From contig JACOXD010000004.1 of NCBI GenBank assembly GCA_016176465.1, forward strand, positions 114,119-178,118: DNA of 64,000 bases, in the 5' to 3' direction. Positions 1-64,000 of this stretch are shown here, piece by piece. Both the position numbers and the translations under genes were made by a program. How positions within the stretch are numbered: the stretch's first letter is position 1; every line of letters starts with the position of its first letter. The notes under the pieces are model-generated. The model ran no database searches. It was not told where the DNA came from and saw only the letters and a list, made by a program, of their open reading frames with translations. This DNA comes from Candidatus Daviesbacteria bacterium. GTDB lineage: Bacteria > Patescibacteriota > Microgenomatia > Daviesbacterales > UBA10151.

Positions 1-85
1 TTCCTAGATAAAATGCTCCGCCAACAGCAGCAACTATTATCAAAACCCCAACCAAAACTGATACCAGAGCAAATCCTTTTTGCAT
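1..85 (-). CDS. 5' end of a secreted or membrane-anchored hypothetical protein. The start ATG is complementary to 83-85 and the ORF runs off the window start. It is a paralog of the 403..1224 protein.
   Basis: Minus-strand translation begins MQKGFALVSVLVGVLIIVAAVGGAFYL, nearly identical to the N-terminal signal-anchor of ORF 403..1224 (MQKGFAPILALIVIVVFVGVVGGAFYF). The ORF is not in the track because it lacks a stop within the window. Confidence 0.4.
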   Translation of the reverse strand, partial: MQKGFALVSVLVGVLIIVAAVGGAFYLG

Positions 86-122
86 GAATTTATCATAGCA
101 TGAGATGGTATAATAGCCACAT

Positions 123-338
123 ATGAGAAAGGTTCATTCTGTTGTCTGGAAAGAAGATGAATGGTTTGTAGCTAAAGCCTTAGAGGTTGAAGTGGCTAGT
201 CAAGGAAAAAGCGAAAAAGAAGCTTTAGATAATTTAAAAGAGGCTCTAGAGTTATATTTTGAAGATCAAGCACAAATTGATCTAGCTCCAGTTCAAAAAC
301 CTAAACTGCAGGATCTATCTATCCAGGTCAATACCTAA
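123..338 (+). CDS. HicB-like antitoxin (UPF0150 / RNase H-like fold) of a type II toxin-antitoxin pair
   Basis: 71 aa. The pattern VVWKEDEWFVAKALEV...SQGKSEKEALDNLKEALELYFED matches the HicB N-terminal domain consensus (y.a.ie.ddgg.y.a.vpdlpgc.sqGdT.eeAl.n.kEAi). TGgTATAAT (105-113) lies 10 nt upstream of the ATG. Confidence 0.55.
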   Translation: MRKVHSVVWKEDEWFVAKALEVEVASQGKSEKEALDNLKEALELYFEDQAQIDLAPVQKPKLQDLSIQVNT

Positions 339-402
339 GCTTTATTCTGCTAAAAGAGTAATTTCTCAAAGAGGAAGCCACATCAAATTACATAAGGTAA
401 TT
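339..402 (+). pseudogene. HicA-like toxin remnant (N-terminal G-S-H segment only, about 25 codons, no start codon)
   Basis: The frame shifted +1 from hicB translates to IPKLYSAKRVISQRGSHIKLHKVILL*. This resembles the HicA core (GSNHLKLRFHG in E. coli HicA), but only a fragment is present. Confidence 0.3.
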
Positions 403-1224
403 TTACTCTAAAAACTGAGGAAGGTTCCCGCTGCAGCTTTCTACCTTTTCCCAACCATTCGGCACATCACAAGGAGTTGGGAACTCTTTGCACTCACCTG
501 TTTTTGAATTTTTTGCTGGAGTAATAACTTGAATACATACTTCATCATTATTCTCAGAAGTGCTCTGCAAAAATTTGAAACTTTCTAAAATCTCTCCTGT
601 TACTTCTGGTTGATTTTGCGTTGGGAATTTGAGCAAATACATTCTGTCTTTGAATGGCACTAAAATAAACTGAGGTTTGCCATCTCTATAGTCCACAATA
701 TTGTATCCACCTAATTGCCCACTTATTGTAGCAATAAGTGTTGGTGCGATTAAGTTACTCCTTAAAGTAAAATCTCCCCAGATAAATGGGAAATACCAAT
801 ATTTTTTATACCAAGCTTCTGGGTCTAAATTATCAGGATTATTAAATACCCAAATGGTTAAAGGGGCATTTTCAAAATCCCCTTGCTTTTCTAAAAGATT
901 AACTGCCCCTACAAATTTTCCTGGCTCATAACCTACATAAGAGCTAAAGTTTTTTCTAAACTCTCCGTTCCCCCTTTTATTAAACTCTTCTTCAGACTCT
1001 TCTTTTAGAATTAAGTTGGCAGGATAGCTAAACTCAATCCCTAAACTTTGGTTTGAATAACTTTTATCTTTTTCCTTATTTTCCTGGGGTTTTAAATTTT
1101 GGGGAATCAATTTTTGAGGAGAGTCTAAATTTATCTTTTGGCTAAAGTAGAAAGCTCCCCCTACAACTCCAACAAAAACTACTATTACTATTAAAGCTAA
1201 AATTGGGGCAAATCCTTTTTGCAC
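403..1224 (-). CDS. Hypothetical secreted or membrane-anchored protein (N-terminal TM or signal anchor)
   Basis: 273 aa with a hydrophobic N-terminus ILALIVIVVFVGVVGGAFYF and no recognisable catalytic motif. It is paralogous to the truncated ORF at 1..85. Confidence 0.5.
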   Translation of the reverse strand: MQKGFAPILALIVIVVFVGVVGGAFYFSQKINLDSPQKLIPQNLKPQENKEKDKSYSNQSLGIEFSYPANLILKEESEEEFNKRGNGEFRKNFSSYVGYEPGKFVGAVNLLEKQGDFENAPLTIWVFNNPDNLDPEAWYKKYWYFPFIWGDFTLRSNLIAPTLIATISGQLGGYNIVDYRDGKPQFILVPFKDRMYLLKFPTQNQPEVTGEILESFKFLQSTSENNDEVCIQVITPAKNSKTGECKEFPTPCDVPNGWEKVESCSGNLPQFLE

Positions 1225-1246
1225 TGATTTAATTGTACCAAAATTA

Positions 1247-1924
1247 TTAACGGATAGAAGAAATTATTCTCTCAACTTGGGAAGATAAATCTTCCCTGCT
1301 TGAAGCTGGAGCATTATTGTTGGAAACGCGGTGGGAAATAATTAAACCCTTACTACCTATATTTAAACACCATTGATAATTTGTAAGGTATTGATTCCCA
1401 GAAATACTGACATTAGTTTGAGTCAATTTAATTACCTGGTGTTTTCCCAGCTGGACAGTTTCACCCTGACAGTTGGTAGTATTTCCTACTATAACTGTAA
1501 TCGGTTTTATAGCTCTATCACAAACAATTCTTTGGGAAGATAAGTTTACTGGATCAAATTCAAAGTTAGATGAATTAGAGCAAGCTACAGTTCCCCAATT
1601 TTGTTGGTAACTTAACGAAAACCCATCTCCGGTATAAATCTTAACTTGGGTTAAGGATGGGCTGGGCGATGGAGTTTGAGAGGGACGAGGGCTCACTCGT
1701 ACTATTGGGGTTGGACGAGGGGTTGGACTGGGAGAAGGAGTTTGATTGAGGAATTGGCTTGTGGGGGATGGGGTCGCGCTAAATCTAGGCACCTCTGCGT
1801 TTTCAGATATATTATTTCTAAAAGATTGAGTTAAATAATAAATTGTTCCAGCAAGTATTCCTAGGATTAAAATAATTATTATCCCTGCAACAATAAGCCC
1901 CCTTTTTGCCTCCATAGTTTTCAT
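1247..1924 (-). CDS. Hypothetical membrane-anchored protein with a Pro/Ser/Thr-rich linker
   Basis: 225 aa with an N-terminal TM helix (GLIVAGIIIILILGILAG), then a PSPTSQ...TPSPSPTPRPTP...SQTPSPSPS low-complexity linker and a Cys-containing C-terminal domain. Confidence 0.45.
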   Translation of the reverse strand: MKTMEAKRGLIVAGIIIILILGILAGTIYYLTQSFRNNISENAEVPRFSATPSPTSQFLNQTPSPSPTPRPTPIVRVSPRPSQTPSPSPSLTQVKIYTGDGFSLSYQQNWGTVACSNSSNFEFDPVNLSSQRIVCDRAIKPITVIVGNTTNCQGETVQLGKHQVIKLTQTNVSISGNQYLTNYQWCLNIGSKGLIISHRVSNNNAPASSREDLSSQVERIISSIR

Positions 1925-2015
1925 CTTTTACCATAAAATAATAATTTTTTAAAGACCTAGGAAATATACTCTAAGTTTGCTTGTTTAAAACAATCCATTA
2001 TTTTAAAATCAAAAG

Positions 2016-3017
2016 GTGGATTTAAGAGTAATTGATTCTTCTTTAAAAAAAGAATACAACAATTTAGTAACCCATGTTGTCCAATCCTGGCAGTGGGGAG
2101 AATTTAGAGAAAAATTAGGTACTCCTATTTACAGGTATGGAATCTTTGATAAAAATAAGCTTGTTACAGCCTTTACCATCACTTTTCATAAAATCCCCTT
2201 AACCTCTAAATTTATAGGCTACCTCCCTAAGGGAGGAGAACTTACCTCTGACTTAGCTTCCTTCCTTTTGCAAATAGGCAAGGGAAAAAATGCAGCTTTT
2301 ATTAAATTAGAACCTAATATTTTAAAATCAACCAATCTTAAAATAGATAAAAATTTTCATAAATCGCCAAAAAGTATGTTTACTAAATATAATTTTGTCC
2401 TAGATTTAACACCATCTATAGAGGAGTTATTAAAAAAAATGCATCCTAAAACCCGCTATAACATTAGATTGTCTGAAAAAAAGGGGGTAAAAGTAGAAGA
2501 AAGAGTAGATGATGAAGCTTTAGATATTTACTTAAAGTTATATTTTGAAACAACCAAACGCCAGGGCTATTTTGGTCATAATGAAACTTATCATAAAAAA
2601 GTTTGGCAAACTTTAAGGATGAATAATATGGCAAGACTTTTAATTGCTATCTATAAAAACATCCCTCTAACTGCTTGGATGCTTTTTAATTTTAAAGATA
2701 CACTTTATTACCCTTATGGTGGATCATCCAACTTACACCGTGATGTAATGGCATCTAATTTAGTAGCTTTTGAGGCGATTAAATTAGGAAAAAAATTAAA
2801 CTTAAAAAAAATTGATATGTGGGGATCACTTGGTCCTGATGCCAATCCCAAAGATCCTTGGTTTGGATTTCATCGTTTCAAGCAAGGATATGGAGGAGAT
2901 TTAGTTGAATATATTGGCACTTATGATCTAGTTTTTAATAGACCGACTTATTATTTAGTAAGTTATCTAGATCGTTTTACTAAGTTAAAATCAACTCTTC
3001 TTAGATTGTTAGGATGA
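2016..3017 (+). CDS. FemAB-family aminoacyltransferase (peptidoglycan interpeptide-bridge formation), paralog 1
   Basis: 333 aa of FemAB-like size and composition. It is directly coupled to a second paralog by an ATGA overlap. Tandem FemAB pairs of this kind are common in CPR genomes. Confidence 0.45.
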   Translation: MDLRVIDSSLKKEYNNLVTHVVQSWQWGEFREKLGTPIYRYGIFDKNKLVTAFTITFHKIPLTSKFIGYLPKGGELTSDLASFLLQIGKGKNAAFIKLEPNILKSTNLKIDKNFHKSPKSMFTKYNFVLDLTPSIEELLKKMHPKTRYNIRLSEKKGVKVEERVDDEALDIYLKLYFETTKRQGYFGHNETYHKKVWQTLRMNNMARLLIAIYKNIPLTAWMLFNFKDTLYYPYGGSSNLHRDVMASNLVAFEAIKLGKKLNLKKIDMWGSLGPDANPKDPWFGFHRFKQGYGGDLVEYIGTYDLVFNRPTYYLVSYLDRFTKLKSTLLRLLG

Positions 3018-3943
3018 AGGACATACTTTATTCCTCCACCGATGCCCGTCAATCGCCAATGTGGGGAGATTATTTATCTAAAATTGGTTGGAAAATTGAA
3101 TGGGTAGAAAATATTCAAATTTTTATAAGACCACTTCCCTTTTTGCCTTTTTCTATAATTAAAATTCAACATCCACTACCTCCAATTCCCTTTAAAAAAA
3201 TTGATCAAATTGCTAAAAAAAATAAAGCTTTAGCAACTATACTAGAACCTCATAATTTTAAATTCGCTGAAAAAAGTTTTTTAGATAATGGCTACTCAAT
3301 TTCCAAATTAAGATTTGCTCATACTGCTACTACTAAAATAGATTTAACTAAACCTGAAAAAGAAATATTTAAAGATTTCTCAGAAAATGCCAAACGCAAT
3401 ATAAGAAAAGCTCAAGAGAACTTGCTAGTAAAAAACTACTTTCTAAAAGAAATTAAAAACTTTGAAGAGGTATTCCTTCAATTTTTCGCTCTTTTTAGCT
3501 CGATGCAAAAAATAAAAAAAATAATGTTACCAGGTAAAACAGAACAATCTAAAAGATTGAAAGCTTTTGCTAAAAATTCTTTTATCCTCTTTGCCTACTT
3601 AAAAAAATCTAACGGTCCTATTGCAGCTTTATGGATTTTTTTTTATAAAGATGTAGCCTATTATATGCAAACAGGGACAAGTGAGTTAGGTTATAAATTA
3701 ATGGCTAATTATTTACTTACCTTAGAAGCAATTAAGCAATCCAAAAAACTTAAACTAAAAGTCTTTGATTTTGAAGCTATTTATGATCCAAGATATAAAA
3801 GTGACCATAAATCTTGGATTAAATTTTCCGAATTTAAAAAAAGGTTTCATGGCCAAATAATTGAGTATCCCCCATCTTACATAAAATTTTACAATCCTTT
3901 CTTTAAATTATTTTATTTATGTATGACTTATTTTTCCAAATAA
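3014..3943 (+). CDS. FemAB-family aminoacyltransferase, paralog 2
   Basis: 309 aa with weak but collinear similarity to the upstream ORF. The start overlaps the upstream stop (ATGA). Confidence 0.4.
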   Translation: MKDILYSSTDARQSPMWGDYLSKIGWKIEWVENIQIFIRPLPFLPFSIIKIQHPLPPIPFKKIDQIAKKNKALATILEPHNFKFAEKSFLDNGYSISKLRFAHTATTKIDLTKPEKEIFKDFSENAKRNIRKAQENLLVKNYFLKEIKNFEEVFLQFFALFSSMQKIKKIMLPGKTEQSKRLKAFAKNSFILFAYLKKSNGPIAALWIFFYKDVAYYMQTGTSELGYKLMANYLLTLEAIKQSKKLKLKVFDFEAIYDPRYKSDHKSWIKFSEFKKRFHGQIIEYPPSYIKFYNPFFKLFYLCMTYFSK

Positions 3944-4674
3944 TTTTTTTAATAGCCTTAATCTTTTTTTTATTTTTTTTAATTTGGCGGTTAAGACTTA
4001 AAAGATTAAAAAGATATAAATCTTTACTCCTTGGCAATATTGATGTTTATCAAAAATATAATAAAGAGTTGGTCTTAACTATCAATAATTTTGCCCAAGG
4101 AGTATCTATTAATAATGAAAGTATTAAAAATAGTTATTGGTATAGCATAGCTAAAAAAGTAAAAGAACATACTCAAAAAAATAAAAGTCCATGTATTTTA
4201 ATGCTGGGACTTGGTGCAAATACAATTTCCGGATTAGTTAATAAACTAGACCCAAAAATCCATCAAACAATAGTTGAAATTGATCCCTTAATTATTAATG
4301 CTTGTCAGGATTATTTTGATTTAGAGAAAAATAAAAATCTAAAACTAATAAATCAAGATGCCTATAAATTGTTAAATAAAAAGCAAGCATTTGCTGAAAA
4401 ATTTGATTGCATAGTTGTTGATATTTTTATTGGTAAAGCTCCTTATCACTCACTAGATTCCAATAAGCCATTGTTTATAGAAAAGCTACTTAAATATCTT
4501 AAAAGTAACGGCTTGATTATTTTTAATAAGCCAGGTACTTCAAAAGAAACAAAAGAGGATAATCAAATTTTAATAAGTTATCTAAAAAATAACTTTAAAA
4601 ATACTGCAATGGAATATATACACGATCCAAGGGGATATAAGAATTTTATTATTTTTGGCTTTAATAAAAAGTAA
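3919..4674 (+). CDS. Spermidine/spermine synthase-like SAM-dependent transferase with an N-terminal TM helix
   Basis: ILMLGLGANTISG...TIVEIDPLII..A..YF...N..LKLINQDAYKLL...FDCIVVDIF matches the PABS-family pattern (GGGdG...V.vEID..Vi......f...dpR..v...Dg..fl...fDvIivD). Confidence 0.45.
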   Translation: MYDLFFQIIFLIALIFFLFFLIWRLRLKRLKRYKSLLLGNIDVYQKYNKELVLTINNFAQGVSINNESIKNSYWYSIAKKVKEHTQKNKSPCILMLGLGANTISGLVNKLDPKIHQTIVEIDPLIINACQDYFDLEKNKNLKLINQDAYKLLNKKQAFAEKFDCIVVDIFIGKAPYHSLDSNKPLFIEKLLKYLKSNGLIIFNKPGTSKETKEDNQILISYLKNNFKNTAMEYIHDPRGYKNFIIFGFNKK

Positions 4675-5423
4675 TGCCTAAAAAAATCGCTTTAGTGATT
4701 TTCCCAATAATTATTTTACTTTCCTTAGTATTCTTACTTATTAAAATACTATCCACTGATATAAATAATCCTTACAAAATAGTTTTAGTTGGCGATTCCA
4801 TGACCGCAATTTTAGGAGAAAACGTCAGCGAGCTTAAAGATTATTTAAAAAAAGATTTTCCTAATCAAAAGTTTGAAATTATCAATTATAGCCTTGGTTC
4901 AACTAATATCTTTTCTGTTGATGATAGACTGGAGAAGATTTCAACCATATCTGGTAGAATCCATCCTCCTATTTTAAAACAAGACTTTGATTTAATAATT
5001 ATTGAATCCTTTGGACATAACCCGTTGTCTCAATATAAATTAAAAGAAGGGTTAGAAAAACAAACTCACGCTTTAACTTCAGCAATATATAAAATAAAAC
5101 AAACTCACCCAGAATCAAGAATAGTTTTTTTGGCAACAATTGCTCCTCATAAAACCCGCTACGGGGAAGGATCAGTTGTATTAATGCCAGATAAAAGAAT
5201 TGAGTGGGCAAAAGAGAGAGTAGCCTACATAGAAAATCATATTAAATTTGCCAAGGAAAACAACATCCCTTTAGTAAATATTTATCAAAAGTCACTTGAC
5301 GAAAAAGGAGGTGGGAATATTGACTATATTAACACCAAAGACTTTATTCACCCTTCCCCAACTGGTGTATATTTAATTAGCAAAGAGATCGCTGATTTTA
5401 TTAAAAATAATCATCTTTTCTAA
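4674..5423 (+). CDS. SGNH/GDSL-family hydrolase, membrane anchored
   Basis: An N-terminal TM helix, then block I KIVLVGDSMTA (GDS) and block V DFIHPSPTGVYL (DxxH). Confidence 0.55.
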   Translation: MPKKIALVIFPIIILLSLVFLLIKILSTDINNPYKIVLVGDSMTAILGENVSELKDYLKKDFPNQKFEIINYSLGSTNIFSVDDRLEKISTISGRIHPPILKQDFDLIIIESFGHNPLSQYKLKEGLEKQTHALTSAIYKIKQTHPESRIVFLATIAPHKTRYGEGSVVLMPDKRIEWAKERVAYIENHIKFAKENNIPLVNIYQKSLDEKGGGNIDYINTKDFIHPSPTGVYLISKEIADFIKNNHLF

Positions 5424-5448
5424 AAACTTTTTGATATAATCAAAATCC

Positions 5449-6597
5449 ATGAAACTACTTCATTTTTCTGATATTCACATTGGTATGGAAAATTATGCAA
5501 AGCTAGACCCTCAAACTGGACTATCTACTAGATTACTTGATTTTTTTAAAACTTTTGATTTTATAGTGGAAACTGCTTTTGAAAAAGAAGTTGATGCGGT
5601 AGTTTTTGCAGGAGATGCTTATAAAACTAGGGACCCAAATCCAACTCAACAACGAGGCTTTGGAGAGAGAATTAGAAAATTGGCTAAAAAAATTCCAGTT
5701 GTTTTAGTGGTAGGAAACCATGACACTCCAAATGCAGAGGGTAAAGCAAATACTTTAGATATTTACTCCGCTTTGGAAATAGATAATGTCTGGGTTTCAA
5801 GAGTTCCAGAGCTTCTAGAGATTCCAACAAAATCTGGAAATTTACAGATTGTTACTCTTCCTTGGCTTCACAAAAATGATTACAAAACTATTGGAGAAAA
5901 ATTACGTTTACTCTATGATAAAATTCAAAAAAACTCCCCTGCCATATTTTTATCACATGCTGAGGTAATTGGAGCTGAATATGGAAGTGAAAAAGGAATG
6001 ACTATTGCAAATGATGTAACAATTCCTTTGTCAATTTTGCAGGAAAAAAAGCTATCTTATGTCGCACTCGGACACATCCACAAACACCAAGTTTTATCTA
6101 AAGACCCATTAGTTGTATATGCAGGTTCTCCTCATAGGATTGATTTTGGTGAGGAAAAAGAAGAAAAAGGAATTTGTTTGGTTACCATCGATGATGTCAT
6201 TCCCGCGGAAGCGGGAATCCAAAAAAATAGATCCCCGATCAAGTCGGGGATGACATTCCCCGCCACATTCCAATTTACTAAAACTCCTTGTCGAGAGTTT
6301 CTCACCATCATTGTCAATCTAAAAGGGTCTGACCCTAACCCAACTCAAACTATTTTAAATGAGATTGGCAAACAAACTATTAATGAAAAAGTTGTAAAAG
6401 TAATTATTAATATTCCGGCAGAAATATCTGGTGAAATTGAAATGGATAAAATTAAAAAGGCTTTAAACGCTGCACACTACATTGCAGGAATCTCAAGAAA
6501 TGTTGAGAGAAAAGAAAGGATAATTATTGAAACAAAAGGAGTTGAAACTCTTTCTCCAATCCAGGCTTTAGGCAAAAAAATTTACTCCTCTTCATAA
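5449..6597 (+). CDS. sbcD: SbcD/Mre11-family nuclease. It carries an in-frame GC-rich hairpin-element insertion at about 6195-6270.
   Basis: MKLLHFSDIHIG, VVFAGDAYKTRDP, VVLVVGNHDTP and GHIHKHQ are calcineurin-like phosphoesterase motifs typical of SbcD. The segment IPAEAGIQKNRSPIKSGMTFPATFQ is encoded by two GC-rich inverted repeats. Confidence 0.75.
   Translation: MKLLHFSDIHIGMENYAKLDPQTGLSTRLLDFFKTFDFIVETAFEKEVDAVVFAGDAYKTRDPNPTQQRGFGERIRKLAKKIPVVLVVGNHDTPNAEGKANTLDIYSALEIDNVWVSRVPELLEIPTKSGNLQIVTLPWLHKNDYKTIGEKLRLLYDKIQKNSPAIFLSHAEVIGAEYGSEKGMTIANDVTIPLSILQEKKLSYVALGHIHKHQVLSKDPLVVYAGSPHRIDFGEEKEEKGICLVTIDDVIPAEAGIQKNRSPIKSGMTFPATFQFTKTPCREFLTIIVNLKGSDPNPTQTILNEIGKQTINEKVVKVIINIPAEISGEIEMDKIKKALNAAHYIAGISRNVERKERIIIETKGVETLSPIQALGKKIYSSS
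6195..6270. repeat. Pair of GC-rich hairpins (TCATTCCCGC-GGAA-GCGGGAATC and ATCCCCGA-TCAAG-TCGGGGATGAC) inserted in frame in sbcD
   Basis: Perfect inverted repeats of 8-9 bp. The same two hairpins, in the same relative order and in the same orientation with respect to the coding strand, occur at 7075-7176 inside the RT gene. A related ATTCCCG...CGGGAATGACA hairpin is at 26298-26345 in murB. Confidence 0.6.
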
Positions 6598-6628
6598 GAA
6601 AAAATTAGAAGAATATGCTGCAAAGTTA

Positions 6629-7441
6629 CTAGAAAATTAACTTTTGCCTTAATTTAAAACTGTTTGCATGACTTAAATAACCTAAATAAGATTGAAGTGG
6701 CCGATTAAAATTCTCTGATCCTAATTCTTTTAATTTTCTAAAAATTCTTCTTTTTGTTTCTGTTCTAGGCAATCTATAGTGGAGCAAAACAATATATCCT
6801 AAAAAATCAATTCCCCAATCAAGCTTTCTTAGTACAATTTTTTTAGGATGCAACTCAAGTTTTAGATGATCTTTTAGGAATTCACTGATCTGATCTATTA
6901 ATTTAGTATGATAGACTAGTCTATTAGAACTTAATAAAATTAAAAAATCATCAGCATATCTTAAATAATACTTAACTTTTAATTTGTGCTTGATAAATTG
7001 ATCTAACTCATTCATGTAAATATTAGCAAAGATTTGGGAAGTTAAATTACCTAGAGGAATACCCTTACATCCTTTGTCATCCCCGACCCATTTCGCCGAA
7101 GCGGGAGCGAGGCGAGCCTGATCGGGGATCCATGAATATTGTCTGTTTATTATATTCCCGCTTCTGCGGGAATGACATGTACAGAAACTGCTAATTACTT
7201 GTTTTAGTAACCAGGTAATACTCTCATTTGGATCATTAACATAAAAAGAAAAATAATCTCCGTGTCTGTATGTTTTACTCTTTAACATTTCATAAAGACT
7301 AAAAAGATTGTCCTCTAAGTTTCTTTCAAAAGCTTGAATATCAGCTCGTTTCTTTTTTCCTTTTCTAAACTCATTCCATGCTTGAAACAAATTATCTATC
7401 ACACTGCCTGATTTTAGCCTTGACATACCAATTTTTACCAA
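6629..7441 (-). CDS. Reverse transcriptase (group II intron-like or retron-like, 270 aa). The fingers region is replaced by GC-rich hairpin-element sequence, so it is probably inactive.
   Basis: An RT0-like N-terminus (DNLFQAWNEFRKGKKKRADIQAFERNLEDNLFSLYEMLKSKTYRHGDYFSFYVNDP) is followed by RT motifs: GIPLGNLTSQIFANIYMNELD (motifs 3-4), YLRYADDFLIL (motif 5, YADD) and GIDFLGYIV (motif 7). The expected K.R.I...DR...HA block is absent. Two GC-rich palindromes (7075-7132, 7153-7176) occupy that position. Confidence 0.7.
   Translation of the reverse strand: MVKIGMSRLKSGSVIDNLFQAWNEFRKGKKKRADIQAFERNLEDNLFSLYEMLKSKTYRHGDYFSFYVNDPNESITWLLKQVISSFCTCHSRRSGNIINRQYSWIPDQARLAPASAKWVGDDKGCKGIPLGNLTSQIFANIYMNELDQFIKHKLKVKYYLRYADDFLILLSSNRLVYHTKLIDQISEFLKDHLKLELHPKKIVLRKLDWGIDFLGYIVLLHYRLPRTETKRRIFRKLKELGSENFNRPLQSYLGYLSHANSFKLRQKLIF
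7075..7176. repeat. Pair of GC-rich hairpins (TGTCATCCCCGAC...GATCGGGGATCC and ATTCCCGC-TTCT-GCGGGAATGACA) inside the RT ORF
   Basis: See 6195-6270. This copy is the reverse complement of the sbcD copy, with a larger loop (CGCCGAAGCGGGAGCGAGGCGAG) in the first hairpin. Confidence 0.6.
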
Positions 7442-7553
7442 ACTTTATGATTTTTACAAAAATTTAAGTCAGGCAGTTACTACTTTTCCCAAAACTAAAC
7501 GTTATAGGGTATTTGTCAACATTTTACTTCCAAGCTATACTACAAAAACTTAA

Positions 7554-7982
7554 ATGGAAAAAAAGAAATTAAAAAAAGCTGTGATTTTTATTTTTTTAAA
7601 AGATAGAAAAGTCTTAGTAGAAAAGCGGATAAGAGATGCAGAAAAAATATTGAAAAATCAACTTATTTTTCCAGGAGGAGGTTTGGAAGAAAAAGATTTC
7701 GATGATCTAGAAGTTGCGCTGAAACGAGAGATTTTTGAAGAACTCGGAGTATCCGCTTCGAAATTTTCACAATTAGCAAAAGGGTTGAAAATTATTAGTG
7801 CCGGTAAAGATGCCAGTTTACATCCATTTATTATTGAAGCTTGGGAAAATGAAATTCCTGAAAAAATTTTAGATAAAGATGTTCCTCTTTTTTGGGTGGA
7901 TATAGAAGTTATGCTAGAATCCAAAATTGCTCCAACTAAAAAAATAGCAGAATTGGTAAAAGACTATTTAGAAAATGTATGA
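7554..7982 (+). CDS. NUDIX hydrolase
   Basis: A Nudix box FPGGGLEEKDFDDLEVALKREIFEELGV (GGx5Ex7REuxEExGu). A 4-nt overlap (ATGA) couples it to the sbcC start. Confidence 0.65.
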   Translation: MEKKKLKKAVIFIFLKDRKVLVEKRIRDAEKILKNQLIFPGGGLEEKDFDDLEVALKREIFEELGVSASKFSQLAKGLKIISAGKDASLHPFIIEAWENEIPEKILDKDVPLFWVDIEVMLESKIAPTKKIAELVKDYLENV

Positions 7983-10179
7983 TTCCTGTTTTACTGAAAC
8001 TATCTAATTTTACAAGCTATGGAGAAAAAGCGCCTGAATTAAATTTTACAAAATTTAAGCTCGCTGCAATTTCCGGTCCTAATGGTGCTGGTAAATCTTC
8101 ACTTCTTGATGCAATAACATGGTGTCTTTGGGGAACCTCAAGAGCTGGGGACTCATCAGATGAGTTGGTTAGGCTAGGGAGCGATAAAATGTTTGTGCAG
8201 TTTAGTTTTGAACTTGACGGAAATCTTTATACTGTTAAAAGAGCAAGATCTAAAAAAAGCGGTGGAAATACTAGCTTAGAGGTTTGGTCTGGAACAGAGA
8301 AAAAGCCAGAAACACACAATTTAACAGAAGGGACAATTAAAGCGAGCCAGCAAAAAATAATTGATACGCTACACTTAAGTTTTGAAACTTTTACCAACTC
8401 CTCTTTTTTGCGACAGGGTCATGCTGATGAGTTTACTACCAAAGGTCCAACAGATAGAAAAAGAATCTTAGCTAAGAAAAAATAAAAGAAGCGGAGATTA
8501 AATTAACACTTTTGGACTATCAACTTCTGGAAATAGAAGCAGAGCTTTCTTTAAAAAAAGATCGGGAAAAAAATTTTAGTCAAATCCAAAACGAGGTAAA
8601 TTCAGCTAAAAAAGGGGTTTTAGAGATCGAAAGTTTAATAAAAACAATTGAGGAGGAAAAACAATCTATACAGGTAAAGGTCAGTACCTTACTTGAATCC
8701 AAAAAACGCTTTGAGGATTTAAACAAAGAGATTGAGGATTTAAAACTGCAAATTAAGTTAAAGGAAAATACGAAGGAGGAATACCAGCTAATTTTAGATC
8801 AAAAGCAAGTTATTGAGAAAAATTATCAAATGTTACAGAAGTTACAAGAGAAGAAAAAAACTTTGGATAACAAAAGATCACATTTAATAAAACTTAAAGA
8901 TGAGTTGGTTTTGATAGAAAAACAAATTAATGAAAGAGAGGACAAAAGGAAACAAACTATTGCCCATTTAGAAATAGAAGGTAAGGAATTTGAAACAAAA
9001 AATGAACAATTAAAACTTCAAAATGAAAAACTAAGTAAAGAAAAAACCCTATGCCCTACTTGTAATCAACCTATTAGCGGAGAAAAAAACAGGGAAATAA
9101 TTTTAAATAATAAAAAACAAATTGAAGAAAATAACGAAAAACTAAAGGATTTAAGGCAAAAAATTGAAAAATATAAAGTGGTTATTTTGCCAGAATATCA
9201 ACTGGCCAAGGGAAAAGATATGGAGGTTAAAAAATTAGAAGAGGAAACTAAAGAATATTTTGAAACAACCAAAACCCTTTTAGAATTAGATAAGTACTCC
9301 CAAGCATATATGAAACTACAGCAAGCAGAAGTTGCTGTTAAAACCCACCAAGAAACTCTAATTGATTTAGAGAAAATATATAAGATAAAAAGTAAGGATT
9401 TAGAAAAATCCCAAAACTTTAAGGAAAACCTGGATAAGTTTTCAAAGACGTTAGAGGAAATTGAGGAAAAATTAGAAGGCAAGATGGAAGTTAAAAAAGA
9501 ACTCTCCCAAAAGGTTTTAGATCTCTCAGGAAGAGCTGGTGAAGCAAAACAATTAATAGATAGAACCATCCAAATAGAAAATTTATTCAACTTGAAAAAG
9601 AAAGAGAAAAATAAATTAACTAAAGAAAAAGAAATATTTGAGGAGTTAAGCTTAGCTTTTGGTAAAAGAGGCATTCAGGCAATGATTATTGAGGCAGCTA
9701 TTCCAGAAATTGAGGATGAAGCAAATAGGCTACTTAATAAATTAACTGAAGGCAGGATGAAGGTTCGCTTTGAAACTCAAAAAGAAACAAAAACTAAAGT
9801 TCAAACTAGTGAGGGAAAAGTTCATGCTTTAGTTGAGACTTTAGATATCATCATCTCAGATGAAATGGGTGAGAGAAATTATGATCTATATTCAGGAGGA
9901 GAAACTTTTCGGGTCAATTTTGCAATAAGATTGGCAATCTCCAAATTATTAACTCATCGAGCTGGAGCAAAGTTACAATTTTTAATTATTGATGAAGGAT
10001 TTGGTACTCAAGATGCAACAGGTAGAGCAAGATTAATAGAAGTAATTGATGCTATTAAAGATGATTTTGAGAAAATTTTAATTATTACTCATCTTGAGGA
10101 GTTAAAAGACGAGTTTCCGGTAAGAATTGAGGTTTCAAAAGATGCTTCAGGATCCACTTTTGAAATGGTCGGCGCTTAA
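7979..10179 (+). CDS. sbcC: SbcC/Rad50-family ATPase, split into two ORFs (7979..8485 and 8512..10179) by a -1 frame break at an A-run (8477-8485)
   Basis: N-terminal ORF: Walker A GPNGAGKSSLLDAITWCL. C-terminal ORF: a long coiled coil, a zinc-hook CPTC, the ABC signature LSGGETFRVNFAIRLA, and Walker B/D-loop LIIDEGFGTQD. A -1 shift after AAA (8480-8482) reads ...RILAKKK-IKEAEIKLTLLDYQLL..., which fuses both parts collinearly. The second ORF otherwise starts at TTG. Confidence 0.7.
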
Positions 10180-10193
10180 TATACAATTTAAAG

Positions 10194-10616
10194 GTGAGAA
10201 TTTTCAAAAAACTTCTACCTCTAATCCTCTCTATTGTAATTTTAGGATACATTATATATTTTACAAAACCTCCTAATTCTTGGCCTGAGGCATCTAGCTT
10301 TCAAATTTTATCTTTCTTTATCCCCTTTTTACTTTTTACAACTTTCACAATAAATTTATTTATTAGTTATTTGCCCAGAAGTTTCGCTATTGCGCTATCT
10401 TTAATGTTACTTTTAGTATTAAAGGCAGTTAATGAATTAAATCTATTAACAACTGCTGAAGTTTCGCTTTTAGTTTTTTTATTTTTTATTTTTCTTAAAA
10501 AGCCTCCCTTTTCCAGAAAAGATAGGTCTATAAATAAAGATGTACCAATTCCTAAATTAAGATTGAATAATGAAGCAAGTAGGAGTAAACTTAAGAATCT
10601 TGGAAGGAGAAATTAA
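10194..10616 (+). CDS. Small hydrophobic membrane protein (hypothetical)
   Basis: 140 aa with several predicted TM segments and a basic C-terminus. Placed between sbcC and metG. Confidence 0.35.
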   Translation: MRIFKKLLPLILSIVILGYIIYFTKPPNSWPEASSFQILSFFIPFLLFTTFTINLFISYLPRSFAIALSLMLLLVLKAVNELNLLTTAEVSLLVFLFFIFLKKPPFSRKDRSINKDVPIPKLRLNNEASRSKLKNLGRRN

Positions 10617-11984
10617 GTGAATAAATTTTATGTAACCAACTCTATACCATATGTTAATGCCAAACCTCATGTGGGATTAGCCTTGGAGTATACTCAATCA
10701 GATACAATTTATAGGTATCATAAGCTTTTAGGGGAAGAGTGCTTACTTCTTTGCGGTGCAGATGAAAATGCTTTGAAAAATGTTCAAGCTGCTGAAGCTG
10801 CTGGTGAAGATGTCCAAAGTTTTGTTGATAAAAATGCTAAATTTTTTCAGGATTTAGCTGAAAAGTTATACATCCACTTTGATGTTTTCCAAAAAGGAAG
10901 CGATCGTAAACACCATTTAGCTAGCCAAAAGTTATGGCAGCTTTGCAATAAAAGTGGCGATATCTATAAAAAATCCTATAGAGGTCTTTACTGCGTCGGT
11001 TGCGAACAGTTTTATACTAAGGAGGAATTAAATGAAAGTGGTGAGTGCTTTGAACATCCGGGTAAAAAACTTGATGAGGTTTCAGAAGAGAACTATTTTT
11101 TCAAACTATCAAAATACCAAGATAAACTCTTACAATTAATAGCGTCTGATGAATATCAAATCATTCCTGAATTTAGAAAAAATGAGATGCTTATCTTTAT
11201 CAAAAGCAGCTTACAGGATTTTAGTATTTCCAGAAGTAATGAAAGGGCTAAAAACTGGGGGGTGCAGGTTCCAGGAGATCCAACACAGCGAATTTATGTA
11301 TGGTTTGACGCTTTAAATATTTACCAATCAGGTATTGGGTTTGGATCTGATGAAGAAAAATATAACAAATGGTGGCCGGCTAATTTACATGTTATTGGCA
11401 AAGGTATTATTAGATTTCATGCAATTTATTGGCCAGCAATTTTGCTTTCTGCTGGGCTAAAGTTACCTAAAAAGTTATTTGTCCATGAATATTTCACTGT
11501 TAATGGTCAAAAGATTTCCAAAACCTTAGGTAACGTTATAGATCCAACTCCCCTAACTTCGCAGTTTGGTGCTGACGGACTAAGATATTATTGTTTAGCT
11601 AAAGTCTCCCCCTTCCAAGATGGAGATTTTACAATTGATAAGTTAAAAGAAGCATATAACTCTGATCTAGCTAATGGTTTAGGCAACTTAGTTTCAAGAG
11701 TTGCTAAGCTTTGTGAGAAAATTAATTTTGAAGCTCCAAAATTAGAGGAAAAATTTGATCCAGAAGTAAAGCAGTTACTTGAGGAATATAAATTTAATGA
11801 GGCACTAGCTTGGATCTGGGAGATTATTTCTATTGCAGATTCTAGGGTAAATGAAGAAAAACCTTGGGAAAAAGAGGGTCTAGATTTAAAAGAAGATTTA
11901 GATGAATTAGTTAGATTAATTCAACGTATTGCTTTTAATTTACAACCCTTTCGGCTCTTTTTCCCAGGATATAATGATATTTAA
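10617..11984 (+). CDS. metG: Methionyl-tRNA synthetase, minimal form lacking a C-terminal tRNA-binding extension
   Basis: The class I HIGH-region variant NAKPHVGLALEY, the CVGCEQF zinc knuckle, the KMSKS motif KISKTLGNVIDP, and an anticodon-binding helix region. Confidence 0.8.
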   Translation: MNKFYVTNSIPYVNAKPHVGLALEYTQSDTIYRYHKLLGEECLLLCGADENALKNVQAAEAAGEDVQSFVDKNAKFFQDLAEKLYIHFDVFQKGSDRKHHLASQKLWQLCNKSGDIYKKSYRGLYCVGCEQFYTKEELNESGECFEHPGKKLDEVSEENYFFKLSKYQDKLLQLIASDEYQIIPEFRKNEMLIFIKSSLQDFSISRSNERAKNWGVQVPGDPTQRIYVWFDALNIYQSGIGFGSDEEKYNKWWPANLHVIGKGIIRFHAIYWPAILLSAGLKLPKKLFVHEYFTVNGQKISKTLGNVIDPTPLTSQFGADGLRYYCLAKVSPFQDGDFTIDKLKEAYNSDLANGLGNLVSRVAKLCEKINFEAPKLEEKFDPEVKQLLEEYKFNEALAWIWEIISIADSRVNEEKPWEKEGLDLKEDLDELVRLIQRIAFNLQPFRLFFPGYNDI

Positions 11985-12675
11985 AAATTTTTCTAATTTA
12001 ATTTATGCAGTCTCTACTATTAGTGATGCAAATATGTCTTTTAAAACCGGTCCAAAAGAGGAGGTTTTAGCTAATCGTCAAAGGTTTGCTCAAAAGATTG
12101 GGATTGAACCAAACTTTATCAGTGTTCATCAAGTTCATGGCAATAAGGTCCTAGTTGTTTCTAATAACGACTTAGGTAAGTCAGAAAAAGAAGCAGATGC
12201 CATAATTACTAAAGAGCCAAATATTTTTTTACTTATAGGCAGCGCTGATTGTTTGGCAATCTCTTTCTCTGATCCAAAAAATAAAACCATTGGCCTATCT
12301 CATGCAGGCTGGAGGGGTCTGGATAAAAAAATTATTAAACAAACAATTTTTAAAATGAAGCAACATTTTAAAACCGATCCTAGAGATTTAATTATTGAGA
12401 TCTCCCCATCAATTGGTCCTTGCCATTATGGCAACTTAAGTTTGAAAAATAAAAAATCCTGGGAAAAATATTTCAGTAAAGATGCAGATAATAGCAAGGG
12501 CCTAGATTTATGGCAAGCGGCTAAGGATCAGTTAACGAAAGAAGGAGTTCCAGATAAAAACATTGCCAATTTAAAAGTTTGCACTTTTGATAATAAAAAT
12601 TACTTCTCTAACAGAAGATCTAACTTAACAAAAGAACCAGATTCCCGTTTTGCTACAATATTGGGGGTTAAATGA
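11974..12675 (+). CDS. YfiH/PgeF-family (DUF152, laccase-domain) protein
   Basis: QVHGNKVLVV, GSADCLAISFSDP, GLSHAGWRGL and a CH dyad are signature residues of the YfiH family. The track ORF begins at 11929, but an ATG at 11974 avoids a long overlap with metG. Confidence 0.6.
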   Translation: MIFKNFSNLIYAVSTISDANMSFKTGPKEEVLANRQRFAQKIGIEPNFISVHQVHGNKVLVVSNNDLGKSEKEADAIITKEPNIFLLIGSADCLAISFSDPKNKTIGLSHAGWRGLDKKIIKQTIFKMKQHFKTDPRDLIIEISPSIGPCHYGNLSLKNKKSWEKYFSKDADNSKGLDLWQAAKDQLTKEGVPDKNIANLKVCTFDNKNYFSNRRSNLTKEPDSRFATILGVK

Positions 12676-13322
12676 AACCAAAATTAAATAAAGAAGAAAA
12701 GCTAACTTTAAACACATATAAAAAAATCGCTAGACAATGGGCAAGAGAACATTCAGATAATATTTGGTCTAAAGAGATCGCAATTTTTAAAAAATACTTA
12801 CCTAAGGGTAAAATTTTAGAAATAGGTTCTGGTGATGGTCGGGATGCAAAGCAGTTAATTAAAATGGGTTATCAATATATTGGTACTGATATTTCTAAAG
12901 AGCTTCTAAAAGTAGCTAAAATGAATAACCCAAAAGCTAAATTTTATAATCAAAGCGTCTATGAGCTAGATTTCCCTGATAATTATTTTGATGGTTTTTG
13001 GGCCTCAGCAGTACTACTACACATACCAAAGGTAAGAATTAACGAAGCTTTAAAAAGAATTCAATATGTAACTAAGAATAAAGGACTGGGATTTATTACT
13101 TTAAAAAGAGGCGAGGGCGAAAAAATTGTAGAAGAAGTTACAGAAACTGGAATGAAATATAAACGGCTTTTCTCATATTATTTATTGGATGAATTTAAGA
13201 AAATTCTTAAGAAGAATGGGTTTGATATCATAAAAAGTTCTCAGAAAAGGATGGGTAAAACAACCTGGCTAATATATTTTGTAAGAGCGATAAAAAGGGA
13301 TAAAAAATTGGAGCTATTTTGA
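12672..13322 (+). CDS. Class I SAM-dependent methyltransferase
   Basis: Motif I ILEIGSGDGRDAKQL, followed by an acidic post-I residue (GTDIS) and motif II/III spacing. Confidence 0.55.
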   Translation: MKPKLNKEEKLTLNTYKKIARQWAREHSDNIWSKEIAIFKKYLPKGKILEIGSGDGRDAKQLIKMGYQYIGTDISKELLKVAKMNNPKAKFYNQSVYELDFPDNYFDGFWASAVLLHIPKVRINEALKRIQYVTKNKGLGFITLKRGEGEKIVEEVTETGMKYKRLFSYYLLDEFKKILKKNGFDIIKSSQKRMGKTTWLIYFVRAIKRDKKLELF

Positions 13323-13405
13323 TACAACAAACTGCTATAGCTTATCTGTGTATCAACTCCTAATTAATTTTATAAGTTTAGACTCTTAATTGATATAATC
13401 TTTTT

Positions 13406-14242
13406 ATGATTACTGACACTCATGCACATCTTTTTTGGGATTCATTTAAGAAAGATTTTGATGACGTTATAAAAAGGGCACTTGAGAACAAGGTAACTAC
13501 TATAATTAATGTAGGAACTGATCTGGAAACTTCTCAGGAGGCCCTTGATCAAGTTCAAGGTGAACTCTCAAATTTTCCAGAACTTTCAACTTACTCGACT
13601 ATTGGTATTCACCCGCATGAGGCCATCAAATACCTAGGTGATAAGAGATACAGGATACGTAATAAGTTAGAAAAAGACATTGAAATATTAGAACAAATTT
13701 ATAAATCTAATCCCAAGAAAGTAATAGCTGTCGGTGAGTGTGGGTTGGATTATTTTTTTGTTCCAGAATATATTCCCCCTTCCTTATCTATTGAGCAAAT
13801 TAAACATTTACAAGGAAAATTATTTCTGGCTCAAGTAAAGTTAGCTCATAAACTAAATTTACCCTTATTAGTCCACTGTAGAAAAGCTTGGGATGATATC
13901 TGGGAGTATCTTGATAATTTAAGTGGAATTATGCACTGTTTTAGTGGAGATTTAGAATCTGCAAAAAAAGCTATTAATATGGGGTTTTTAATCTCTTTTG
14001 CAGCAACCTTAACTTATCCTAAAAATGAAAACTTAAGAGAAGTTGCTCAAAAAATCCCACTAGATAAAATTGTTTTAGAAACTGATTGCCCATTCTTACC
14101 ACCCCAATCCAAAAGAGGACAGCGCAATGAACCATCATCAGTTTTAGAAATTGCAAAGTTAGTTGCAAATTTGAAAGGAATAACTATAGATAAAGTTGCT
14201 ACCCAAACTACAATTAACTTCAAAAATCTAGTTAAAGTCTAA
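13406..14242 (+). CDS. TatD-family metal-dependent hydrolase
   Basis: MITDTHAHL (HxH), GECGLDY, LVHCR, and the C-terminal D of the TatD consensus. Confidence 0.7.
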   Translation: MITDTHAHLFWDSFKKDFDDVIKRALENKVTTIINVGTDLETSQEALDQVQGELSNFPELSTYSTIGIHPHEAIKYLGDKRYRIRNKLEKDIEILEQIYKSNPKKVIAVGECGLDYFFVPEYIPPSLSIEQIKHLQGKLFLAQVKLAHKLNLPLLVHCRKAWDDIWEYLDNLSGIMHCFSGDLESAKKAINMGFLISFAATLTYPKNENLREVAQKIPLDKIVLETDCPFLPPQSKRGQRNEPSSVLEIAKLVANLKGITIDKVATQTTINFKNLVKV

Positions 14243-14299
14243 TTTTTCATTTGCAATCAACCTTTAAATTCCTTAAACTTTAGTGTACCTTCCCAAAAT

Positions 14300-16069
14300 A
14301 TGCGCTTACTTTTAAGCTTTTTTATAGGTGTCATCGGCTTTTTTTATTTGGGGGAATTATACAAAAGAACCTTCAAAAAACCGCCCCACCCTCTTCCCGG
14401 ATTACTCTTGATCTTGAGTGGATTTTTAGTCGGTTTTTGGGGTAAGGGTTATTTTCAGAAACCTTTAGATATTTTTATAGCTTTATTTTTACTAGGAGCA
14501 GGTGTGGGTTTAACTGCTTATCGCCTTTTATCTTCGCGCTATATTATCTCTGAGAAAGCGGAAAAAGGCTTTATCCACCGCCATGAAACTACACTGGAAC
14601 GATTCTTAGAAATTATTCCAGGAGCTTTAACTTGGATTGCACTCACCTCTCCTTTCTGGCTTTCCTTCACTCTACCTTTCGCTCTGGCTTATCTTTTAAT
14701 TATTGCAGATGTTTACTGGTTAATTAGCTCTGTAAAAACTGCTATATTAATTTATTTAGGATATAAAAAACTAAACTGGGCTAAAAAGCAACCATGGTTA
14801 GAAAAATTAAAAAAAGATTTTCCAAATGAATGGAAAGATTATTATCATCTATTAGTTATCCCAACTTATAAAGAAAATTTAAAAGTTTTAGCGCCTGTTT
14901 TTGATGCCATAGTTAATTCAAATTATCCTAAAGATAAAATTTTTTTAGGGTTAGGATTTGAAGCGTGGGATGATCCACAAAAAATTAAAGAGGTAAAAAA
15001 TTATTTAAAACAAGTTGAGAAAAAAATTGGTGGAGTTTTAACCACTATCCATGAACTTCAACCAGGTGAAGTTAAAGGTCCAGGTTCTAATCGAAACTGG
15101 ATGATTAAAGAAGCTCTAAAAGAGTTTGCAAAAAGAAAAATTGAGATAGACAAAATTTTTGTTACCACAATGGATGCAGATTTTGTGTTACATCCTGAGT
15201 TTTTAGGTGGAGCTTTGCATAAATATCTTTCCACCCCAGAGGAAATAAGAAATAAAAGAACTTATACAGGTTCGTTTCTCTACTACAACAACTATTGGCA
15301 AGCCCCAGCTCCAATGCGGATGATTGCTGTGGGAACTGCTTTTTGGCAATTAACAGAGATGCTATCATCCGATAAGTATCGGAACTTTTCTTCCTTTTCT
15401 ATTAACCTTAAATCACTACTTGATATTGGACTCTGGATGCCTGATAAAGTCAACGATGATTCCGGTTTTTATTGGAAAGCCTATTATCATTTTAAAGGAG
15501 ACTATAAAGTCATACCTCATTTTGTCCCGTTAAATGCTGATACTGTTTTGGATGAATCATTATTTAAAACTGTTATAAATCAATACCAACAATTAAAAAG
15601 ATGGGCTTACGGGGTGGAGTTTTACCCATATATTGTTAAAGAGTATTTTAGAAGATCTGATATTGATTTTTGGGATAAAACAGATAAGTTATTTTTTGCT
15701 CTCTGGGGTTATTGGAAATGGGGAACGTTAGCTTTATTTGTGACCTTTGGTGGAATACTAATTCCTATATTAAATCCCAACTATAAACAATCAGTCATTG
15801 CTGTTAATTTGCCCATCATCTCTTCCTGGATTCTAACTGCTGCTTTCCTTGGATTATCAGCAACTATTTTTGTCCATGAAAAAACAGTCCCTCCCCGCCC
15901 CAAAGAATGGGGGCTGCTAAAGCGAGCCTGGTCTTATTTGCAATTTTTACTCGTTCCGATAATTGTTGTTACCATCTCCTCAATCCCTCCTATACATGCC
16001 CAAACTTCTTTAATGTTTGGTCGATACTTAGAATTTAGGGTTACTAGGAAAGCCAGGGTTGAGGAATGA
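14300..16069 (+). CDS. Polytopic membrane glycosyltransferase (GT2-like)
   Basis: 589 aa. N-terminal and C-terminal TM bundles flank a cytoplasmic domain. Its motifs include VIPTYKEN, TMDAD (DxD-like) and QQLKRW (QxxRW-like). Confidence 0.45.
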   Translation: MRLLLSFFIGVIGFFYLGELYKRTFKKPPHPLPGLLLILSGFLVGFWGKGYFQKPLDIFIALFLLGAGVGLTAYRLLSSRYIISEKAEKGFIHRHETTLERFLEIIPGALTWIALTSPFWLSFTLPFALAYLLIIADVYWLISSVKTAILIYLGYKKLNWAKKQPWLEKLKKDFPNEWKDYYHLLVIPTYKENLKVLAPVFDAIVNSNYPKDKIFLGLGFEAWDDPQKIKEVKNYLKQVEKKIGGVLTTIHELQPGEVKGPGSNRNWMIKEALKEFAKRKIEIDKIFVTTMDADFVLHPEFLGGALHKYLSTPEEIRNKRTYTGSFLYYNNYWQAPAPMRMIAVGTAFWQLTEMLSSDKYRNFSSFSINLKSLLDIGLWMPDKVNDDSGFYWKAYYHFKGDYKVIPHFVPLNADTVLDESLFKTVINQYQQLKRWAYGVEFYPYIVKEYFRRSDIDFWDKTDKLFFALWGYWKWGTLALFVTFGGILIPILNPNYKQSVIAVNLPIISSWILTAAFLGLSATIFVHEKTVPPRPKEWGLLKRAWSYLQFLLVPIIVVTISSIPPIHAQTSLMFGRYLEFRVTRKARVEE

Positions 16070-16440
16070 TGAATTTATTTAACAAAATATTCAGTTTAGG
16101 GCTATCCCCAAAAACTGATCGGTTAAACCTTTATGCCTTTTTACTCTGTCTTTTTTTAGCTTTAATAACTTTAATCTTTTTTTTAATTAATAGGTCAGAC
16201 TTGCCTTTACAGCTACCACTTTTTTACTCACTGCCTTGGGGGGAAGGACAACTTATATTTCCTGATCAATTTTTAATTTTACCCCTTATAATTATTTTAA
16301 TAACCATGATTAATTCAATTATCTCTTGGCATTTACATGAGTCCCAACTATTACTTAAAAGAATATTGCTTATTAGTAGCGCTGCTTGCGCTTTTTTAAT
16401 ATTTATAACTGCCTTAAGAATTATTTATATCTATGTTTGA
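16066..16440 (+). CDS. Small membrane protein (hypothetical)
   Basis: 124 aa with three or four hydrophobic helices. It is translationally coupled to its neighbours (ATGA and ATG overlaps). Confidence 0.3.
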   Translation: MMNLFNKIFSLGLSPKTDRLNLYAFLLCLFLALITLIFFLINRSDLPLQLPLFYSLPWGEGQLIFPDQFLILPLIIILITMINSIISWHLHESQLLLKRILLISSAACAFLIFITALRIIYIYV

Positions 16441-17557
16441 TATAAGTTTTTTTATCCAGCTTTTAATTCCAGCCTTTATGGCATTTATGCTAACTTTACT
16501 TGCAATTCCCATTACAATTAAGTTAGCTTATAAATACAAATTAGTTGATGATCCAAATTTAAGACCCCATCCAGCTCATTTACATAAAAAAATAATTCCC
16601 AGGGCTGGAGGTTTACCTATTTTTTTAGCAATTTTTATATCTAGTTTACTTTTTTTACCACTTGAAAAACAACTTTTAGGAATTTTGCTTGGGGCTTCAC
16701 TCTTATTGGTCGTAGGATTAGTCGATGATCGAATATTAAATTTTAACCCTTATTTGCGATTATCTCTTTTATTTATTGCAGCGTTTATAGCAGTTTCCTT
16801 TGGGGTTGGGATCTCTTTTATAACTAATCCATTTTTTAACTTAAACATTCCTTTTTTACCCTGGAAGGAGGCAGTAATTCCTTTTGAGCAAATTAAATTT
16901 TTTGATGAAATAGGTTTTTCAAGCGCTTATATTTTTGCTTTTTTACTAATAGTGTCTTTAACTCAAGTGATTAACTTTTCTAAGGGCGTTGATGGGCAAA
17001 TGCCAGGTCTTACTTTAGTTACATCTTTGACCTTAGGATTACTTTCACTAAAACTTTTTTTTGCAGGAGATCCTAATCAACTAAATTTAGCTAAACTCTC
17101 ATTTATTTTAGCTGGTGGCTCACTTGGTTTTTTAATTTTCAATTGGCATCCGGCCAAAATTTTACCTGGCTTTTCCGCCTCCACTATCTTAGCTTTTATG
17201 TTAGCTAACCTAGCTATTTTATCCGGTGCTAAAGTTGCAACTACCCTTTTAGTCCTTGCTATTCCAGCAATTGATTTTAGTTATACCATTTTACGAAGAA
17301 TTCTATCAGGCCGTTCACCAGTTTGGGGAGATCGAGGCCATCTGCATCATAAATTATTGGATATGGGCTGGTCCCATACACAAATTAGCTTGTTTTACAT
17401 AAGTGTTTCTGCTATTTTAGGGACAGTTGCGTTATTTGTTGATACCCAAAGTAAGTTTTTTGGTGGCTTGGTAGTAATGCTTATATTTGTTATTTTTATT
17501 TTATGGATAAATTCATTTGGGGGATTATCAAAGCGATCCGACCCAGACAATGGATAA
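16433..17557 (+). CDS. Glycosyltransferase family 4 polyprenol-phosphate sugar-1-phosphate transferase (MraY/WecA family)
   Basis: About 10 TM helices, a DD motif (LVDDRILN), cytoplasmic loop motifs (GVDGQMPGL, NWHPAKILPG) and a C-terminal HLHH segment typical of MraY/WecA. Confidence 0.55.
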   Translation: MFDISFFIQLLIPAFMAFMLTLLAIPITIKLAYKYKLVDDPNLRPHPAHLHKKIIPRAGGLPIFLAIFISSLLFLPLEKQLLGILLGASLLLVVGLVDDRILNFNPYLRLSLLFIAAFIAVSFGVGISFITNPFFNLNIPFLPWKEAVIPFEQIKFFDEIGFSSAYIFAFLLIVSLTQVINFSKGVDGQMPGLTLVTSLTLGLLSLKLFFAGDPNQLNLAKLSFILAGGSLGFLIFNWHPAKILPGFSASTILAFMLANLAILSGAKVATTLLVLAIPAIDFSYTILRRILSGRSPVWGDRGHLHHKLLDMGWSHTQISLFYISVSAILGTVALFVDTQSKFFGGLVVMLIFVIFILWINSFGGLSKRSDPDNG

Positions 17558-18435
17558 AAAATTTAAGCTTGTTTGCGGGCTTAATTTTCTCCGGCCAACT
17601 TATTAGCAGCCAATCAGTATTTATTTCAATATATGCATTTTTAATTTTTTGTGGAATTACCTCTGCTACTTATTTACTAAATGATTTATTTGATATTGAA
17701 AGAGATAGGTTACACCCTTTTAAAAGTAAGCGTCCAATTGCATCAGGAGTGATCCCAATTCCTTTTGCTACTGCTTTAAGTCTAGGGCTAATTGTTATTT
17801 TACTTCCACTTTCATATTCTCTGTCTCCATCATTTTTCCTGGCTTGTTTGGCTTATTTAACTTTGCATCTTTTTTATTCAGCTTATCTTAAAACCGTCAT
17901 TTTACTTGATGTAATGATGATTGCTGCTGGATTTGTACTGCGAATTTACGCCGGTATGTGGGTAATTGATGCTCATTTAAACGTTTGGTTTTTACTGACT
18001 GTTTCATCATTCGCTTTGTTTTTGGCAATTGGAAAGAGGCGCTCTGAGCTAACTTTACTTCAAGGACAAGCGGCTAAACATCGCGAAACGCTGCTTCACT
18101 ATCCAGAGAATTTATTAGACATTTTAACTTCGATGTTTGCCACAGCTACTTGGATCTCTTATGCCTTTTTTGCCTTCTTGCAAACTCCTATTTCAGTAAG
18201 AGAAAGCTTAAGAGGAGTTTTTGCCAATCTTTCAATTCCTATTAATGAGGCTAAATATTTTATGATTACAGTTCCGCTAGTGATTTATGGCGTGATGAGA
18301 TATCTATATATAATTTATGAAAAAAAAGAAGGTGAATCTCCAGAGCGGGTTATTTTAACTGATAAACCGCTTCTTTTTACAACTATACTTTGGATTTCAA
18401 TGATTGTTGTGATAATTTACTATATTGGTGGCTAA
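17503..18435 (+). CDS. UbiA-family prenyltransferase (decaprenyl-phosphate phosphoribosyltransferase-like)
   Basis: The NDLFDIERDRLHP motif (NDxxDxxxD) and a second Asp-rich region, with 8-9 TM helices. Confidence 0.6.
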   Translation: MDKFIWGIIKAIRPRQWIKNLSLFAGLIFSGQLISSQSVFISIYAFLIFCGITSATYLLNDLFDIERDRLHPFKSKRPIASGVIPIPFATALSLGLIVILLPLSYSLSPSFFLACLAYLTLHLFYSAYLKTVILLDVMMIAAGFVLRIYAGMWVIDAHLNVWFLLTVSSFALFLAIGKRRSELTLLQGQAAKHRETLLHYPENLLDILTSMFATATWISYAFFAFLQTPISVRESLRGVFANLSIPINEAKYFMITVPLVIYGVMRYLYIIYEKKEGESPERVILTDKPLLFTTILWISMIVVIIYYIGG

Positions 18436-19229
18436 AGTTTTTCCGCGTACAAAAAAGAAATATAACCTTCTTTGCTATCTTTTAATCTGACTTTGTACCA
18501 ATCAGGGATCTCCTCAAGTAAAATTAAAGTTTCACCTGATGATACCTTACTAATTTCATTACTTGTAAGGGAAGGTTTCTCTCTAACTCTTAGAAATCCG
18601 GTTGGGGTTGTTTTTATTTTAACGGACTTTGTTAAATCAACAGGGCTTGAGGTAATTGCTGTTAAATCAGCCTCAGAAATTGCCAAATCCACTTTTAAAT
18701 TTAGCGCATAACCCAAGGTTTTAGCAATTCTTATAGAGCGTTTTAAAAAATTATTATGTGATATCAAAAAAGTATGCTCGCCCTGCGCTAAATTATCGAT
18801 CTTAATCGGGGTTTTACCATAAAGTTTACCATCAATCTCTAAAGTAGCGCCTTGGGGTGTAGAGATAATAATTGCCCCTTCTCCTTCTTCTAATCCAATT
18901 ATTTCACCCGATGACTTGGCATTATTTTCATTAATCTCTCTATTAACAACAGTTAAAGTTCCAGATGTAAGTTTGACATATCCTTGCCAAGAGCCTTTAT
19001 CATTTTTAATGGTTATTAAATATTCACCAGGCGTATAATCTTCTTTTTGGAGTGGAGTTTTTCCTAATTCCTGATTATTAACTAAAACTGAAGACTCAGG
19101 TAGCGCCTCTACTCTTAATCCAGCACGGCTTTTAATACCAATAGCTTCTGTTAGTGGTTCATAGCCATACCTCACTAAAATGGCAATTAAAGCAATTAAT
19201 ACTAAAATTATAAACAAAGCTTTTTTCAT
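18432..19229 (-). CDS. Membrane-anchored protein with two PEGA domains and a C-terminal bacterial SH3 domain
   Basis: An N-terminal TM helix. PEGA-like repeats (EALPESSVLVNNQELGKTPL..., STPQGATLEIDGKLYGKTPIKIDNLAQGEHTF). A C-terminal SH3b-like region (VREKPSLTSNEISKVSSGETLILLEEIPDWYKVRL...GYIS). Confidence 0.5.
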   Translation of the reverse strand: MKKALFIILVLIALIAILVRYGYEPLTEAIGIKSRAGLRVEALPESSVLVNNQELGKTPLQKEDYTPGEYLITIKNDKGSWQGYVKLTSGTLTVVNREINENNAKSSGEIIGLEEGEGAIIISTPQGATLEIDGKLYGKTPIKIDNLAQGEHTFLISHNNFLKRSIRIAKTLGYALNLKVDLAISEADLTAITSSPVDLTKSVKIKTTPTGFLRVREKPSLTSNEISKVSSGETLILLEEIPDWYKVRLKDSKEGYISFLYAEKL

Positions 19230-19252
19230 ATAATTTTAAATTATATACTGAT

Positions 19253-19316
19253 TTGACTTCTTAAGGCTACATTTGATAAAATTAACTCTCATCCTGCCAG
19301 TCAGCAGGATTTTTTA
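19253..19316 (+). promoter_or_regulatory. Promoter-like TTGACT-N18-TAAAAT, immediately followed by a hairpin (ATCCTGC-CAGTCA-GCAGGAT) and a T6 run, upstream of the M23 peptidase gene
   Basis: -35 at 19253-19258, -10 at 19277-19282, a perfect 7-bp stem at 19291-19310, and T-run 19311-19316. A further inverted repeat TTGCCCAAGGCAA follows. Confidence 0.35.
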
Positions 19317-19383
19317 TGTTTTGCCCAAGGCAAAAAATAAAAATTGAGGATCACCTCGAAGCAGTTTGGGGGAAGGGGTTTAG

Positions 19384-20061
19384 ATGTTACTAAAACCCCC
19401 TATTATTAGATTTCCTAGGCTAGCTGATCTTTTAAGAATCCCTACCTTTTTAGCAATGGGGGGGATTTTGCTGCTTTTTTTGCTTAACTACCAACCTGCC
19501 TGGCAGTTCCCACCTGTTAAAAAAGCTAAAGTTTTAGCCCAAGCGGAGCCGGCTCAAACAATTACTGTTGCTAGCTTACCTATTGAATTTCAGCTACCCC
19601 ATCCTGGCTATTTAAGTACCCCATTTTCTTCCTATCATCCAGGGGTTGATATTGCCACGGGTTTAGGTATGCCTATTCATTCTATTGCAAAGGGAGTTGT
19701 GACTAACACTGGTTTAAATTTTTGGGGGTTAGGGTTATTTGTAGAGATTGACCATGGTTTTAATTACCGCTCTATTTACGCTCATATGGGGAAAATTTAT
19801 ATTAAAAAAAATCAAATTGTAAAGGAAACGGATTTTATTGGAGAGGTAGGTTTAACTGGATTTACCAGCGGACCACATACTCACTTAGAATTAATTAAAG
19901 AAGATAAAAAGATTGACCCACAAACTGTTTTACCTAAAATAAGGCAAAGCCCAGAGGAAGCTGACTTTAAACCAGCAGATACTAATTCCATCATTAATCC
20001 ATCTTTAACTGAAACAAAATTACCTAAAATTTTAAGCGCTAATTCTAATCTACTCCACTAA
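19384..20061 (+). CDS. M23-family metalloendopeptidase
   Basis: HPGVDIA (HxxxD) and HMGKIYIKKNQIVKETDFIGEVGLTGFTSGPHTHLE (HxH) are canonical M23 motifs. A TM or signal segment is at the N-terminus. Confidence 0.65.
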   Translation: MLLKPPIIRFPRLADLLRIPTFLAMGGILLLFLLNYQPAWQFPPVKKAKVLAQAEPAQTITVASLPIEFQLPHPGYLSTPFSSYHPGVDIATGLGMPIHSIAKGVVTNTGLNFWGLGLFVEIDHGFNYRSIYAHMGKIYIKKNQIVKETDFIGEVGLTGFTSGPHTHLELIKEDKKIDPQTVLPKIRQSPEEADFKPADTNSIINPSLTETKLPKILSANSNLLH

Positions 20062-20643
20062 TTCCCCCTCCAAAGTAGTAACAGGTCCTGTTACCCTACC
20101 ATATTGCTCTCTTTCCCTATTAATTAATCTCTCAAGTAAATTTTTGAATTCCACAGGCGAATCTACAAATTCTAAAATAATCTCATCTTTACTGGTACCC
20201 GCAGTATTAATAATGATTTTCCCATGCCTCATGATGAAACGGTCTATAAGACCTTGGTCTACCTCCATATGGGTGATCTTATCGTATAAAGCTGAAGTTA
20301 GCTTAACATTAAAAAACCCAATTTTTATAATTACTCGTCTGGTGGTGAGGATATAGCGATGAGAGTGATAGGTAAGAAGAGTTTTTAAATAGGCTATTAA
20401 AGATGCTCCTATCAATCCAATTAACAATCCATATCCTAAATTGCCTCCTAAAAAATACATCGCCCCTAAACCAAGTAAAATAAAAATAGTTCCGGGAAAT
20501 AGAAAGTAAAGTACAAACCTATGTCTTAAGTAATTGGCGCCATAGCCTGTAGCTATTACTAACTCCTCATCTTCTGCTAAAAACTTAGCAAAGGATTGTT
20601 TCTCTTTTTGAGAAGGACTGTCCTTATATTTTGGTTTTCCCAT
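20050..20643 (-). CDS. Membrane protein with a bacterial PH domain (YdbS/YdbT-like)
   Basis: Two TM helices are followed by a PH-like segment (YILTTRRVIIKIGFFNVKLTSALYDKITHMEVDQGLIDRFIMRHGKIII). Confidence 0.5.
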   Translation of the reverse strand: MGKPKYKDSPSQKEKQSFAKFLAEDEELVIATGYGANYLRHRFVLYFLFPGTIFILLGLGAMYFLGGNLGYGLLIGLIGASLIAYLKTLLTYHSHRYILTTRRVIIKIGFFNVKLTSALYDKITHMEVDQGLIDRFIMRHGKIIINTAGTSKDEIILEFVDSPVEFKNLLERLINREREQYGRVTGPVTTLEGELVE

Positions 20644-20653
20644 CTAAGATAAA

Positions 20654-21841
20654 TCATACTACAGATTGAGGATCTACCCATACTCTATCTGTTTTCAAAA
20701 GAGTGACAAGGCTTGATAAACCTTCTTCTTGAGGAATACCTCTTTTAAAAACCTCTCCTTTTTTATATAAAGTTATTTTCCCTCCACCCTCTCCTACATA
20801 ACCATAGTCAGCATCTATCATCTCCCCTGGCCCATTGACAATACAACCCATCACAGCAATATTAAGACCAGCTGGTAGGTGAGCTGTGGCATCTTGAACC
20901 TCAGTTAAAACTAATTCTAAATCAAATTTAGTTCTACCACAGGATGGACAGCCTATATATTCCGGTTTTGTACGCCTTAACCCTACAGACTGCAATAAAT
21001 CATAACAAACAGCTATCTCATTAATTGGATCCTCCGAGAGAGAAACTCTAATTGTATCTCCTAATCCTTCCATTAATAAAGTTGCTATCCCAGCGCTAGA
21101 TTTTATTCTGGCATACTGACCTTTTCCAGCCTCAGTTACTCCCAAGTGAAGTGGGTAGCTCATTCCTTCTTGATCCATTCTCACCACCATTAAGCGATTG
21201 GCGGCGATCATCACTGGAACTCTAGAGGATTTAAGGGAAATAACTAAATTATAAAAATTATTTCTTTCACAGATTCTTAGGTATTCCATGGCAGATTCAA
21301 CCATCCCCTCTGGTGTGTCACCATACATTACCAGTAATCTATTAGACAGACTGCCATGGTTGACACCTATTCGCAAGGTAGCATCATTTTCCCGACAAGC
21401 AGCTAAAACAGGGCGCAAGGAATCCTCAATTGCTTGCAATTGATCAGAAACCTCTAGGGGTGTATAATCATCCTTTTCAGCTCTACCTCTGTCCACAAAT
21501 AGCCCTGGATTAATTCTTACTTTATCCACGTAAGGTGCCGCTGCTATTGCAATTTTGCTACCCTTATGATGGACATCAGCTACTAAGCCTACTCTTAAAT
21601 TAAAACTATTTATTTTAGCTCTGATTTGAGAAAGGGGTTCAATGTCATGAAAGGTTGGAGCAGTAATTCTAATAATTTCTGCTCCCGCTCTGGCTAAATT
21701 AACTACTTGGTTAACCACAGCTTCTACATTAGCAGTTGGAGCAGTTACCATAGTTTGAACTGCAATGGGATTATCTCCACCTACTAATACCTCTCCTATT
21801 CTGACAACCCGAGTTATTCTGCGTTCAAAAAACTCTTGCAT
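20654..21841 (-). CDS. ispG: 4-hydroxy-3-methylbut-2-enyl diphosphate synthase IspG/GcpE (MEP pathway)
   Basis: A TIM-barrel N-domain (RIGVNHGSL) and a C-terminal 4Fe-4S domain with CPSCGR...GCIVNGPGE cysteines. Confidence 0.8.
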   Translation of the reverse strand: MQEFFERRITRVVRIGEVLVGGDNPIAVQTMVTAPTANVEAVVNQVVNLARAGAEIIRITAPTFHDIEPLSQIRAKINSFNLRVGLVADVHHKGSKIAIAAAPYVDKVRINPGLFVDRGRAEKDDYTPLEVSDQLQAIEDSLRPVLAACRENDATLRIGVNHGSLSNRLLVMYGDTPEGMVESAMEYLRICERNNFYNLVISLKSSRVPVMIAANRLMVVRMDQEGMSYPLHLGVTEAGKGQYARIKSSAGIATLLMEGLGDTIRVSLSEDPINEIAVCYDLLQSVGLRRTKPEYIGCPSCGRTKFDLELVLTEVQDATAHLPAGLNIAVMGCIVNGPGEMIDADYGYVGEGGGKITLYKKGEVFKRGIPQEEGLSSLVTLLKTDRVWVDPQSVV

Positions 21842-21946
21842 TAAATAATTGGTCTGATAACTATCAGAAATCCCACAATTTATTAGAGTTAGATTATTAA
21901 AACTAACTTAATTTAGGACAAAAAGACTGCTATACCCATAAAAGGC

Positions 21947-23575
21947 TTAATATTCACCCATTCCAGGCATACCTCCAGGAGGTCCGCCAGCTGGCGGAGG
22001 GGGTTCTGGTTGATCTGTTATAAGCACATTTGTTGACATTACCATGATAGCAACAGATGAAGCATTTTGCAGTGCAGTCCTGGTTACTTTAACAGGATCA
22101 ATAATTCCTGCCTTGACCAAATCTTTTAATTTTCCATCATTGACATCTATTCCTAAATTCCCTGATGCTTCTAGTACTTTAGCTAATGCTACTCCCTCAT
22201 CTAAGCCTGCATTTTGGATTAACCTTCTAAAAGGCTGTTCAATTGCTTTTTTAACTATCTCTACTCCTACTTTCTCCTCATCCAATGCAACTTTTAAAGC
22301 ATCTAATGTCTTAGCTACTCTTAGCAAAGCTATCTCTCCTCCAGCAACTATGCCTTCCTCAATAGCAGCCTTGGTTGCAGCAACAGCATCTATTACTCTT
22401 TCTTTCTTCTCCTTCATCTCAAGCTCTGTGGCAGCTCCGACATTAATCACTGCTACACCACCTGTTAGTTTAGCGAGTCTCTCTTGCAGTTTTTCTTTAT
22501 CAAATTCAGAATCAGAACTTTCAATTTCTCTCCTGATTTGAGCAATTCTAGCCTCAATTTTCCCCTTAACTCCTTTACCATCTACAATTAGAGTATTATC
22601 TTTATCCGATGTCACTCTTGCGGCTCTACCCAAATCATCAACCTCTATTGATTCAAATTTTTTACCGGTATCTTCGGAAATTACAGTTCCCCCTGTTAAA
22701 ATAGCAATATCTTCTAACATCTCTTTTCTCCTATCCCCAAACCCGGGTGCTCCAACTGCTAATACATTTATAGTTCCTCTTAATTTATTAACAATAAGCA
22801 AAGCTAATGCTTCACTTTCTACTTCATCAGCAATAATTACCAAGTTTTTAGAAACTTGGACAAATTTTTCTAAGAAAGGTACTAAATCTGAGGCAGCGGA
22901 GATTTTTTTATCAGTAATTAAAATATGTACATCCTCAATTGATGATTCCATCTTATCTGAATCAGTTACAAAATAAGGAGAAGCAAAACCTTTATCAAAC
23001 TCCATCCCTTCTTTATAATCAACGCTCAATTCTAAAGTTTTTCCCTCCTCAACTGTAATTACCCCATCTTTACCTACTTTAGCAATAGCTTCAGAAATTA
23101 ACTGCCCAATTTGGCTATCTTGAGCAGAGATAGTGGCTACTTGAGTGTATTCTTCCTGGGTAGTAAGTTTTTTACTCATTTTTCGAAGCTCTGAAACTAA
23201 AGTATTAATTGCCAGCTCAATTCCCCGCCTTAATATCATAGGATTTGCGCCTGCTTGAATATTTTTTAAGCCTTCAGAAACAATAGCTTGAGCTAAAATA
23301 GTAGCTGTAGTTGTTCCATCTCCTGCTACATCATTAGTTTTAGAAGCTGCTTCTTTAATAAGCTGAGCTCCCATATTCTCAAATGGATCTTCAAGTTCTA
23401 TCTCTTTAGCAACAGTTACTCCATCATGTACTACATTAGGAGCTCCCCATTTTTTATCCAAAGCTACATTTCTACCCTTAGGTCCTAGCGTTGAGGCCAC
23501 AGCATCTGTTAGGGTATTAATACCTTTAAGTAGTTTTTCTCTAGCGCTACTATCAAATAATAATATTTTAGCCAT
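21947..23575 (-). CDS. groEL: Chaperonin GroEL (Cpn60)
   Basis: MAKILLFD...[13 protein letters not shown]...[13 protein letters not shown]..., the apical and equatorial signatures, and a C-terminal Gly/Pro/Met-rich tail. Confidence 0.9.
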
Positions 23576-23578
23576 AAT

Positions 23579-24007
23579 TTATTTTTCAGAACCAGGCAGA
23601 AGGGTTTCTTCCATACTAGATTTTACATCTTGCCCTGTTCCAGCTATAGGAAATTCCCAACCGATTCCAGGATGTTTAGGTGCTCCCTCAATTTTTGGTC
23701 TTTTTCCTACTTCTGTTCCTGCAGCTGTCCTAGCTAACTCCCTCTCATCATCTAAAACTGCTTCCGGATCAGCTATTAATTTCCATCGTTCTCTTGCCTC
23801 ATCAAGTACTGGGTTTGAACCTACCACACCAACTGAATCTAATAAATCACCTATTCTTATGGCTAAACTTTTAACTAACTCATTAGCGACTCCTTCAAAC
23901 TCCAAAACACCTCCCAGTGTATTTTTTTCACCACTTCTAGCCAAAGACCAGGCCGACCTAGCAAGAGTATCAGCTGTATATGCTATATCCATCATTTGTT
24001 CATTCAT
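23579..24007 (-). CDS. Hypothetical protein inserted between groES and groEL, translationally coupled to groEL
   Basis: 142 aa with no recognisable motif. Its stop is 3 nt before the groEL start. Its GC content is higher than that of the flanks. Confidence 0.4.
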   Translation of the reverse strand: MNEQMMDIAYTADTLARSAWSLARSGEKNTLGGVLEFEGVANELVKSLAIRIGDLLDSVGVVGSNPVLDEARERWKLIADPEAVLDDERELARTAAGTEVGKRPKIEGAPKHPGIGWEFPIAGTGQDVKSSMEETLLPGSEK

Positions 24008-24100
24008 ATTTATTCTAAAACTCCCATTAAATCATCAAACAGATCCTTCGCTACTCTCAGGATGACAATTTGATTTGAGAAATTATACTCAAATTGTTAT

Positions 24101-24430
24101 CTACTCCAAAATAGCCATCAGATCGTCGAACTTAACGAGCTTGTACTCCTTTCCTCCTACTTTAATCTCATCTCCACCCCATTTTTTAAAAACTACTTTA
24201 TCTCCCACCTTAACTGGTGCAACCATTACTTTGCCATTTTCCAAAATTAAATCATCACCAACAGCTACCACCACTCCTTGAGCGGGTTTTTCTTGAGCTG
24301 ATTCTGGTAGATAGATGCCTGATGCAGTTTGAGTATCTGCAGCTGATGGCTCAATTAGAGCATATCCCATTAAGGGGCGAAGATTAACTTTAGTAGCATT
24401 ACTTGCTTTATTATTTTTTTGTTTAACCAT
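24101..24430 (-). CDS. groES: Co-chaperonin GroES (Cpn10)
   Basis: VNLRPLMGYALIEP...ASGIYLPESAQEKPAQGVVVAVG...KVGDKVVFKKWGG shows typical GroES mobile-loop and roof motifs. Confidence 0.85.
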   Translation of the reverse strand: MVKQKNNKASNATKVNLRPLMGYALIEPSAADTQTASGIYLPESAQEKPAQGVVVAVGDDLILENGKVMVAPVKVGDKVVFKKWGGDEIKVGGKEYKLVKFDDLMAILE

Positions 24431-24483
24431 TTTAAGTTCAATCCTTTGGAGCAGCGGATGATAGAGGCAGTTTTGTGCCTGAA

Positions 24484-24523
24484 TTTATACCAAAAACTAG
24501 CAGACTTTGTCAAGACCTGCTAA
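24484..24523 (-). promoter_or_regulatory. Sigma70-type promoter (TTGACA-N18-TATAAA) upstream of groES, overlapped by a CIRCE-like inverted repeat (TAGCAG-N13-CTGCTA)
   Basis: Minus strand: TTAGCAGGTCTTGACAAAGTCTGCTAGTTTTTGGTATAAAT. The -35 is the complement of 24508-24513, and the -10 is the complement of 24484-24489. The inverted-repeat arms resemble degenerate HrcA CIRCE half-sites (TTAGCACTC). Confidence 0.4.
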
Positions 24524-24602
24524 TTTTTTTACCTATTTCTTACCTTTTCTAAACCAAAAATTGATGCGCTGAATATAAACTTAAGCTTCAGAAAGGAGGA
24601 AA

Positions 24603-24755
24603 TATGTCTATCCAGGTTTTAAATATCTATTCATTTAAGCTAGGGGAGAATCCTAATAAAGAATCTATCTTAACTGAAATAAAACAAGCTTTATCTCAGG
24701 CTAAAGAAAGTTTTTTAAGTTTTCTAACATATGCATTCAAAATTGAACTGCGATA
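24603..24755 (+). CDS. Unannotated small ORF (50 aa) with a strong Shine-Dalgarno sequence
   Basis: AGAAAGGAGGAAATATG gives a perfect AAGGAGG with 6-nt spacing. The ORF reads MSIQVLNIYSFKLGENPNKESILTEIKQALSQAKESFLSFLTYAFKIELR*. It is convergent with, and overlaps by about 60 nt, the end of ORF 24696..25592. It was below the ORF-track length cut-off. Confidence 0.35.
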
Positions 24756-25592
24756 ATCCTTAGGTAAAAAGTATAGCGCTCCATTACTAATCCGCTCTAA
24801 TCCTTGAGGTTTACCCATATATCTTATCTGTAGCCATCTAGCCATAGTTTCTAAAGCTTTTAAAGTATTTTCTATTATGTATCTATTTTGGGAACTTTTT
24901 TTCTTTAGATCCAAAATAGGCAATACTTGATACTTACTACCACTACTTGTTATCCAGTTAGGTAAGTACTTAAAAGCCCAATTATTTTCTGCTAGAAAGC
25001 GAGAATATATATTGTTCTTTTGGTATAAAATCCGCATCTGTAAAACTTCATGTGCAACATAGATATCTTTATTTAACTGGACTAAATTATCTTCATCGAG
25101 TATTATATTTGTACATATCTTTCCAATAGCTTTTTTTCTAGTATACCCTTTTTTCCTTCGTAGTCCAAGCAAATTAAGTAAAAAGATTAGAAGCAATCTG
25201 GAAAACCAGACACTTTTACTAGACGTGATAATAAATAAATCAATGTCATCTTTCTTCCCGCTATTTCCAATTGCTAGTCCTCCAGATATTCCAATTAATT
25301 TTAAAGTGGGGATTAATTTTAGAAAATACAAAATTAAATTTATTTTTTTTAGATATTTTTTAGATATTTTTTCTTTTTGCAACCTTAATCTAACTATTTT
25401 TTTTCTTTTTTTTAAAAAAAAGTATTGTTTATCTTCATCTACTTTTCCTTTTTTCACTAGTTTTTGCAAAATCTTATCAATTTGTTTTAAAGTGCCTTTT
25501 TTCTCTATTAGCCACTTATGAATCTCCCAAGCTTTAAGGGGGTAATCAAAAATATCAGAATAGATTAAAGTCTTTAAAATTGCTTTCTCCAT
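24696..25592 (-). CDS. Hypothetical protein, possibly a nucleotidyltransferase-fold protein
   Basis: GISGGLAIGNSGKKDDIDLFIITS resembles the GS...D.D motif of the Pol-beta-like NTase fold. The rest is Lys-rich and unassigned. Confidence 0.35.
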   Translation of the reverse strand: MEKAILKTLIYSDIFDYPLKAWEIHKWLIEKKGTLKQIDKILQKLVKKGKVDEDKQYFFLKKRKKIVRLRLQKEKISKKYLKKINLILYFLKLIPTLKLIGISGGLAIGNSGKKDDIDLFIITSSKSVWFSRLLLIFLLNLLGLRRKKGYTRKKAIGKICTNIILDEDNLVQLNKDIYVAHEVLQMRILYQKNNIYSRFLAENNWAFKYLPNWITSSGSKYQVLPILDLKKKSSQNRYIIENTLKALETMARWLQIRYMGKPQGLERISNGALYFLPKDYRSSILNAYVRKLKKLSLA

Positions 25593-25602
25593 GAAGATAA
25601 TT

Positions 25603-25687
25603 TAACACATTATGTCATTCTGATACGTCAGTGAAGAATCTAATTAGATCCTTCTCCCCTCCGGGGGCCCGCACTAAGGATGACAAA
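25603..25687. repeat. Bipartite GC-rich hairpin element (module X, gtcattctga...gaagaatc, plus module Y, gatccttc...cccgcact.aggatgacaaa), intergenic copy upstream of murB
   Basis: Module Y at 25637-25686 is about 85% identical to 38161-38204 (inside valS) and is reverse-complementary to 60746-60783. Module X recurs at 38206-38246 and 60790-60817. A short Y-like copy is at 24043-24070. Confidence 0.6.
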
Positions 25688-25704
25688 ATGCTAAAATTGA
25701 TTTC

Positions 25705-26847
25705 ATGAATGGCTTAGATAGCAAATTCAAAGAAAAAATTGTTAAAGATTTACCCTTTTCAAATCTAACAACCTTAAAAATTGGTGGACCTATCAAGTAT
25801 TTTTTTGAAGCTAAAACTGAGGATGAGTTAATAGAAGCTGTTAAATTTGCTCAAAAAAATTCTCTTCCCTATTTAGTAATTGGTGGCGGATCTAATCTTT
25901 TGGTATCTGATAAAGGATATGATGGACTAGTTATAAAAAATTCCATAACTGGAATAGCGAGGGGTGACAGCGAGGAGAGGTCTTGGCGCGTACCCGCAGC
26001 GATCAGGCAACGACCTGAGAGTGAGGATACACGACGAGAAACCGAGCTGGCAGGACCCGGAGCAATTTTGAAGGTAAAAGGCGGGACTGTTTTACAAGAT
26101 TTAGTGGATTATTCTATAAAAAATGGTTTATCTGGTTTACAAAAGATGACTGGGATCCCAGGAACTATAGCTGGGGCAGTTTATGGAAATGCAGGTGCTT
26201 ACGGCCAAACTATTTCTGACCATATAGTAAAGGTGACCATTCTAAAACCAACAACAGGGTCATCTTTCAACTTAATTGGAGGATCCAGTCAGATAGATTC
26301 CCGCTGGAGTTTACCCCGTACCTCGATACGGGACGGGAATGACAATACTGAAATTAAGACCCTAACCAAAGACGCATGTGGATTTGATTACCGCCATAGT
26401 TCCTTTAAAGAAAACAAATCCATTATTTTAGAAGTAATTTTTGAGCTGGAACAGGGAAATCCTAAAACTTTAAAGAAAGAATCTGAAGAAATTTTAGAAA
26501 AAAGATTAGTTAAATATCCAAAAGGAATTAAATGTCCTGGTAGTTTTTTTATGAATATAGTTACTGAAAATTTGCCAAAGGATGTTTTAGAAAAAATTCC
26601 CCAAAATATGATTATGTATGGAAAAATCCCTGCAGGAGCACTTTTAGAAGAAGTTGGAGCAAAAGGAGATTCAATTGATGGAATAGAAATAGCTCCTTAT
26701 CATGCTAATTTATTTGTTAATAAAGGTGGTGGTAAGGCTGAAGATTTTTACAATTTAGCTAAAAAATATTTTCAAAAAGTTAAAGAAAAATTTGGAATTA
26801 CCCTTGAACCAGAAGTCCAATTAATTAATTTACCAGCCTTAAATTAA
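25705..26847 (+). CDS. murB: UDP-N-acetylenolpyruvoylglucosamine reductase MurB, with in-frame insertions
   Basis: An FAD-binding N-terminus (LTTLKIGGPIKYFFEAKTEDELIEAVKFAQKNSLPYLVIGGGSNLL) and a MurB C-terminal domain. A GC-rich segment of about 105 nt at 25955-26063 (ARGDSEERSWRVPAAIRQRPESEDTRRETELAGPG) interrupts conserved blocks, and it is homologous to an insert in tsaD. Confidence 0.75.
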   Translation: MNGLDSKFKEKIVKDLPFSNLTTLKIGGPIKYFFEAKTEDELIEAVKFAQKNSLPYLVIGGGSNLLVSDKGYDGLVIKNSITGIARGDSEERSWRVPAAIRQRPESEDTRRETELAGPGAILKVKGGTVLQDLVDYSIKNGLSGLQKMTGIPGTIAGAVYGNAGAYGQTISDHIVKVTILKPTTGSSFNLIGGSSQIDSRWSLPRTSIRDGNDNTEIKTLTKDACGFDYRHSSFKENKSIILEVIFELEQGNPKTLKKESEEILEKRLVKYPKGIKCPGSFFMNIVTENLPKDVLEKIPQNMIMYGKIPAGALLEEVGAKGDSIDGIEIAPYHANLFVNKGGGKAEDFYNLAKKYFQKVKEKFGITLEPEVQLINLPALN

Positions 26848-26909
26848 TTCTTTATTCTGAAGCTATTTTTGATACACTAGAATGCTATAGCTTTTTAGTG
26901 CATCACTGC

Positions 26910-27311
26910 TTAAAAATAATCAACTTCTCTTTTAGCCTGGAAGTGGGTACCATTTTTACTATTGCGAACTTTTTGTACGATTAACCAATAAGTTTTAAAA
27001 GTATTAGGATCATCTAATTTTGGCCGAGCATAGCCTGCTACTAAAATTGCTTGTTTTATCTTTAAATCTAGATTTTCTAATACGCTAAGTTGAAGTGGAC
27101 ACCCAGCTGAATGCCCAATCAAAACAGTCTCAGGAGTGTAGGTTTCTTTTAAAGCAACAGGCAGCCATTTTTTAATACCTGGGTGATTTGCATCAGGCAA
27201 TTGTGGGAGAGAAACGCTATAACCTCTTTTTTCTAATTCTTTAGTTAGCCATGGAAACCAAAAAGAATCCTTTGTCTCCCCAGTTCCATGTAGTATAACA
27301 ACATTTTTCAT
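26910..27311 (-). CDS. Small alpha/beta hydrolase (YdeN/RBBP9-like serine hydrolase)
   Basis: VVILHGTGE near the N-terminus, a GHSAGC nucleophile elbow (GxSxG), and a short alpha/beta-hydrolase fold of 133 aa. Confidence 0.5.
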   Translation of the reverse strand: MKNVVILHGTGETKDSFWFPWLTKELEKRGYSVSLPQLPDANHPGIKKWLPVALKETYTPETVLIGHSAGCPLQLSVLENLDLKIKQAILVAGYARPKLDDPNTFKTYWLIVQKVRNSKNGTHFQAKREVDYF

Positions 27312-27843
27312 TTTATTTTCTCTTTAGGAACTTCTTGTCTTTCTTCACCAAAAATTTTGCTATTAAAATAATAGATGCTTTCTGGAATTATTTTGACAAA
27401 TAACCAACTGGGATTATCTATAAAAGGCTCATTTTGCTCTAAACTACCAACTCTACGATAATAAATTTTGTGCGCTTTTTTCTTTTCTTGCTGGTCTTTA
27501 AGAATATAAGCTTTTCCTTCTAGCTGAATACCTATTACATCTCCTTTTTGTTGTGTTGAATAAACTGCTACAGCTACTTTAGGATTTTTAGAAATATTTT
27601 GCATATGCCTTACATGAGACATTGAGATAAAATAAAGATTAAATTTGCTATCCCAAGCAAAGTACACTGGATTTGCCCAAACACTTCCATTATCAATAGT
27701 TGCTATACAACAATAGTCTGTTGATTTAAGACAATCTAATAAATATTTTCTCCAATTAAAATCTTTTATTTTAATAACTCCTTTAACATCTTTAAGCTTA
27801 TCTTGTCTGTAATAATACGATAACTTAAAATTTGTGTTTGCAT
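27308..27843 (-). CDS. Pyridoxamine 5'-phosphate oxidase-like FMN-binding protein (general stress protein 26-like). The N-terminus requires a -1 frameshift at the complement of 27763-27772.
   Basis: The track ORF (27308..27667) begins mid-domain at MYFAWDSKFNLYFIS. The upstream -1 frame encodes the missing strands: KDFNWRKYLLDCLKSTDYCCIATIDNGSVWANPVYFAWDS. The only ATG (complement of 27841-27843, 20 nt after the upstream gene) is in another frame and terminates at TAA inside the A-run TTA TTA AAA TAA AAG. Confidence 0.45.
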
Positions 27844-27863
27844 GAGGTTATTTTAAACACTCT

Positions 27864-29186
27864 TTATTCCTCACTTGGAGCAGGTAAGGGATTGATGTAT
27901 TTATCCAAAACTTGTTTAACACCTTGCTCTGTAGTTTGCAAAGCGTTTAGGGGATCTCTTCCTTCAAGTGTAGCATTAATTGCATCCTCATAGTATTTAA
28001 TCATCTCATCATTTATTCCCTGATCAAAGGTTCTTGATGCTAAATACCAGGATTTAAAGGTAGGCGCCTGTGCAACAAAAGCCCCTGCTATTGGATCATT
28101 GATTATCTCTTTTTGCAAGTCTACCCTCGAGTAAGGCTGACCGAATAATCTTGTCCTTGATGCTTCTTGATAAAGCAGTTTTTCAACCTCTTTGGAGGTT
28201 AGAAAATTTAAAAATTCCCAAGCTTTTTTTTGGTTTGATGATTTATTAGAAACTGCTAGTGCCCAATAAGTTGCCCAACCAATATTTCTGCCAGGCAAAT
28301 GAGGAACAGGAGCAGTTTTGAAATTTAACTCAGGATTAGCTACCCTTAACTCATGGGCTCTCCAAGAGGGGGCAAAATAAAATGCTAATTTTCCTGAAAA
28401 AAAAGCTTGGGTTGAGCCTTCCATCGCCACACTCCAAACTCTTTTTGCTGGATCTTCATTTTTAATAAAACTGGTATAAAACCTTAAAACGTCTGCGCCT
28501 GCTTTAGTGGCTGGTTTTTCTAAATTGGCATTTGGTTGCTGGGAAAAAAGTAACCCCACTATATCGCTCCAATGATCAACATTTGAAGTAGTTCCCATAG
28601 CAGCACCAGCTATTTGGATATTACTCTTCTCATCTTTAACAGTTAGTTTGGAAGCTGCATCCATAAACTCATCCCAGTTTTGGGGTATTTTTATATTTTT
28701 TTGGCTTAAAAGGTCTTCATTATAAAAAAGCGCTAATCCATCTACCTCTAAAGGCAGGGCATAAATTTGGTTATTTTTAATAAAATTATCAGTAGCGATT
28801 GGGTAGAAGGTTTTTTTGAACTGATCAATACTCATTAAATCCAAAGGTATTGCTGCTATAGTGCTTTTTTGTAAAAACATTGGTACCCAGCTATTGTGAA
28901 TCATTAAAATATCCGGCCCGTTTTCACTTTGTAGGATTTGAGTTTGTACCCTGGTTCGATAATTTACTGAGGATTGATGAGTATATTCAACTGTTACACT
29001 TGGATTTCTCTTCTGATATAAATCAATCGCCCCTTTTATCAAACTCTCATCTTCCCAAAGTCCCCAAACTTTTAAAGTCACTGGTTGATTCAAGTTAGAT
29101 GTTCCTTTTAGTAAATATCCAAACCGCCAAAAAAGTATTCCCAAAATTACACTAATTACTAAAACTACTATAATTATTATCTTCAT
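27864..29186 (-). CDS. ABC transporter extracellular solute-binding protein (family 1 sugar/oligosaccharide-type), membrane anchored
   Basis: An N-terminal TM helix, then about 400 aa typical of SBP_bac_1 (VWGLWEDE..., aromatic-rich binding cleft). Confidence 0.6.
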   Translation of the reverse strand: MKIIIIVVLVISVILGILFWRFGYLLKGTSNLNQPVTLKVWGLWEDESLIKGAIDLYQKRNPSVTVEYTHQSSVNYRTRVQTQILQSENGPDILMIHNSWVPMFLQKSTIAAIPLDLMSIDQFKKTFYPIATDNFIKNNQIYALPLEVDGLALFYNEDLLSQKNIKIPQNWDEFMDAASKLTVKDEKSNIQIAGAAMGTTSNVDHWSDIVGLLFSQQPNANLEKPATKAGADVLRFYTSFIKNEDPAKRVWSVAMEGSTQAFFSGKLAFYFAPSWRAHELRVANPELNFKTAPVPHLPGRNIGWATYWALAVSNKSSNQKKAWEFLNFLTSKEVEKLLYQEASRTRLFGQPYSRVDLQKEIINDPIAGAFVAQAPTFKSWYLASRTFDQGINDEMIKYYEDAINATLEGRDPLNALQTTEQGVKQVLDKYINPLPAPSEE

Positions 29187-29251
29187 TGAGTTTATTTATT
29201 ATAACTTAAATTTAGCATCATTTTTTCCTATTCTTATCTTTTTTTGTTAAA

Positions 29252-30997
29252 ATGTGGCCCATGAGTAAACTGAGAGTTATTATTTTTATAATCATAATTA
29301 GCCTTTTTTTAAGCTTTAAACTAATATTTTTAAATAAGATTTATCCCGGGGTAAAGGTGGCAAGCGTGGACTTAATGGGATTAACCAAGGCAGAAGCAAG
29401 AGAAAAAATTGAGAAAAAAATATTTAAAGATCGCGCCAAACTTTTATCATTTAAACAAAGCGAACAAAACTATCATATTGATTTATCAAAAGGGTTTATT
29501 ATTGAAAGCGATCAAGCAATAGATGAAGCATATCAGTTTGGTAGAACCAAATTTAGCTACCCGCCGCCAAATGTAAAAATCCATACAAATTTCAATAAAC
29601 AATTTGAAAGCAGTATTCAAAATATCGCTTTTGCAATTAATATCGAAGCGATTGATTCTCAATTAAAAGTTGACGATTCCCAAATTAATGTTACTCCATC
29701 TCAAGACGGATTGGTTTTGGATGAAGATGAACTAAAAGTAAAAATTACTAACTATCTAAATACTGGCTTGATTGATAATACTATTCCCACTAAAAAGAAA
29801 CTACCAAATTTGAACTATGAGCAGGCTTTATCTCTAAAGCAGTCTTTAGATGAGATTAAGCTCTCCCCCATTCAACTTAAATTTAAAGATAGGCTCTGGT
29901 TACTGGATTTAGAAACAGCGCTAAATTTAATAGATATTGAAAGTTCAAATCCTTCCTTAGCATCCTTAGTAATAAATGATCAAAATATCAATATCCCCAA
30001 AATTAAAGTAGGTAAAGAGGTTATTGAAGATCGAAAGATAGTTTTAAATCAAAAAGCCCTAGATGATTACTTAAATGAACTATCTTTAGACATCAACCAA
30101 GCAGTTGAGGAACCGCTATTTAACTTTGACGGAGTGAAAGTTGTGGAGTTTCGCCCACCCCTTGAGGGTAGAAAATTAAATAAAGATATTAGCGCATCTT
30201 TGATAACAAATGCTATTTTAGCTAAGCAAAAGCAAATTGAATTGCCTGTTGATATAACTTTACCTAAAAATAAACTAACTAATGATCTAGGTATTAAAGA
30301 GTTAGTTGGTAGAGGATTCTCAAACTTTGCTGGATCAATTCCCAATAGAGTGTTTAATATCTCTTTAGCTGCATCAAGAATTAACGGAGTTTTAATTGCA
30401 CCTAATGAGGAGTTTTCTTTTAATAAAACAGTCGGTGATATATCAAGCGCATCTGGTTATAAACAAGCTTATGTTATTAAATCAGGCAGAACTGTTTTAG
30501 ATGATGGAGGGGGTGTATGCCAAGTATCAACCACACTTTTTAGAACTGTTCTAAATTCAGGATTACCGGTAATAGCAAGAACAGCACATGCATATAGAGT
30601 AGGTTACTATGAGCAAGGATTCCCTCCAGGACTTGATGCAACTATTTTTTCACCTAATGTTGACTTTAAATTTAAAAATGACACAAGCCATCACATTCTG
30701 ATTCAGGCTTATATAATAGGAAACTCTTTATATATAGATTTTTACGGTACAAAAGATGGTAGGGTCGCTAAAATCTCAACTCCTGTAGTTACTAACCAAA
30801 CTCCTCCACCACCAGAGTTAAGACAAGATGATCCAACCCTACCTAAAGGAGTGGTAAAACAAGTAGATTTTGCAGCCTGGGGAGCAAATGTAGTATTTTC
30901 AAGAACAGTTATAAGAAATGGTGAGACTATAATTAATGAGTCATTTAGATCAAACTTCCGCCCATGGCAAGCAGTCTACCTTGTAGGAACTCAATAA
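29252..30997 (+). CDS. VanW-family protein with an N-terminal TM helix
   Basis: The C-terminal VanW signature region GGGVCQVSTTLFRTVLNSGLPVIARTAHAYRVGYY. Confidence 0.6.
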   Translation: MWPMSKLRVIIFIIIISLFLSFKLIFLNKIYPGVKVASVDLMGLTKAEAREKIEKKIFKDRAKLLSFKQSEQNYHIDLSKGFIIESDQAIDEAYQFGRTKFSYPPPNVKIHTNFNKQFESSIQNIAFAINIEAIDSQLKVDDSQINVTPSQDGLVLDEDELKVKITNYLNTGLIDNTIPTKKKLPNLNYEQALSLKQSLDEIKLSPIQLKFKDRLWLLDLETALNLIDIESSNPSLASLVINDQNINIPKIKVGKEVIEDRKIVLNQKALDDYLNELSLDINQAVEEPLFNFDGVKVVEFRPPLEGRKLNKDISASLITNAILAKQKQIELPVDITLPKNKLTNDLGIKELVGRGFSNFAGSIPNRVFNISLAASRINGVLIAPNEEFSFNKTVGDISSASGYKQAYVIKSGRTVLDDGGGVCQVSTTLFRTVLNSGLPVIARTAHAYRVGYYEQGFPPGLDATIFSPNVDFKFKNDTSHHILIQAYIIGNSLYIDFYGTKDGRVAKISTPVVTNQTPPPPELRQDDPTLPKGVVKQVDFAAWGANVVFSRTVIRNGETIINESFRSNFRPWQAVYLVGTQ

Positions 30998-31004
30998 GTT
31001 AGCT

Positions 31005-31427
31005 TTACTCAGAAATGTTAAATTTATTTTCAAGAAAACATCGAATTAAATTTTTAGTGGCGGGAAATAGGTTTTGAGGAATCTTTTTGATATCTACCCA
31101 TTGCCATTTTTCCCAATCTTTAGGTTTGAGCAGTTTTATTTTACCTTTAATATTTGCTATTAACCCAATACCGATATAATGATTATTGAACTCATAATTT
31201 GCGTTCACTGAGATAATTTTGTAATTTATTACTTTGCAACCTATCTCTTCTTTAATATTCCTTTTGACAGCCTCACCAATACTTTCGTTGAACTTTAAAT
31301 CTCTTCCCGGAACCCCATAAACTTGTGTATTTTGATATAGCCACTCTTTGGTCAGAAAACCAAGCAATACTTTATTGCCTTTCTTAACCAAAATATCAAC
31401 ATTAACTCTTGGGAGCTTGGGGCTCAT
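31005..31427 (-). CDS. NUDIX hydrolase
   Basis: A Nudix-box-like segment GVPGRDLKFNESIGEAVKRNIKEEIGC (a variant of Gx5Ex7REuxEExGu). Confidence 0.5.
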   Translation of the reverse strand: MSPKLPRVNVDILVKKGNKVLLGFLTKEWLYQNTQVYGVPGRDLKFNESIGEAVKRNIKEEIGCKVINYKIISVNANYEFNNHYIGIGLIANIKGKIKLLKPKDWEKWQWVDIKKIPQNLFPATKNLIRCFLENKFNISE

Positions 31428-31470
31428 AATTTTTCACCTCTTTCCTTTTAGATTTTTATATCTGCATACC

Positions 31471-31887
31471 TTACCAATCGCAATAAAGTGATGTTGTATC
31501 GAGTTTTGGACTCTGATCATGCTGCGGACTTTCCGTTGTTACAACCTCTAAGTGCTCAACTAAAGACCTAGCCACCCCAAAAGGCAACTCTGCTAGATCT
31601 TGTTGATGGGCAATTGGTCTATAGGCAATAGGTCTGGTCGAATCTTGTGGAACTTCTCCAACTCCAAGTACACAATTTGTGACTTCTGTTAAAACTAGAG
31701 GCTGATTTGGGTCGCTAGCTAATCCTCTTGGATATCTAAAAAGCCAAACCACTGCACTGTATCTTCTACCATCTGCGCTAAACTCACCTAAATTTATAGA
31801 TCCTAAAAGACTTCTTGGCTCTTCAAAACTCAAAAAAGTCCTAGCTCCTTCTAGTTTTCCGAATAATTCTTCTATTTCACTTACCAT
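31471..31887 (-). CDS. Hypothetical protein (138 aa) in a region of elevated GC
   Basis: An intact ORF with the SD AAGGGGG 6 nt upstream. It has no recognisable motifs. An intrinsic terminator lies immediately upstream of it. Confidence 0.35.
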   Translation of the reverse strand: MVSEIEELFGKLEGARTFLSFEEPRSLLGSINLGEFSADGRRYSAVVWLFRYPRGLASDPNQPLVLTEVTNCVLGVGEVPQDSTRPIAYRPIAHQQDLAELPFGVARSLVEHLEVVTTESPQHDQSPKLDTTSLYCDW

Positions 31888-31911
31888 TTATTTACCCCCT
31901 TTCAAAACATA

Positions 31912-31938
31912 AAAAAACCTCTCCTTTAAGGAGAGGCA
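31912..31938 (-). terminator. Rho-independent terminator (perfect 9-bp stem CCTCTCCTT/AAGGAGAGG followed by T7) on the minus strand
   Basis: Minus-strand sequence GCCTCTCCTTAAAGGAGAGGTTTTTTTATG. It sits 25 nt upstream of the start of ORF 31471..31887, in the geometry of an attenuator or the end of a small RNA. Confidence 0.55.
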
Positions 31939-32110
31939 TAAAAAAATTGTTTTCCTTCGATTTCTCTCAGGACTAATCCTTCCCTTACAGGGTTGGGTTT
32001 AGCACCTTAGTTTACTGCTAGGTTGCTGGATGGATCATCAGGCCAAATCCTGCGTCCTTCATAGCTTTACGCAAAGAAGGATCTCCCCATCACTCTTGAT
32101 TTATTTAAAT
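31939..32110 (-). ncRNA. Candidate structured RNA or riboswitch-like leader (unclassified)
   Basis: A non-coding tract of about 170 nt with GC content well above background and multiple internal complementary segments (ATCCT..CCTTC / GAAGGATC, CTTTGCGTAAAG, GGTGCTAAACC..). It ends at the intrinsic terminator. The class could not be assigned by eye (not obviously tRNA, tmRNA or RNase P). Confidence 0.3.
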
Positions 32111-32164
32111 ATATAAAATAATCTTACATCTAGTTATTTATTCTGTCAAACTAAACTTAATTTC

Positions 32165-32725
32165 ATGAGATTTTTTATTGCTTTAGAAATCCCTGAGGAA
32201 AGTAAGCAAGAGCTAAAGGTTATCCAATCTCAGATTAAAGAAATTATTCCTCAAGTTAGGTTAACCGATAATGATAAGCTACATTTAACCATTACCTTTA
32301 TTGGTGAGCAACCGGAGAATCTTAAAGATAAATTAATAGAGCTTATCAATAATTCTGTTGTTGATATTTCACCCTTTATCGTAACTCCAGCACTTATAGA
32401 TGGATTTCCCAATATTCACAATCCTAAAATTTTATGGATTGGTATTAAAGGAGATATAGATAAAATACTTTTAATCAGGGAGCGGATAAAAGATAGTTTA
32501 GCTAGTTTAAATTTAGATGTGGATATCAGAAGATTCATTCCTCATATCGCTGTAGCAAAAGTTACAAATTTTAAAATTTCTAAGCTGCAGGAAGCTCAAA
32601 TACAAAAAATTATGCAAAAAGAGTTTGAACCAATTAAAGTAAAATCAATTAAACTTTTTGAATCAGTACCTAATCTGGGTTTTCACAAACATAATACCTT
32701 AGCAGAAATCTTTTTAACCTCTTAA
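32165..32725 (+). CDS. 2'-5' RNA ligase / 2H phosphoesterase (LigT/ThpR family)
   Basis: Two H-x-T/S-x motifs (HLTITF and HIAVAK) about 80 aa apart in a 186-aa protein. Confidence 0.55.
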   Translation: MRFFIALEIPEESKQELKVIQSQIKEIIPQVRLTDNDKLHLTITFIGEQPENLKDKLIELINNSVVDISPFIVTPALIDGFPNIHNPKILWIGIKGDIDKILLIRERIKDSLASLNLDVDIRRFIPHIAVAKVTNFKISKLQEAQIQKIMQKEFEPIKVKSIKLFESVPNLGFHKHNTLAEIFLTS

Positions 32726-32774
32726 ATTTGCTTTAATTTGCTTGCTAGTTGTATAATATGTCTTATAGTAATAT

Positions 32775-34196
32775 ATGTCTATATACACTCTGGAAAGTGA
32801 AAGAGCTTCACCCTACAACCGAGTAGGGAAAGACCCCTTAAGGTATTTTAAAGATTTAAGTTTGGCTGTTTTAGATCAGTTGATCACCCCCGAGGGAATT
32901 TTCGCCTCTACTTTTAAAGGCCATGAGGGTATCTTTTATGGTAGATTCCGAAGAGACAGTGCAAAAATTGCCAAATTCGTCTTAGCAGCCCTGCCTAATC
33001 ATTCAGCAAAACTTATTTCCAACACTGTGGATGGATTTTTATGGTTAGATCAATTTCGAGGTAAACAAAACGTTTCCAAACGAGGGGAGGAACAAGATAA
33101 AGAACCTCATGAAGTCCGCTCCCCAGGGTACTATGATCATTTAACAACTGGTAGGGTAAATCAAAGACAAAAACCTTTTTTTGTTGATAAAAGCAGCGGA
33201 TTTATGATTAACTGGGATAGTGTTGATGCTACCCCTTTAGCCGGTTTAATTAGGTGTGAATTTTTGAATTTAGGATTGGTTGATCCCAATGAACAAATCC
33301 CACTTTTAAAAAAAAGCTTAGAATGGTCCTTAAGAAATCTCCACGAAAGTAGTGGATTTCCCGGTTTTGCTTATAATCCCAGGCGTCCTTATGCTTGTTT
33401 GCCTAATCAACATTGGGCAGATAGTGAATTTACAATGTATCATCGTGATGGCCGCCCCGCTGCTTACCCTCGCAAACCTGTTGAAGTGGCAGGTTATACC
33501 TGGGCATTTTTTCTCCATGGGGCGGACCAGCTAGATCGAGAAAACCACCAACATACAGACCATGCTTTTGCAAAAAAATTAAGAGTTGTGGCAGCTGACC
33601 TTAAGAAAAGATTTAATAGTCCGCAAGGATTTTTAATGCCTGATAATAAAGTCGGAGCATACTTTGCTGAGTTTATAGATGGAAATGGGCAGCAAGGAAC
33701 TAATGTTACTTCTCAAGTAGGTTTGGGAATGAGTTTTACCTATCAAGGTGAGTCAATAGTTGAGGAGAGATATCTAGCTTCAACTGTGGCAAGAATTATG
33801 CAACCTGATCTATTTGATCCAACTGCAGGTCTGAGAATTTATAGTAATGAAGAAAGTACTACTTTTGATCCAGATGGCTATCATAGCTCATCCGATACTT
33901 ACTGGCCTTTTGAACCTCCTTTAGTAGCAATCGGTTTTGAGCAATTACAATTTGAGTCAGAGGCTAAAAATTTAATGCTTTCAATTTTTCCTCCAATTAC
34001 CCATTTTGGTTGTTGTATAGAGCAATTTCGCGTGAGAAATGGAATTTATGATCGCTTTAGGAACTCCCAAACTGGTCAAACCAGCTCTACTGATCAAGGA
34101 TGGACAGCCGCTGGTTTATATTATGCTGCTACCCATCCTTTGGTCAGAGAGTTTTTTGCTTCCTTAAGACCCCAACCTCACCTCTTTGTTGCTTAA
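32775..34196 (+). CDS. Hypothetical protein (473 aa), possibly an (alpha/alpha)6-barrel glycoside hydrolase-like enzyme, in a region of elevated GC
   Basis: A Trp/Tyr-rich composition (WADSEF, GYTWAFFLHGADQ, DTYWPFEPPL) reminiscent of six-hairpin glycosidases. No firm motif assignment. Confidence 0.3.
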   Translation: MSIYTLESERASPYNRVGKDPLRYFKDLSLAVLDQLITPEGIFASTFKGHEGIFYGRFRRDSAKIAKFVLAALPNHSAKLISNTVDGFLWLDQFRGKQNVSKRGEEQDKEPHEVRSPGYYDHLTTGRVNQRQKPFFVDKSSGFMINWDSVDATPLAGLIRCEFLNLGLVDPNEQIPLLKKSLEWSLRNLHESSGFPGFAYNPRRPYACLPNQHWADSEFTMYHRDGRPAAYPRKPVEVAGYTWAFFLHGADQLDRENHQHTDHAFAKKLRVVAADLKKRFNSPQGFLMPDNKVGAYFAEFIDGNGQQGTNVTSQVGLGMSFTYQGESIVEERYLASTVARIMQPDLFDPTAGLRIYSNEESTTFDPDGYHSSSDTYWPFEPPLVAIGFEQLQFESEAKNLMLSIFPPITHFGCCIEQFRVRNGIYDRFRNSQTGQTSSTDQGWTAAGLYYAATHPLVREFFASLRPQPHLFVA

Positions 34197-34232
34197 CTTG
34201 CTAATTTAGATACCCTTTTTTAGAATTACTCC

Positions 34233-35396
34233 ATGAATAAATTTAAATTAATTTTAGGGATTGAGACATCTTGTGATGAAACAGCAGCTGCAATACTAAA
34301 AAAGGATGAAGGTCAGATTACTATTTTATCTAATATTGTTGCCTCTTCAGCTAAATTACAAGAAAAATATGGAGGAATTATTCCAGAACAGGCTGCTAGA
34401 GAACAGATTAAAGCTATCATTCCTGTTATTACTGAAGCGCTTAAAAAGGCACGAGTAACAAGTGATAAGTTAGATGCCATAGCAGTTACCCAAGGACCTG
34501 GTTTAATAGGTTCCTTGCTAGTAGGGGTCGAAACAGCTAAAGTTTTAAGTTTAATTTGGGAAAAACCTTTAATTCCTATAAATCATTTATTAGGACATTT
34601 TTATGCAAATTGGATAGCGACGGAGGGTGACAGGGAGGAGAGATCTCGGCGCACCCCCGCAGCGAAGTTGTTACGAGACGAGGAGGTACGACGAGAAACC
34701 GAGCTGGCAGGACCCCCAAGCGTACCAGAGTTCCCCTATCTTGGACTTTTAGTCTCTGGTGGCCATACAGATTTAGTTTTATTTAAAAATCACAATGAAT
34801 ATGACTACCTAGGTGGAACAAGGGATGATGCAGCTGGTGAATGCTTTGATAAATGCGCCAGGTTACTGGGATTTCCCTATCCTGGTGGACCAAAGATTTC
34901 TAAACTGGCAGAGAATGGAAATCCCAAGGCTTTTAAATTCCCAAGACCTATGGAAAAATCTAATGATTTTGATTTTTCTTTTTCCGGCTTAAAGACTTCT
35001 TTTGCTAATTTAGTTAATAGTTCAGAGTTTAAAGTTCAGAGTAAAAAATCAATAAGCTACAAACTCAAAGCGAAGCGTACTCATAACTTAGTCTCTGACT
35101 TAGCTGCATCTTTGGAACAAGCCATTATTGATTCACTCATTACTAAAACCATTAAAGCTGCTCAAAAATATAACATTAAACAAATCATTATTGCAGGAGG
35201 AGTTGCTGCTAATAAAAAACTAATTTCAGAGTTACAATTAGCTATTAACAATGAACTATTAACTATTAAACTCTTTGTTCCTCCACCCTATCTTTGTACA
35301 GATAACGCTGCAATGATTGCCTCCCGTGCTTTTTTTGAAAAAGAGATTAAAGATCCTATATCTTTACAAGCAGATCCAAATTTATCCTTAGCTTGA
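34233..35396 (+). CDS. tsaD: tRNA N6-adenosine threonylcarbamoyltransferase TsaD (Kae1/Gcp family), with a 35-aa in-frame insertion
   Basis: LGIETSCDETAAAI, the HLLGH metal-binding motif, and LVSGGHT. A GC-rich segment at 34612-34722 (ATEGDREERSRRTPAAKLLRDEEVRRETELAGPP) lies between the two conserved motifs and is homologous to the murB insert. Confidence 0.8.
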   Translation: MNKFKLILGIETSCDETAAAILKKDEGQITILSNIVASSAKLQEKYGGIIPEQAAREQIKAIIPVITEALKKARVTSDKLDAIAVTQGPGLIGSLLVGVETAKVLSLIWEKPLIPINHLLGHFYANWIATEGDREERSRRTPAAKLLRDEEVRRETELAGPPSVPEFPYLGLLVSGGHTDLVLFKNHNEYDYLGGTRDDAAGECFDKCARLLGFPYPGGPKISKLAENGNPKAFKFPRPMEKSNDFDFSFSGLKTSFANLVNSSEFKVQSKKSISYKLKAKRTHNLVSDLAASLEQAIIDSLITKTIKAAQKYNIKQIIIAGGVAANKKLISELQLAINNELLTIKLFVPPPYLCTDNAAMIASRAFFEKEIKDPISLQADPNLSLA

Positions 35397-35432
35397 CAAG
35401 CAATTCTCTTTAATATACTCTATAGGATTGAT

Positions 35433-35972
35433 ATGGCAAGAAGAAATCCAGAAGGTTTTTCAGAAATAGCCTCAGCTGCATTTGTGACAAATTATGAGGT
35501 TATGCTTGGGATAGCATATAGGCTGGTTTCAAACCCTGAACGAGTTGACGATTTATTACAGAACACAGCCTTAAGAGTACGGCATACTTTAGATCCTACA
35601 CGCTCTCCTCGATCCTATTTAGCTAGAGCTATTAAACTTCAATATTGGGACGAAGGAAGAATTCTTCTAAGAGAAGGTCGCTACCTTGATCCCACTCCTT
35701 TGGAAGATTTAGTAAACTTGCCAGATCAAACTCCATCCCCAGAACAGCAGCTTTTACAAGCAGAAAGAAGGGCAATATTAGATAAATTAATTAATTCGTT
35801 ACCCAGCAAGCAAAGGAGGCTTTTGGAATTAGCAAGAATTGGCTTAAGTCAACCAGAAATAGCTGATGCTACTCATCTCCCTTTGGGGACAGTAAAGTCA
35901 AGAATCCGCTCAGCCATACAGCACATGTCTACCCACCCAGCAGTAAGAAAATATTTGGAGCAAACCACCTAA
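35433..35972 (+). CDS. Sigma-70-family (ECF-like) factor or HTH regulator
   Basis: The C-terminal region-4-like HTH LPSKQRRLLELARIGLSQPEIADATHLPLGTVKSRIRSA. The N-terminal part is a weak match to region 2. Confidence 0.4.
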   Translation: MARRNPEGFSEIASAAFVTNYEVMLGIAYRLVSNPERVDDLLQNTALRVRHTLDPTRSPRSYLARAIKLQYWDEGRILLREGRYLDPTPLEDLVNLPDQTPSPEQQLLQAERRAILDKLINSLPSKQRRLLELARIGLSQPEIADATHLPLGTVKSRIRSAIQHMSTHPAVRKYLEQTT

Positions 35973-36044
35973 TAATTCTAACTTGATTTTTGCTAAAATA
36001 TTTGAAGACTTAAAGATACATGAATAAAGTAGCGGAGGATTAAT

Positions 36045-36302
36045 ATGTCTGAATTTGAAGGACCATGGGATATTGAAATGGAAAAAATTTGGGAGCAATA
36101 CAAAGGTCAAAGGACTCCAGATGTACCAACAAACAGGTATTTAGAATTTGGAGAAGATGGTCAACCCTTAGAAGATTACAGGCTCAATCAGCTACCTCCA
36201 ACAGCCCAATATATTTCTAAGCAGCCAAATAGACTTAAGATATTTGCTACTTTCCCTTACCATGTAGTTACCCAAGCAAATTTAGAAGGCAGAAATGGAT
36301 AA
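36045..36302 (+). CDS. Small hypothetical protein downstream of the sigma-like gene
   Basis: 85 aa, overlapping the valS start by 8 nt. It could be an anti-sigma-like partner, but there is no motif support. Confidence 0.2.
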   Translation: MSEFEGPWDIEMEKIWEQYKGQRTPDVPTNRYLEFGEDGQPLEDYRLNQLPPTAQYISKQPNRLKIFATFPYHVVTQANLEGRNG

Positions 36303-38550
36303 AACTCAAAATACTGAGGAAAAATGGTACAAGTTTTGGGAAAATCAGGGACTTTTTAAAGCAGACCCTGATTCTTCCAAGCCTTCATATTCTATTTTAA
36401 TGCCTCCTCCTAATTTAACTGGTGAACCACACGCTGGGCACACAATCCAACATTTAATAATGGACGGCTTAGCCAGATTTAAAAGAATGCAAGGATTTGA
36501 TGTTTTATTTCAACCCGGTGTTGATCATGCAGGGATTCAATTTGAAGGAACTTTAAATAAGTTATTAGAAAAAGAAGGTTTAAGGAAGATAAGTTTGGGT
36601 AGAGAGAAATGGATGGAAAGAGCCTGGCAATTTAAAGGTGAGATTTATAAGTCTTTCCATAAAACCTGGAGAGCTATGGGGATTTCAGCTGACTGGAAAA
36701 GAGAAGTTTTTACTCTAGATCCTAAAATGCAGCGAGCTGTTTTAGAGGAATTTAAAACTTTTTGGGAACAAGATCTTTTATACAAAGGAGCATATATTGT
36801 CCAGTGGTGCCCTAAAGATGCTACTGCTATTGAGGATTTGGAAATGGAGTATGAGGAAAGGACTGAAAAGCTCTACTATGTTAAATATAAAGTAGCAGGA
36901 GACCCTAGATATCCTAACGAAGAATACATTGTGGTAGCTACTGCTCGTCCAGAAACAATTTACGCCGATGTCGCTATTGCTGTTCATCCTGAATCTAGAT
37001 ACAAAGATTATGCAGGAAGAGATGCTTATAAACCTCTCGCTCCTAGTGAAAAACTCGTAGATAGAGAGATTAAAATAATTACAGATGATAGGGTTAATAA
37101 AGAATTTGGAACAGGTGCTTTAAAAATAACTCCTGGCCATGATCCTCTAGATTATAAGATAGGCAAAGACCACAACTTATCTATCTTACATGCTGTTGAT
37201 AAAGCAGGAGGGATGACAGATTTGGCAGGCGATCTTAAAGGATTATCTGTTTCAGAAGCTCGAGAAAAAACAGCTGAGATGTTAGACAAACAAGGATCTA
37301 TTGACCACATTGAGGAATACACTCATTCAGTGCCAGTTTGTGAAAGGTGTAAATCTACTATTGAACCCTTAGTTTCCGAGGAATGGTTTGTAAAAATGAA
37401 GCCTCTTGCCCAAAAAGCCCTAAAATCCCTAAAGGATATCAACTTTTTTCCAAAGAATTTTGAAAAAGTAATTGCTGATTGGTTAGAAGAAATTCATGAC
37501 TGGTCAATTTCTAGGTCTTTGTGGTGGGGACACAGAATCCCTGTTTGGTATTGTCAAAAGTGTAATTCAAACCACGAAGTAGGAAAAGATAAAGATATGG
37601 TTATATCCTTGACTCACCCAGAGCAAAATTGCCAAACTTGTAAGCTAAATCAATGGGTCCAGGATGATCAGATTTTAGATACCTGGTTTTCATCAGGTCT
37701 TTGGCCCATGGCAACCTTAGGCTGGCCCTCCTCCGCTGAAGCTTCGGAGGGTAAACCAGACGAGTGGTTAAACATGAAGAAATATTACCCATATGATTTT
37801 GAAATATCTGCTCCAGAAATTAAATTTTTATGGATTGCTAGAATGATTATGCTGGGGGTTTGGTTTGCTCAGGATATTCCTTTTAAAAATATGTTTTTTA
37901 CAGGGACACTGCGAGACCTTCAAGGAAGAAAGTTTTCTAAGTCTTTAGGAAATGGGGTTTTTCCTTTGCCTTTAATTGATACTTGGGGAGTGGATGCTTA
38001 TAGAATGGCTATTTTTGGCTTTGCAGCTCCTGCAAGAGATGGAAGGGCAAGCAGACAAACTTTGGATGAAAGGTGTAAGAACTTTAGAAATTTTGTAACA
38101 AAGCTTAAAAACATTGCTAAGTTTATAGTTGATTTAAAACCAAAAGGAACGCAGTCATTAGATCCTTCCTCCTTAAAGGGACCCGCACTTCAGGATGACC
38201 AAACAGAGAATGTCATTCTGAGCGCCAGAGAAGAATCCAATCCAGAAGATATTGAAATTCTTGAGAAACTTAATAAAACAATTAAAAATGTAACAAAAGA
38301 ACTAAATAAGTTTAACTTTCATTTAGCCTCTGATTTTATTTATGAATTTATTTGGCATGAATTTGCAGATAAATATATTGAATCATCTAAAAATAGAAGA
38401 AAAGATGCTCAACCAGTTTTAGAATATATCTTTAAAACTTCTTTAGAGCTTCTTCATCCTTTCATGCCCTTTATTACGGAGGAAATTTGGCAAAGGCTCC
38501 CACATGCGGAAAAATCCATAATGATCGCCAAGTGGCATGAAGTTAAATAA
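36295..38550 (+). CDS. valS: Valyl-tRNA synthetase, short form (751 aa, no C-terminal coiled coil), carrying a hairpin-element insertion at 38161-38247
   Basis: The HIGH motif PPPNLTGEPHAGH, an editing domain, KMSKS KFSKSLGN, and an anticodon-binding domain. The segment SLDPSSLKGPALQDDQTENVILSAREESNPEDIE is encoded by the GC-rich bipartite element. Confidence 0.8.
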   Translation: MDKTQNTEEKWYKFWENQGLFKADPDSSKPSYSILMPPPNLTGEPHAGHTIQHLIMDGLARFKRMQGFDVLFQPGVDHAGIQFEGTLNKLLEKEGLRKISLGREKWMERAWQFKGEIYKSFHKTWRAMGISADWKREVFTLDPKMQRAVLEEFKTFWEQDLLYKGAYIVQWCPKDATAIEDLEMEYEERTEKLYYVKYKVAGDPRYPNEEYIVVATARPETIYADVAIAVHPESRYKDYAGRDAYKPLAPSEKLVDREIKIITDDRVNKEFGTGALKITPGHDPLDYKIGKDHNLSILHAVDKAGGMTDLAGDLKGLSVSEAREKTAEMLDKQGSIDHIEEYTHSVPVCERCKSTIEPLVSEEWFVKMKPLAQKALKSLKDINFFPKNFEKVIADWLEEIHDWSISRSLWWGHRIPVWYCQKCNSNHEVGKDKDMVISLTHPEQNCQTCKLNQWVQDDQILDTWFSSGLWPMATLGWPSSAEASEGKPDEWLNMKKYYPYDFEISAPEIKFLWIARMIMLGVWFAQDIPFKNMFFTGTLRDLQGRKFSKSLGNGVFPLPLIDTWGVDAYRMAIFGFAAPARDGRASRQTLDERCKNFRNFVTKLKNIAKFIVDLKPKGTQSLDPSSLKGPALQDDQTENVILSAREESNPEDIEILEKLNKTIKNVTKELNKFNFHLASDFIYEFIWHEFADKYIESSKNRRKDAQPVLEYIFKTSLELLHPFMPFITEEIWQRLPHAEKSIMIAKWHEVK
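38161..38247. repeat. Bipartite GC-rich hairpin element (Y+X modules) inserted in frame in valS
   Basis: GATCCTTCCTCCTTAAAGGGACCCGCACTTCAGGATGACCAAACA plus GAGAATGTCATTCTGAGCGCCAGAGAAGAATCC. These are homologous to 25603-25687 and inverted relative to 60745-60818. Confidence 0.6.
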
Positions 38551-39067
38551 TCTCCTTTTTATATTTAATCCTTTGCTTAAAAAGGTTTTCTCTAAACCCC
38601 CCTTCATTAATAAATTTTTTCTTTAAAGCTTCTATTTGTCTTGAGAGTAAAAAAGTTTCCATTTGGCAAAAAGTCAAAAGCATATTAGCTGCCTCTTCGG
38701 GATTATGAGGAAGATTTGGGGTGTTAGGAATATTAGGCTTAACCCAAACAGCCCTAAACTCCCTAAAAACTCTAATCCTAGGATCGCTCTTATCCCAAAT
38801 CCTTAAGTTCCTCTGTCTTAGGAAATCCTCAAAATCGGCTGTTAATTCTTTAAAAGATCCATGGGCAACACCACAAAGCTTTATATAACTTTCCAGGCTT
38901 TGCATAGTATATCCTTCAACTATGTTTTGCTTTCCAGACCTAGCTGCCTGCTCCATCTGATCAACAGTTCTGGACTTAGGGTTTATCCAGCGCGTTACAA
39001 ACTGAACAGTTAGATCATGAATAACAGTAGCTAGAATATATGTAGAGAGATTTTTGTACCCTTCCAC
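38543..39067 (-). CDS. Four-helix-bundle protein (TIGR02436-like, the family often found in 23S rRNA intervening sequences)
   Basis: MEQAARSGKQNIVEGYTMQSLESYIKLCGVAHGSFKEL matches the Q..RA..SI..NIAEG........F...A.GS..E core. Confidence 0.45.
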   Translation of the reverse strand: MEGYKNLSTYILATVIHDLTVQFVTRWINPKSRTVDQMEQAARSGKQNIVEGYTMQSLESYIKLCGVAHGSFKELTADFEDFLRQRNLRIWDKSDPRIRVFREFRAVWVKPNIPNTPNLPHNPEEAANMLLTFCQMETFLLSRQIEALKKKFINEGGFRENLFKQRIKYKKEII

Positions 39068-39135
39068 TATTTGATTTTAGCAAAAATTACAAAGCCCAGT
39101 TAGATTTAAACCTATCAGATATTATTTGTAGTGAT

Positions 39136-39906
39136 TTATTTTTTTTCCTCATCAGCAGATTCTGCAGGGGTTTCTTCTTTAGCTTCTCCATCTTCTTCGA
39201 CTGCCTCTTCACCCGCTGCCTTCTCTCCCTCTGCTACCTCCTCACCTTCCACTGGGGCCTCAGCACCCTCCTCAGCTGCTTGCTCTGCAGCTACAGCAGC
39301 TGCTTCAGCTGCTTGCTCTTCTAATAACTTCTTCATCTCCTCAGTTATTGCAGGAGCTAACTTAACCACTACCTCTTCTGGTTCAAGATGAATAGTTAAT
39401 TTAGATTTATCATAGTTTAACTCTCCTACAGTTATAGCATCATCAATATTTTTAAGCGGGGTTATATCAACCTCAATATTTTCTACTAAATCAGTAGGCA
39501 ATGCTTCAACCTCAACCTCACTTAAGGTTTGCAAAATTACTGCCTCCCCCATTTTTACTGCCTCTATCTCTTCTCCAGTAATAATTATTGGTACTGGAAC
39601 TTTTACTTTTTCTGATAAATTTACTTGATAAAAATCAATATGTAAAAGGTTACCTGTTAGAGGATGAACCTGAACATCCCTAATTAAAACCGGTCTAATT
39701 TTTTTTGCACCAATTTTTAAATCAATTAATCCTGTTTCTCCTGCTTGGTGAAGCACAGGTAAAAAATCTTTTAGAAAAACAGAAACATGTTCTGTTTCCT
39801 CATTTTTGCCAAATACATGAGCGGGAATTAAACCCATCATGCGTAGCTTTTTAACTTTTTTACCCAAAACTTCCCGTTCTTTAGCGTTAAGTAAAGTTCG
39901 CTCCAT
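39136..39906 (-). CDS. rplY: Ribosomal protein L25 / general stress protein Ctc, with a long acidic Ala/Glu-rich C-terminal tail
   Basis: The N-terminal L25 domain (LNAKEREVLGKKVKKLRMMGLIPAHVFGK...), the Ctc-type C-domain, and a 60-aa AEEGAEAPVEGEE tail. Confidence 0.65.
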   Translation of the reverse strand: MERTLLNAKEREVLGKKVKKLRMMGLIPAHVFGKNEETEHVSVFLKDFLPVLHQAGETGLIDLKIGAKKIRPVLIRDVQVHPLTGNLLHIDFYQVNLSEKVKVPVPIIITGEEIEAVKMGEAVILQTLSEVEVEALPTDLVENIEVDITPLKNIDDAITVGELNYDKSKLTIHLEPEEVVVKLAPAITEEMKKLLEEQAAEAAAVAAEQAAEEGAEAPVEGEEVAEGEKAAGEEAVEEDGEAKEETPAESADEEKK

Positions 39907-39953
39907 TTTGGTAATTTACCATAATGTGAGCCTATATTCAAGGAGCTAAGGAG

Positions 39954-42902
39954 TTATTTAAGTGTAAATTTAATCTCAATGGTACGATCAAACTTTAAGT
40001 CAGTTTTAACACTAATCTCTTGAATTGGGAAAGAATCACTACCTCCAGATAGATTAGCCTGCATATTAATTGGATAAGTTAATATTGGATCGCCGCTTGT
40101 CCCTGGCTGTTTTAAAACATCTAATCTATACCTGTTTTCTTTACCTTTAAAGGCAAGCGGGTTTTGCAATGAATAATTAAGTGTTAAAATCTGCTGCTTT
40201 CTAGGTAAAACCTCAATTAGAGTAGAAAATCCAGTTCTACCATAATCAGAAAAGGGTAAAACTTTAGAGGTAATATCCAAACTTCCAAGTGTTGCTTTAT
40301 CAAGCTTAGTGCCAGATGGCAGATAAACTCTTAATCGGTTTTTATATTTTCCAGCAGGGAAAACATCTGATGGGCTATTGTTTTTATAATTTATTACTAG
40401 CGTATGAAATATTTGGCCTTCTTTGCCAATTAAGGAATTTAGCTTAAAACTTCTTTCTAAATAATAATTTGACTTATTAGCTCCCAAATTAGCATCTATT
40501 ACTGCTAAAAAGTCATCAGTTTGCCCATCAATAATATTGGGCTGTCTTGGTAATACTCCTGCCCAATTTTGGGAGGTTAAGTAAGAAAAAGCCTCTTGAT
40601 TTGTAAGATAAACAAGTAGGTGTTTTTCCTCTAAAGACTCCCCTACTGCTTTAACAATTGCCGGCCAGTTTTGATCATCAAGAAAAAATATTTTATTAAA
40701 CAGTTCGCTTGTAAGTGAGGTTAAAAAATTTTTCTTAGCCTGGGACCCTGGAAAAAAATTTACTTCAGCATGAGAAATTGCTTTTTCAAATAAGTTTTTA
40801 GAAGTTATGGTCTCTTTATAATCACTCAAGGCTAAACCTCCTACTGCTTCAACCAGCTTACTTGATGCCATCAGATCAAGTGCTATAACTCCTTGGAGCT
40901 GTTCCCCAGTTATTTTTTTATATAAAAACTCAGCTTGCCTAGCTGATGTGGGAAAATCAGGTTCAAAATTAGAATCCCTTAAAAATAATCTATTTTGGCC
41001 CAAATCGTTTTTTAAATCTATAGGAGGCTCAATTATTTCTTTTAACTCTCCATCCAAATTATAAATATCATCAACAGCGATTTTTTTAATCTTACCCTTT
41101 TCAAACTCCAATTTGGCAAAAGAACCAATAAACCCACCAGTTGGCCTAAGCTCAAAATTATTTTGCAGTAATATTAAATATTTTTTAGATCCATTAACTG
41201 CTGTCACCTCAGGCAGTAAATATGCTGCTGCTTTAGCTTTCTCTACTAATTCAAGATAAGAATCTAACTTTTTTGTTAAATCCTCAATTCTTACTTTAAG
41301 TTGTCCCGGAGAGGAATCTAAAAGATTTTTATCAGATAAACCTAATTTAACTTTAGCAATTTTTTCACCTGATGAGGTTAGTTCAAGCTGAGCTTTTTGA
41401 TACAAAGCTTGAGGATCTTCGTTTAATTCACCAGAAATTATTTTTGTAGTTTTAAATAACACCTCCATTCCAATTACAGCATGATTAACTCCTTCAATAC
41501 CCTCCTCTGTTAAACTAAAAAGTTCCTCTAAATAATTAAAAACTCCATCAAGTAATCCAATCCTTTTTAAAATTTGAAAGGAATTAATTACCTCCTTACT
41601 TTGCTTAATAGCTTGCATCGCTGCCTTTGTTTCTACTGAGGCTTTCTCAAATTGCCCTAAAGCTATAGCATCCTGAGCAATTTCCAAATGCTGCCTAATT
41701 GTAAAAGCCCCAACTGTTAAAGTTATCAAAGGATATAAAAGTCCAAAAAGAATAATTGCTAATCCTAAAAAAGCTAAAAACTTTCCCTTTGATGGCAATA
41801 TTACTTTTAACTTCTTTTTTTCCTTCCCTTCTTCACCAGAAAAAGGCAAGCCATGCTTCTTTTTAAACTCTTCATGACTTATTTTCAGCTCATTTAAGAG
41901 TTTTCTAACCTCGGATGATGGAGTTTGCATAGCTAAATTCTCACTGGAAGCTTCACCTTTTTTTGGGATTATATCTTCCCTATCAATAAATTCTTTACTG
42001 ATTTGGAAATATTTAAGAGTTTTTTTAAGGGCGTTAATCCATGAGGTTTTTGGTTTCCAGGAAAGCTCTTTAATGGTTTTAGATAAATTAGGAGTTGACC
42101 AGATAGGAAGCGAGGTAAATTTTAACCCATAATTTTCATACCAAATAGGATCATTTAAAACTTTTTTAATTTCTTCCAACTTAATTGGGTCTGGATTTAC
42201 TCCATCGTAAATTTTATTGGCGGTTCCGTTTAAAAATGCGGTTTTTAATATTAGATCAACGGCATCATCTATATATAAAGCCCGAGTGCTAAACTCATCC
42301 AAACTGCCCCCATCAGATAAATTATTAGTTAATGCTTGTCTAATTAAAGAAACTAGTGAATCGTCACTTTTAAGGTTCATTCGCTCTCCAAAAACGCTAC
42401 CTAATCTTATGATTCTTGCATTTAATCTATGCTCTTTAGCATACTTTGCTAAACTAATTTCTAAATGTTTTAGATCAGCGAATTTTCCCAAATTGCGTTT
42501 ATAAAGCTCAATTGAGGAAATTAAAACAAAACGAGGGGAAGTTTCATTATTTTTTTGATAGCGATAAAGAAGTTCAAGAGTATTTAAAAGCTCTGTTAAA
42601 TGAGGAATACCCTCATTGGCTACAAAAAATAAATAATCAATTCTAGCTAATTTAAGATGTATTGCCTCTGTCCCTAAATGATTAATAAAATGAAAATTTT
42701 TATCTTTATTAGCATTTTCCAAAAAAAATTTGTTAGAGCTGCTCAATTGGTCAATGGCAACAACTTGAATGTTTTTCTCAAGTAACCTCTCAGCTAAATG
42801 AGAACCTAAAAAAGAAGCAGCTTTCACGATTAAGGCTACTGGGCGGTTTCGCGAAAGGGATATATTGTAATCTGAGTTAATATTATTAAGTGAGTCTTGC
42901 AC
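39954..42902 (-). CDS. Large membrane protein (982 aa): an N-terminal NAD(P)-binding epimerase/dehydratase-like Rossmann domain, a TM helix, and a long extracytoplasmic domain (DUF4012-like)
   Basis: An N-terminal Rossmann region (VALIVKAASFLGSHLAERLLEKNIQVVAID), a hydrophobic segment (FLAFLGLAIILFGLLYPLITLTVGAF), and then a beta-rich domain of about 600 aa. Confidence 0.45.
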   Translation of the reverse strand: MQDSLNNINSDYNISLSRNRPVALIVKAASFLGSHLAERLLEKNIQVVAIDQLSSSNKFFLENANKDKNFHFINHLGTEAIHLKLARIDYLFFVANEGIPHLTELLNTLELLYRYQKNNETSPRFVLISSIELYKRNLGKFADLKHLEISLAKYAKEHRLNARIIRLGSVFGERMNLKSDDSLVSLIRQALTNNLSDGGSLDEFSTRALYIDDAVDLILKTAFLNGTANKIYDGVNPDPIKLEEIKKVLNDPIWYENYGLKFTSLPIWSTPNLSKTIKELSWKPKTSWINALKKTLKYFQISKEFIDREDIIPKKGEASSENLAMQTPSSEVRKLLNELKISHEEFKKKHGLPFSGEEGKEKKKLKVILPSKGKFLAFLGLAIILFGLLYPLITLTVGAFTIRQHLEIAQDAIALGQFEKASVETKAAMQAIKQSKEVINSFQILKRIGLLDGVFNYLEELFSLTEEGIEGVNHAVIGMEVLFKTTKIISGELNEDPQALYQKAQLELTSSGEKIAKVKLGLSDKNLLDSSPGQLKVRIEDLTKKLDSYLELVEKAKAAAYLLPEVTAVNGSKKYLILLQNNFELRPTGGFIGSFAKLEFEKGKIKKIAVDDIYNLDGELKEIIEPPIDLKNDLGQNRLFLRDSNFEPDFPTSARQAEFLYKKITGEQLQGVIALDLMASSKLVEAVGGLALSDYKETITSKNLFEKAISHAEVNFFPGSQAKKNFLTSLTSELFNKIFFLDDQNWPAIVKAVGESLEEKHLLVYLTNQEAFSYLTSQNWAGVLPRQPNIIDGQTDDFLAVIDANLGANKSNYYLERSFKLNSLIGKEGQIFHTLVINYKNNSPSDVFPAGKYKNRLRVYLPSGTKLDKATLGSLDITSKVLPFSDYGRTGFSTLIEVLPRKQQILTLNYSLQNPLAFKGKENRYRLDVLKQPGTSGDPILTYPINMQANLSGGSDSFPIQEISVKTDLKFDRTIEIKFTLK

Positions 42903-42992
42903 GTTTACATCCTAATCTAGTACATGCAAAGTAGCAAGAGAGATCAAAAGTATCGTAATATAGCTGCTGGAATAATTAGAAGTGAAAACCCC

Positions 42993-43454
42993 CTAAAGAC
43001 TTTGTTTAGCTATCAATATAAAAATTATAGAGGTTAAAAAAAACCCTACCAGGAGAAAAATTTTATCTGTATTTTTATACTCCATTAGTTGATCTTGCTT
43101 AAAGGTTGTTGCAGTGTATTTACTTTCTATAAACCCTTTAACTTTATCACTTAGAAAAAATATATTTTCTTTATTTTTTCCTCTTACTTCACTTTCTATA
43201 TGATTTGGACCATATTTAAAAATATAGATTCTTGTATCATTTAACTCTAAAGATGTGGAATTCTTAATATCTTCACGAAGCTTTTTAACTACTTCATCAA
43301 TTGAGGTTTGACTTGAGCTAAATCTTAGCTCAAAATATGAGTTAACCTTTATCTGCTTGGGTTCCATAATATAAAGATAAAAGGGCAAGCATAGGGCAAA
43401 AATTATTAGAATAAAAAGTACACTTATCTTTTTAACAGTTTTATGAATACTCAT
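42993..43454 (-). CDS. Hypothetical membrane-associated protein
   Basis: 153 aa with N-terminal and C-terminal hydrophobic helices. Confidence 0.3.
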   Translation of the reverse strand: MSIHKTVKKISVLFILIIFALCLPFYLYIMEPKQIKVNSYFELRFSSSQTSIDEVVKKLREDIKNSTSLELNDTRIYIFKYGPNHIESEVRGKNKENIFFLSDKVKGFIESKYTATTFKQDQLMEYKNTDKIFLLVGFFLTSIIFILIAKQSL

Positions 43455-43854
43455 CTAACGCCTTATTTGCCAGCCTATCGGCAATAAAATTTTCTCTTCT
43501 GGGCACATTTTTATAACTTATCACTCCCAAGTTCTCTTCCACCTCTTTAATTTTTGAGAAATACTCTTTGAGTTTTAAGTTTTTAATTTTATAGACTCCG
43601 GAGAGTTGTTTTGTAATTAACTGTGAATCAGAAATAATCTTCACTTCATGAGGAGCTTTTCTACTAAAATAAGTCTTTATATATTCCAGCGCCTTTAATA
43701 CTGCTACATATTCTGCAATATTATTGGTAGCAGTGCCAATTGTTTTTCCTTCCTGATGCAAAATTACACCCAAGTGGGTTTTAATTATAAAACCATAAGA
43801 GGAGGGACCTGGATTACCCCTGGATGCACCATCAGTGTTAACTATTAATTTCAT
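43441..43854 (-). CDS. rnhA: Ribonuclease HI
   Basis: MKLIVNTDGASRGNPGPSSYGFII (catalytic D), E in EYVAVLKALEY, and D in ISDSQLI, the RNase H DEDD motifs. Confidence 0.7.
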   Translation of the reverse strand: MKLIVNTDGASRGNPGPSSYGFIIKTHLGVILHQEGKTIGTATNNIAEYVAVLKALEYIKTYFSRKAPHEVKIISDSQLITKQLSGVYKIKNLKLKEYFSKIKEVEENLGVISYKNVPRRENFIADRLANKALDEYS

Positions 43855-45073
43855 CTTTGAATTTAAAGTAGAGGATAGTTAGAAGTAAAAATAAAATCAA
43901 GTACTCAGAAATACCGGTAATGGCTGATGCAGCAATGAAGGAATAGGAAGGAATGAAGACTAAATTAAGAAAAATATTGATAATTAAACCAAAAGCATAA
44001 ATTAAAGCTAACGATTTATACTCCTTTAAAGTCAAAAAAACCCACATTAAAAGCGAGGACAGAAAATAAGCCGGAAAGGATAAGGAAAGAATTTTTAAAC
44101 TTAGAGAAGCTGGCTGAAAACCACTATTAGCAATTATTTTAATAACTAAATCAGCTAAAGTAAAAATAACTAGGCTTGCTAAAATTGAAATTAAAAATAA
44201 AATTACTCCCGCTAGTTTAATCTCCTTAAAAAATTTTATTTTGTTAAAAGAGAAACTTTGGACCATTAGGGGATAGAAACCATTCATAATAAAGGTAGGT
44301 ATAACTAATATGTTTTGAAAAACTTGATAGGCAAGGTTGTAATTTCCGGAACTGGAAATCCCATGATAAAAAGAAAGAATAAACGTATCAATTCGAAAAT
44401 ATAGTGAATTTAAAACAAGAGTAAGCGAGATAGGCCAAGAAACTAAAAGCAAGCCTTTAATATATAAAAAAGAGGGCACTTCTAATTTAAAACGATAAAA
44501 CTTTTTTATTAAAATAAAGGAAGTAGTATTACTCATCAAATCACCCAAAACCAATCCCAAATTAAGTAGATACACGGGCAGTTTCATCAGTCCAAGGGCA
44601 ATAATTAAAGGTATTTGAACCAATGAATCAAGTGAAGAAGCAATTACAGAAAGGTTATATTTTAACCTGTATTGAAAAATTAAATTAAATGAATTATATA
44701 AAGCCATTCCTGTAATAGTTAAGGAACCAAATAAAACAGCTAGCTTAAAATCGTCACTTCCTAGAGGAAGTAAAAAAGCAACAACACTAGATCCCACTAC
44801 CAAAACTAAACTCCAAATCAATCTAAAGTTAAAAAGCTTATTAGCCTCATTGGGAGAACTCTTTAATCTTGGCAAGACAATAGCATTTAATCCTAAATCA
44901 GAGGCTAAATAAAAAAAGGAGAGAAATGTCAAAGCTAAAGTAAAAACCCCAGTTCCGTCTTCTCCATAAAAACGAGCAATAAATCCTAAAATAAATAAAG
45001 TGGCCAGGCTGTTTACTACTTTACCCAGTATTTGGTAACTTGTTTGCTGAAATACTTTTCTTAAAATTTCCAC
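43838..45073 (-). CDS. Polysaccharide biosynthesis flippase (Wzx / MOP superfamily)
   Basis: 411 aa with about 12 TM helices and an N-terminal pattern typical of Polysacc_synt proteins. Confidence 0.5.
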   Translation of the reverse strand: MEILRKVFQQTSYQILGKVVNSLATLFILGFIARFYGEDGTGVFTLALTFLSFFYLASDLGLNAIVLPRLKSSPNEANKLFNFRLIWSLVLVVGSSVVAFLLPLGSDDFKLAVLFGSLTITGMALYNSFNLIFQYRLKYNLSVIASSLDSLVQIPLIIALGLMKLPVYLLNLGLVLGDLMSNTTSFILIKKFYRFKLEVPSFLYIKGLLLVSWPISLTLVLNSLYFRIDTFILSFYHGISSSGNYNLAYQVFQNILVIPTFIMNGFYPLMVQSFSFNKIKFFKEIKLAGVILFLISILASLVIFTLADLVIKIIANSGFQPASLSLKILSLSFPAYFLSSLLMWVFLTLKEYKSLALIYAFGLIINIFLNLVFIPSYSFIAASAITGISEYLILFLLLTILYFKFKDEINS

Positions 45074-46334
45074 TTTTTAATTCTAGCATGCTAAAACCCC
45101 AGACTAAAAAGAACAATCTTTGACCTTGGGGAAGCGTTAAAAAATAATGGTCAAACATTCCCAAAATTAATATACTAAACCAAGTAAAAATTAAAACATT
45201 TTTTAAAAATACAGGCTTAATCTTTAAAAGTTTATAAAGAGGAAAAAATATTAAAATAGAAAATCCTAAAAAACCTACAATTCCAGTTTCTGCTAAGCTT
45301 AATAAGAAAATATTATGTACAGGTTGCAAAAAACGAGTTTGACCAGCTATTACCGAAGATGCCGACGTTGCATTAATAAAATTATTAAGTCCGATTCCAA
45401 ATATCGGGGAGTTAAAAAAATGAATTAGAGAAACTTCTGCTAATTGTTCTCTGCGGATTAATGAGATGTAATCAAAACTAAATGTAGAAAAAAACCTAGT
45501 AAATAAAAAGGGAGAGGCAAGGGCAAGTAGTATTAAAATCAAAAGTAATCTTTTTTTTCTGAAAAAGAGAATAATTTGTAAGAAAAAAATAGCTAGAGCG
45601 ATTCTTGAAAAAGTCAGTATGATAAGCAAAGCTCCAAGGACTTGAATAGAAAAATTTATTTTAGATTTAACCAATAAATTTATTATTGGCAAAGTAATTA
45701 CTAAAAAACCAGCAAAGACATTAGGATGAGGGAAAGTACCATATGGTCGCAAAAAAATCTGATCAAAGTAATTAAACTTTGCAATAGAGGGAGTTGATAG
45801 GTTAAATTCTCTCTCTCCTAATATCCAAAACCCTAAAGAGTGGGATAAAAAAAATTGCCCTAACCCTAAAAAACACTCAAGCAAAATGGAACTACTCAAA
45901 CCCAAGAAAAGATTTTTTTTAATATCTGATAGATTTTTACTTGCGATATAAATTCCTAAAAAGGATGCTAAAAATAGCTGCTCCAAACGAAATAAACTAG
46001 CTCCTAAATTACTGGTATTAAATAAAGATAAAACTTGCGTGAGAAGGAAAAAGAGAGTCAAAAGTAGCGCTTTAGAGTTAATTTTTGATTTATTTCTGGA
46101 AGAAACTATATTTAAAAGAAAACAAAATAGCAAACTTAAAATTAAAAGATCCCAAAAAAAGATTGTTGGGGATAGATAATCAATTTTTAAAGAATAAATA
46201 TAACTAAAATCAAACCAAAAGTGTCTGCCAAGCTGAGTGGGAAGAAAAAATATAATTAAAAAAAATAAATAGCTTTCTAATTTTGCAAAAAAATTAAGAT
46301 CCCTTGGAAGTAACTTTTTTAGAGGATTTTTCAT
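45021..46334 (-). CDS. O-antigen ligase-like (Wzy_C) polytopic membrane protein
   Basis: 437 aa with about 10-12 TM helices and a central loop containing the R...H-like Wzy_C pattern (RIALAIFF, FDHYFLTL). Confidence 0.45.
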   Translation of the reverse strand: MKNPLKKLLPRDLNFFAKLESYLFFLIIFFLPTQLGRHFWFDFSYIYSLKIDYLSPTIFFWDLLILSLLFCFLLNIVSSRNKSKINSKALLLTLFFLLTQVLSLFNTSNLGASLFRLEQLFLASFLGIYIASKNLSDIKKNLFLGLSSSILLECFLGLGQFFLSHSLGFWILGEREFNLSTPSIAKFNYFDQIFLRPYGTFPHPNVFAGFLVITLPIINLLVKSKINFSIQVLGALLIILTFSRIALAIFFLQIILFFRKKRLLLILILLALASPFLFTRFFSTFSFDYISLIRREQLAEVSLIHFFNSPIFGIGLNNFINATSASSVIAGQTRFLQPVHNIFLLSLAETGIVGFLGFSILIFFPLYKLLKIKPVFLKNVLIFTWFSILILGMFDHYFLTLPQGQRLFFLVWGFSMLELKSGNFKKSISANKLPNTG

Positions 46335-46839
46335 TTACTTTTTCCCCTGGGGCAGGCTTAATAATTATATGACGGTTAATCCCTTCACCTAAACTTTCTG
46401 ATTCTACACCTTCAGTGCCAGAAATTGTTAGATGAATTACTCTTCTTTCCCAAGCAGGCATTGGTTCAAGCTCCATTTGCTCACTTGTTTCTATCACTTT
46501 TTGCGCCCAAGCTCTAGCCTTATGAGCTAAATCTTCCTCTCTTGATTTTCTCCAATTAGAAACATCAATGACCACTTTTTTAAATTCTTCTCCTTCTTTG
46601 AGGGATTTTGCTAAAATTTGATTAACTATTAGCTGAAGGGCAGATAAAGTCTCTCCATGCCTGCCTATTAATTTACCAGCATCGATAATCTCAATAGAGG
46701 CAGCTATATAATCGGCGCTTTCTTCAACCTCAAATGAACCCTCAAGCGAGAGTAAACCTAATATATTTTCTAAAATCTCAGAAACTTTATTTTCGTAGAA
46801 AACCTTATTCTCCATGAGAACCTCCTTTTCCATTAACAC
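46294..46839 (-). CDS. jag: Jag/KhpB-like RNA-binding protein (KH + R3H domains)
   Basis: Conserved position immediately downstream of yidC. KH-like IAASIEIIDAGKLIGRHGETLSALQLI and R3H-like LEPMPAWERRVIH. Confidence 0.6.
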   Translation of the reverse strand: MLMEKEVLMENKVFYENKVSEILENILGLLSLEGSFEVEESADYIAASIEIIDAGKLIGRHGETLSALQLIVNQILAKSLKEGEEFKKVVIDVSNWRKSREEDLAHKARAWAQKVIETSEQMELEPMPAWERRVIHLTISGTEGVESESLGEGINRHIIIKPAPGEKVNEKSSKKVTSKGS

Positions 46840-47665
46840 CCCTTAATCTATTAATAATCCCATCCATTCCACCCCATCCTGAAAGTAGGTACTGTTGGAT
46901 TATGCCGATTAATGTAAACATATTCCAGTAAACAGAAAGGCCGGTCGGGAATTGCCAGGAGAAAAAACCAATCATAACCGGCATCATATAAACCATTTGC
47001 CCCTGGATAGCACTCATAGCATCCTCAGCTTTCTCTTTCTCTTTCATCTCTTTAGGTAAATCTGAAGGATATTTTTTAACAGGCTTTGGCATAATCATTT
47101 TTGATTGAATAAAGGTCAATACCGCTGTTAAGAGTGGGATCAAAAGCAAGAGGTAACCGTGTTGGACAAACTCAGCAGGCTTATAAGTTAGGTTGATCCC
47201 TAAAAAATTAGGATCAGGGGGGGAAGATAACTTCATGACAGGAAAATATAGCATTTCGTTAATTTGTTTTAAACCACTCGGACCGGAAAAAAAAGCAAAA
47301 ATCGCCTGATAAAGCGCGATTAGAATTGGAAACTGAATTAAAGTAGGCAGACACCCAGCAGCAGGATTGACCCCATGTTCTTTATATAACTGCATTTGGG
47401 CTTTGGCAAAAGCTTGTTTATCCCCTGCATGCTTTTTTTTAAGCTCATCCATATGAGGCTTTAAATCAGCCATTTTTTTAGCAGATTTTAATTGCCGAGA
47501 AATTGCCGGCCAAGTAACTAGCCTTATAAGTAAAGTTAAAATAATAATGGAAAATCCTAACGCTCCTGGGATTCCCAGGTATTGAAGTGTATTGATTAAA
47601 AATACCAACAAGTTAATTAAGGGAGCTAAAAAAACAGTATTGAATAAATCAAAAATTACCTGCAC
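46805..47665 (-). CDS. yidC: Membrane protein insertase YidC (short, Gram-positive/CPR type)
   Basis: The YidC/Oxa1 60-kDa-IMP core (GVNPAAGCLPTLIQFPILIALYQAI..., WQFPTGLSVYW). The order rpmH-rnpA-yidD-yidC-jag is conserved. Confidence 0.8.
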   Translation of the reverse strand: MQVIFDLFNTVFLAPLINLLVFLINTLQYLGIPGALGFSIIILTLLIRLVTWPAISRQLKSAKKMADLKPHMDELKKKHAGDKQAFAKAQMQLYKEHGVNPAAGCLPTLIQFPILIALYQAIFAFFSGPSGLKQINEMLYFPVMKLSSPPDPNFLGINLTYKPAEFVQHGYLLLLIPLLTAVLTFIQSKMIMPKPVKKYPSDLPKEMKEKEKAEDAMSAIQGQMVYMMPVMIGFFSWQFPTGLSVYWNMFTLIGIIQQYLLSGWGGMDGIINRLRGVNGKGGSHGE

Positions 47666-47874
47666 GAAATTATCCTCCTTAATCCTAAATAAACTCCTCT
47701 AATGCTGCCATACTCAGCAATCATTTGCTTTGTATACTGCGAACAAGTTGGGTAATTTCGACAACTTCCTCCCGGAGCAAAGTAAGATAAAACACCATGA
47801 TCAAATGAAAGGAATTTTTGGTAAAAATCAATTAGGGATAATAATATCTTGGACATTTTGTAAATCTTTAGCAA
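47656..47874 (-). CDS. yidD: Membrane protein insertion efficiency factor YidD
   Basis: CRNYPTCSQY...RCHP-like Cys motif (CRxxPTCSxY) in a 72-aa protein, in the conserved position. Confidence 0.7.
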   Translation of the reverse strand: MLKIYKMSKILLSLIDFYQKFLSFDHGVLSYFAPGGSCRNYPTCSQYTKQMIAEYGSIRGVYLGLRRIISCR

Positions 47875-48163
47875 CCAAAGTAGGATTTGCTTTTAAAATA
47901 TTGACTTTAGGCATGATAACTAAATTCAAATTTTTAATCAATAGCGGATAAGTTAGGTCAGTAGCGCTGAAAGCTAATCTTTTAGCCTTGTTTCGCTGTG
48001 TTGATTTAGGAAAGTATATTTTAGAAAGGGCAATTCCAATTAAGGGATTTTCATTTTCTCCGAGTCTAAAATTAAGTTTTAAATATTTTGTTTCTTTTTT
48101 ATCTCCTTTGGCTACCCACTTAAAACTTTTTGATAAATTTAGCCTTTTATTTTTAGGAAGCAT
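47828..48163 (-). CDS. rnpA: RNase P protein component RnpA
   Basis: A basic 111-aa protein with a KNKRLNLSKSFK RNR-like motif, located between rpmH and yidD. Confidence 0.7.
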   Translation of the reverse strand: MLPKNKRLNLSKSFKWVAKGDKKETKYLKLNFRLGENENPLIGIALSKIYFPKSTQRNKAKRLAFSATDLTYPLLIKNLNLVIMPKVNILKANPTLVAKDLQNVQDIIIPN

Positions 48164-48173
48164 AGGAAAAAGT

Positions 48174-48314
48174 TTAGATTGTTAAACGATGAGCACCTTT
48201 TAACCGTCTTCGTTTCAAAATTAACTGTCCGGTTTTAGAAGACATTCGAGCCCTAAATCCATGTTTTTTTTGGCGCTTAGCTTTTTTAGGCTGGTAGGTA
48301 CGTTTAGTAGACAT
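48174..48314 (-). CDS. rpmH: Ribosomal protein L34
   Basis: [46 protein letters not shown] is near-consensus L34. The longer track ORF (to 48401) is a spurious 5' extension through oriC sequence. Confidence 0.85.
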
Positions 48315-48401
48315 GGGGACAAGTATACTATACTTACCCGGGATACGAAATATGTAATATGAAATATGTTTACTTATTGTGTCTCGTATTCCGTATCTCA
48401 T

Positions 48402-48488
48402 ATCACATATCCCAAAAATATATTTGATCCATTAATTAATAGTTTCTCTCTCTTTACCTGTTGATAACTTATCCACTAATATAGCTTC
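48402..48488. promoter_or_regulatory. rpmH-dnaA intergenic region with DnaA-box-like 9-mers (oriC part 1 / dnaA promoter)
   Basis: TTATCCACT at about 48466-48474, and TTGATAAC (the complement, TTATCAACA-like) at about 48457-48465. An adjacent AT-rich repeat tract (ATACGAAATATG / ATATGAAATATG) lies at 48330-48400. Confidence 0.45.
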
Positions 48489-49820
48489 ATGGACGAAAAG
48501 GAGAGAAAAAAGATCTGGACGAAGATAACTGATGTTATTAAAGAAGAAATCTCATCAGCCAATTTTAGAACCTGGTTTTCTCAAACAGTGCTGGGAGAAA
48601 TAAGTAATGAAAAGATGGTGATATTTGTCACTTCTGCATTCATTAAAAACCAGCTCTTATCACGCTATCAATCTTTACTTGAAGAGGCTATTGAAAAAAC
48701 TTTGGGCAAAAAAATGGTGGTTGAATGTAAAATAAACACCACAATCAACTCAATTTCGGAAGAAAGTTTTGAGCTGGAAACTCCTCCACGACTACAATCT
48801 TTTGTAGGCCTTAACCCAAGATATACTTTAGCCAATTTTGTGGTTGGATTAACCAATAACTTAGCTTATGCAGCGGCTCAAGCCGTTGTCCAAAACCCAG
48901 GCATCTCTTATAACCCTTTATTTATTTACGGTCCATCAGGGGTAGGGAAGACTCACCTGATGCAAGCTATTGGTAATGCCATTTTTGGCAAAAATTCCTA
49001 CTCAAAAATAGTTTATGCTCCCTCAGAACGCTTTATGGTTGATTTTGTGGATTCAATTCAAAATAAAAAAACAGGAGATTTCCGCTCAAAATACCGATCC
49101 TCCAATTTATTATTAATAGATGATATCCAGTTCATAGCTGGAAAAGATTCCACACAGGAGGAGTTTTTCCATACTTTTAATGAATTACACTCCAAAAATT
49201 GCCAGATTGTTTTGACTTCAGATAGACCTCCTAATGAAATGGTAAAATTAGAATCCAGGTTACTCTCCAGATTCCAAGGGGGATTAATGGTGGACATTCA
49301 ATTACCTGACTTTGATACCCGGATGGCAATATTAAAAACTAAATTAAAAGAGCGAGAAGAAACCCTTCCTGAGGAATATCTTAAGCTAATTGCTGAAAAT
49401 ATAGAATCCAACACAAGAGAGCTTGAAGGGAAGCTTATTCAAATACTGCAAATGAGCAAACTAAGCAACCAACCCCTAAATGAAGACTCGGTTAGGAAGT
49501 TTTTGGGATCTAGACATAAACAATTATCAGCTAATATAGATCATAAAAAAGTTCTAACAACTTTAAATAACTATTTTAATATAAAAACAGCGGATTTAAC
49601 TGGTCCTAGACGGCAAAAAGAATTAGTTTTACCCAGGCATTTGGCAATGTATATTCTTTACGAAGAGTGCAAAATTCCCATGGAAAAGATTGGTCAAATT
49701 TTAGGAGGTAGGGATCACACTACTATTTTGCATGGGATTGAAAAAATAAGGGGTAATTTAGGAAGGGACCGGGAAGTACAAAGACTACTGATTGAAATAA
49801 AACAACAGCTTCTAAATTAA
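48489..49820 (+). CDS. dnaA: Chromosomal replication initiator DnaA
   Basis: AAA+ motifs: Walker A GPSGVGKTHL, Walker B LLLIDDIQF, sensor and arginine-finger regions. The C-terminal DNA-binding domain (LTGPRRQKELVLPRHLAMYIL..., IGQILGGRDHTTILHGIEKI). Confidence 0.9.
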   Translation: MDEKERKKIWTKITDVIKEEISSANFRTWFSQTVLGEISNEKMVIFVTSAFIKNQLLSRYQSLLEEAIEKTLGKKMVVECKINTTINSISEESFELETPPRLQSFVGLNPRYTLANFVVGLTNNLAYAAAQAVVQNPGISYNPLFIYGPSGVGKTHLMQAIGNAIFGKNSYSKIVYAPSERFMVDFVDSIQNKKTGDFRSKYRSSNLLLIDDIQFIAGKDSTQEEFFHTFNELHSKNCQIVLTSDRPPNEMVKLESRLLSRFQGGLMVDIQLPDFDTRMAILKTKLKEREETLPEEYLKLIAENIESNTRELEGKLIQILQMSKLSNQPLNEDSVRKFLGSRHKQLSANIDHKKVLTTLNNYFNIKTADLTGPRRQKELVLPRHLAMYILYEECKIPMEKIGQILGGRDHTTILHGIEKIRGNLGRDREVQRLLIEIKQQLLN

Positions 49821-50002
49821 ATATCCACATTTCCCCTTTAGTTATCCACATACTTTTCCACAATTTTAAAGTATTTTTCAACACGAAAAAAGTTCGAAAT
49901 CTATTCTTAAATTGCTTGGTTTTTAAACTTATGCACATGCTCTATAATAGCTATTACTAATTTGAATATATTATATTTATCTAGAAATAAGTGGACAACT
50001 AA
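49821..50002. promoter_or_regulatory. oriC DnaA-box cluster with an AT-rich unwinding region, between dnaA and dnaN
   Basis: ATATCCACA (49821-49829), TTATCCACA (49842-49850), TTTTCCACA (about 49854-49862), TTATGCACA (about 49928-49936), and an inverted TTGTCCACT (about 49989-49998). These are interspersed with AT tracts (TTTTAAAGTATTTTT, TATAATAGCTATTACTAATTTGAATATATTATATTTAT). Confidence 0.65.
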
Positions 50003-50461
50003 ATGGAAATAAATTGGGTTGTTATTTTATTTATTGTACTTGGGTTGATAATTGCTTATTTAATCGGCAGACTGCAAGCAAAACCAAAATCAAGCGATAT
50101 TCCACAAGATTTCATAGATTTGTATAAACAAGTTGAAGGACTACCTTTAAGAGTTTTACAAACCATTCAAGGCTCAATTAATCCCCAGAAAGGAAAAATG
50201 GCAGAGCTTTTAACCTATGCAGAGCTTAGATATGATTATGATCGGATCATTCCGCTAGGTTGGCCAATTGATTTTATTGGAATTAAAAATAATGAGCGGA
50301 TTGATTTTATAGAAGTTAAATCAGGAAACTTTGCACTCTTGACAGATGAGGAAAAACACATTAAAAACCTTATAGTTAAAGGATCTGTTCATTTTAGATT
50401 AATTAAAGTAACAGAAGAAGAAATTTCTAAATTTATTTCTGCCCAAAAGGAAGGAAATTGA
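50003..50461 (+). CDS. Membrane-anchored PD-(D/E)xK nuclease-fold protein (YraN/Hjc-like), inserted between dnaA and dnaN
   Basis: An N-terminal TM helix (WVVILFIVLGLIIAYLIG). The pattern GKMAELLTYAELRYDYDRIIPLGWPIDFIGIKNNERIDFIEVKSG matches the E...(x)GEiDlia....e..fVEVK.R arrangement of YraN (UPF0102) and Hjc nucleases. Confidence 0.45.
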   Translation: MEINWVVILFIVLGLIIAYLIGRLQAKPKSSDIPQDFIDLYKQVEGLPLRVLQTIQGSINPQKGKMAELLTYAELRYDYDRIIPLGWPIDFIGIKNNERIDFIEVKSGNFALLTDEEKHIKNLIVKGSVHFRLIKVTEEEISKFISAQKEGN

Positions 50462-50477
50462 CAGTAATCAATTAACA

Positions 50478-51587
50478 ATGAAGATTACAATACTCCAGCA
50501 GGATTTGGTTGGTCCTCTCCAGGCAGTTTCCCGCTCAACCGGAAAGAGTAATTTACCAGTGCTTGCTAATATCTTAATCCAAACAGAAGCAGGTAAACTT
50601 AAACTCTCTGCCACTAACTTAGAGATAGGGGTTATAAAAAAAGTTAATGCAAAGGTGGAAGAAGATGGAGAAATCACTGTCCCATCAAGAACCTTTCTTG
50701 ATGTTATAACCTCACTAACAGGTGAAAAAATAACTTTAGAGGGCTCACTTGACCAATTAAAAATTTCTACCAGTAGTTTTAAAGCATCCATTAATGGGAT
50801 CCCAGCTAATGAATTTCCCTCAATTCCTTTAGCATCAGAGCAATCAGTTGTTTTAGATGCTTTTATACTAAAGCAGTCTTTGCCTGAGATTACTTTTGCA
50901 GCAGCTGTTGATGAGGGAAGGCCTATTTTAACTGGAATTTTAACTGAAATAAAAAAGGATTCCCTAGAACTTGTTGCAACAGATGGTTTTAGATTGGCTC
51001 ATAAGAAGGTTAAGATATTAGGAGAAGGGGAGTTTAAAGCTTTAATTCCCAGAAAGACTTTTGAAGAAATTGTTAGGTTAATTGATGAAGATTTAGTAAA
51101 CAGTAAAGAAGAAAAAGTGGAAATGGCAACAGCCGAAGGTCAAAACCAGATTATTTTTAAAATTGGCCAAACTGAACTTTCCTCTCGCTTAATTGAAGGA
51201 AATTTCCCATCCTGGGATAAAATAATCCCAAAAGAGTTTGAAAACAGAACTATTATTGAAAAGGGGGAACTTGCCAAAGCTGTCAAGCTGGCCTCAGTCT
51301 TTGCAAAAGACGTCGCTAATATTATAAAGATCCAAACCAGTGAAAATAAAATTATAGTCTCATCAGAGACAAAGGAGTTAGGTTCACAGGAAAGTGAAGT
51401 TGAATGCCTTGTTGAGGGCTCCCCTTTAATTATTGCTTTTAATGGTCGCTTTTTATCAGACGTACTAGCAGCTTGTTCCACTTCGCAAATTGCCATAGAA
51501 TTTTCCGGATCTTTATCAGCTGCGCTGCTTAAGCCAGTTGGGGAAGAGGGGTTAGAATATATTATTATGCCTGTTCGCTTAACTTAG
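50478..51587 (+). CDS. dnaN: DNA polymerase III beta sliding clamp DnaN
   Basis: MKITILQQDLVGPLQAVSRSTGKSNLPVLANILIQTEAGKLKLSATNLEIGV... with three-domain clamp architecture, in the conserved position after dnaA. Confidence 0.85.
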   Translation: MKITILQQDLVGPLQAVSRSTGKSNLPVLANILIQTEAGKLKLSATNLEIGVIKKVNAKVEEDGEITVPSRTFLDVITSLTGEKITLEGSLDQLKISTSSFKASINGIPANEFPSIPLASEQSVVLDAFILKQSLPEITFAAAVDEGRPILTGILTEIKKDSLELVATDGFRLAHKKVKILGEGEFKALIPRKTFEEIVRLIDEDLVNSKEEKVEMATAEGQNQIIFKIGQTELSSRLIEGNFPSWDKIIPKEFENRTIIEKGELAKAVKLASVFAKDVANIIKIQTSENKIIVSSETKELGSQESEVECLVEGSPLIIAFNGRFLSDVLAACSTSQIAIEFSGSLSAALLKPVGEEGLEYIIMPVRLT

Positions 51588-52051
51588 GCACCCCTATACT
51601 CAATGGTTTTAAAATGGAAAATTACCGGATCGCTTAAGGTTTTATTATTTTCAAACTTGGTACCTACTTGAATATTTAATGTATATCCCTGGCCTAAGGA
51701 AAAAGGATCATTTGGAATAATTTTTAAGGTTTTATTATTATTAGTTAGCTCAACTTTAAAGTCTATATTGGGTTCAATAACTATTCTGGTTTCAGGGATA
51801 TTTACCAAGGGTTGGTTAAAATTAATCTCCAAAGTCTGTGTAGGTAAAATAGTAGCTTCCTCTAGTGGGGAAGGGTTAGTTGAGATAACCTTGGGAGTTT
51901 CATCTTTAGGTTCTTGGTCAGCTGTAATAGGAAAATCTTTAACAGGAGTTTCACTTTTTGAGTAAAGTCCACCTTGGAAAATAGCAATTAGTAAAAGTCC
52001 TAAAACAGTAATTATAATTATTAATGGTTTTTTTAATAAAGAGAATTTCAT
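51584..52051 (-). CDS. Membrane-anchored extracytoplasmic protein (hypothetical), the last gene of the T4SS-like cluster
   Basis: 155 aa with an N-terminal TM helix (LLKKPLIIIITVLGLLLIAIF) and a beta-rich ectodomain. Confidence 0.35.
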   Translation of the reverse strand: MKFSLLKKPLIIIITVLGLLLIAIFQGGLYSKSETPVKDFPITADQEPKDETPKVISTNPSPLEEATILPTQTLEINFNQPLVNIPETRIVIEPNIDFKVELTNNNKTLKIIPNDPFSLGQGYTLNIQVGTKFENNKTLSDPVIFHFKTIEYRGA

Positions 52052-52656
52052 TCTCTGATTAAGTCTTCTTTAATAGGTCCTGATTCATTAATATCCTCAC
52101 CAAATTCTCTAATGTATTTCTCAGCAGTGCTTGGTTTAAATAATTGTATTTCATAAACTTCCTCTGTAAAAGGATTCGCAATCAAGGCAACGCCTTTAGA
52201 GCTATAAATATGAGTTTCGATTAAGGGTCCATATGTCTTAGAGCCTTTTTTGATACTTTCCACTTCGCCAAATCTTTCCTTGAAGTAGGAAAGCTTGACA
52301 TAAGATGGATGATTTGTTTGTTCTGGAATATTTATTCTTTCAAAGATAACTTGGCCATCTTTAACAATTACTTGATCTGGTCTTACAGGATTAATGTAAG
52401 TTTCTAAATTATATTCAACCTTTCCCTCTCCCAGCTCTTTTTTCTCCTTTATTATTAAGTTTTTTTCTATCTCTTGGGAGTTGGTTTTCCCAATTATTGT
52501 TTTTTGTAAATCAGAAATTTTAGGTGGGGTTAAACTCTCTTGTGGTTTTTTTAAAAATATAATTAGTAAAAGTATTAATATTAAAATTAAAAGTAAAACT
52601 AAAATCAATATGAAAACTGGCTTATTTTTAGGTATTAAAAAATAAAATTTATCCAT
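52048..52656 (-). CDS. Membrane-anchored extracytoplasmic protein (hypothetical, in the T4SS-like cluster)
   Basis: 202 aa with an N-terminal TM helix (VFILILVLLLILILILLLIIFL). ATGA overlaps give translational coupling. Confidence 0.35.
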   Translation of the reverse strand: MDKFYFLIPKNKPVFILILVLLLILILILLLIIFLKKPQESLTPPKISDLQKTIIGKTNSQEIEKNLIIKEKKELGEGKVEYNLETYINPVRPDQVIVKDGQVIFERINIPEQTNHPSYVKLSYFKERFGEVESIKKGSKTYGPLIETHIYSSKGVALIANPFTEEVYEIQLFKPSTAEKYIREFGEDINESGPIKEDLIRE

Positions 52657-52657
52657 A

Positions 52658-53401
52658 TTAATAGTTTCCTAATATATAGTTTGCCACATTATAGTGAAGA
52701 GGGAAATCCTCTCTTAAGTTTGGCGGGTGATAATCTGGTGAACAAAGGACTGTTTGCAATTTAGTTTCTGGGTTTAAGTAGTAAGCAATAGTTTCTGCAA
52801 AATCCTCAGAAATGTTATTACTTTTAGTGCATTCATATGCGTGGTTGCCATACCAAGTAACTCCTTTCTCAACCGCATGGGCCCTGAGATAATCTGACCA
52901 GCGAATCTGTTCCCGGTTATTACAGTTTGCAATAACATGGCCTAGTTCGTGGATTAATATTAACTTAAAAAGGGTTTCATCTTGGTAGGTTCCTACGTAT
53001 ACACTAACGCCTTTGAAACATCCCACTTGGGAAGAATCACGAGGGACTGAAGCAAATATTGTTGAGCCACGTACGTAATCAAAAAATTTTGTGTGAGAAA
53101 CATCCCAAAATTTTTCCCAAGCCCAGCGTAAGTGCCTGGTTCCATAATTTCTCATGGTAATTCCAAATTTTTCTTTAATTGCCCCTTCCAATGCAGCATC
53201 AGGAATATCTGGAGCAGTAGCCCTTACTCCTAGCTGAAGGGAGTTAGATACTTGTGGTTTTTGATCTAAGGGAGCATCACCAACCCTGGTGATTACTGGG
53301 TTACTCTTAACTGATTCCTGTGCAAAAACCAAACTAATAGTTGGTGATACTAAAAATGATAATAAAATTAAGATGTAAGTTAGGATTTTCATAATTAACA
53401 A
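52658..53401 (-). CDS. Secreted HExxH zinc metallopeptidase-like protein
   Basis: An N-terminal signal peptide (MKILTYILILLSFLVSPTISLVFAQE) and the LILIHELGHVIANC HExxH motif. Cys-rich. Confidence 0.45.
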   Translation of the reverse strand: MLIMKILTYILILLSFLVSPTISLVFAQESVKSNPVITRVGDAPLDQKPQVSNSLQLGVRATAPDIPDAALEGAIKEKFGITMRNYGTRHLRWAWEKFWDVSHTKFFDYVRGSTIFASVPRDSSQVGCFKGVSVYVGTYQDETLFKLILIHELGHVIANCNNREQIRWSDYLRAHAVEKGVTWYGNHAYECTKSNNISEDFAETIAYYLNPETKLQTVLCSPDYHPPNLREDFPLHYNVANYILGNY

Positions 53402-53973
53402 CCCGGCGCCATCGGATCAAATTTATATCCGCTTCCGCGCAGCTTATTGGAGACTTCAAAATTCAGATAAAATACTGCCGGAACCTGGCAAATCCCCTCA
53501 TCGCTAAAACCTTGTTCTTTAAACCAGCTAACCGTCTCCTCTTTAGCAAGGTCAATATCTGTAGTTAAAATTTCTACCATAAATTCATCCGCTGCTTTTA
53601 CATACTCTACCTTAAAGGTAGAAGTTGTAATTAAAATAGAAGATTGGTTTCCAATTGATGAAAGCAAAGAATCTTTAGCCGCCTGGTCCAAAGAAGAGAG
53701 GGTTTGACGATTTTCTAATCTATCAAGCAATTTTTTGGTCTTTGGGCTTTCATAAGTTATTGGAGGTTGTGTAATTTCTGATGAAGGAGCTGGGGAGAAA
53801 CTTGGAACACTAGATGGCAAGGGAGAAGTTCTCAACTCTTTTTTAGAAAAAAGGCTAGAGATTATTATAAAAACTAACCCTAAGATGGCAATTAATAAAA
53901 TAATTATTAAAATTTTAGTATTTCCAGGAATTAAACTTAGCATCTTATTATCGCCTATACTTATCTTGGGCAC
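53395..53973 (-). CDS. Membrane-anchored extracytoplasmic protein (possible VirB8-like bitopic component)
   Basis: 192 aa with an N-terminal TM helix (ILIIILLIAILGLVFIIISSLF), a Ser/Pro linker and a globular C-domain. The topology matches VirB8-like proteins, but there is no motif evidence. Confidence 0.3.
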   Translation of the reverse strand: MPKISIGDNKMLSLIPGNTKILIIILLIAILGLVFIIISSLFSKKELRTSPLPSSVPSFSPAPSSEITQPPITYESPKTKKLLDRLENRQTLSSLDQAAKDSLLSSIGNQSSILITTSTFKVEYVKAADEFMVEILTTDIDLAKEETVSWFKEQGFSDEGICQVPAVFYLNFEVSNKLRGSGYKFDPMAPGC

Positions 53974-55713
53974 AGGCCCAGTAACCCCAGGTTCTACCTT
54001 TGGTTGCTAAGAAATTATTGTAATTGATTGCATTAGTCGTTTGTAAGGTCCAAACCACATCTCCATGGTCATACTGGCCATTTCTTCCTCTGCCCATCTG
54101 ATAAAGTCCCCATGCACCTTGCGGATCAGGTGACCCACTGAAGAAATCATTTGGGTTATAACTACTTTCACAAGGGATAATTACATTAAACCAGAAATAA
54201 GCGTTAGTTGGATCATTTTGCTCTATGAGGGTATATAAATCATCTTTAGTAAAATTACATTGGGGGTCACCATAATTTTGCCCCAATGGGTTATTTAACT
54301 TATACCTTCCACTACATGTGTCATTATTTGCAGGAACATTTCCGGTAGTTGGAATGGTTCCAGCTCCACTAGTTGAGGTTATCTTTGCATCAGCACTGTT
54401 TACTACCCAAATATTATCATCAAGTGGGGCAACAACTAAAGCTAGTTGTTTAGTTTGACCTGAGGAAAGAGAGAATTGCCAGGTGACCACCTTACCTCTG
54501 CATTATCAGGGATAATATCTGTTACCTCAATATTAGCTATTCCTTGACCTAGGTATCCAACATTAATTGTGTATACAATAGGTTGTCCATTAGCAACCGC
54601 TCCATCAACCCCCCCTGGCCCTGTTTTAGAAATTGCTAATTGTTTGGAAGAAGATAGATTTTGGCCAGGAACTCCTCCTCCAAAAAGATTTAAAAGCATT
54701 GCCCCAAAAATTATCAAAAAAAGTAATCCTATAAAAAGTAGAGCTAATCTTTTATCAGCGATGGTCCTGGTTGGACCAAAGCGCCTAAACCTTCCAAAAA
54801 ACCGCCCTCCATTCCCTAGAAGTCTACCTCTTCCTGAGAAAATTCTTCCCAGATTAATATTTGGCCGCCAGGAGAACATATTTCTTAAAGGCATCCTAAA
54901 AGTTCTGGAGCTACCACTACTGCCTCTAAGGATGCCCATAAAACCTAAAATTCGATTACTAAAAAAAGCACCGCCTAATCCGCCAATGGCAGCGCCACCC
55001 CAGCTTCCGACTATTCCACCCATGACTGCCCCAGCACCGCCAGTCCATAAAGCAGGCTTACTTAAGATTTTTTTAAATGGAACAGTGTTAATTTTATTGA
55101 GAGGAATTTTAGAGAGGAGGTTGCTACTTCTTTGAAAAAAACTCCCTAAATTTTGCCTAATATTAATTGGTGCTCGCGGAATAGGACTTGGAGCAGGAGG
55201 CGAAGAAGGAGTAGGTGTTGTTGGAGTTGGAGGTTGACTCGGTTGGGGCTGAGGAGGGCTGGCGGGTGGCTGTGGAGGTTGTTGGGGAGGAAAGGGGGCT
55301 TGGTGGGGGAGGCTTGCTGGTGCAGAAGCTCCTCCATGAGATGGAGTAGGAGATGGTGTTTCTTGTTGTGACTGCTGGGCTAACTCAGCTTGTTCTGCCT
55401 CTGCTTCTTGTCTAAATTGCTCAATAACCTCTTTTGGCTCCTCAATTACTTTATTGGAATTCCAAATTTCATTTAGGTCAGGATCATTTCTTGCATAAGC
55501 AGTAGCAACAGTATCAATATAGCCTTCAGTTGTTGGCAAAACCTTAAATTTTGCTGGTAGAAATCTCTTGGAGTATTTAACAGCTAATTTTCGTGAAATG
55601 CGAGATGGAAACCCAGGGATGTTTAGGCTCCTAAATTGATCCTGCTTATTTTTATGAAACCTTAAAATTACGTTTAAAAGTGCTTTATGTAAACTAAACT
55701 GGACTAAAGCCAT
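53948..55713 (-). pseudogene. Surface protein with a Pro-rich region, a TM helix, a DUF11 conserved-repeat domain and a C-terminal VirB1-like lytic transglycosylase (SLT) domain. It is interrupted by a -1 frameshift at about 54442-54490 (track ORFs 54442..55713 and 53948..54490).
   Basis: Upstream ORF: PQQPPQPPASPPQPQPSQPPTPTTPTPSSPPAPSP, a Gly-rich segment, the TM LALLFIGLLFLIIFGAMLL, then a DUF11-like IVYTINVGYLGQGIANIEVTDIIPDNAEV. The DUF11 unit continues in the -1 frame as VVTWQFSLSSGQTKQLALVVAP. Downstream: SLT motifs CESSYNPN (ES), GAWGLYQM (GLMQ-like) and NAINYNN (AYN-like). Confidence 0.5.
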
Positions 55714-55715
55714 TT

Positions 55716-57497
55716 TTATCCTCCTTTAATTAAATCCTCAGGGTTAGCGGTTATTAACTGGTGCTCCTCAGGGGAAGCAATTACAGACATCGCAACATGT
55801 GTTGGCCCGGCAAAAAATAACCCCTGGCCTACCCCAGCAGATAATAAAAGCCTCATCTCTCCCTCTGATAGATTAAATACTTCCCCAATGCGTTCAATTG
55901 AGGCAGGGCTTTGTTTTAATAGAATTTGAATTGATGAATTAGAGATAATCTCTTTTCCCCGATCTCCTCCTAAGAAATCCTCTACATCTTGAGTAATGGT
56001 TGTTACTCCCAAAAAATATTTCCTTGCTCTTTTAGCAATTTCTACTAAAAAATCAGCTGAGTCAGGATTTTTCATCATATACCAGGCCTCATCTACAACC
56101 AGCAATCTTTTTTTACGCTTAATCCTGATTTTAGTCCAGATATAATCTAGTATTAGATACATAGCTAGCGGCCGCAGCTGATCTGCTAAATCCCTGACAG
56201 AAAATACAGTTAAAGAGTTAGATAAATCAATATTTGAAGGAGCGGAAAAAATCCCAGCCAGCGATCCTTTAATAAACCTCTCTAGTCTAAAATTTAATTC
56301 CAATGCTTGAGGTTCTTCCATACCAGCTAAAACTTTGTACAAATCTTCCATCAAAGGAGGTGGGTTTTTTTGAGTTTTTGGATCAGGGGTAATGCCTTTT
56401 AATCTATAGGTAGTAGTTATTGCTCTATCGAGTATTGCTGCTTGCCCGGCATCTAAACTTCCCAGCACTAATTTTAAAAACCCGGTTAATGATAAAATCT
56501 TTCTACCCAACTCATTTTCACCAGTCATGGCAACAGATGATAAATCAAAAGGGTTAATTTTAATTGGGGAATCAGATGAGAAATTAATATAATTTCCACC
56601 AATGGCTTTAGATAAACTTAGATACTCTTGTTCAGGATCAATTACTATAGCATCTGTCCCAAACATTAAAGAACGCAGCGTTTCTAATTTTACTAAATAT
56701 GATTTTCCCGCGCCTGACTTGGCGAAGATCGTACTGTTCCCATTCTCTAAACTAAACCTGTCAAAAATAATTAGTGAATCATTGTGCTCATTAATTCCAT
56801 ACATTATTCCCTCATTAGCAGTTAGTTCTGAGGAGGTAAATGGAAAAGTAGTAGCTAGGGATGTAGTATCCATATTATGGTTAAGAAGTAAAAGGTCTGC
56901 TCCTAAAGGTAGTGTTGAGATAAAAGAGTCCTCCATCTGCAAGGTTAGAGGATAAGCGTTTATGGAAAGTGAAGCTAGGGTGGATTGTAAAATCTTTGAG
57001 GTATTATCCAGTTCTTCTTTGGAGCTTGAAGGTAGTGTAATATATAACCCCAATTGGAAAAATCTTTCCGCCCCTCTGGCTAGTTGATCTTGCAGCGCTC
57101 TGGCATCATCCAAGGAAACTTGAACTGAAGGGTCTATATCCCTACCTCTTTCCAAATCAGTTTGGATGGTTGCTTCCATTTCAGCAATCTTTCTTTTTAG
57201 ATCATCCAAAATATCTTTTGAGGTAGATGGATAAATAAACATGGAAATATTTAACGAATGATCAAAAGATACTAGTGGTTCAAGCCAGTTTGGGCCAATA
57301 TAACGAGGGTAGCCTGCCACAAAAAAAGAACGAAAATATGTAGTGTTGATTCTTAAATGATTAAAATCAATCTCCATATCTTTAGGAGATAAAACATCAA
57401 CCAAAGAGACTGAATTGTTCACTGTTAATGGCGCATTGTTAATAGAAGTACTTTGAGTTTTTTTAGGCTTAATAAGATCAAGTAAAGGTATTTTCAT
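55716..57497 (-). CDS. VirB4/TraE/PrgJ-family type IV secretion ATPase (C-terminal ATPase domain)
   Basis: Walker A FAKSGAGKSYL, Walker B RLLVVDEAWYMM, and a length of 593 aa. Overall collinear with the CagE/TrbE/VirB4 C-terminal region. Confidence 0.75.
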   Translation of the reverse strand: MKIPLLDLIKPKKTQSTSINNAPLTVNNSVSLVDVLSPKDMEIDFNHLRINTTYFRSFFVAGYPRYIGPNWLEPLVSFDHSLNISMFIYPSTSKDILDDLKRKIAEMEATIQTDLERGRDIDPSVQVSLDDARALQDQLARGAERFFQLGLYITLPSSSKEELDNTSKILQSTLASLSINAYPLTLQMEDSFISTLPLGADLLLLNHNMDTTSLATTFPFTSSELTANEGIMYGINEHNDSLIIFDRFSLENGNSTIFAKSGAGKSYLVKLETLRSLMFGTDAIVIDPEQEYLSLSKAIGGNYINFSSDSPIKINPFDLSSVAMTGENELGRKILSLTGFLKLVLGSLDAGQAAILDRAITTTYRLKGITPDPKTQKNPPPLMEDLYKVLAGMEEPQALELNFRLERFIKGSLAGIFSAPSNIDLSNSLTVFSVRDLADQLRPLAMYLILDYIWTKIRIKRKKRLLVVDEAWYMMKNPDSADFLVEIAKRARKYFLGVTTITQDVEDFLGGDRGKEIISNSSIQILLKQSPASIERIGEVFNLSEGEMRLLLSAGVGQGLFFAGPTHVAMSVIASPEEHQLITANPEDLIKGG

Positions 57498-57500
57498 ATC

Positions 57501-58271
57501 TTAATCCTCTAGTTCCTCAACAACAAATGGTGTAGTAGTTCTTGGTTCACTAGGATAAGCTATCGGTGCTGTTTTTGGTGTAGTAGTTGCCTGAGGGCTA
57601 GTTATTGGAGGTGTTGAGGGTTGAGTTGTTGCCATCTGAGCAGGTGGATTAGGGGTAGAAAGTGAAGAAGCGAGGGGTAAGTTTAAATTAGTTGATTCAA
57701 CTTCTAAAACAGTTTCTTGAAATTCACTAGGGTTATAAATATCATAAAATAATTCAATTAACTTAGCACTGTTTAATTGCTGCGCTCGCAAGCCTATTCT
57801 CCATAATTGACGGATAATATGGTCTCGCCTTGGAATTAAAATAGTCAAAGCTTTTTGGCTGTTTTTGGTACTATTTTTTGTTAAGCCAAGTTCTAGATAA
57901 GAGAGGGGAATGATTATAAAAAATTGTTTATCCAAAACATCATTTTCTTTTACTGTTTGGGAGATAAAATTTTTATACCTTAAAATCATTGATGCAAGTA
58001 AGGGGTTACTTTGTTTTTTGTGTGCCTCTTCAAGCTTTTCCAAATAAGAGGTGACATTTAATCTTTTAGACCTAATCATAATTTGAATTGAAAAAGAAAG
58101 TGAGTTTAAAAGTCCGGCAAAACCGCTAATGATAGAAAGCTGTTCTCGCTCAGATAGTAAGCCAAAGTTAACAGCGCTTGTCTCCAATATAAGTGCTAAG
58201 CTAGAATCTTTTAAAATGACTAAATCACCTTGGATATCTTGGATTGGTAAATGTTCTTGAGTAGTAGCCAT
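57501..58271 (-). CDS. VirB4 N-terminal-domain-like protein (a separate ORF immediately upstream of the ATPase ORF), with a Pro/Thr-rich C-terminal tail
   Basis: LPIQDIQGDLVILKDSSLALILETSAVNFGLLSEREQLSIISGFAGLLNSLSFSIQIMIRS matches the N-terminal pattern of Gram-positive VirB4 homologs (ip.~~i~dgii~~kdGsy~kil~v~~iN~~L~s~~E). A TAA stop and a 3-nt spacer precede the ATPase ORF. Confidence 0.45.
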   Translation of the reverse strand: MATTQEHLPIQDIQGDLVILKDSSLALILETSAVNFGLLSEREQLSIISGFAGLLNSLSFSIQIMIRSKRLNVTSYLEKLEEAHKKQSNPLLASMILRYKNFISQTVKENDVLDKQFFIIIPLSYLELGLTKNSTKNSQKALTILIPRRDHIIRQLWRIGLRAQQLNSAKLIELFYDIYNPSEFQETVLEVESTNLNLPLASSLSTPNPPAQMATTQPSTPPITSPQATTTPKTAPIAYPSEPRTTTPFVVEELED

Positions 58272-58308
58272 AATAATAGTTAATAGTTCACAGTTAATAG
58301 TTTATTGT

Positions 58309-59490
58309 TCATAGATTTTTGGCATGGATACTTATAGGAGGAATTACTTTTCCATCAAGCGTTATCTCTAAAGTGTCAAAGTAAAATCCTTCTTTTTCAA
58401 GGGTAATTGTGTAAGTTCCATTAGGTAGGGGTGTTGCCGCTAAGAATTGGCCTAATTTGTTTGATTTTAGGGCTCTAACGGGTAATCCTTGCTTATCATG
58501 GGTTACAATAATTACGCCATCCAAATAATTACCCTGGTTATCAGTTACTATCCCATTAATACTATTGGGTGTGGAAGTTAAAGTGATCTTAGTATCTTTG
58601 CTTGATGCAAGCTCTGGTGCTACTACTACTTTTTTGGGAGTAGGGCTAATTGGGGTTTGGGCAAGCAAAGCTAATTTATGGGAGATTTCTGCTTGCTGAT
58701 TATTTAATGCTGACAAAGTTTCTAAAGCTAGTTGAAGCTGTGCAGCAAAATAGGTAGTATTAGTACCTGGTTGGACAGCCGCAGCTTTTATGCGGTTAAT
58801 CAAATTTTGCGTTTCTATAATTTTAGTTTGGATAATTTGAGCTTGCTTGGCTAGCTCCACTTCCAAATGTAGTTGTTCACTGCTAGGCAAATGGGGAGGC
58901 ATAAAAGTTTTTGGTACCTCAGGAGGAATTTGTGGTTGAGAGAGAGTTGAGGGTTGTTTTGGAGGAGTTGTTAGGGGAGGAGTAATGGGCTGGTTAATAG
59001 CTTGAGGGGCAGGGATATTAATAGTTGAAGCGGTAGGAGTGTTTACAGGTGAGACTGTAGCAGTTATTGGAGCTGCTTGCTGGTCAAACCTAGCTATGGT
59101 TGTTATTTTAGGAGTAGTTGAGTTTTGAGGTCTTGGGGCAAAACTTAAGAGGTAATAAGCTAAGCGGTTTTTAAAAAACAATTCATCTTTTTTAATGTTT
59201 TTAGATTGCCAGGTTCTTTTTGTTGGATTAAATATTGCTTTAAAAAAAGTTATTGCCCAATGATCTAGAGGTCTTTCATAAATGGGTAAAAAAGCAAAAG
59301 CTGCTCCAAATGAAGCTGAGATTATAATAATAGGCCAGGCAATTAAAGGAAGCTTAGGAGCAATTAAAATAAAAGTTAAATAAGCAGTTGCGAGTCCTGC
59401 TGCCAGATAAAGAAACTGCTTTAGTGTCATATCGCCAACTAGATGAAATTCAAATTGGCTGACATTTTTAGGTACAGGGTGTCCGTCCAT
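58309..59490 (-). CDS. PrgI/VirB3-like two-TM membrane protein with a Pro/Thr-rich linker, a coiled coil and a C-terminal carboxypeptidase-regulatory-like beta-sandwich domain
   Basis: The N-terminus FEFHLVGDMTLKQFLYLAAGLATAYLTFILIAPKLPLIAWPIIIISASFGAAFAFLP shows the PrgI-family hairpin topology. The C-terminus GIVTDNQGNYLDGVIIVTHDKQGLPVRALKSNKLGQFLAATPLPNGTYTITLEKEGFYF is a CarboxypepD_reg-like fold. Confidence 0.45.
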   Translation of the reverse strand: MDGHPVPKNVSQFEFHLVGDMTLKQFLYLAAGLATAYLTFILIAPKLPLIAWPIIIISASFGAAFAFLPIYERPLDHWAITFFKAIFNPTKRTWQSKNIKKDELFFKNRLAYYLLSFAPRPQNSTTPKITTIARFDQQAAPITATVSPVNTPTASTINIPAPQAINQPITPPLTTPPKQPSTLSQPQIPPEVPKTFMPPHLPSSEQLHLEVELAKQAQIIQTKIIETQNLINRIKAAAVQPGTNTTYFAAQLQLALETLSALNNQQAEISHKLALLAQTPISPTPKKVVVAPELASSKDTKITLTSTPNSINGIVTDNQGNYLDGVIIVTHDKQGLPVRALKSNKLGQFLAATPLPNGTYTITLEKEGFYFDTLEITLDGKVIPPISIHAKNL

Positions 59491-59639
59491 AACACAACAA
59501 GCTTATAATGTGAAAATTTTACTGTCCAGCCACTCAAAATAGATCATTTTCCACACAATATCTTGGATCTTGAAAAACTTAACTAAACCCTATACGCTAA
59601 GTAATAACTAAATACTTAAAGGATAGATTGGATCAGACC

Positions 59640-59820
59640 AATCTTTAATCAGGGGAAAAGCGATGACCCGCTTCGCAGCGAGGCGAGAATTTCGCTGTTG
59701 TGCCGCAACCGTATAACCGGACTGCCTGAATCCTTTTTCTCTTCGAGCAAAGAGTCCGCAAGAAGCGGATGGGTTTACCAACTTAAACCTCCTCGAAGGG
59801 GGTATTTTTTTGCTAAAAAT
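59640..59820. repeat. GC-rich repeat-derived leader region. It contains partial copies of the hairpin-element family (gcgatgacccgcttcgcagcgaggcgag) and a GATTGG-N6-CCAATC inverted repeat.
   Basis: It shares AGCGAGGCGAG and CGCTTCGC cores with 7095-7120. The track ORF start at 59698 lies in this repeat (MCRNRITGLPES...), so the true start of the downstream gene is probably ATG 59821. Confidence 0.45.
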
Positions 59821-61098
59821 ATGAAAGAATCCCTTGCTCAAACCCCACATTATTTAGGGGAAAATTCTATATTAGATGGGACAGGCTTTGATTTATATAA
59901 AGAAGTCCAAAGATTTTTTTTAAACTTAAATCAAGCTAACAATCCTACACCTGAGCTTGAAGCTAATATTAGAACTTATGTAGTGGAATATATCTTTAAC
60001 GGAACAGTAATACCTCATTTAGTTGATCAAGACGGCGAGGGAAATGTAATTAACAGCTATGACAAACAAAGAATAGTTAATAAAATTACCCCAAGTGAAA
60101 GAAGAGGTGTAATTTTAAGAGCTTCAGAAAAAATTGATGAGTTTTTTAGGAATTTGAGAAGAACAGGCAGAAAAGGTCTTGCAGCAGTCAATAGTCCTGA
60201 AGGTTGGACAGGAATGAGAGATAGTGAAGGAGACTTAATTGAATATGTTAATCATCAAATCCCCATTTTTTGGACGAGGGAGGATAAAAGGTTTAGGGGT
60301 TTAACTTTAGTAACTGATTTAACGCCTGAGCAATCAAAACAATTATCAATTAACTTAGGAATTAATGAGATAAAGTTATCAAGACAAGGTGAGGATTTAA
60401 TTTGCGATATTGTGGAAAACCCAGCAACATTTAGTTATCCAAGATCCCGAATTAAAACACCAGAAGATGTTTTCCAAGAGATCTTAAGAGTTAGAGGCTC
60501 TGGTGATTTTGCCTTTAAACAACAGGATGGGTCTATAAAGTATGTACCTGTTAAAAAGATGCTTGAGGATATTAGAAGGTTTGATGAGCTGCTTGAGTTT
60601 AGTGAAGAGATAGAAGTATATATTGCAAATTTAAAACAGTTTATTTTAGATAATACAATAGATTTTAAAAATCATTTTACTCAAAAAAGATTAGTGAGTG
60701 AAATAGAAAGAACAATTCTGAAAATAACAAGGGTAACTCTTATATCAAGTACAAATGTCATCCTGACCCGCCTGGGCGGGGAAGGATCCACAAAATTAGA
60801 TTCTTCGCCTTCGGCTCAGAATGACAAACACGCTTTGAATGACAATGATTATTTTCCATCTCCAGATAATTTTAAAAAAGAGATTGCTTATTTAAAGATG
60901 CAAGCAGGCTGTGCTGGAGGGGGTAAAGGAAAAAGAAAGGTTTTACTATCTGATAGTGCTAAAGTTTTAGAAAATTTAAACTCTTTTGGGGTTGGTAAAG
61001 GAAGAAGGTGTAAAATGTGTGGGGAGATAAATTATTGTAGTGAGAGTTGCTGGAAAGAGGATTGTGGTGGAGATTTGGATTTTGCAGCTGCAGCATAA
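59821..61098 (+). CDS. Hypothetical protein with a C-terminal Cys-rich zinc-ribbon-like motif. It carries an internal hairpin-element insertion (60745-60818).
   Basis: MKESLAQTPHYLGEN... and a C-terminal CKMCGEINYCSESCWKEDCGGD (C-x2-C...C-x3-C-x4-C). The segment TNVILTRLGGEGSTKLDSSPSAQNDKHAL is encoded by the bipartite GC-rich element. Confidence 0.45.
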   Translation: MKESLAQTPHYLGENSILDGTGFDLYKEVQRFFLNLNQANNPTPELEANIRTYVVEYIFNGTVIPHLVDQDGEGNVINSYDKQRIVNKITPSERRGVILRASEKIDEFFRNLRRTGRKGLAAVNSPEGWTGMRDSEGDLIEYVNHQIPIFWTREDKRFRGLTLVTDLTPEQSKQLSINLGINEIKLSRQGEDLICDIVENPATFSYPRSRIKTPEDVFQEILRVRGSGDFAFKQQDGSIKYVPVKKMLEDIRRFDELLEFSEEIEVYIANLKQFILDNTIDFKNHFTQKRLVSEIERTILKITRVTLISSTNVILTRLGGEGSTKLDSSPSAQNDKHALNDNDYFPSPDNFKKEIAYLKMQAGCAGGGKGKRKVLLSDSAKVLENLNSFGVGKGRRCKMCGEINYCSESCWKEDCGGDLDFAAAA

Positions 61099-61133
61099 GT
61101 GAAAGTTATTTCTTTGCCTGTTTATCAGTATCT

Positions 61134-61335
61134 TCAAGTATCTGCTTTATATTTTATCTCTGCAACGTCAAAAAGACTTAACCCCTTTGGCAATTCTACT
61201 AAAATATCAATATCACTGTCTTCTTTTGCTTCTCCTCGCACATACGAACCAAAGAGAACAGAACGAGTCACTCCCGCCTCTTTTGGGTGAAAAGATGCAT
61301 TTGAAGCTAGCTTAGGGTATAATTTAAAAACAATG
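61134..61335 (-). pseudogene. Truncated MNT-type (Pol-beta-like) nucleotidyltransferase gene fragment without a start codon
   Basis: The minus strand encodes ...IVFKLYPKLASNASFHPKEAGVTRSVLFGSYVRGEAKEDSDIDILVELPKGLSLFDVAEIKYKADT*, which contains the GS-x9-DxD minimal-NTase motif (LFGSYARGEA.EDSDIDLLV). There is no in-frame ATG. The 137-aa track ORF extends antisense through the Pro-rich 5' end of the large plus-strand gene. Confidence 0.4.
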
Positions 61336-64000
61336 GCTGATGGACCTGCCAATAAAGAAGCCGACGGAAACAATGCACCGCCTGAACCCCAAGCAGGTGC
61401 GACTCCAATTGTTCCTTTAAGACCTCCTGGTTCACTAGGTGGATTTAGAAGAGGACCAGTAACTTTAGGGCCTCCAACAGAGCCTGTTACTGAAGCCCCG
61501 GATGCTGAGCCAGAAGAGGAGGAAGAAACAGCTCCATCCCAACCCATACCCCCTTCAGTGACTCCTCCTGAAGTAGTACCAAGTCCACCAGTTGCTTCCC
61601 CTTGGTGGAAAGATGCAGAACCTACTCCAGTTGCGCCTCTTGTCGCTCCACCCCTTATTCCTCCCAGTGGAGGACCTCCAGCCCCTCCTATTCCACCTAC
61701 TGGACCTCTCCCAGAAGAAGCTGGTGATGGGAAATATGAACCGGCTACTCCTTTATCTGAAATGCAAAGACAATATAATTTCCAACATATTCTAAGAGAA
61801 ATTCAGTATGTTGAGGCTACATATCCTGATGCAACCACAAGGCCGGCCGAATGGCAATCTTCTTATGAAGAGGCATTATACTTAAGGGACGCTTATTTAC
61901 AAGATGCTCAAAATAGAAATTTGTTTGCTGACTTACAAAGAGAACTCGATTTTAGCTATGTTGAATTACAAAATGAGTTCTCTCAAAACCCAGCAGCAGG
62001 TTTTCGTTTGGTTAGGAAATTAAGACAGCAAGATGTTGAAGGGGGTATTTGGAGAGATCCCAGATTTGCTGGATTCAAGAGCTGGGGAGAAGGTATCCCA
62101 GATATATATTGGCATACTGGCATAAATAGAATACTACAAGCTTTGGAAGGAAATCCAGCTACTGCTTTTGCTGCTTGGGAATGGCAATCTCCTGCTCTGA
62201 CACCGGAACAAAAGAAAGCTTCCGAAATTCCCCGTGGCAGCTCAGAGTTTAAAGAATTAATGAAAAAAATTAATATTCTTTCTAGAAAATTGTTGTCAAA
62301 AACTATCCCTGTGGATATTAGAATCCAACTAGAGACAGAGCTTACTCAAGCAAAAGAGGCTCGAGATAAACTTGTTGTTGAAGCGAACGACCTAGGTCTA
62401 ATTAGTAATGAATTAAAATGGTTTTTATATAGCCGCTGGAGGTATTTTAGAATCAGGTTGCCTTTGGATCAAAGAAGGGATGAATTTGAACAATATAAAA
62501 ATGATGCTAAACTAAGATCACAAGAAAACCCAGCATTTTGGGAGCAAAATATGGGAGAAAATGGAGAAGATCTTTTTGTTAAGTATGGGGGAGTTATTGA
62601 TTACTTTTGGCAGGAAGGTTGGGATTTAATGGGTTTAGCTATTTTTAAAGATAGATGGGATGATTTTTCTAAAAAAGTTCAGGAGTCAGCAGTGGGTAAA
62701 ATTTGGAATATAGAGGATTTGAAGGGAAATCCAGTAGTAGGAGTAGAGGCTATAAAAAATCTGATTGAAAAAATCAGAATATCTAGAAAACGGTATGCTT
62801 ATTCGCGTGAACGAATAGGTAGTCTAGTTCCTCTAGTCGATGATATTGATGAGCTTCCGGATGTAGTCCTGGATTACTTTAGAAGATCAGCAAAGGCTTT
62901 AGGTAAGGCTAGAATAGATGTACTAATTCAAAATATTGAGCAAAAGAAAAACACTGAGGGGGCAACTTTATTTGATGAATTTTTGCAACTTTTTCCAGAG
63001 TATGAAAATGACCCCCGGGTAGAGCGAGCTCAGGCTTTGATGAATGCAATGTTTAGTATGTTTGGGGCTGAAGCTATTGCTGGAAAAGGTAAAGAAGCAT
63101 GGCCAGGATTTTTCCATTTCTTAAAAGATTTTGTTCAAGATTGGCAAAGCAATTTTGATGCGTTATATTTCAAGCCATTAGTTGCAAGAGCTTTGTATTT
63201 ATTTGCTCAAAACGATGGCGAGTATTTTCGGTTAGGTGCGGTTAGTGAAGAAGATCCTGAACTAGGAGAAATGGAGGCTTTTAAAAAAGCTAAAAAAAGA
63301 GAATTTGTTGAGGATCTAGTAAGACATAAATTAAGAGGTACTAAAGATTTACTAAATAATCATCCTGTTTTCCAACGTTTAAAGAAAAAATTGGATGATT
63401 TAGATAGAAATGATCCAGACTACAATAGTCCAGATTTTGTACCCAGATGGGAAGAATATACCCAAAAAGCCTTGGCAGCTGCCAGCATGAAAACAGCTGC
63501 AGAACAAGCCATACGTGGTGAGGGAGTTGAGGAGCTAGTTGATGAGAAAGAGGAACGAATTAAATTTGAACATGTATTAGCTAGATCTTTAACTGAGGCA
63601 GAATTTGAGGCTATGTATGAAGAAATACAGATACAAGATGTAGAGGATTTTGCAGCAAAGAAGAAAGAAGCAACAGAGGCTGTTGCTATAGCAGAAAGGA
63701 TGATGATTGTTTTAGGTCCAGGAAACAGATTTGCTGGACCCAGGTTAAAGCCCGATGGTGGTGGATTAAAACTAATGTCTGCTGAGGTAAGAGGCAGACT
63801 AGTTCGCTATCTTGAACTTGATGCGAAGAGACCCGTAGATCAGCAAGTATTTAGAGTTACTCATACTTTACATAAATTGGGAATTCATACAACCTTGCCG
63901 GTCTTTAATATGTTTCATCTAGGGGCAGATGACCCAATCCGAACCGCCTTTGAAAAGCATCTTGATAAAAGTGGATTTGATGTAAGTGGAATGAGATGGA
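61333..64000 (+). CDS. Large hypothetical protein with a Pro-rich disordered N-terminus (more than 889 aa, continuing beyond the window end)
   Basis: A continuous open frame from ATG 61333 to the window end. It is absent from the track because it has no stop in the window. The N-terminus is MADGPANKEADGNNAPPEPQAGATPIVPLRPPGS...PPAPPIPPTGPLPEE, followed by a helical, Trp/Tyr/Glu-rich domain. Confidence 0.55.
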   Translation, partial: MADGPANKEADGNNAPPEPQAGATPIVPLRPPGSLGGFRRGPVTLGPPTEPVTEAPDAEPEEEEETAPSQPIPPSVTPPEVVPSPPVASPWWKDAEPTPVAPLVAPPLIPPSGGPPAPPIPPTGPLPEEAGDGKYEPATPLSEMQRQYNFQHILREIQYVEATYPDATTRPAEWQSSYEEALYLRDAYLQDAQNRNLFADLQRELDFSYVELQNEFSQNPAAGFRLVRKLRQQDVEGGIWRDPRFAGFKSWGEGIPDIYWHTGINRILQALEGNPATAFAAWEWQSPALTPEQKKASEIPRGSSEFKELMKKINILSRKLLSKTIPVDIRIQLETELTQAKEARDKLVVEANDLGLISNELKWFLYSRWRYFRIRLPLDQRRDEFEQYKNDAKLRSQENPAFWEQNMGENGEDLFVKYGGVIDYFWQEGWDLMGLAIFKDRWDDFSKKVQESAVGKIWNIEDLKGNPVVGVEAIKNLIEKIRISRKRYAYSRERIGSLVPLVDDIDELPDVVLDYFRRSAKALGKARIDVLIQNIEQKKNTEGATLFDEFLQLFPEYENDPRVERAQALMNAMFSMFGAEAIAGKGKEAWPGFFHFLKDFVQDWQSNFDALYFKPLVARALYLFAQNDGEYFRLGAVSEEDPELGEMEAFKKAKKREFVEDLVRHKLRGTKDLLNNHPVFQRLKKKLDDLDRNDPDYNSPDFVPRWEEYTQKALAAASMKTAAEQAIRGEGVEELVDEKEERIKFEHVLARSLTEAEFEAMYEEIQIQDVEDFAAKKKEATEAVAIAERMMIVLGPGNRFAGPRLKPDGGGLKLMSAEVRGRLVRYLELDAKRPVDQQVFRVTHTLHKLGIHTTLPVFNMFHLGADDPIRTAFEKHLDKSGFDVSGMRW

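Follow-up and report, generated by a model that had tools for sequence, protein, structure and literature searches.

A gene cluster beside dnaN in a Candidatus Daviesbacteria genome resembles the type IV secretion systems of Patescibacteria

A type IV secretion system (T4SS) that is located by dnaA/dnaN and has no relaxase has been reported in Patescibacteria (Quinonero-Coronel et al., 2025; PMC12102498). Southlakia epibionticum requires a T4SS without recognisable coupling or relaxase proteins for its epibiotic growth (Wang et al., 2023; PMC10633639); the peptidase and lysozyme homologues encoded directly downstream of virB4 are likewise essential, according to the account given in PMC12102498. 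The role of the T4SS in Saccharibacteria has been called 'completely unknown' (PMC11665869). Here, we analyzed a 64,000-nt stretch of DNA (the window) from Candidatus Daviesbacteria (CPR/Patescibacteria), in which a minus-strand cluster runs from 59490 to 51584. We conclude that the cluster is very probably the membrane and energising half of a chromosomal Patescibacteria-type T4SS, which arose from monoderm conjugation machinery (MPF_FATA) and lost its link to DNA transfer. The original prediction had presented the cluster as a novelty. That claim has to be withdrawn, since the same conclusion is published (PMC12102498; PMC10633639) and the system, its dnaA/dnaN location included, is already described. 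Our additions are small, namely a hydrolase head that is swapped between lineages, a 31-bp split of the hydrolase gene, and pilin and VirB6-like genes upstream of PrgI in relatives.

Eight packed minus-strand genes had been predicted. The ORFs are indeed present at the predicted positions, but nine are found in the sequence as assembled, and the number is eight once the hydrolase gene split by the deletion is counted as one. Read in the direction of the minus strand, successive genes are separated by 37, 3, 2, 4, 2, 1, and -4 nt. The last gene is convergent with dnaN, and the two overlap at their stops by 4 nt; the distance to dnaA is 1.8 kb. The predicted position by oriC was confirmed by six DnaA boxes and by a minimum of the cumulative GC-skew near 47-49 kb. 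Four of the boxes (ATATCCACA, TTATCCACA, which is perfect, TTTTCCACA, and TTATGCACA) occur within 117 nt between dnaA and the next gene (49821..49937), about 1.65-1.7 kb from the cluster end, and indicate a probable oriC; a further two are found at 48459-48477. At the other end of the cluster, a divergent intergenic region of 207 nt (59491..59697) precedes the PrgI gene. Since it is the only sizeable non-coding gap, this region is, judged from position only, the probable promoter region of the operon. A promoter scan gave a number of sites not above that in shuffled sequences and listed none in 59491..59697.

The first gene (ORF1; 58309..59490, minus strand) encodes a PrgI/VirB3-like membrane protein, as had been proposed. 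Pfam PrgI matched above its gathering score (E 6.8e-9; 36.6 bits vs. a cut-off of 27), and the protein is built of two N-terminal hydrophobic helices (residues 26-44 and 49-67), a Pro/Gln-rich linker, and a C-terminal beta-sandwich that resembles CarboxypepD_reg (Pfam E 9.8e-7, under the cut-off). PrgI corresponds to VirB3. ORF2 (57501..58271, minus strand), which sits 3 nt upstream of virB4, is TrsD-like and corresponds to the N-terminal domain of VirB4 as an ORF of its own, again as predicted. It matched the NCBIfam models VirB4_plasma (positions 104-290; 1.6e-7), TrsD (14-200 of 201; 8.6e-7), and CD1110 (19-173; 1.2e-4) and Pfam TraC_F_IV (3e-4), every one under the curated cut-off, and the TrsD score was weak (29 bits vs. 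a cut-off of 200). ORF3 (55716..57497, minus strand) continues ORF2 along the same VirB4 models, its matches beginning at position 292 or 168. TrsD is a separate ORF in 77/84 related loci and is apparently fused to VirB4 in two (L038 and L062). Because of this apparent fusion and the consecutive matches to the same models, TrsD and VirB4 are read as a single complete VirB4 ATPase spread over two ORFs. ORF3 itself bears out the prediction of a VirB4 ATPase and is MPF_FATA-like, with a match to NCBIfam conju_CD1110 over model positions 168-733 (8.7e-113; 378 bits vs. a cut-off of 325); the scores of the MPF_T and MPF_F models were far lower. Pfam identified P-loop_TraG (1.2e-25), AAA_10, and DUF87, and Walker A (AKSGAGKS) and Walker B (LLVVDE) motifs are readable in the translation. 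The ATPase is the predicted motor of the system. It has 7997 homologues; among the matches listed, identity is 71-81% and the named ones are from Daviesbacteria. The close homologues come from Daviesbacteria and other Microgenomates.

The PrgI-TrsD-VirB4 triad, with PrgI directly upstream of TrsD-VirB4, occurs in 77/84 related loci, and dnaN/dnaA lie 0-8 kb downstream of it in 65/84, representing several Microgenomatia lineages. The expectation that the gene order would recur by dnaN in relatives was therefore correct. Median identity to the window proteins is 59% for VirB4, 40% for DnaA, and 35% for DnaN, with VirB4 ranking first in 59/59 loci. Conservation of VirB4 above that of DnaA and DnaN fits vertical inheritance as a core function. 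Both the synteny and this ranking argue against the cluster being a decayed integrated conjugative element that inserted beside the origin by chance. In favour of such decay, the nearest curated models (CD1110, TrsD, and PrgI) describe conjugation proteins from Firmicutes elements, and the hydrolase gene carries a frameshift in this assembly. However, the frameshift does not occur in an independent sister-run assembly, the window has no tRNA and, among its scanned ORFs, no integrase or relaxase, and the composition of the cluster is like that of its surroundings, a Pro-rich segment excepted. We strongly disfavour a decayed element and regard it as highly improbable.

Pfam searches that covered the cluster with its flanks and all window ORFs of 370 aa or more detected no relaxase, coupling protein (T4CP), or integrase, which agrees with the original prediction that neither relaxase nor coupling protein was in view. 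All scanned ORFs of that size are housekeeping genes except one (473 aa), which had no Pfam match, and the 64-kb window contains no tRNA. Because of these absences, the dnaN/dnaA synteny, and the conservation of VirB4, we favour a T4SS-derived, non-conjugative system, and the earlier suggestion of an envelope machine, as opposed to a classical conjugative element, is supported. All the components named in that prediction were recovered, and none of the outcomes that it gave as refuting was observed. A coupling protein could sit elsewhere in the genome; many T4CP homologues are located far from virB4 (PMC12102498). The completeness implied by the original prediction did not hold up, since the pilin array and polytopic VirB6 candidate of relatives lie 4-10 kb upstream of virB4, upstream of PrgI, and none was found in the window. 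The same distance here would be at or beyond the window end (position 64000). Using the pilin of one related locus (L003) as query, phmmer and jackhmmer found no VirB2-like pilin in the window. No cluster protein exceeds two hydrophobic segments, at least five TM helices being required for a VirB6-like protein. At least 20 related loci encode, upstream, a conserved protein of ~600 aa with 7-8 TM helices, to which nothing in the window matched, and in Daviesbacteria relatives large divergently transcribed genes separate the pilins and polytopic protein from PrgI. By analogy with these relatives, the system is assumed to be complete in this genome.

Directly following virB4 is the gene of a bitopic protein (53948..55713, minus strand), which is an intact 598-aa ORF in L086 and P0149. 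L086 is an independent contig from the sister-run assembly and is 100% identical bar 31 bp; relative to it, the window's gene has lost 31 bp (between 54498 and 54497) and is thereby split into ORFs 54442-55713 and 53948-54490. In the protein, an N-terminal region of ~320 aa, hydrophilic and Pro-rich, is followed by a Gly-rich stretch, a single TM helix (residues 323-341), DUF11, and a C-terminal SLT/lysozyme-like domain. The prediction of DUF11 plus a VirB1-like lytic transglycosylase stands in part. SLT has support at family level and DUF11 is clear in the L005 homologue (1.4e-13), but the window copy is split, its DUF11 is weak (E 0.0025), and its SLT-like domain (53948-54340) had no match in the Pfam scan. 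Among 38 diverse members of the SLT-like family, 10 matched Pfam SLT (PF01464) at E<=0.01, the best at 2.7e-5. When the family profile was compared with PDB sequences, the top match was lysozyme C (weak, E 0.039), with the C-E-S and GLFQM motifs aligned. C107-E108-S109 and G128-L129-x-Q131-M132 are invariant in close homologues and nearly so across the wider family. The Glu of C-E-S, aligned to the E-S of lysozyme C, is the candidate catalytic residue, and a GLxQ-like motif is located downstream. The predicted structure of the window's copy was a poor model (pLDDT 52) with no significant fold match, and support for its putative SLT assignment is at the level of the family only.

In 39 loci of the convergent-dnaN type, a large protein begins directly after virB4, and in 38 of them it has a common architecture, with a hydrophilic N-region of 250-650 aa, a TM helix in the middle, and a head at the C-terminus. 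The head is Peptidase_M23 in 7, CHAP in 3, C39-like in 2, and SLT-like in the window, and a zincin is the fused head in L009, L011, and L012. By these domains, the post-VirB4 heads are wall hydrolases, and they are exchanged between lineages.

The genes that follow encode secreted and anchored proteins. A 182-aa protein that is anchored at its N-terminus and has two conserved Cys (53395..53943, minus strand; TM helix at residues 21-39, numbered on the long ORF) had no match in Pfam and PDB searches; in L005 and L039, its homologues immediately follow the SLT-type protein. The next gene (52658..53392, minus strand) encodes a predicted secreted zinc metalloprotease of anthrax-lethal-factor/PPEP-like (gluzincin) fold. 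The HExxH motif, a downstream Glu ligand, and a zincin fold are all present, so that the HExxH metalloprotease anticipated here is upheld. The protein shares fold and zinc site, but it is not a demonstrated member of ATLF or MEROPS M34 because no Pfam family, and hence no ATLF, was matched at E<=0.1. A 202-aa protein (ORF8; 52048..52656, minus strand) is N-terminally anchored (TM helix at residues 15-33). Its homologues occur in 9-11 loci and are the final gene before dnaN in seven (L022, L028, L047, L052, L054, L062, and L084). A PDB search gave no match for ORF8; weak BamE matches in 5/9 family members (best E 0.0014) suggest that the ectodomain is possibly BamE/SmpA-like. The last gene of the cluster (51584..52051, minus strand) encodes an N-terminally anchored bacterial Ig-like protein (Pfam Big_5 6.1e-8; 33.8 bits vs. 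a cut-off of 23.6; TM helix at residues 10-28), with homologues in 18 loci, mostly adjoining dnaN. The small anchored proteins have bitopic topology, and neither Pfam nor PDB profile searches identified VirB8, PrgL, or TraM among them.

It is conceivable that the genes downstream of virB4, for hydrolase, protease, and small anchored proteins, serve ordinary wall maintenance and have no part in the secretion system, being merely placed between virB4 and dnaN. This interval is variable in content and spans 0 to about 6 kb, virB4 directly abutting dnaN or dnaA in some loci, and VirB1 homologues are seldom linked to virB4 outside Paceibacteria (PMC12102498). We nevertheless consider chance placement improbable, given that 39 convergent-dnaN loci have a large protein of unusual shared architecture immediately after virB4 and that the spacers in the window are 1-4 nt. 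Moreover, membrane-anchored multi-domain hydrolases are standard in Gram-positive T4SSs (PrgK, TraG of pIP501, and TrsG; PMC12102498), and the essentiality of the post-virB4 peptidase and lysozyme genes of S. epibionticum, as reported in the same paper, also speaks for a functional association. A further and tentative possibility, which we would hold unlikely at present, is that the virB4-dnaN stretch is a diversification hot spot, in which a T4SS-integrated scaffold with interchangeable heads acts on the host envelope, not on the cell's own wall, and sets host range. The scaffold would be the long hydrophilic N-region, presumably cytoplasmic, together with the TM helix. The 'warheads' would comprise SLT-like, M23, CHAP, C39-like, and lethal-factor-like zincin domains, some of them split off as secreted proteins, as in the window. 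If this were true, the cassette would represent the effector arm that has long been sought for the Patescibacteria T4SS.

With the cluster read as part of a T4SS, PrgI would tether the VirB4 hexamer to the membrane, and the bitopic hydrolase, probably with the protease, would open the cell wall locally, either the cell's own or that of the host. The channel and a VirB2-like pilus, the genes of which would lie upstream and outside the window, could then reach the host cell. Such a machine may support an epibiotic lifestyle through protein export or macromolecule exchange rather than conjugation, and its position next to oriC would be an inherited lineage trait that possibly raises expression. 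The machine could also work inwards, taking up host nucleic acids or other macromolecules for a cell unable to make nucleotides, comparable to Helicobacter ComB and archaeal Ced. In S. epibionticum, comEC is dispensable and the T4SS essential, and the T4SS has been proposed as a route of nucleotide acquisition (PMC11665869). A 2026 preprint describes uptake of host RNA by a parasitic bacterium in cultivation, which has tubular host-interface structures that may be T4SS pili (10.64898/2026.06.21.733656). VirB4 of the window weakly matched the archaeal DNA-import ATPases CedB (3.8e-12) and CedD, as expected for any VirB4-family member, but these scores are far under the family cut-offs. In addition, the window has no cluster-linked component for binding or processing DNA or RNA, and the direction of transport is not readable from sequence; uptake is for us an unlikely alternative to export.

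Among known systems, the T4SS of the Patescibacteria clade (PMC12102498) shares with the Daviesbacteria cluster an MPF_FATA-related VirB4, an adjacent separate TrsD ORF, a PrgI/VirB3 homologue, the absence of a relaxase, and, in Microgenomatia, a chromosomal location by dnaA/dnaN. That survey put the linkage of VirB3 with virB4 at only 22.6% of the homologues from Microgenomatia and found VirB1 to be linked rarely, whereas we found a PrgI-like gene in 77/84 loci and a hydrolase-bearing protein after virB4 in most convergent-type loci. These differences probably reflect search sensitivity and not biology. The T4SS of S. epibionticum ML1 (SEML1_0006-0019; PMC10633639) is likewise chromosomal, with Gram-positive-like subunits, peptidase/lysozyme genes after virB4, and no recognisable relaxase or coupling protein; its low locus tags suggest a position near the genome start. 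It differs in belonging to the class Saccharimonadia and in having its pilin array inside the cluster, unlike Daviesbacteria relatives, and it is the sole member with functional data. Of the classical systems, staphylococcal pGO1/pSK41 Trs (TrsC-TrsD-TrsE, with the TrsG hydrolase) is the sole subclass in which TrsD is separate beside the VirB4 ATPase (PMC12102498), and it also shares a VirB3-like protein and a wall hydrolase. In contrast to our cluster, in which the TrsD match is weak, Trs is plasmid-borne and conjugative, with relaxase and coupling protein. Enterococcal pCF10 Prg/Pcf and pIP501 Tra (PrgI, PrgJ, PrgK; TraG) share a PrgI member and a VirB4 ATPase, beside which a multi-domain peptidoglycan hydrolase anchored in the membrane is encoded. 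Compared with these, adhesin, relaxase, and T4CP are absent from the window, and its hydrolase has a 320-aa hydrophilic N-region before the TM helix and a different head (DUF11 plus a divergent SLT-like domain). Finally, the HExxH protein has only 12-16% identity to PPEP-2, PPEP-3, and the catalytic domain of anthrax lethal factor, with no Pfam ATLF match, and, unlike PPEP and lethal factor, its domain is part of a T4SS-linked cassette and, in some genomes, forms a fusion with the post-VirB4 protein.

The cluster occupies positions 59490 to 51584 of the window on the minus strand and comprises nine ORFs as assembled (ORF1 to ORF9, numbered from the PrgI end), with spacers of 37, 3 and 2 nt, then an overlap, followed by 2, 1 and -4 nt. 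ORF1 (58309-59490, minus strand) matches Pfam PrgI above the gathering score and has two hydrophobic helices and a CarboxypepD_reg-like C-terminus; PrgI is the VirB3 equivalent of enterococcal pCF10. ORF2 (57501-58271, minus strand) is TrsD-like, with matches to TrsD, VirB4_plasma (104-290) and CD1110 (19-173). ORF3 (55716-57497, minus strand) is a VirB4 ATPase with readable Walker A and Walker B motifs; it matches VirB4_plasma (292-893) and CD1110 (168-733), scoring 378 bits against the latter VirB4 family, where the curated cut-off is 325. Since the model matches of ORF3 begin exactly where those of ORF2 stop, the two ORFs represent two halves of one VirB4, and in two related loci, L038 and L062, TrsD and VirB4 are apparently fused. 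The VirB4 of the window shows 100% identity to an NCBI protein named 'Candidatus Daviesbacteria bacterium', which places the window in a CPR/Patescibacteria (Microgenomatia) genome. A PrgI/VirB3-like protein, a VirB4 N-domain ORF and a VirB4 ATPase had all been named in the original prediction, and these matches bear them out. Residues ~95-393 of the PrgI-like protein form a 300-aa extension that is absent from classical PrgI/VirB3 proteins and is also found in the related locus L003. It consists of a Pro/Gln-rich linker, a probable coiled coil and a CarboxypepD_reg-like beta-sandwich. The basic residues past the second helix suggest a cytoplasmic location for the extension, which would be an odd placement for a CarboxypepD_reg-like domain.

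The window was compared with eighty species-representative loci (VirB4 56-79% identical) and two long contigs, with counts given out of 84 loci. PrgI-TrsD-VirB4 was present in 77 of these, and dnaN/dnaA lay 0-8 kb downstream in 65, either convergent as in the window or, where dnaA immediately follows virB4, co-directional; the gene order beside dnaN thus recurs in relatives. Across the 59 loci with a complete set of the five genes, DnaA (median identity 40%) and DnaN (35%) are without exception less conserved than VirB4 (59%). No relaxase, coupling protein or integrase was detected when the cluster, the flanking genes and all window ORFs of at least 370 aa were scanned with Pfam; the scanned ORFs are all housekeeping except for one of 473 aa that has no Pfam match. 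The 64-kb window also holds no tRNA. Synteny, VirB4 conservation and the absence of tRNA, relaxase, coupling protein and integrase together bear the mark of a core system passed on by vertical inheritance, and not that of a mobile element. The earlier reading of a T4SS-derived machine rather than a classical conjugative element, with no relaxase or coupling protein in view, was therefore right. Many species-representative MAGs that carry this CPR-type locus (L006, L009, L016, L019-L021, L028-L032, L077 and others) are titled 'uncultured Gammaproteobacteria', 'uncultured Pseudomonadales', 'Nevskiaceae' or 'Candidatus Methanoperedens'; evidently, either these titles are incorrect or placeholders, or the bins contain contamination.

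At its downstream end, the final cluster gene is convergent with dnaN and their stop codons share 4 nt (51584-51587), which leaves no space for a terminator between dnaN and the cluster; the same overlap occurs in L005, another related locus (17713-17716). The gene dnaA is situated just past dnaN. Four DnaA boxes (49821-49937), two more (48459-48477) and a minimum of cumulative GC skew at ~47-49 kb place the cluster about 1.7 kb from the probable origin. Scanned for promoters and terminators, the cluster yielded 42 sites resembling promoters against 36 expected, an uninformative outcome. The dnaA-dnaN gap itself has an unusual occupant, a 152-aa gene (50003-50461, plus strand) whose product has a TM helix at its N-terminus and an Endonuc_Holl domain akin to archaeal Holliday-junction resolvase; the gene is kept at that position in nine Daviesbacteria-type loci with 53-79% identity. 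Further along, just upstream of rnpA/rpmH and among polysaccharide-synthesis genes (Wzy_C, Polysacc_synt), lies a gene (39954-42902, minus strand) for a 982-aa protein with an NAD-dependent epimerase/dehydratase domain and DUF4012.

The gene directly after virB4 is split in the assembly. ORF4 (54442-55713) and ORF5 (53948-54490) share 49 nt, and their junction falls within a DUF11 domain. L086, a Logan contig from the sister run SRR12113424, matches the window at 100% identity along 4.2 kb apart from 31 additional bases, which are missing from the window between 54498 and 54497 (coding strand, TACCTGTTTCAGCTAGTGAGGGAAAAGTTAT). These bases restore a single ORF of 598 aa, and their loss frameshifts the gene in the window. 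Programmed frameshifting and a genuine two-gene arrangement were both considered for the ORF4/ORF5 overlap, and both were rejected because the additional bases of L086 give one ORF. A 598-aa protein representative, P0149, is likewise intact. The real number of genes is therefore eight, as originally counted, and nine ORFs exist only as assembled. Either a mistake in assembly or variation within the population could account for the missing 31 bp.

The restored post-VirB4 protein (53948-55713) has a 320-aa hydrophilic, Pro-rich N-region followed by a Gly-rich stretch, one TM helix, DUF11 and a 125-aa C-terminal domain. Among 1.84 billion proteins, the family to which the C-terminal domain belongs has 491 representatives. 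In almost all of the 150 matches listed the domain sits at the C-terminal end or close to it, and its C-E-S and G-L-F-Q-M motifs are conserved across the family. Ten of 38 diverse family members matched Pfam SLT at E<=0.01 (best 2.7e-5), and others match phage tail lysozyme or C-type lysozyme. When the family profile was searched against PDB sequences, the best match was lysozyme C (E 0.039), whose E-S aligns with the conserved E-S of the family; this was the sole exception in single-sequence and profile searches of PDB sequences with ORF5, ORF6, ORF7 and ORF8, which otherwise gave nothing significant. The structure model of the domain was too poor for use. On the evidence of these family-level matches, we accept the domain as a putative SLT/lysozyme-like domain. 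The proposed DUF11 plus VirB1-like lytic transglycosylase accordingly stands as SLT-like at the level of the family, while the window copy of the domain has no Pfam match of its own. An Rpf-like (resuscitation-promoting-factor) identity, considered for the ORF5 domain on the strength of its motifs, is less likely, as the Pfam matches of family members indicate SLT instead.

What lies between virB4 and dnaN varies by genome. Directly after virB4, 39 convergent-type loci encode a protein of 410-1210 aa, and 38 of these proteins share a plan of a long hydrophilic N-region with one or more central hydrophobic segments; the C-terminal region reaches at least 190 aa in 34 of the 39. Jackhmmer matches of the N-region to other loci may be inflated by Pro-/Gly-rich low complexity, so shared architecture, and not homology, is claimed for it. 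The heads include Peptidase_M23 in seven loci, CHAP in three, C39-like in two and DUF11 in two, with the SLT-like head in the window, L005 and L039. ORF7 (52658-53392, minus strand; locus tag HYS91_01735) is a predicted secreted zinc protease with a lethal-factor/PPEP-like fold; zincins of this type are fused in L009, L011 and L012, and to M23 in the protein representative P0147. By-eye reading of translations adds CHAP-like and amidase-like ORFs in the L005 region. Collectively, the virB4-dnaN region is a membrane-anchored, modular wall-hydrolase cassette. Among the other genes there, ORF6 encodes an anchored protein and, in L005 and L039, comes after the gene for the SLT-type protein. ORF8 is also anchored, occurs in 9-11 loci, is the last gene before dnaN in seven, and its family gives weak BamE-like matches. 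ORF9 is an anchored Big_5 protein present in 18 loci. The small anchored proteins had been suggested for a test of VirB8 or VirB6 folds; profile and PDB searches indicated a VirB8-like identity for none of the four genes after the post-VirB4 gene, and none of the eight cluster proteins is polytopic.

In relatives, further components lie upstream. Arrays of VirB2-like pilins (Pfam T4SS_pilin), followed by a conserved ~600-aa protein with 7-8 TM helices and no Pfam match, occur 4-10 kb upstream of virB4 in matching orientation in at least 20 loci (e.g., L003, 27-2210; L005, about 1-4193), and the 7-8-TM protein is a candidate VirB6. L001 and L003 carry large divergently transcribed genes between these genes and PrgI. 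The window has divergent genes as well (59698-61098 and an ORF from 61333), and neither VirB2-like pilins nor the 7-8-TM protein were found in a search of it. Because the window ends ahead of the expected pilin region, the original prediction was made from one half of the locus. The first divergent gene (59698-61098, plus strand) encodes a soluble protein of 466 aa whose C-terminus is Cys-rich and gives a weak zf-MYND-like match (E 0.007); a homologue was found in L007 alone (33%), and L001 has a gene of similar size (459 aa) at this position. The second (61333 to beyond 64000, plus strand) exceeds 880 aa, with a Pro-rich N-terminus and neither a Pfam match nor a hydrophobic segment. Relatives have proteins of 1362-1645 aa at this position, and the 1362-aa protein of L001 shows weak similarity (25% identity along 267 aa, E 2.8e-7). 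Within the ORF at 61134-61547 (minus strand), the last ~45 residues align with the beginning of a nucleotidyltransferase domain (NTP_transf_2, 2.6e-11), and the remainder is the Pro-rich stretch of the large ORF read on the opposite strand; the short ORF resembles a truncated fragment of an MNT-type gene.

The original idea was correct, but it has already been published. Analysis of 2,474 Patescibacteria virB4 genes defined a distinct VirB4 clade related to MPF_FATA, with TrsD as the commonest partner, PrgI/VirB3 homologues, VirB2-like pilin arrays, relaxases nearly absent, T4CP genes mostly distant from virB4, and a locus adjoining dnaA/dnaN in Microgenomatia and Paceibacteria (Quinonero-Coronel et al., 2025; PMC12102498). 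By Tn-seq, the homologous cluster of Southlakia epibionticum, which is without recognisable coupling and relaxase proteins, was essential for epibiotic growth (Wang et al., 2023; PMC10633639). Reviews regard the role of the Patescibacteria T4SS as unknown, with effector delivery and nucleotide acquisition as proposals. The system is thought central to how these ultrasmall bacteria live on other cells, and our locus leaves that general picture unchanged, adding a further clear instance, that of an uncultivated Daviesbacteria genome. Its new points are modest: a post-virB4 gene in which the scaffold stays constant and the heads are exchanged, a PPEP/lethal-factor-like protease in that cassette, VirB4 conservation above that of DnaA and DnaN, and a 31-bp deletion in the assembly. 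The conservation, the heads and the protease hint at candidate substrates and assays, an incremental gain.

What was observed comprises the components and their order, a VirB4 divided over two ORFs, the predicted topologies, the assignment of a hydrolase and a protease, and the degree of conservation. Going by established T4SS biology, PrgI would tether a VirB4 hexamer at the membrane, and the bitopic hydrolase and secreted protease may remodel the wall, either at the assembly site or at the host surface. The pilus and channel encoded upstream would complete the machine, and the system would presumably serve host interaction, not conjugation. Among the T4SSs of Gram-positive bacteria, PrgK, TraG of pIP501 and TrsG are the functional analogues of the post-VirB4 hydrolase cassette.

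Follow-up and report, generated by a model that had tools for sequence, protein, structure and literature searches.

A probable T4SS-associated cell-wall hydrolase gene of Candidatus Daviesbacteria, split in its deposited assembly by a 31-bp deletion

Introduction

In Patescibacteria, T4SS genes are found near dnaA, and canonical VirB1 homologues are rarely linked to virB4 in most classes, other glycosidases having been suggested for the role (PMC12102498). Directly behind the virB4 gene in the genome of a Candidatus Daviesbacteria, a tiny groundwater bacterium, in a 64,000-nucleotide stretch of one contig that we analysed as a whole (hereafter the window), lie two overlapping open reading frames (ORFs), deposited as the 'hypothetical protein' entries MBI2011471.1 and MBI2011470.1. 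Are these two genes, one gene read through a programmed shift of frame, or one gene that has been broken, and what would its intact product do? An earlier note, made from the sequence alone, had described them as a DUF11-repeat surface protein fused to a VirB1-like lytic transglycosylase and interrupted by a -1 frameshift, either as a genuine pseudogenisation or as a programmed event.

By comparing the window with nearly identical DNA from public read sets, with homologous loci, and with sequence and structure profiles, we conclude, with a probability of roughly 0.9, that the two ORFs represent one T4SS-associated cell-wall hydrolase gene of Ca. Daviesbacteria (Microgenomates/Patescibacteria), split by a 31-bp deletion and not by a programmed frameshift. 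The gene is of a kind already known, and its break lends no support to recoding and reveals no new mechanism; the deposited genome, for its part, can be corrected by replacing two hypothetical entries with one gene in which the 31-bp lesion is flagged.

Results

Two reading frames of one gene

The upstream ORF (55713..54442, minus strand) encodes 423 aa, and the downstream ORF (54490..53948, minus strand) encodes 180 aa from a GTG codon, its frame being open from 54502 and lying at -1 to that of the upstream ORF. In the upstream frame, IEVTDIIPDNAEV is followed by 16 out-of-frame codons and a TAG, while the -1 frame across the junction reads GKVVTWQFSLSSGQTKQLALVV. An open frame of 184 codons is expected by chance with p ~1e-6 at the local base composition, and the downstream ORF has homologues at E = 1e-40 to 1e-53. 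Both the continuation in the -1 frame and the homopolymer-free junction, as the earlier note described them, are seen in the sequence (no run of four or more identical bases occurs in 54430-54520).

The frame is unbroken across this point in all relatives compared, including alleles that are 99.95-100% identical to the window. Locus L002 has a single ORF of 703 aa directly after virB4, L082 has a protein of 396 aa (P0013) in the same slot, followed by the same downstream genes and by dnaN/dnaA, and L036 carries a version of 1210 aa; the comparison of orthologs for continuity of frame, which had been suggested as a check, thus finds every relative read through in one frame. Together with the intact 598-aa allele of other assemblies, described below, this bears out the proposal that the two ORFs are one gene: MBI2011470.1 and MBI2011471.1 are parts of a single 598-aa coding sequence, arranged as follows.

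54499..55713, minus strand: 5' section of the native hydrolase gene (codons 1-405 out of 598), matching residues 1-405 of P0172 exactly
54497..54498, minus strand: deletion junction, at which 31 nt of contigs L085, L086 and L087 are absent, with no microhomology and no flanking direct repeat
54442..54496, minus strand: overlap zone, read as 16 out-of-frame codons and TAG in the upstream frame and as native GKVVTWQFSLSSGQTKQL in the -1 frame
53948..54496, minus strand: native 3' part of the hydrolase gene, G417-R598 and the stop codon

The 5' part encodes a cytoplasmic N-terminal domain, a Pro-rich linker, a Gly/Arg-rich region, a transmembrane (TM) helix and the first half of a CLIPPER/DUF11 domain, and was deposited as MBI2011471.1 with its out-of-frame tail to 54442 included (423 aa). 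In the 3' part, the second half of the CLIPPER domain is followed by a Gly/Thr linker and a lysozyme-like domain; this part was deposited as MBI2011470.1 from the GTG at 54490 (180 aa).

The break is a 31-bp deletion

Three Logan contigs (L085, L086 and L087, assembled from the public read sets SRR12113384, SRR12113424 and SRR12113430) carry 31 nt (TACCTGTTTCAGCTAGTGAGGGAAAAGTTAT) that are missing from the window between 54498 and 54497, where the sequence at the junction is GATAATGCAG^AGGTAAGG, and each of the three encodes one intact protein of 598 aa. Outside the 31 nt, L086 and the window are 100.000% identical over 2317 + 1869 bp (the DNA of 56814..54498 being 100% identical), and L085 and the window are 99.95% identical. 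The missing nucleotides encode VPVSASEGKVI, and the 598-aa proteins P0041 and P0172 equal the window's two ORFs with VPVSASEGKVI at the break. The gene is split here only by the absence from this assembly of 31 bases found in the otherwise identical DNA of three read sets. A domain-internal measure agrees: the spacer from the D..P motif to the xxW motif is 17 aa long with the 31 nt restored and 7 aa long in the deleted sequence, compared with 18-35 aa in 12 homologous domains.

The -1 frameshift of the earlier note accordingly holds as to the frame and not as a simple shift of one nucleotide, its cause being the 31-bp deletion relative to the intact allele. Insertions or deletions of 1 or 2 nt are ruled out by that allele, and an insertion of 5 nt (GTAAG), whose removal restores the frame, is likewise set aside. 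The deletion junction occurs in none of the 87 loci fetched, and neither the fused protein nor a 33-mer adjacent to the junction found a match in metagenome scans. A search for repeats, direct or inverted, as a possible cause of the deletion gave only a 5-bp TACCT/AGGTA complement, which is at chance level.

Falling inside the CLIPPER domain, the loss takes out 11 codons' worth of sequence and shifts the frame by -1; translated as written, the gene would yield two pieces, a 423-aa membrane stub that lacks the enzyme and a 180-aa fragment that lacks an export signal.

A membrane-anchored protein with a DUF11/CLIPPER spacer

The intact 598-aa product consists of a cytoplasmic N-terminus, one TM helix, one DUF11/CLIPPER-type beta-sandwich and a C-terminal domain of the lysozyme superfamily.

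54682..54750, minus strand: single TM helix, residues ~322-344 (LALLFIGLLFLIIFGAMLLNLF), from hydropathy and the positive-inside count
54380..54651, minus strand: DUF11/CLIPPER-type beta-sandwich, interrupted by the deletion, from the TIGR01451 score, homologues, AF2 and Foldseek
53951..54328, minus strand: lysozyme-superfamily glycosidase domain, residues 473-598, from the family alignment, profiles and AF2

Of the K/R residues flanking the TM helix, 8 fall within the 30 positions before it and 2 within the 30 after it, from which an N-in, C-out topology is predicted; the catalytic domain is thereby predicted to lie outside the cytoplasmic membrane. The AF2 model that contains both domains has a mean pLDDT of 87, the 10-residue block means being mostly above 90 in the C-terminal domain and mostly 79-93 in the CLIPPER domain.

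The window's copy of the beta-sandwich scores 21.3 bits against TIGR01451 (cutoff 24) and is thus sub-threshold, and PF01345 (DUF11) matches neither the two ORFs, nor the fused construct, the isolated domains or the intact P0041. Six homologues (P0001, P0013, P0014, P0044, P0064 and P0077) exceed the PF01345 cutoff of 24.6 bits with 29.7-42.9 bits, so that membership in DUF11/CLIPPER follows by transitivity of homology. In the AF2 model the domain forms six strands in a CnaA-like beta-sandwich; Foldseek finds the CLIPPER structure 9ifr (probability 1.00, E = 1.7e-3) as well as CARDB and ester-bond adhesin domains, and for the two-domain model its matches in PDB and BFVD are almost only Ig-like. 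K363 (54625-54627), D399 (54517-54519) and N449 (54398-54400) stand at the positions expected from the K, D and N motifs of the CLIPPER isopeptide bond (10.1101/2025.04.25.650565), and may be regarded as a candidate Lys-Asn isopeptide triad. Of the 'DUF11-repeat surface protein', then, what survives is a DUF11-type Ig-like domain that spans the break; the name itself is a misnomer, as there is one sub-threshold domain and no repeat array, and the domain serves as a spacer in a membrane-anchored enzyme.

The C-terminal domain belongs to the lysozyme superfamily

The C-terminal motifs quoted in the earlier note are present, as PCES(S), GAWGLYQM and NAINYNN, and YDHGDV, YWAC and Cys residues are conserved beside GAWGLYQM and NAINYN. 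E526 (54167-54169, in PCES) is the putative catalytic Glu, invariant in 38 sequences and placed by the AF2 model at the end of helix H147-162, in keeping with the ES / GLxQ / AYN-type pattern of SLT domains. At 50% identity, the family to which this domain belongs forms at least 521 clusters, with the domain always in C-terminal position.

The search of the C-terminus against PF01464 (SLT) that had been proposed gave no match for the window sequence: neither ORF, nor the fused protein, nor the isolated C-terminal domain matches at E <= 1 to 10, and neither does the intact P0041. Within the family, 18 of 38 members match SLT at E <= 0.1 (best 6e-6), the two scores at hand, 18.6 and 19.9 bits, both lying below the gathering cutoff of 21.3 bits for PF01464. 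Against PDB the family profile finds C-type lysozymes, 3cb7 (E = 4.5e-5) and 2fbd (1.1e-4), with their Glu35 aligned to the invariant Glu; the position of Asp52 in GH22 is aligned to the invariant Ala of GAWG, and the Glu35/Asp52 pair is thus incomplete. PF00062 (GH22) has no match in the window, its best score among homologues being 26.3 bits (P0014) against a cutoff of 27, with 3 of 38 members at E <= 0.1. In hhalign, the family profile and hen lysozyme are aligned over the catalytic region at low probability; phmmer with the C-terminal domain alone found no match among PDB sequences; and for a first AF2 model of this domain, built from 17 sequences (pLDDT 63), the top Foldseek matches are human lysozymes at a weak E of ~0.5. 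The SLT/VirB1 proposal therefore stands in a broader form, that of a glycosidase domain of the lysozyme/SLT superfamily, encoded in a T4SS operon and plausibly a VirB1 analogue, and is overstated in its narrower one, since the relation to SLT appears only at the level of the family and the profile matches in PDB are C-type lysozymes.

The gene sits in a PrgI / TraC-like / VirB4 operon

The hydrolase gene immediately follows virB4 within a PrgI / TraC-like / VirB4 operon that is conserved in Patescibacteria and adjoins dnaN and dnaA.

58309..59490, minus strand: PrgI (VirB3-like) with a CarboxypepD_reg domain, first operon gene within the window
57501..58271, minus strand: TraC-like ORF for the N-terminal part of VirB4, split off in the same way in relatives
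55716..57497, minus strand: VirB4-type ATPase, C-terminal ATPase part (P-loop_TraG 1.2e-25, AAA_10, DUF87; 591 relatives), immediately upstream of the hydrolase gene
53395..53973, minus strand: 192-aa conserved membrane protein after the hydrolase gene, overlapping its 3' end, syntenic in L002, L036 and L082
52658..53401, minus strand: 247-aa secreted protein with an HELGH motif, in the slot of the CHAP or M23-like peptidase of related operons

An in-frame TAA between the TraC-like and VirB4 ORFs was considered as a second lesion and rejected, the two-gene layout being the same in relatives. The slot after virB4 is filled likewise in L001, L002, L036, L082 and L084, and the lysozyme-like family was seen in six independent virB4 operons; it occurs in 2 of 80 VirB4-anchored loci and is not a universal T4SS component. 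Pfam detects no CHAP or NlpC/P60 peptidase domain within the hydrolase itself (the window's sequence and P0041). Downstream of it in relatives, CHAP is encoded as a separate gene in L002, and a weak M23 match, also as a separate gene, in L082; the 247-aa HELGH protein, which has no Pfam match, is by analogy a possible peptidase partner.

Discussion

Origin of the deletion

The same DNA is present with the 31 bp in three read sets; the deletion is therefore either a fault of scaffolding or consensus in the MAG or an allele in the population that lost its function very recently. The unity of the gene and the exact extent of the deletion are observed, as are the domain architecture and the operon context; the choice between these two origins, like the enzymatic activity and the substrate, is one that we infer.

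We give about an even chance to a fault introduced into the deposited MAG during assembly, scaffolding or consensus building, the organism itself having the intact 598-aa gene. Three independent assemblies have the intact allele at 99.95-100% identity, no homologue is divided at the break point, and the pipeline of the MAG had a separate scaffolding step able to abut contigs, in that MEGAHIT was followed by the IDBA-UD scaffolder (PMC7906910); on the other hand, no repeat or microhomology accounts for a collapse, and the three SRA runs may come from another project or sample than the MAG.

Somewhat short of even odds is a genuine allele, in which the hydrolase gene would have been inactivated very recently in the source population of the MAG, as a young pseudogene or an on/off variant. 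In a de Bruijn graph, a contig junction with zero microhomology is hard to make by mis-joining, and such a junction, not easily invented by a k-mer graph, speaks for real molecules, or else for the abutting of two contigs during scaffolding. The deletion is clean and internal, and both halves are otherwise intact with all family-invariant residues kept, as expected of a very recent event. Against such an allele stand the three other assemblies of the same sequence, all intact (L085 at 99.95%, L086 at 100%), the capacity of the MEGAHIT to IDBA-UD scaffolder step to abut contigs (PMC7906910), and the reported essentiality of this class of gene for epibiotic growth in a related lineage (PMC12102498).

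That functional protein is made from the sequence as it is, by programmed -1 ribosomal frameshifting or from two cistrons that each function separately, can be dismissed as very improbable: AF2 does keep a confident beta-sandwich at the junction of an artificially fused 588-aa version (10-residue block means of pLDDT 79 and 83), and a Shine-Dalgarno-like GAGGT precedes the GTG of the downstream ORF, but the ~60-nt overlap zone (54442-54502) holds no X_XXY_YYZ slippery heptamer, no relative shows the frameshift, slippage would still lose ~11 residues, and the downstream ORF alone has neither signal peptide nor TM helix that could bring its enzyme domain to the cell wall. The programmed event entertained by the earlier note is effectively refuted by the intact allele, in which the break is seen to be a deletion.

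Proposed function

From its domain architecture and operon context, the hydrolase of the intact gene is best interpreted as a functional counterpart of VirB1 in a PrgI/TraC-like/VirB4 system. Held in the membrane beside the VirB4 machine, it would cut the glycan strands of peptidoglycan locally and so let the T4SS apparatus cross the cell's own wall, and possibly that of a host, acting together with a peptidase encoded separately downstream; its role would be the functional equivalent of that of VirB1, or of PrgK/TraG in Gram-positive systems. The presence of a divergent lysozyme-like family in six virB4 operons fits the suggestion of alternative glycosidases (PMC12102498), and makes this hydrolase a concrete candidate for the enzyme that opens the wall in the Microgenomatia T4SS. 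A bolder view, which we regard as doubtful, is that the domain represents an uncurated, Patescibacteria-wide family of the lysozyme superfamily between GH22 and GH23, a 'missing VirB1' of Microgenomatia T4SS operons unseen by VirB1/SLT profiles, and that the 31-bp deletion is a real switch-off at the population level.

Comparison with known systems

Lytic transglycosylases form 1,6-anhydro-MurNAc products. With VirB1 and SLT family 1 (PF01464, GH23) the domain has in common the ES...GLxQ...AxxYN pattern, a single Glu without a partner Asp, and the weak SLT matches of 18 of 38 family members; it differs in that the window has no PF01464 match even at E <= 10 and that the best structure matches are to GH22 and not to lytic transglycosylases. 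The GH22 lysozymes (Musca domestica 3cb7, 2fbd; human) provide the best profile-PDB matches, covering most of the domain with Glu35 aligned, and resemble it in size (~120 aa), richness in Cys and its predicted extracellular location, whereas the invariant Ala in place of Asp52, the sub-threshold PF00062 scores and a different cysteine pattern set it apart. Like the stalks of DUF11/CLIPPER fibrillar adhesins (PF01345; 9ifr), the hydrolase has a CnaA-like beta-sandwich with K/D/N at the bond motif positions, and its homologues pass the Pfam cutoff; unlike them, it has a single copy as a spacer for an enzyme, sub-threshold in the window, and not a tandem stalk.

The VirB1-like hydrolases of Gram-positive T4SS, PrgK of pCF10 and TraG of pIP501, likewise combine an N-terminal membrane anchor with an extracytoplasmic glycosidase (predicted here) encoded beside VirB4 in a PrgI/VirB4-type operon, and local opening of the wall is the presumed common role. 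In contrast to them, the Daviesbacteria protein has no CHAP or NlpC/P60 domain in the same polypeptide (CHAP/M23-like being a separate gene in relatives), its glycosidase domain is below the Pfam SLT threshold, and it contains a CLIPPER domain.

A parallel in position is Ca. Southlakia epibionticum, in which homologues of a lysozyme and of a peptidase, encoded just behind virB4, are reported as essential for epibiotic growth (PMC12102498). The Daviesbacteria gene belongs to a different class (Microgenomatia), and its product has a CLIPPER spacer and a long cytoplasmic N-terminus in addition. The likeness, one of position and domain type, extends to the place directly after virB4, a chromosomal MPF-FATA-like T4SS near dnaA/dnaN, a lysozyme-superfamily domain and, in relatives, a peptidase-type gene next in line.

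Gene identity

The minus-strand gene under study is split into an upstream ORF (55713..54442, 423 aa), which ends ...IEVTDIIPDNAEV before 16 unrelated codons and a TAG, and a downstream ORF (54490..53948, 180 aa from a GTG), whose frame is open from 54502 and reads GKVVTWQFSLSSGQTKQLALVV... Relative to the upstream frame, the downstream one is shifted by -1, and no homopolymer of at least four bases occurs within 54430-54520; in both respects the ORF coordinates and the inspection of this interval confirm the description in the earlier note. At the window's base composition, a 184-codon open frame would arise by chance with a probability of ~1e-6. Both ORFs are deposited as 'hypothetical protein' of Candidatus Daviesbacteria bacterium (MBI2011471.1 and MBI2011470.1, on a 191-kb contig).

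A search with the artificially fused C-terminal 248 aa returned 16 proteins, seven of which run across the break as one continuous chain (alignment A1). The closest genomes, anchored on the neighbouring VirB4 gene, are Candidatus Daviesbacteria with VirB4 identities of 77-79%. Among the loci fetched for comparison, L002 has, directly 3' of virB4, a single 703-aa ORF laid out like that of the window (N-terminal region, transmembrane (TM) helix, DUF11-like domains, conserved C-terminal domain), and the gene after it is homologous to the one that comes next in the window; in L082 the corresponding position is taken by a single 396-aa gene (P0013), flanked by virB4 on one side and on the other by the downstream genes also found in the window, dnaN and dnaA; and the single-gene version in L036 encodes 1210 aa. 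The seven single-chain homologues, these three unsplit genes and two intact 598-aa alleles bear out the proposal that the two ORFs are one gene, and the break-spanning relatives read on in one frame, none being shifted.

Nature of the lesion

The spacing between the D..P and xxW motifs is 18-35 residues in 12 of 12 homologous DUF11-like domains and 7 in the window's fused reading, which suggests lost sequence and not a 1-nt indel. An exhaustive profile search retrieved P0041, a protein of 598 aa that differs from the window's two ORFs by a single substitution and by an additional VPVSASEGKVI at the break. It is carried by L085, the Logan assembly of public read set SRR12113384, which agrees with the window at 99.95% identity along 2011 bp, then contains 31 extra nt, TACCTGTTTCAGCTAGTGAGGGAAAAGTTAT, and continues at 100% identity over a further 622 bp. 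(Contig L085 begins, at 1-19, with AGATGTGTATAAGAGACAG, which we take to be an untrimmed Nextera transposase mosaic-end adapter lying outside the genome.) A second 598-aa allele, P0172, is found in the Logan contigs L086 (SRR12113424) and L087 (SRR12113430), and the only difference between L086 and the window, across 2317 + 1869 bp of 100.000% identity, is the 31 nt. These 31 nt are present in all three Logan assemblies, and the deleted junction is absent from every fetched locus. A deletion of 31 bp, found in this assembly alone, causes the frameshift; it lies between window positions 54498 and 54497, and the native parts of the gene are codons 1-405 (55713..54499) and G417-R598 (54496..53951). 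The change of frame noted earlier therefore stands, but the lesion, measured against the intact sequences, is not a 1-nt error.

We put the probability that the deletion is an artefact of assembly at roughly 0.5: the intact allele occurs in three independent assemblies, and the gene is conserved. The deposited assembly presumably originates from a groundwater study, an assumption drawn only from its locus-tag series and BioProject. If so, the MEGAHIT contigs were joined there by a separate scaffolder (PMC7906910). A real and very recent allele is a serious possibility at somewhat under even odds, as neither microhomology nor a flanking repeat was found at the breakpoints, and a k-mer graph could hardly invent a junction without microhomology. 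The programmed event that had also been entertained is rejected, since the 60-nt overlap zone lacks an X_XXY_YYZ heptamer, all relatives are unshifted, and a slip product would still miss ~11 residues relative to the intact allele; the absence of an export signal counts against a functional downstream ORF on its own.

Protein architecture

The intact protein comprises a cytoplasmic N-terminal domain, a Pro-rich linker (32% Pro), a Gly/Arg-rich region and one strong TM helix (~322-344), with eight K/R before and two after it, which predicts an N-in/C-out orientation; beyond the helix lie one DUF11/CLIPPER-type beta-sandwich and a conserved C-terminal domain of ~125 aa. CLIPPER, as DUF11 has recently been renamed, is a CnaA-like stalk domain, often with a Lys-Asn isopeptide bond (10.1101/2025.04.25.650565). 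The window's sandwich is sub-threshold (TIGR01451, 21.3 bits vs a cutoff of 24), and PF01345 is not matched even by the intact allele; the homologous domains of six relatives exceed the Pfam cutoff (29.7-42.9 bits). The AF2 model of the fused 588-aa version (mean pLDDT 87) has a six-strand sandwich, for which Foldseek returned the CLIPPER crystal structure 9ifr, CARDB domains and ester-bond adhesin domains as matches. K363 and D399 (upstream of the break) and N449 (downstream) occupy positions corresponding to isopeptide motifs, and may form such a bond.

In L001 the counterpart is naturally two genes (7013-7999 and 8001-8897), split at another point, immediately past the TM helix: the former encodes a 328-aa N-terminal/TM protein and the latter a secreted 298-aa CLIPPER plus lysozyme protein that has a signal peptide of its own, so that the N-terminal and enzyme modules can be separate polypeptides.

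C-terminal domain

The C-terminal domain has an invariant Glu (E526, in PCES) at the end of a long helix, the further invariant motifs GAWGLxQM, YDxGxV, NAxxYN and YW, and conserved cysteines. The SLT/VirB1 label of the earlier note, offered with a Pfam search as its check, was right in spirit, with SLT (PF01464) matched by 18 of 38 family members at E <= 0.1 (best 6e-6), but the window's own domain matched nothing in Pfam. The other matches among the 38 are to Phage_lysozyme2 (6), C-type lysozyme (3) and Transglycosylas (2), so that all the families matched are lysozymes, muramidases or transglycosylases. Against all PDB sequences, the family profile ranks insect C-type lysozymes first (3cb7, E = 4.5e-5; 2fbd, 1.1e-4) and human lysozymes next. 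The Glu35 of C-type lysozymes aligns to the invariant Glu, whereas their Asp52 aligns to an invariant Ala; a single carboxylate is also the condition of lytic transglycosylases and goose-type lysozymes. Taken together, the Pfam matches, the PDB matches and the retained Glu with Asp52 replaced by Ala identify the domain, at the level of sequence, as a divergent, single-carboxylate glycosidase of the lysozyme superfamily, putatively a muramidase or lytic transglycosylase.

The family comprises 521 clusters at 50% identity (exhaustive profile search, E <= 1e-3), and its lysozyme-like domain is C-terminal without exception, in proteins often of 550-1000 aa. Some relatives have two lysozyme-like paralogues in one operon (L083, 4060-4803 and 5399-6136; L084, 4756-6387 and 6995-7702); in L084 one paralogue, of 537 aa and with a faint DPBB_1 match, is directly 3' of virB4.

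Genomic context

[quoted passage not shown]
59490..58309 (-), PrgI (VirB3-like) with CarboxypepD_reg
58271..57501 (-), TraC-like N-terminal VirB4 part
57497..55716 (-), VirB4 ATPase
55713..53948 (-), hydrolase (gene under study)
53973..53395 (-), 192-aa membrane protein
53401..52658 (-), 247-aa HELGH-motif protein
52656..52048 and 52051..51584 (-), two small secreted or membrane proteins, one with a Big_5 domain

This arrangement is common to L001, L002, L036, L082 and L084. The operon points at dnaN, the two meeting at their 3' ends; farther along come dnaA, rnpA and yidC (window 48489-51587 and 46805-48163), which places the operon in the chromosomal origin region, as in L082 and L084 and as reported previously (PMC12102498). 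VirB4 is encoded by two ORFs in the same frame (256 aa, TraC-like; 593 aa, ATPase), the gap at 57495-57503 (-) being TAA, one codon and ATG; a second lesion is rejected here, since two genes of similar sizes are called in L001, L082 and L084, and the split is thus normal in this lineage. Just upstream of PrgI, L082 has three T4SS_pilin (VirB2-like) genes (1548-2777); in the window a divergent 466-aa ORF directly adjoins PrgI (59490-59698), and that position showed no array of pilin genes.

The second or third gene after the hydrolase encodes a CHAP peptidase in L002 (30.6 bits) and L036, and a protein with a weak M23 match in L082. In the same slot, the window's secreted 247-aa protein (52658-53401, -) has a zinc-metallopeptidase-like HELGH motif and no Pfam match; it may be the glycosidase's peptidase partner. 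A profile search found the lysozyme-like family in 2 of 80 VirB4-anchored loci, which makes it one of several solutions rather than a core component.

Comparison with known systems

The T4SS of Patescibacteria is kin to monoderm conjugation machinery and often adjoins dnaA, canonical VirB1 homologues are seldom linked to virB4 outside Paceibacteria, and epibiotic growth of Ca. Southlakia epibionticum requires the lysozyme and peptidase homologues encoded immediately 3' of virB4 (PMC12102498). The window's operon context matches this description. The most likely mechanism, every step of which we infer, is that of a tethered glycosidase: the enzyme would be anchored at the VirB4 machine by its TM helix and cytoplasmic N-terminus, the CLIPPER domain would keep the glycosidase at wall height, and local opening of the peptidoglycan would fall to this glycosidase together with a peptidase encoded by a separate gene. 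PrgK/TraG of Gram-positive T4SSs are two-domain hydrolases, of which the proposed glycosidase and separate peptidase would be a split version. The hydrolase gene is a further example of an already known kind of system.

Follow-up and report, generated by a model that had tools for sequence, protein, structure and literature searches.

Adjacent ORFs for a TrsD-like Protein and a VirB4 ATPase as a Natural Two-Gene Architecture in Candidatus Daviesbacteria

The window, a 64,000 nucleotide stretch of a Candidatus Daviesbacteria contig, contains a VirB4 homolog of a type IV secretion system (T4SS) that is encoded as two adjacent ORFs. Is the gene naturally split between its domains, or has it been disrupted? 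The original prediction, which was made from the sequence of the window, offered both alternatives. We examined the junction, the relationship of each ORF to VirB4, and the form of the locus in relatives.

The two minus-strand ORFs, referred to here as the N-ORF (256 aa) and the ATPase ORF (593 aa), lie at the coordinates given in Table 1. They are separated, as first described, by a TAA stop and a 3-nt spacer, and the junction reads ...GAG GAT TAA GAT ATG... in the sequence. With only TAA and the 3-nt spacer between them the two ORFs share a frame, which is an addition to the original prediction. The ATG of the ATPase ORF (57495-57497) directly follows the spacer GAT, and the Shine-Dalgarno (SD)-like sequence GAGGA coincides with the Glu-Asp codons at the end of the N-ORF. 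An identical junction was present in three independent Logan assemblies from three runs (SRR12113430, SRR12113424 and SRR12113383), with 0 mismatches over 1.7–4.0 kb. A promoter/terminator scan, otherwise uninformative, placed no terminator on the minus strand between the pair. Neither Rfam families nor tRNAs were found in scans that covered the entire window.

Table 1. Features of the two-ORF VirB4 locus and its neighbors (positions within the window).
Feature	Coordinates	Strand	Description
PrgI/VirB3-like membrane protein	58309..59490	-	First gene of the prgI-trsD-virB4 unit; C-terminal CarboxypepD_reg-like β-sandwich
N-ORF	57501..58271	-	256 aa
Folded TrsD-like domain	57726..58271	-	N-ORF aa 1-182; first part of VirB4 N-terminal domain
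Pro/Thr/Gln-rich linker	57531..57725	-	N-ORF aa 183-247; disordered, hypervariable
C-terminal tip PFVVEEL	57510..57530	-	N-ORF aa 248-254; candidate docking peptide, near-invariant in alignment A1
Junction	57498..57509	-	Stop TAA 57501-57503; spacer GAT 57498-57500; SD-like GAGGA 57505-57509
VirB4-type ATPase, TrsE/CD1110 type (ATPase ORF)	55716..57497	-	593 aa; Pfam, NCBIfam and PDB matches
Walker A AKSGAGKS	56700..56723	-	ATPase ORF aa 259-266
Walker B LLVVDE	56088..56105	-	ATPase ORF aa 465-470
Next cluster gene	53948..55713	-	Two overlapping ORFs; large membrane/Pro-rich protein with DUF11-like sandwich

Both Walker motifs expected in the 593-aa ORF were located. They belong to a RecA-like C-terminal domain, which is preceded at aa ~33-225 by the second part of a VirB4 N-terminal domain. 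The NCBIfam model conju_CD1110 scored 378.1 bits, above its cutoff of 325. The Pfam models P-loop_TraG (E 1.2e-25, 90.5 bits, cutoff 25.8), AAA_10 (36.1, cutoff 27.5) and DUF87 (32.7, cutoff 23.2) also exceeded their thresholds. PDB entry 4ag5, the C-terminal domain of Thermoanaerobacter VirB4, matched ATPase aa 226-584 (E 1.6e-45), and Foldseek gave a TMt of 0.71 against the same structure; the sequence match to TrwK was E 1e-5. Colinearity with pSK41-type TraE starts close to the N-terminus, where ATPase aa 47 lies opposite TraE aa ~47. The 593-aa ORF encodes the rest of the VirB4 N-terminal domain together with the Walker A/B ATPase domain, for which ATPase activity is predicted.

The N-ORF had been proposed to resemble the N-terminal domain of VirB4. 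The AF2 model has a pLDDT of mostly 75-97 across aa 6-182. When this model was searched against the PDB with Foldseek, ranks 1-13 were all TrwK/VirB4 chains (E 5.7e-4 to 3.5e-2, probability 0.94-1.0); the TM-scores were modest (0.30-0.36 per 256 aa) and the TrwK residue ranges were not given. A phmmer search of the N-ORF against PDB sequences produced chance matches only. In the Pfam model TraC_F_IV the N-ORF occupies positions 18-173 (E 3e-4) and the ATPase ORF positions 292-373. The NCBIfam TrsD model has 201 positions, of which positions 14-200 are covered by N-ORF aa 3-180, with a score of 29 bits that is far below the curated cutoff of 200 (NF041427). A precomputed match of the exact N-ORF protein to the Pfam family PF26593 (TraC-like) is graded "weak", and its orthologs are unmarked. 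Alignment to pSK41-type TraD using hhalign gave E 2.3e-4 over 173 columns, with a single TraD sequence and a probability of only 44%. Across 25 N-ORF homologs 40 columns are invariant. Judged by these sequence comparisons, the N-ORF is a remote TrsD/TraD homolog and not a member of the NCBIfam subfamily at its threshold.

Full-length VirB4 models were then used to place the two ORFs relative to each other. In VirB4_plasma (894 positions) N-ORF aa 4-194 map to positions 104-290 and ATPase aa 24-582 to positions 292-893. In conju_CD1110 (752 positions) N-ORF aa 21-185 map to 19-173 and ATPase aa 10-569 to 168-733. The two ORFs thus occupy adjoining segments of single full-length HMMs, with essentially no overlap. 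A model of the N and C parts concatenated matched full-length TrwK in Foldseek (E 1e-20, TMq 0.60, TMt 0.64). Had the N-ORF lacked VirB4 N-domain similarity by HMM or structure, the proposal would have failed; similarity was found by both, namely with TraC_F_IV, TrsD and the two full-length VirB4 models, and with TrwK/VirB4 chains in Foldseek. In full-length VirB4, the counterpart of the folded N-ORF domain is the initial ~180 residues of the N-terminal domain.

Comparison with orthologous loci decided between a split and a disruption. The two ORFs are kept in 84/84 loci and fused in 0/84, and the N-ORF directly precedes the ATPase gene in the same orientation in the window, in all 84 loci, in L089 and in the pSK41-type locus L085. 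Junctions vary and comprise 27 ATGA overlaps, other overlaps, and gaps of 1-191 nt. The relative frames of the two ORFs are distributed 46/29/9, and since only the last class (9/84) is in frame, the in-frame geometry of the window is incidental. TGA (43), TAA (29) and TAG (12) all serve as N-ORF stop codons. The best 120 N-ORF homologs are without exception stand-alone proteins of 244-318 aa, and the best 120 ATPase homologs are stand-alone proteins of 565-630 aa. The conserved split, the varied junctions and the stand-alone homologs favor the first of the two alternatives, the natural domain split. The disrupted gene is contradicted, as an uninterrupted ORF was found in 0/84 loci and in 0/120 homologs of either half. 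No fused ortholog with a sense codon at the stop was found, and the fusions that exist belong to more distant lineages. In this lineage the split is the ancestral state and is maintained by purifying selection. Two-ORF VirB4 is a natural, ancient form that is standard in Patescibacteria, and not a broken gene.

The distant fusions form ~43 clusters (738-897 aa; full-length members 783-897 aa) that are colinear with the N+C concatenation at 51-60% identity, and they were used as the scaffold for the N and C parts in building alignments A3 and A4. They are spread over at least four clades, including Amesbacteria, that nest among split forms, with the root inferred to be split. Fusions join the TrsD-like domain directly to ATPase residue ~33; there is no stop read-through, and the entire linker and tail are missing.

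A Pro/Thr-rich tail had been noted on the N-ORF, and composition bears this out, with 40% Pro+Thr in aa 183-247 versus 7% in aa 1-182. The linker has a pLDDT of mostly about 45-56 (AF2), cannot be aligned among homologs, and ranges in length from 65 to more than 450 aa across relatives. The PFVVEEL tip that follows it ends the N-ORF product in nearly all Daviesbacteria-type loci and is present in 31/149 representative clusters; within the window a motif of this type occurs once. Another large group has the alternative tip LPP(L/I)(P/A)EI (LPPxPEI). SSB and FtsZ have partner-recruiting tails with a similar arrangement of linker plus tip. We considered whether the acidic PFVVEEL tip is paired with the basic ATPase N-terminus MKLPxLFKK. 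This pairing was not supported, as the motifs do not strictly co-occur: the basic N-terminus is kept without PFVVEEL in L067, L068, L070, L077, L078, L081 and L082, and PFVVEEL is present without the basic N-terminus in several loci (L010, L016, L033, L060, L065 and L084). A Shine-Dalgarno role of its codons probably does not fully explain the conservation of the tip, because PFVVEEL is kept where the genes stand 66-182 nt apart. In the concatenated AF2 model aa 186-282, comprising the linker, PFVVEEL and the first 26 ATPase aa, have a pLDDT <50. This model therefore supports neither docking of the tip nor its pairing with the basic N-terminus.

The gene upstream of the pair in the cluster matches Pfam PrgI (E 6.8e-9, 36.6 bits, cutoff 27) and CarboxypepD_reg (E 1e-6). 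A PrgI-like gene is also directly upstream in L001, L003 and L089, and the order PrgI, TrsD-like, VirB4 recurs beside dnaN or dnaA. The T4SS locus in the window is chromosomal and adjoins dnaA-dnaN. The ORFs searched with Pfam for other T4SS components were those at 52658-55713, ORF 59698..61098, and the larger ones at 39954-52656 apart from 50003..50461 and 51584..52051; none of them matched VirB6/PrgH, a VirB8-like protein, a VirB1-like hydrolase, T4CP or relaxase. A relaxase or coupling protein was likewise not seen in the scanned flanking ORFs on the dnaA side (39954-53401) or in ORF 59698..61098.

A frameshifting deletion near 54490-54500 appears to cut the gene that follows the ATPase ORF into two pieces, 54442..55713 and 53948..54490. 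A single ORF spans both pieces in L001, L009 and L052, and 13-17 aa that lie between the pieces in orthologs are missing in the window. No record matched the exact product of the 423-aa downstream ORF. The likely defect of the locus lies in this downstream gene and not in VirB4. Since this gene appears frameshifted, the system as a whole may not be active in this genome.

We consider it very probable that the two ORFs encode separately translated subunits which form one VirB4 motor protomer in a monoderm-type (MPF_FATA-like) T4SS on the Candidatus Daviesbacteria chromosome. In such a system prgI, trsD and virB4 would be co-transcribed and translation of the ATPase would start at its own ATG, with GAGGA placed 7 nt ahead of it. 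The TrsD-like module would re-associate non-covalently with the ATPase subunit, and might link the motor to the PrgI/VirB3-like membrane protein, by analogy with R388, where VirB3 wraps the N-terminal domain of VirB4. The least certain step is that the disordered Pro/Thr linker and PFVVEEL may act as a flexible tether or docking peptide; the peptide would be dispensable once the genes are fused. A more tentative idea, which we think rather doubtful, takes the analogy with the FtsZ peptide and the SSB tail further. The TrsD-like module would be a detachable VirB4 N-subdomain held by the same layout of a globular domain, a hypervariable disordered linker and a short lineage-specific peptide. A two-piece motor could then be assembled under regulation, or at another stoichiometry, in a T4SS that is essential and non-conjugative, and fused lineages would need no peptide.

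Other readings of the in-frame TAA were weighed against two separately translated subunits. The ORFs are in the same frame, one stop and one codon apart, and single-chain fused relatives are known in other Microgenomates, as would be expected if a recent nonsense mutation (TAA) had cut a single VirB4 gene and left a pseudogene. However, the split in the 84/84 loci is mostly out of frame or overlapping, the best 120 homologs of each half stand alone, and the junction is the same in three independent assemblies. Moreover, a conserved C-terminal motif lies right ahead of the N-ORF stop, the ATPase retains its own ATG, SD-like sequence and conserved N-terminus, and the fused relatives are without the tail entirely instead of reading through it. 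We regard a pseudogene as extremely improbable. Programmed read-through or recoding at the TAA would yield an extra fused VirB4 of 851 aa, with the linker serving as a plain interdomain linker, and the in-frame TAA with its 3-nt spacer permits it. The 9/84 loci in frame are nevertheless below the one third expected by chance, and read-through is not a conserved mechanism because the remaining loci overlap or are frame-shifted. Termination at TAA is more efficient than at the other bacterial stop codons, which also counts against read-through, and no Rfam RNA motif occurs anywhere in the window. We judge this reading very unlikely.

The 593-aa ORF could also be a complete VirB4 alone, and the TrsD-like protein an independent accessory factor (adaptor, assembly chaperone or regulator) merely derived from the VirB4 N-domain, whose C-terminal peptide recruits another partner. 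The likeness of the linker and tip to SSB and FtsZ recruiting tails would suit such a role, and AF2 left the tip undocked on the ATPase. The ATPase ORF alone exceeds the curated CD1110 cutoff and is colinear with a complete pSK41-type TraE, and TrsD is without an assigned function (PMC12102498). Against this, the N-ORF and the ATPase ORF map side by side on full-length VirB4 models, repeated fusions join the domain directly to ATPase residue ~33, and the joined model superposes on full-length TrwK. An accessory factor is therefore improbable, and two subunits of one motor remain the preferred reading.

The two-gene architecture of TrsD plus VirB4 is already published. According to Quinonero-Coronel et al. 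2025 (PMC12102498), no T4SS component is more abundant in Patescibacteria than TrsD, which is a remote homolog of the VirB4 N-terminus and usually lies beside virB4 near dnaA/dnaN; 1,664 of 2,272 TrsD homologs in Patescibacteria adjoin virB4. They also found VirB6 scarce or divergent in Microgenomatia and relaxases mostly absent, and reported that T4SS genes, including a TrsD homolog, are essential for epibiotic growth of Ca. Southlakia epibionticum ML1. TrsD is not named in the main text of Guglielmini 2014. Word searches of PMC12102498 gave no mention of conserved C-terminal tips, TrsD-VirB4 fusions or inteins. Likewise the papers searched contained no mention of the Pro/Thr linker with its conserved tip, the natural fusions or the downstream frameshift.

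As a genome-scan result, the pair is an ordinary architecture that was already described. Since the TAA between the ORFs is not a lesion, they should be annotated as a TrsD-like protein and VirB4 and not as a pseudogene, and gene-calling and pseudogene-flagging pipelines for Patescibacteria should neither merge nor flag such pairs. Because T4SS genes including the TrsD homolog are reported essential (PMC12102498), assembly of a two-piece motor matters for Patescibacteria. The C-terminal tips and recurrent fusions are concrete experimental handles.

Compared with full-length VirB4 (TrwK of R388, the CD1110 family, and the Mycoplasma Mbov_0397 family), the N-ORF and ATPase ORF reproduce the whole protein by HMM coordinates and fold, but in the window the first N-terminal subdomain sits on a separate chain, and this N-piece has an extra ~75-aa disordered tail. 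The fused TraC-like plus ATPase proteins of Candidatus Amesbacteria and relatives (e.g. P0392, KKU02692.1) are 51-60% identical to the window N+C over the full length; they are single polypeptides of 783-897 aa whereas the window has two chains. In these fusions the linker, PFVVEEL and the first ~30 ATPase aa are replaced by a junction of about 5 aa to several tens. The fusions also carry a C-terminal extension, which in one clade has a K(V/I)RLV motif. In the staphylococcal and enterococcal conjugative plasmids of MPF_FATA (pGO1 subclass), the gene for a small homolog of the VirB4 N-terminus directly precedes that for a ~600-670 aa VirB4 ATPase, as in the window (TrsD and TrsE of pGO1; TraD and TraE of pSK41 and pIP501). 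In the pSK41-type locus TraD has 227 aa (227.6 bits with the TrsD HMM) and is followed by a TraE of 670 aa. The window N-ORF aligns along the whole TrsD model and TraD, yet is remote (29 bits versus the 200-bit cutoff), and has both the Pro/Thr linker and PFVVEEL that plasmid TraD lacks. The Patescibacteria T4SS (PMC12102498) shares with the window a Patescibacteria-specific VirB4 clade related to MPF_FATA, TrsD, a PrgI/VirB3 homolog, and in Microgenomatia the same site near dnaA/dnaN, with no essential difference.

The original prediction placed a VirB4 homolog on two adjacent ORFs, an N-domain ORF (N-ORF) and an ATPase ORF, separated by a TAA stop and a 3-nt spacer. Direct reading of the junction (GAG GAT TAA GAT ATG) agreed with this description, and the stop, the spacer and the ATPase ATG share a single reading frame. 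Logan assemblies were used as the nearest obtainable stand-in for read support. Three independent assemblies from three different runs contain the junction and agree with the window over 1.7-4.0 kb without a mismatch. A database record identical to the N-ORF protein (P0001) comes from a Candidatus Daviesbacteria MAG. The predicted Pro/Thr-rich tail was evident, as residues 183-247 are 40% Pro+Thr vs 7% for residues 1-182. In the ATPase ORF, AKSGAGKS at aa 259-266 is the expected Walker A motif and LLVVDE at aa 465-470 the expected Walker B motif. L086 and L087, independent Logan assemblies from the same organism, both end inside the ATPase gene at window position 56793. The shared breakpoint hints at strain heterogeneity or a drop in coverage there.

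The ATPase ORF matched P-loop_TraG (E 1.2e-25), AAA_10 and DUF87 in Pfam, the NCBIfam model "VirB4-like conjugal transfer ATPase, CD1110 family" (378 bits; cutoff 325), and the crystal structure of the Thermoanaerobacter VirB4 C-terminal domain (PDB 4ag5, E 1.6e-45). At the sequence level it is a bona fide VirB4. The N-ORF gave matches that are weak but agree with one another. It aligned over positions 14-200 of the 201 in NCBIfam TrsD (E 8.6e-7) and over positions 18-173 of 375 in Pfam TraC_F_IV, and the most informative matches were to the N-terminal parts of two full-length VirB4 models. In the VirB4_plasma model, positions 104-290 aligned with N-ORF aa 4-194 and positions 292-893 with ATPase aa 24-582; in conju_CD1110, positions 19-173 aligned with N-ORF aa 21-185 and positions 168-733 with the ATPase. 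Because both ORFs map contiguously onto full-length VirB4 models, with an overlap of at most 6 model positions, they cover adjoining parts of one VirB4. The AF2 model of the N-ORF was confident at aa 6-182 and disordered further on, and every one of its best 13 Foldseek matches in the PDB was an R388 TrwK/VirB4 chain. A model of the two proteins concatenated, whose alignment was scaffolded by natural fusions, matched full-length TrwK, the VirB4 of R388 (E 1e-20, TMq 0.60, TMt 0.64). Homology of both ORFs and contiguity of the two halves were thus shown, and the proposed likeness of the N-ORF to a VirB4 N-domain held.

Whether the stop marks a natural domain split or a disrupted VirB4 gene had been left open. 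The junction was measured in 80 species-representative loci of GTDB genomes plus four others, mostly from Daviesbacteria and other Microgenomates and including a complete Beckwithbacteria chromosome. The N-ORF stop and a separate ATPase ORF were found in 84/84 loci, none of which had a single fused ORF, which shows that the split is conserved. The geometry of the junction differs from locus to locus: an ATGA overlap joins the genes in 27 loci, others overlap by 1-32 nt, and still others have a gap of 1-191 nt. The stop codon is TGA in 43 loci, TAA in 29 and TAG in 12. The best 120 database homologues of each half are likewise stand-alone proteins (244-318 aa for the N-ORF, 565-630 aa for the ATPase). 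A pseudogene was therefore rejected in favor of the natural split. Across 25 homologues of 50-64% identity, 40 columns of the N-ORF domain are invariant. The two-gene arrangement is old and under selection. The in-frame junction of the window is incidental. Only 9 loci have the relative frame 0, fewer than the one third expected by chance, against 46 with +2 and 29 with +1; this also argues against programmed read-through.

In about 17 loci (L012, L013, L022, L029, L030, L043, L047, L048, L049, L052, L054, L059, L062, L064, L072, L073 and L081) AT-rich spacers of 66-182 nt between trsD-like and virB4 form long, imperfectly paired hairpins (z -1.2 to -7.2 vs shuffles). They look like inserted MITE/REP-like palindromic elements and could attenuate ATPase expression.

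Natural TrsD-like + VirB4 fusions do occur elsewhere. P0178 (787 aa) is one, and some 40 other clusters (P0390-P0412, P0429-P0505) contain more, full-length ones being 783-897 aa. Those with source names come from Amesbacteria or unclassified Patescibacteria. The TrsD-like domain is joined directly to ATPase residue ~33, and the linker, the C-terminal tip and the ATPase N-terminus are absent. A quick NJ tree of the ATPase core, built without support values, places the fusions within the split forms, in at least four clades, and by parsimony its root is split. Recurrent fusion is classical evidence that two products act as one unit. Fusion proteins also have a C-terminal extension, with K(V/I)RLV in one clade and EAAxLA in another, motifs absent from split ATPases. 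Several related ATPases of 1158-1215 aa (P0427, P0428, P0431, P0437, P0438, P0479, P0481, P0490, P0506; locus L080, about 5300-6900) carry an intein whose homing endonuclease is of the LAGLIDADG type (PF14528, PF14890). In L080, the one inspected at sequence level, the insertion lies immediately after the Walker A GAGKS.

In R388 the VirB3 contact on VirB4 is the N-terminal domain. VirB3 binds VirB4 and serves as its anchor in the inner membrane, according to PMC12102498. The N-ORF and ATPase genes would be co-transcribed with prgI, and the ATPase would be initiated independently at its own ATG, aided by GAGGA 7 nt upstream. A complete VirB4 protomer would then be reconstituted non-covalently. 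Its TrsD-like module would face the membrane and VirB3 and, speculatively, the C-terminal tip would act as a tether.

Positions of the VirB4 pair and neighboring features in the window
Feature	Position	Strand	Size	Remark
N-ORF	57501..58271	-	256 aa	TrsD-like
ATPase ORF	55716..57497	-	593 aa	VirB4
Gene after VirB4 ATPase	53948-55713	-		two ORFs
First piece	54442..55713	-	423 aa	
Second piece	53948..54490	-	180 aa	
PrgI/VirB3 homologue	58309..59490			Pfam; directly upstream of N-ORF
dnaA	48489..49820			just past T4SS cluster
dnaN	50478..51587			just past T4SS cluster
HExxH ORF	52658-53401	-	247 aa	distal cluster end
zf-MYND-like ORF	59698-61098	+	466 aa	divergent from T4SS cluster
Epimerase/DUF4012 ORF	39954-42902	-	982 aa	
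RNase H-like ORF	43441..43854			stand-alone

By itself the VirB4 pair gives no ground to doubt T4SS function; the next gene downstream gives one. Its two ORFs lie in different frames and share 49 nt, with the shift point at about 54490-54500. In the orthologues of three compared loci (L001, L009, L052) a single ORF covers both pieces and includes 13-17 residues, absent from the window, that connect them between the halves of a DUF11-like domain. The break has one of two causes, a real frameshifting deletion or an error of MAG consensus or assembly; the Logan assemblies with the VirB4 junction end short of it. This frameshift is the likeliest actual defect of the T4SS cluster.

Just outside the cluster, on the dnaA/dnaN side, are also yidC and jag. 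The HExxH ORF (IHELGH) has a signal-peptide-like N-terminus and no Pfam match, and may encode a secreted metalloprotease. A family search with the divergent ORF gave nothing beyond a weak match of its Cys-rich C-terminus to zf-MYND (E 0.007); its first ~40 codons appear non-coding, so its real start is probably further downstream. In the 982-aa ORF, DUF4012 is paired with an NAD-dependent epimerase/dehydratase domain; this ORF adjoins polysaccharide-synthesis genes (Polysacc_synt, Wzy_C) and the RNase H-like ORF.

The N-ORF tail consists of a hypervariable linker and, at its end, an almost invariant motif, PFVVEEL(x)D(D/E)Y. PFVVEEL is C-terminal in nearly all Daviesbacteria-type loci and in 31/149 representative clusters. 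A different conserved extreme tip, LPP(L/I)(P/A)EI(K/T), is found in 26/149, in TrsD-like proteins of another group, 356-715 aa long (among P0203-P0257) and with very long low-complexity linkers. The sole such locus examined (L089, 5001-7148) has the same PrgI-TrsD-like-VirB4-dnaA-dnaN order. FtsZ and SSB have a globular domain, a disordered linker and a conserved C-terminal peptide. The N-ORF layout recalls them, and by this analogy suggests a docking function for the tip. In the AF2 model of the concatenation the tip was not docked (pLDDT <50 at aa 186-282). Pairing of the tip with the basic ATPase N-terminus found no support from co-occurrence across loci. We consider the conserved tips and recurrent fusions a modestly novel side-lead; no mention of either was found in the two papers searched, PMC12102498 among them.

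The natural split is supported, and the architecture is already known, not new. Quinonero-Coronel et al. 2025 (PMC12102498) describe a distinct MPF_FATA-related T4SS in Patescibacteria, often close to dnaA/dnaN in Microgenomatia, and list a TrsD homologue among essential genes of Ca. Southlakia epibionticum ML1. Outside Patescibacteria they place TrsD only in the pGO1 subclass, with no assigned function. In a pSK41-type S. aureus plasmid (L085), traD (227 aa, TrsD HMM 227.6 bits) lies directly upstream of a 670-aa VirB4. Its TraD and the N-ORF are colinear over 173 columns (hhalign, E 2.3e-4, probability 44%), and its TraE and the window ATPase are colinear from near the N-terminus. With the same TrsD + VirB4 arrangement published and the link to a pSK41-type plasmid checked, the window pair is another instance of a known architecture.
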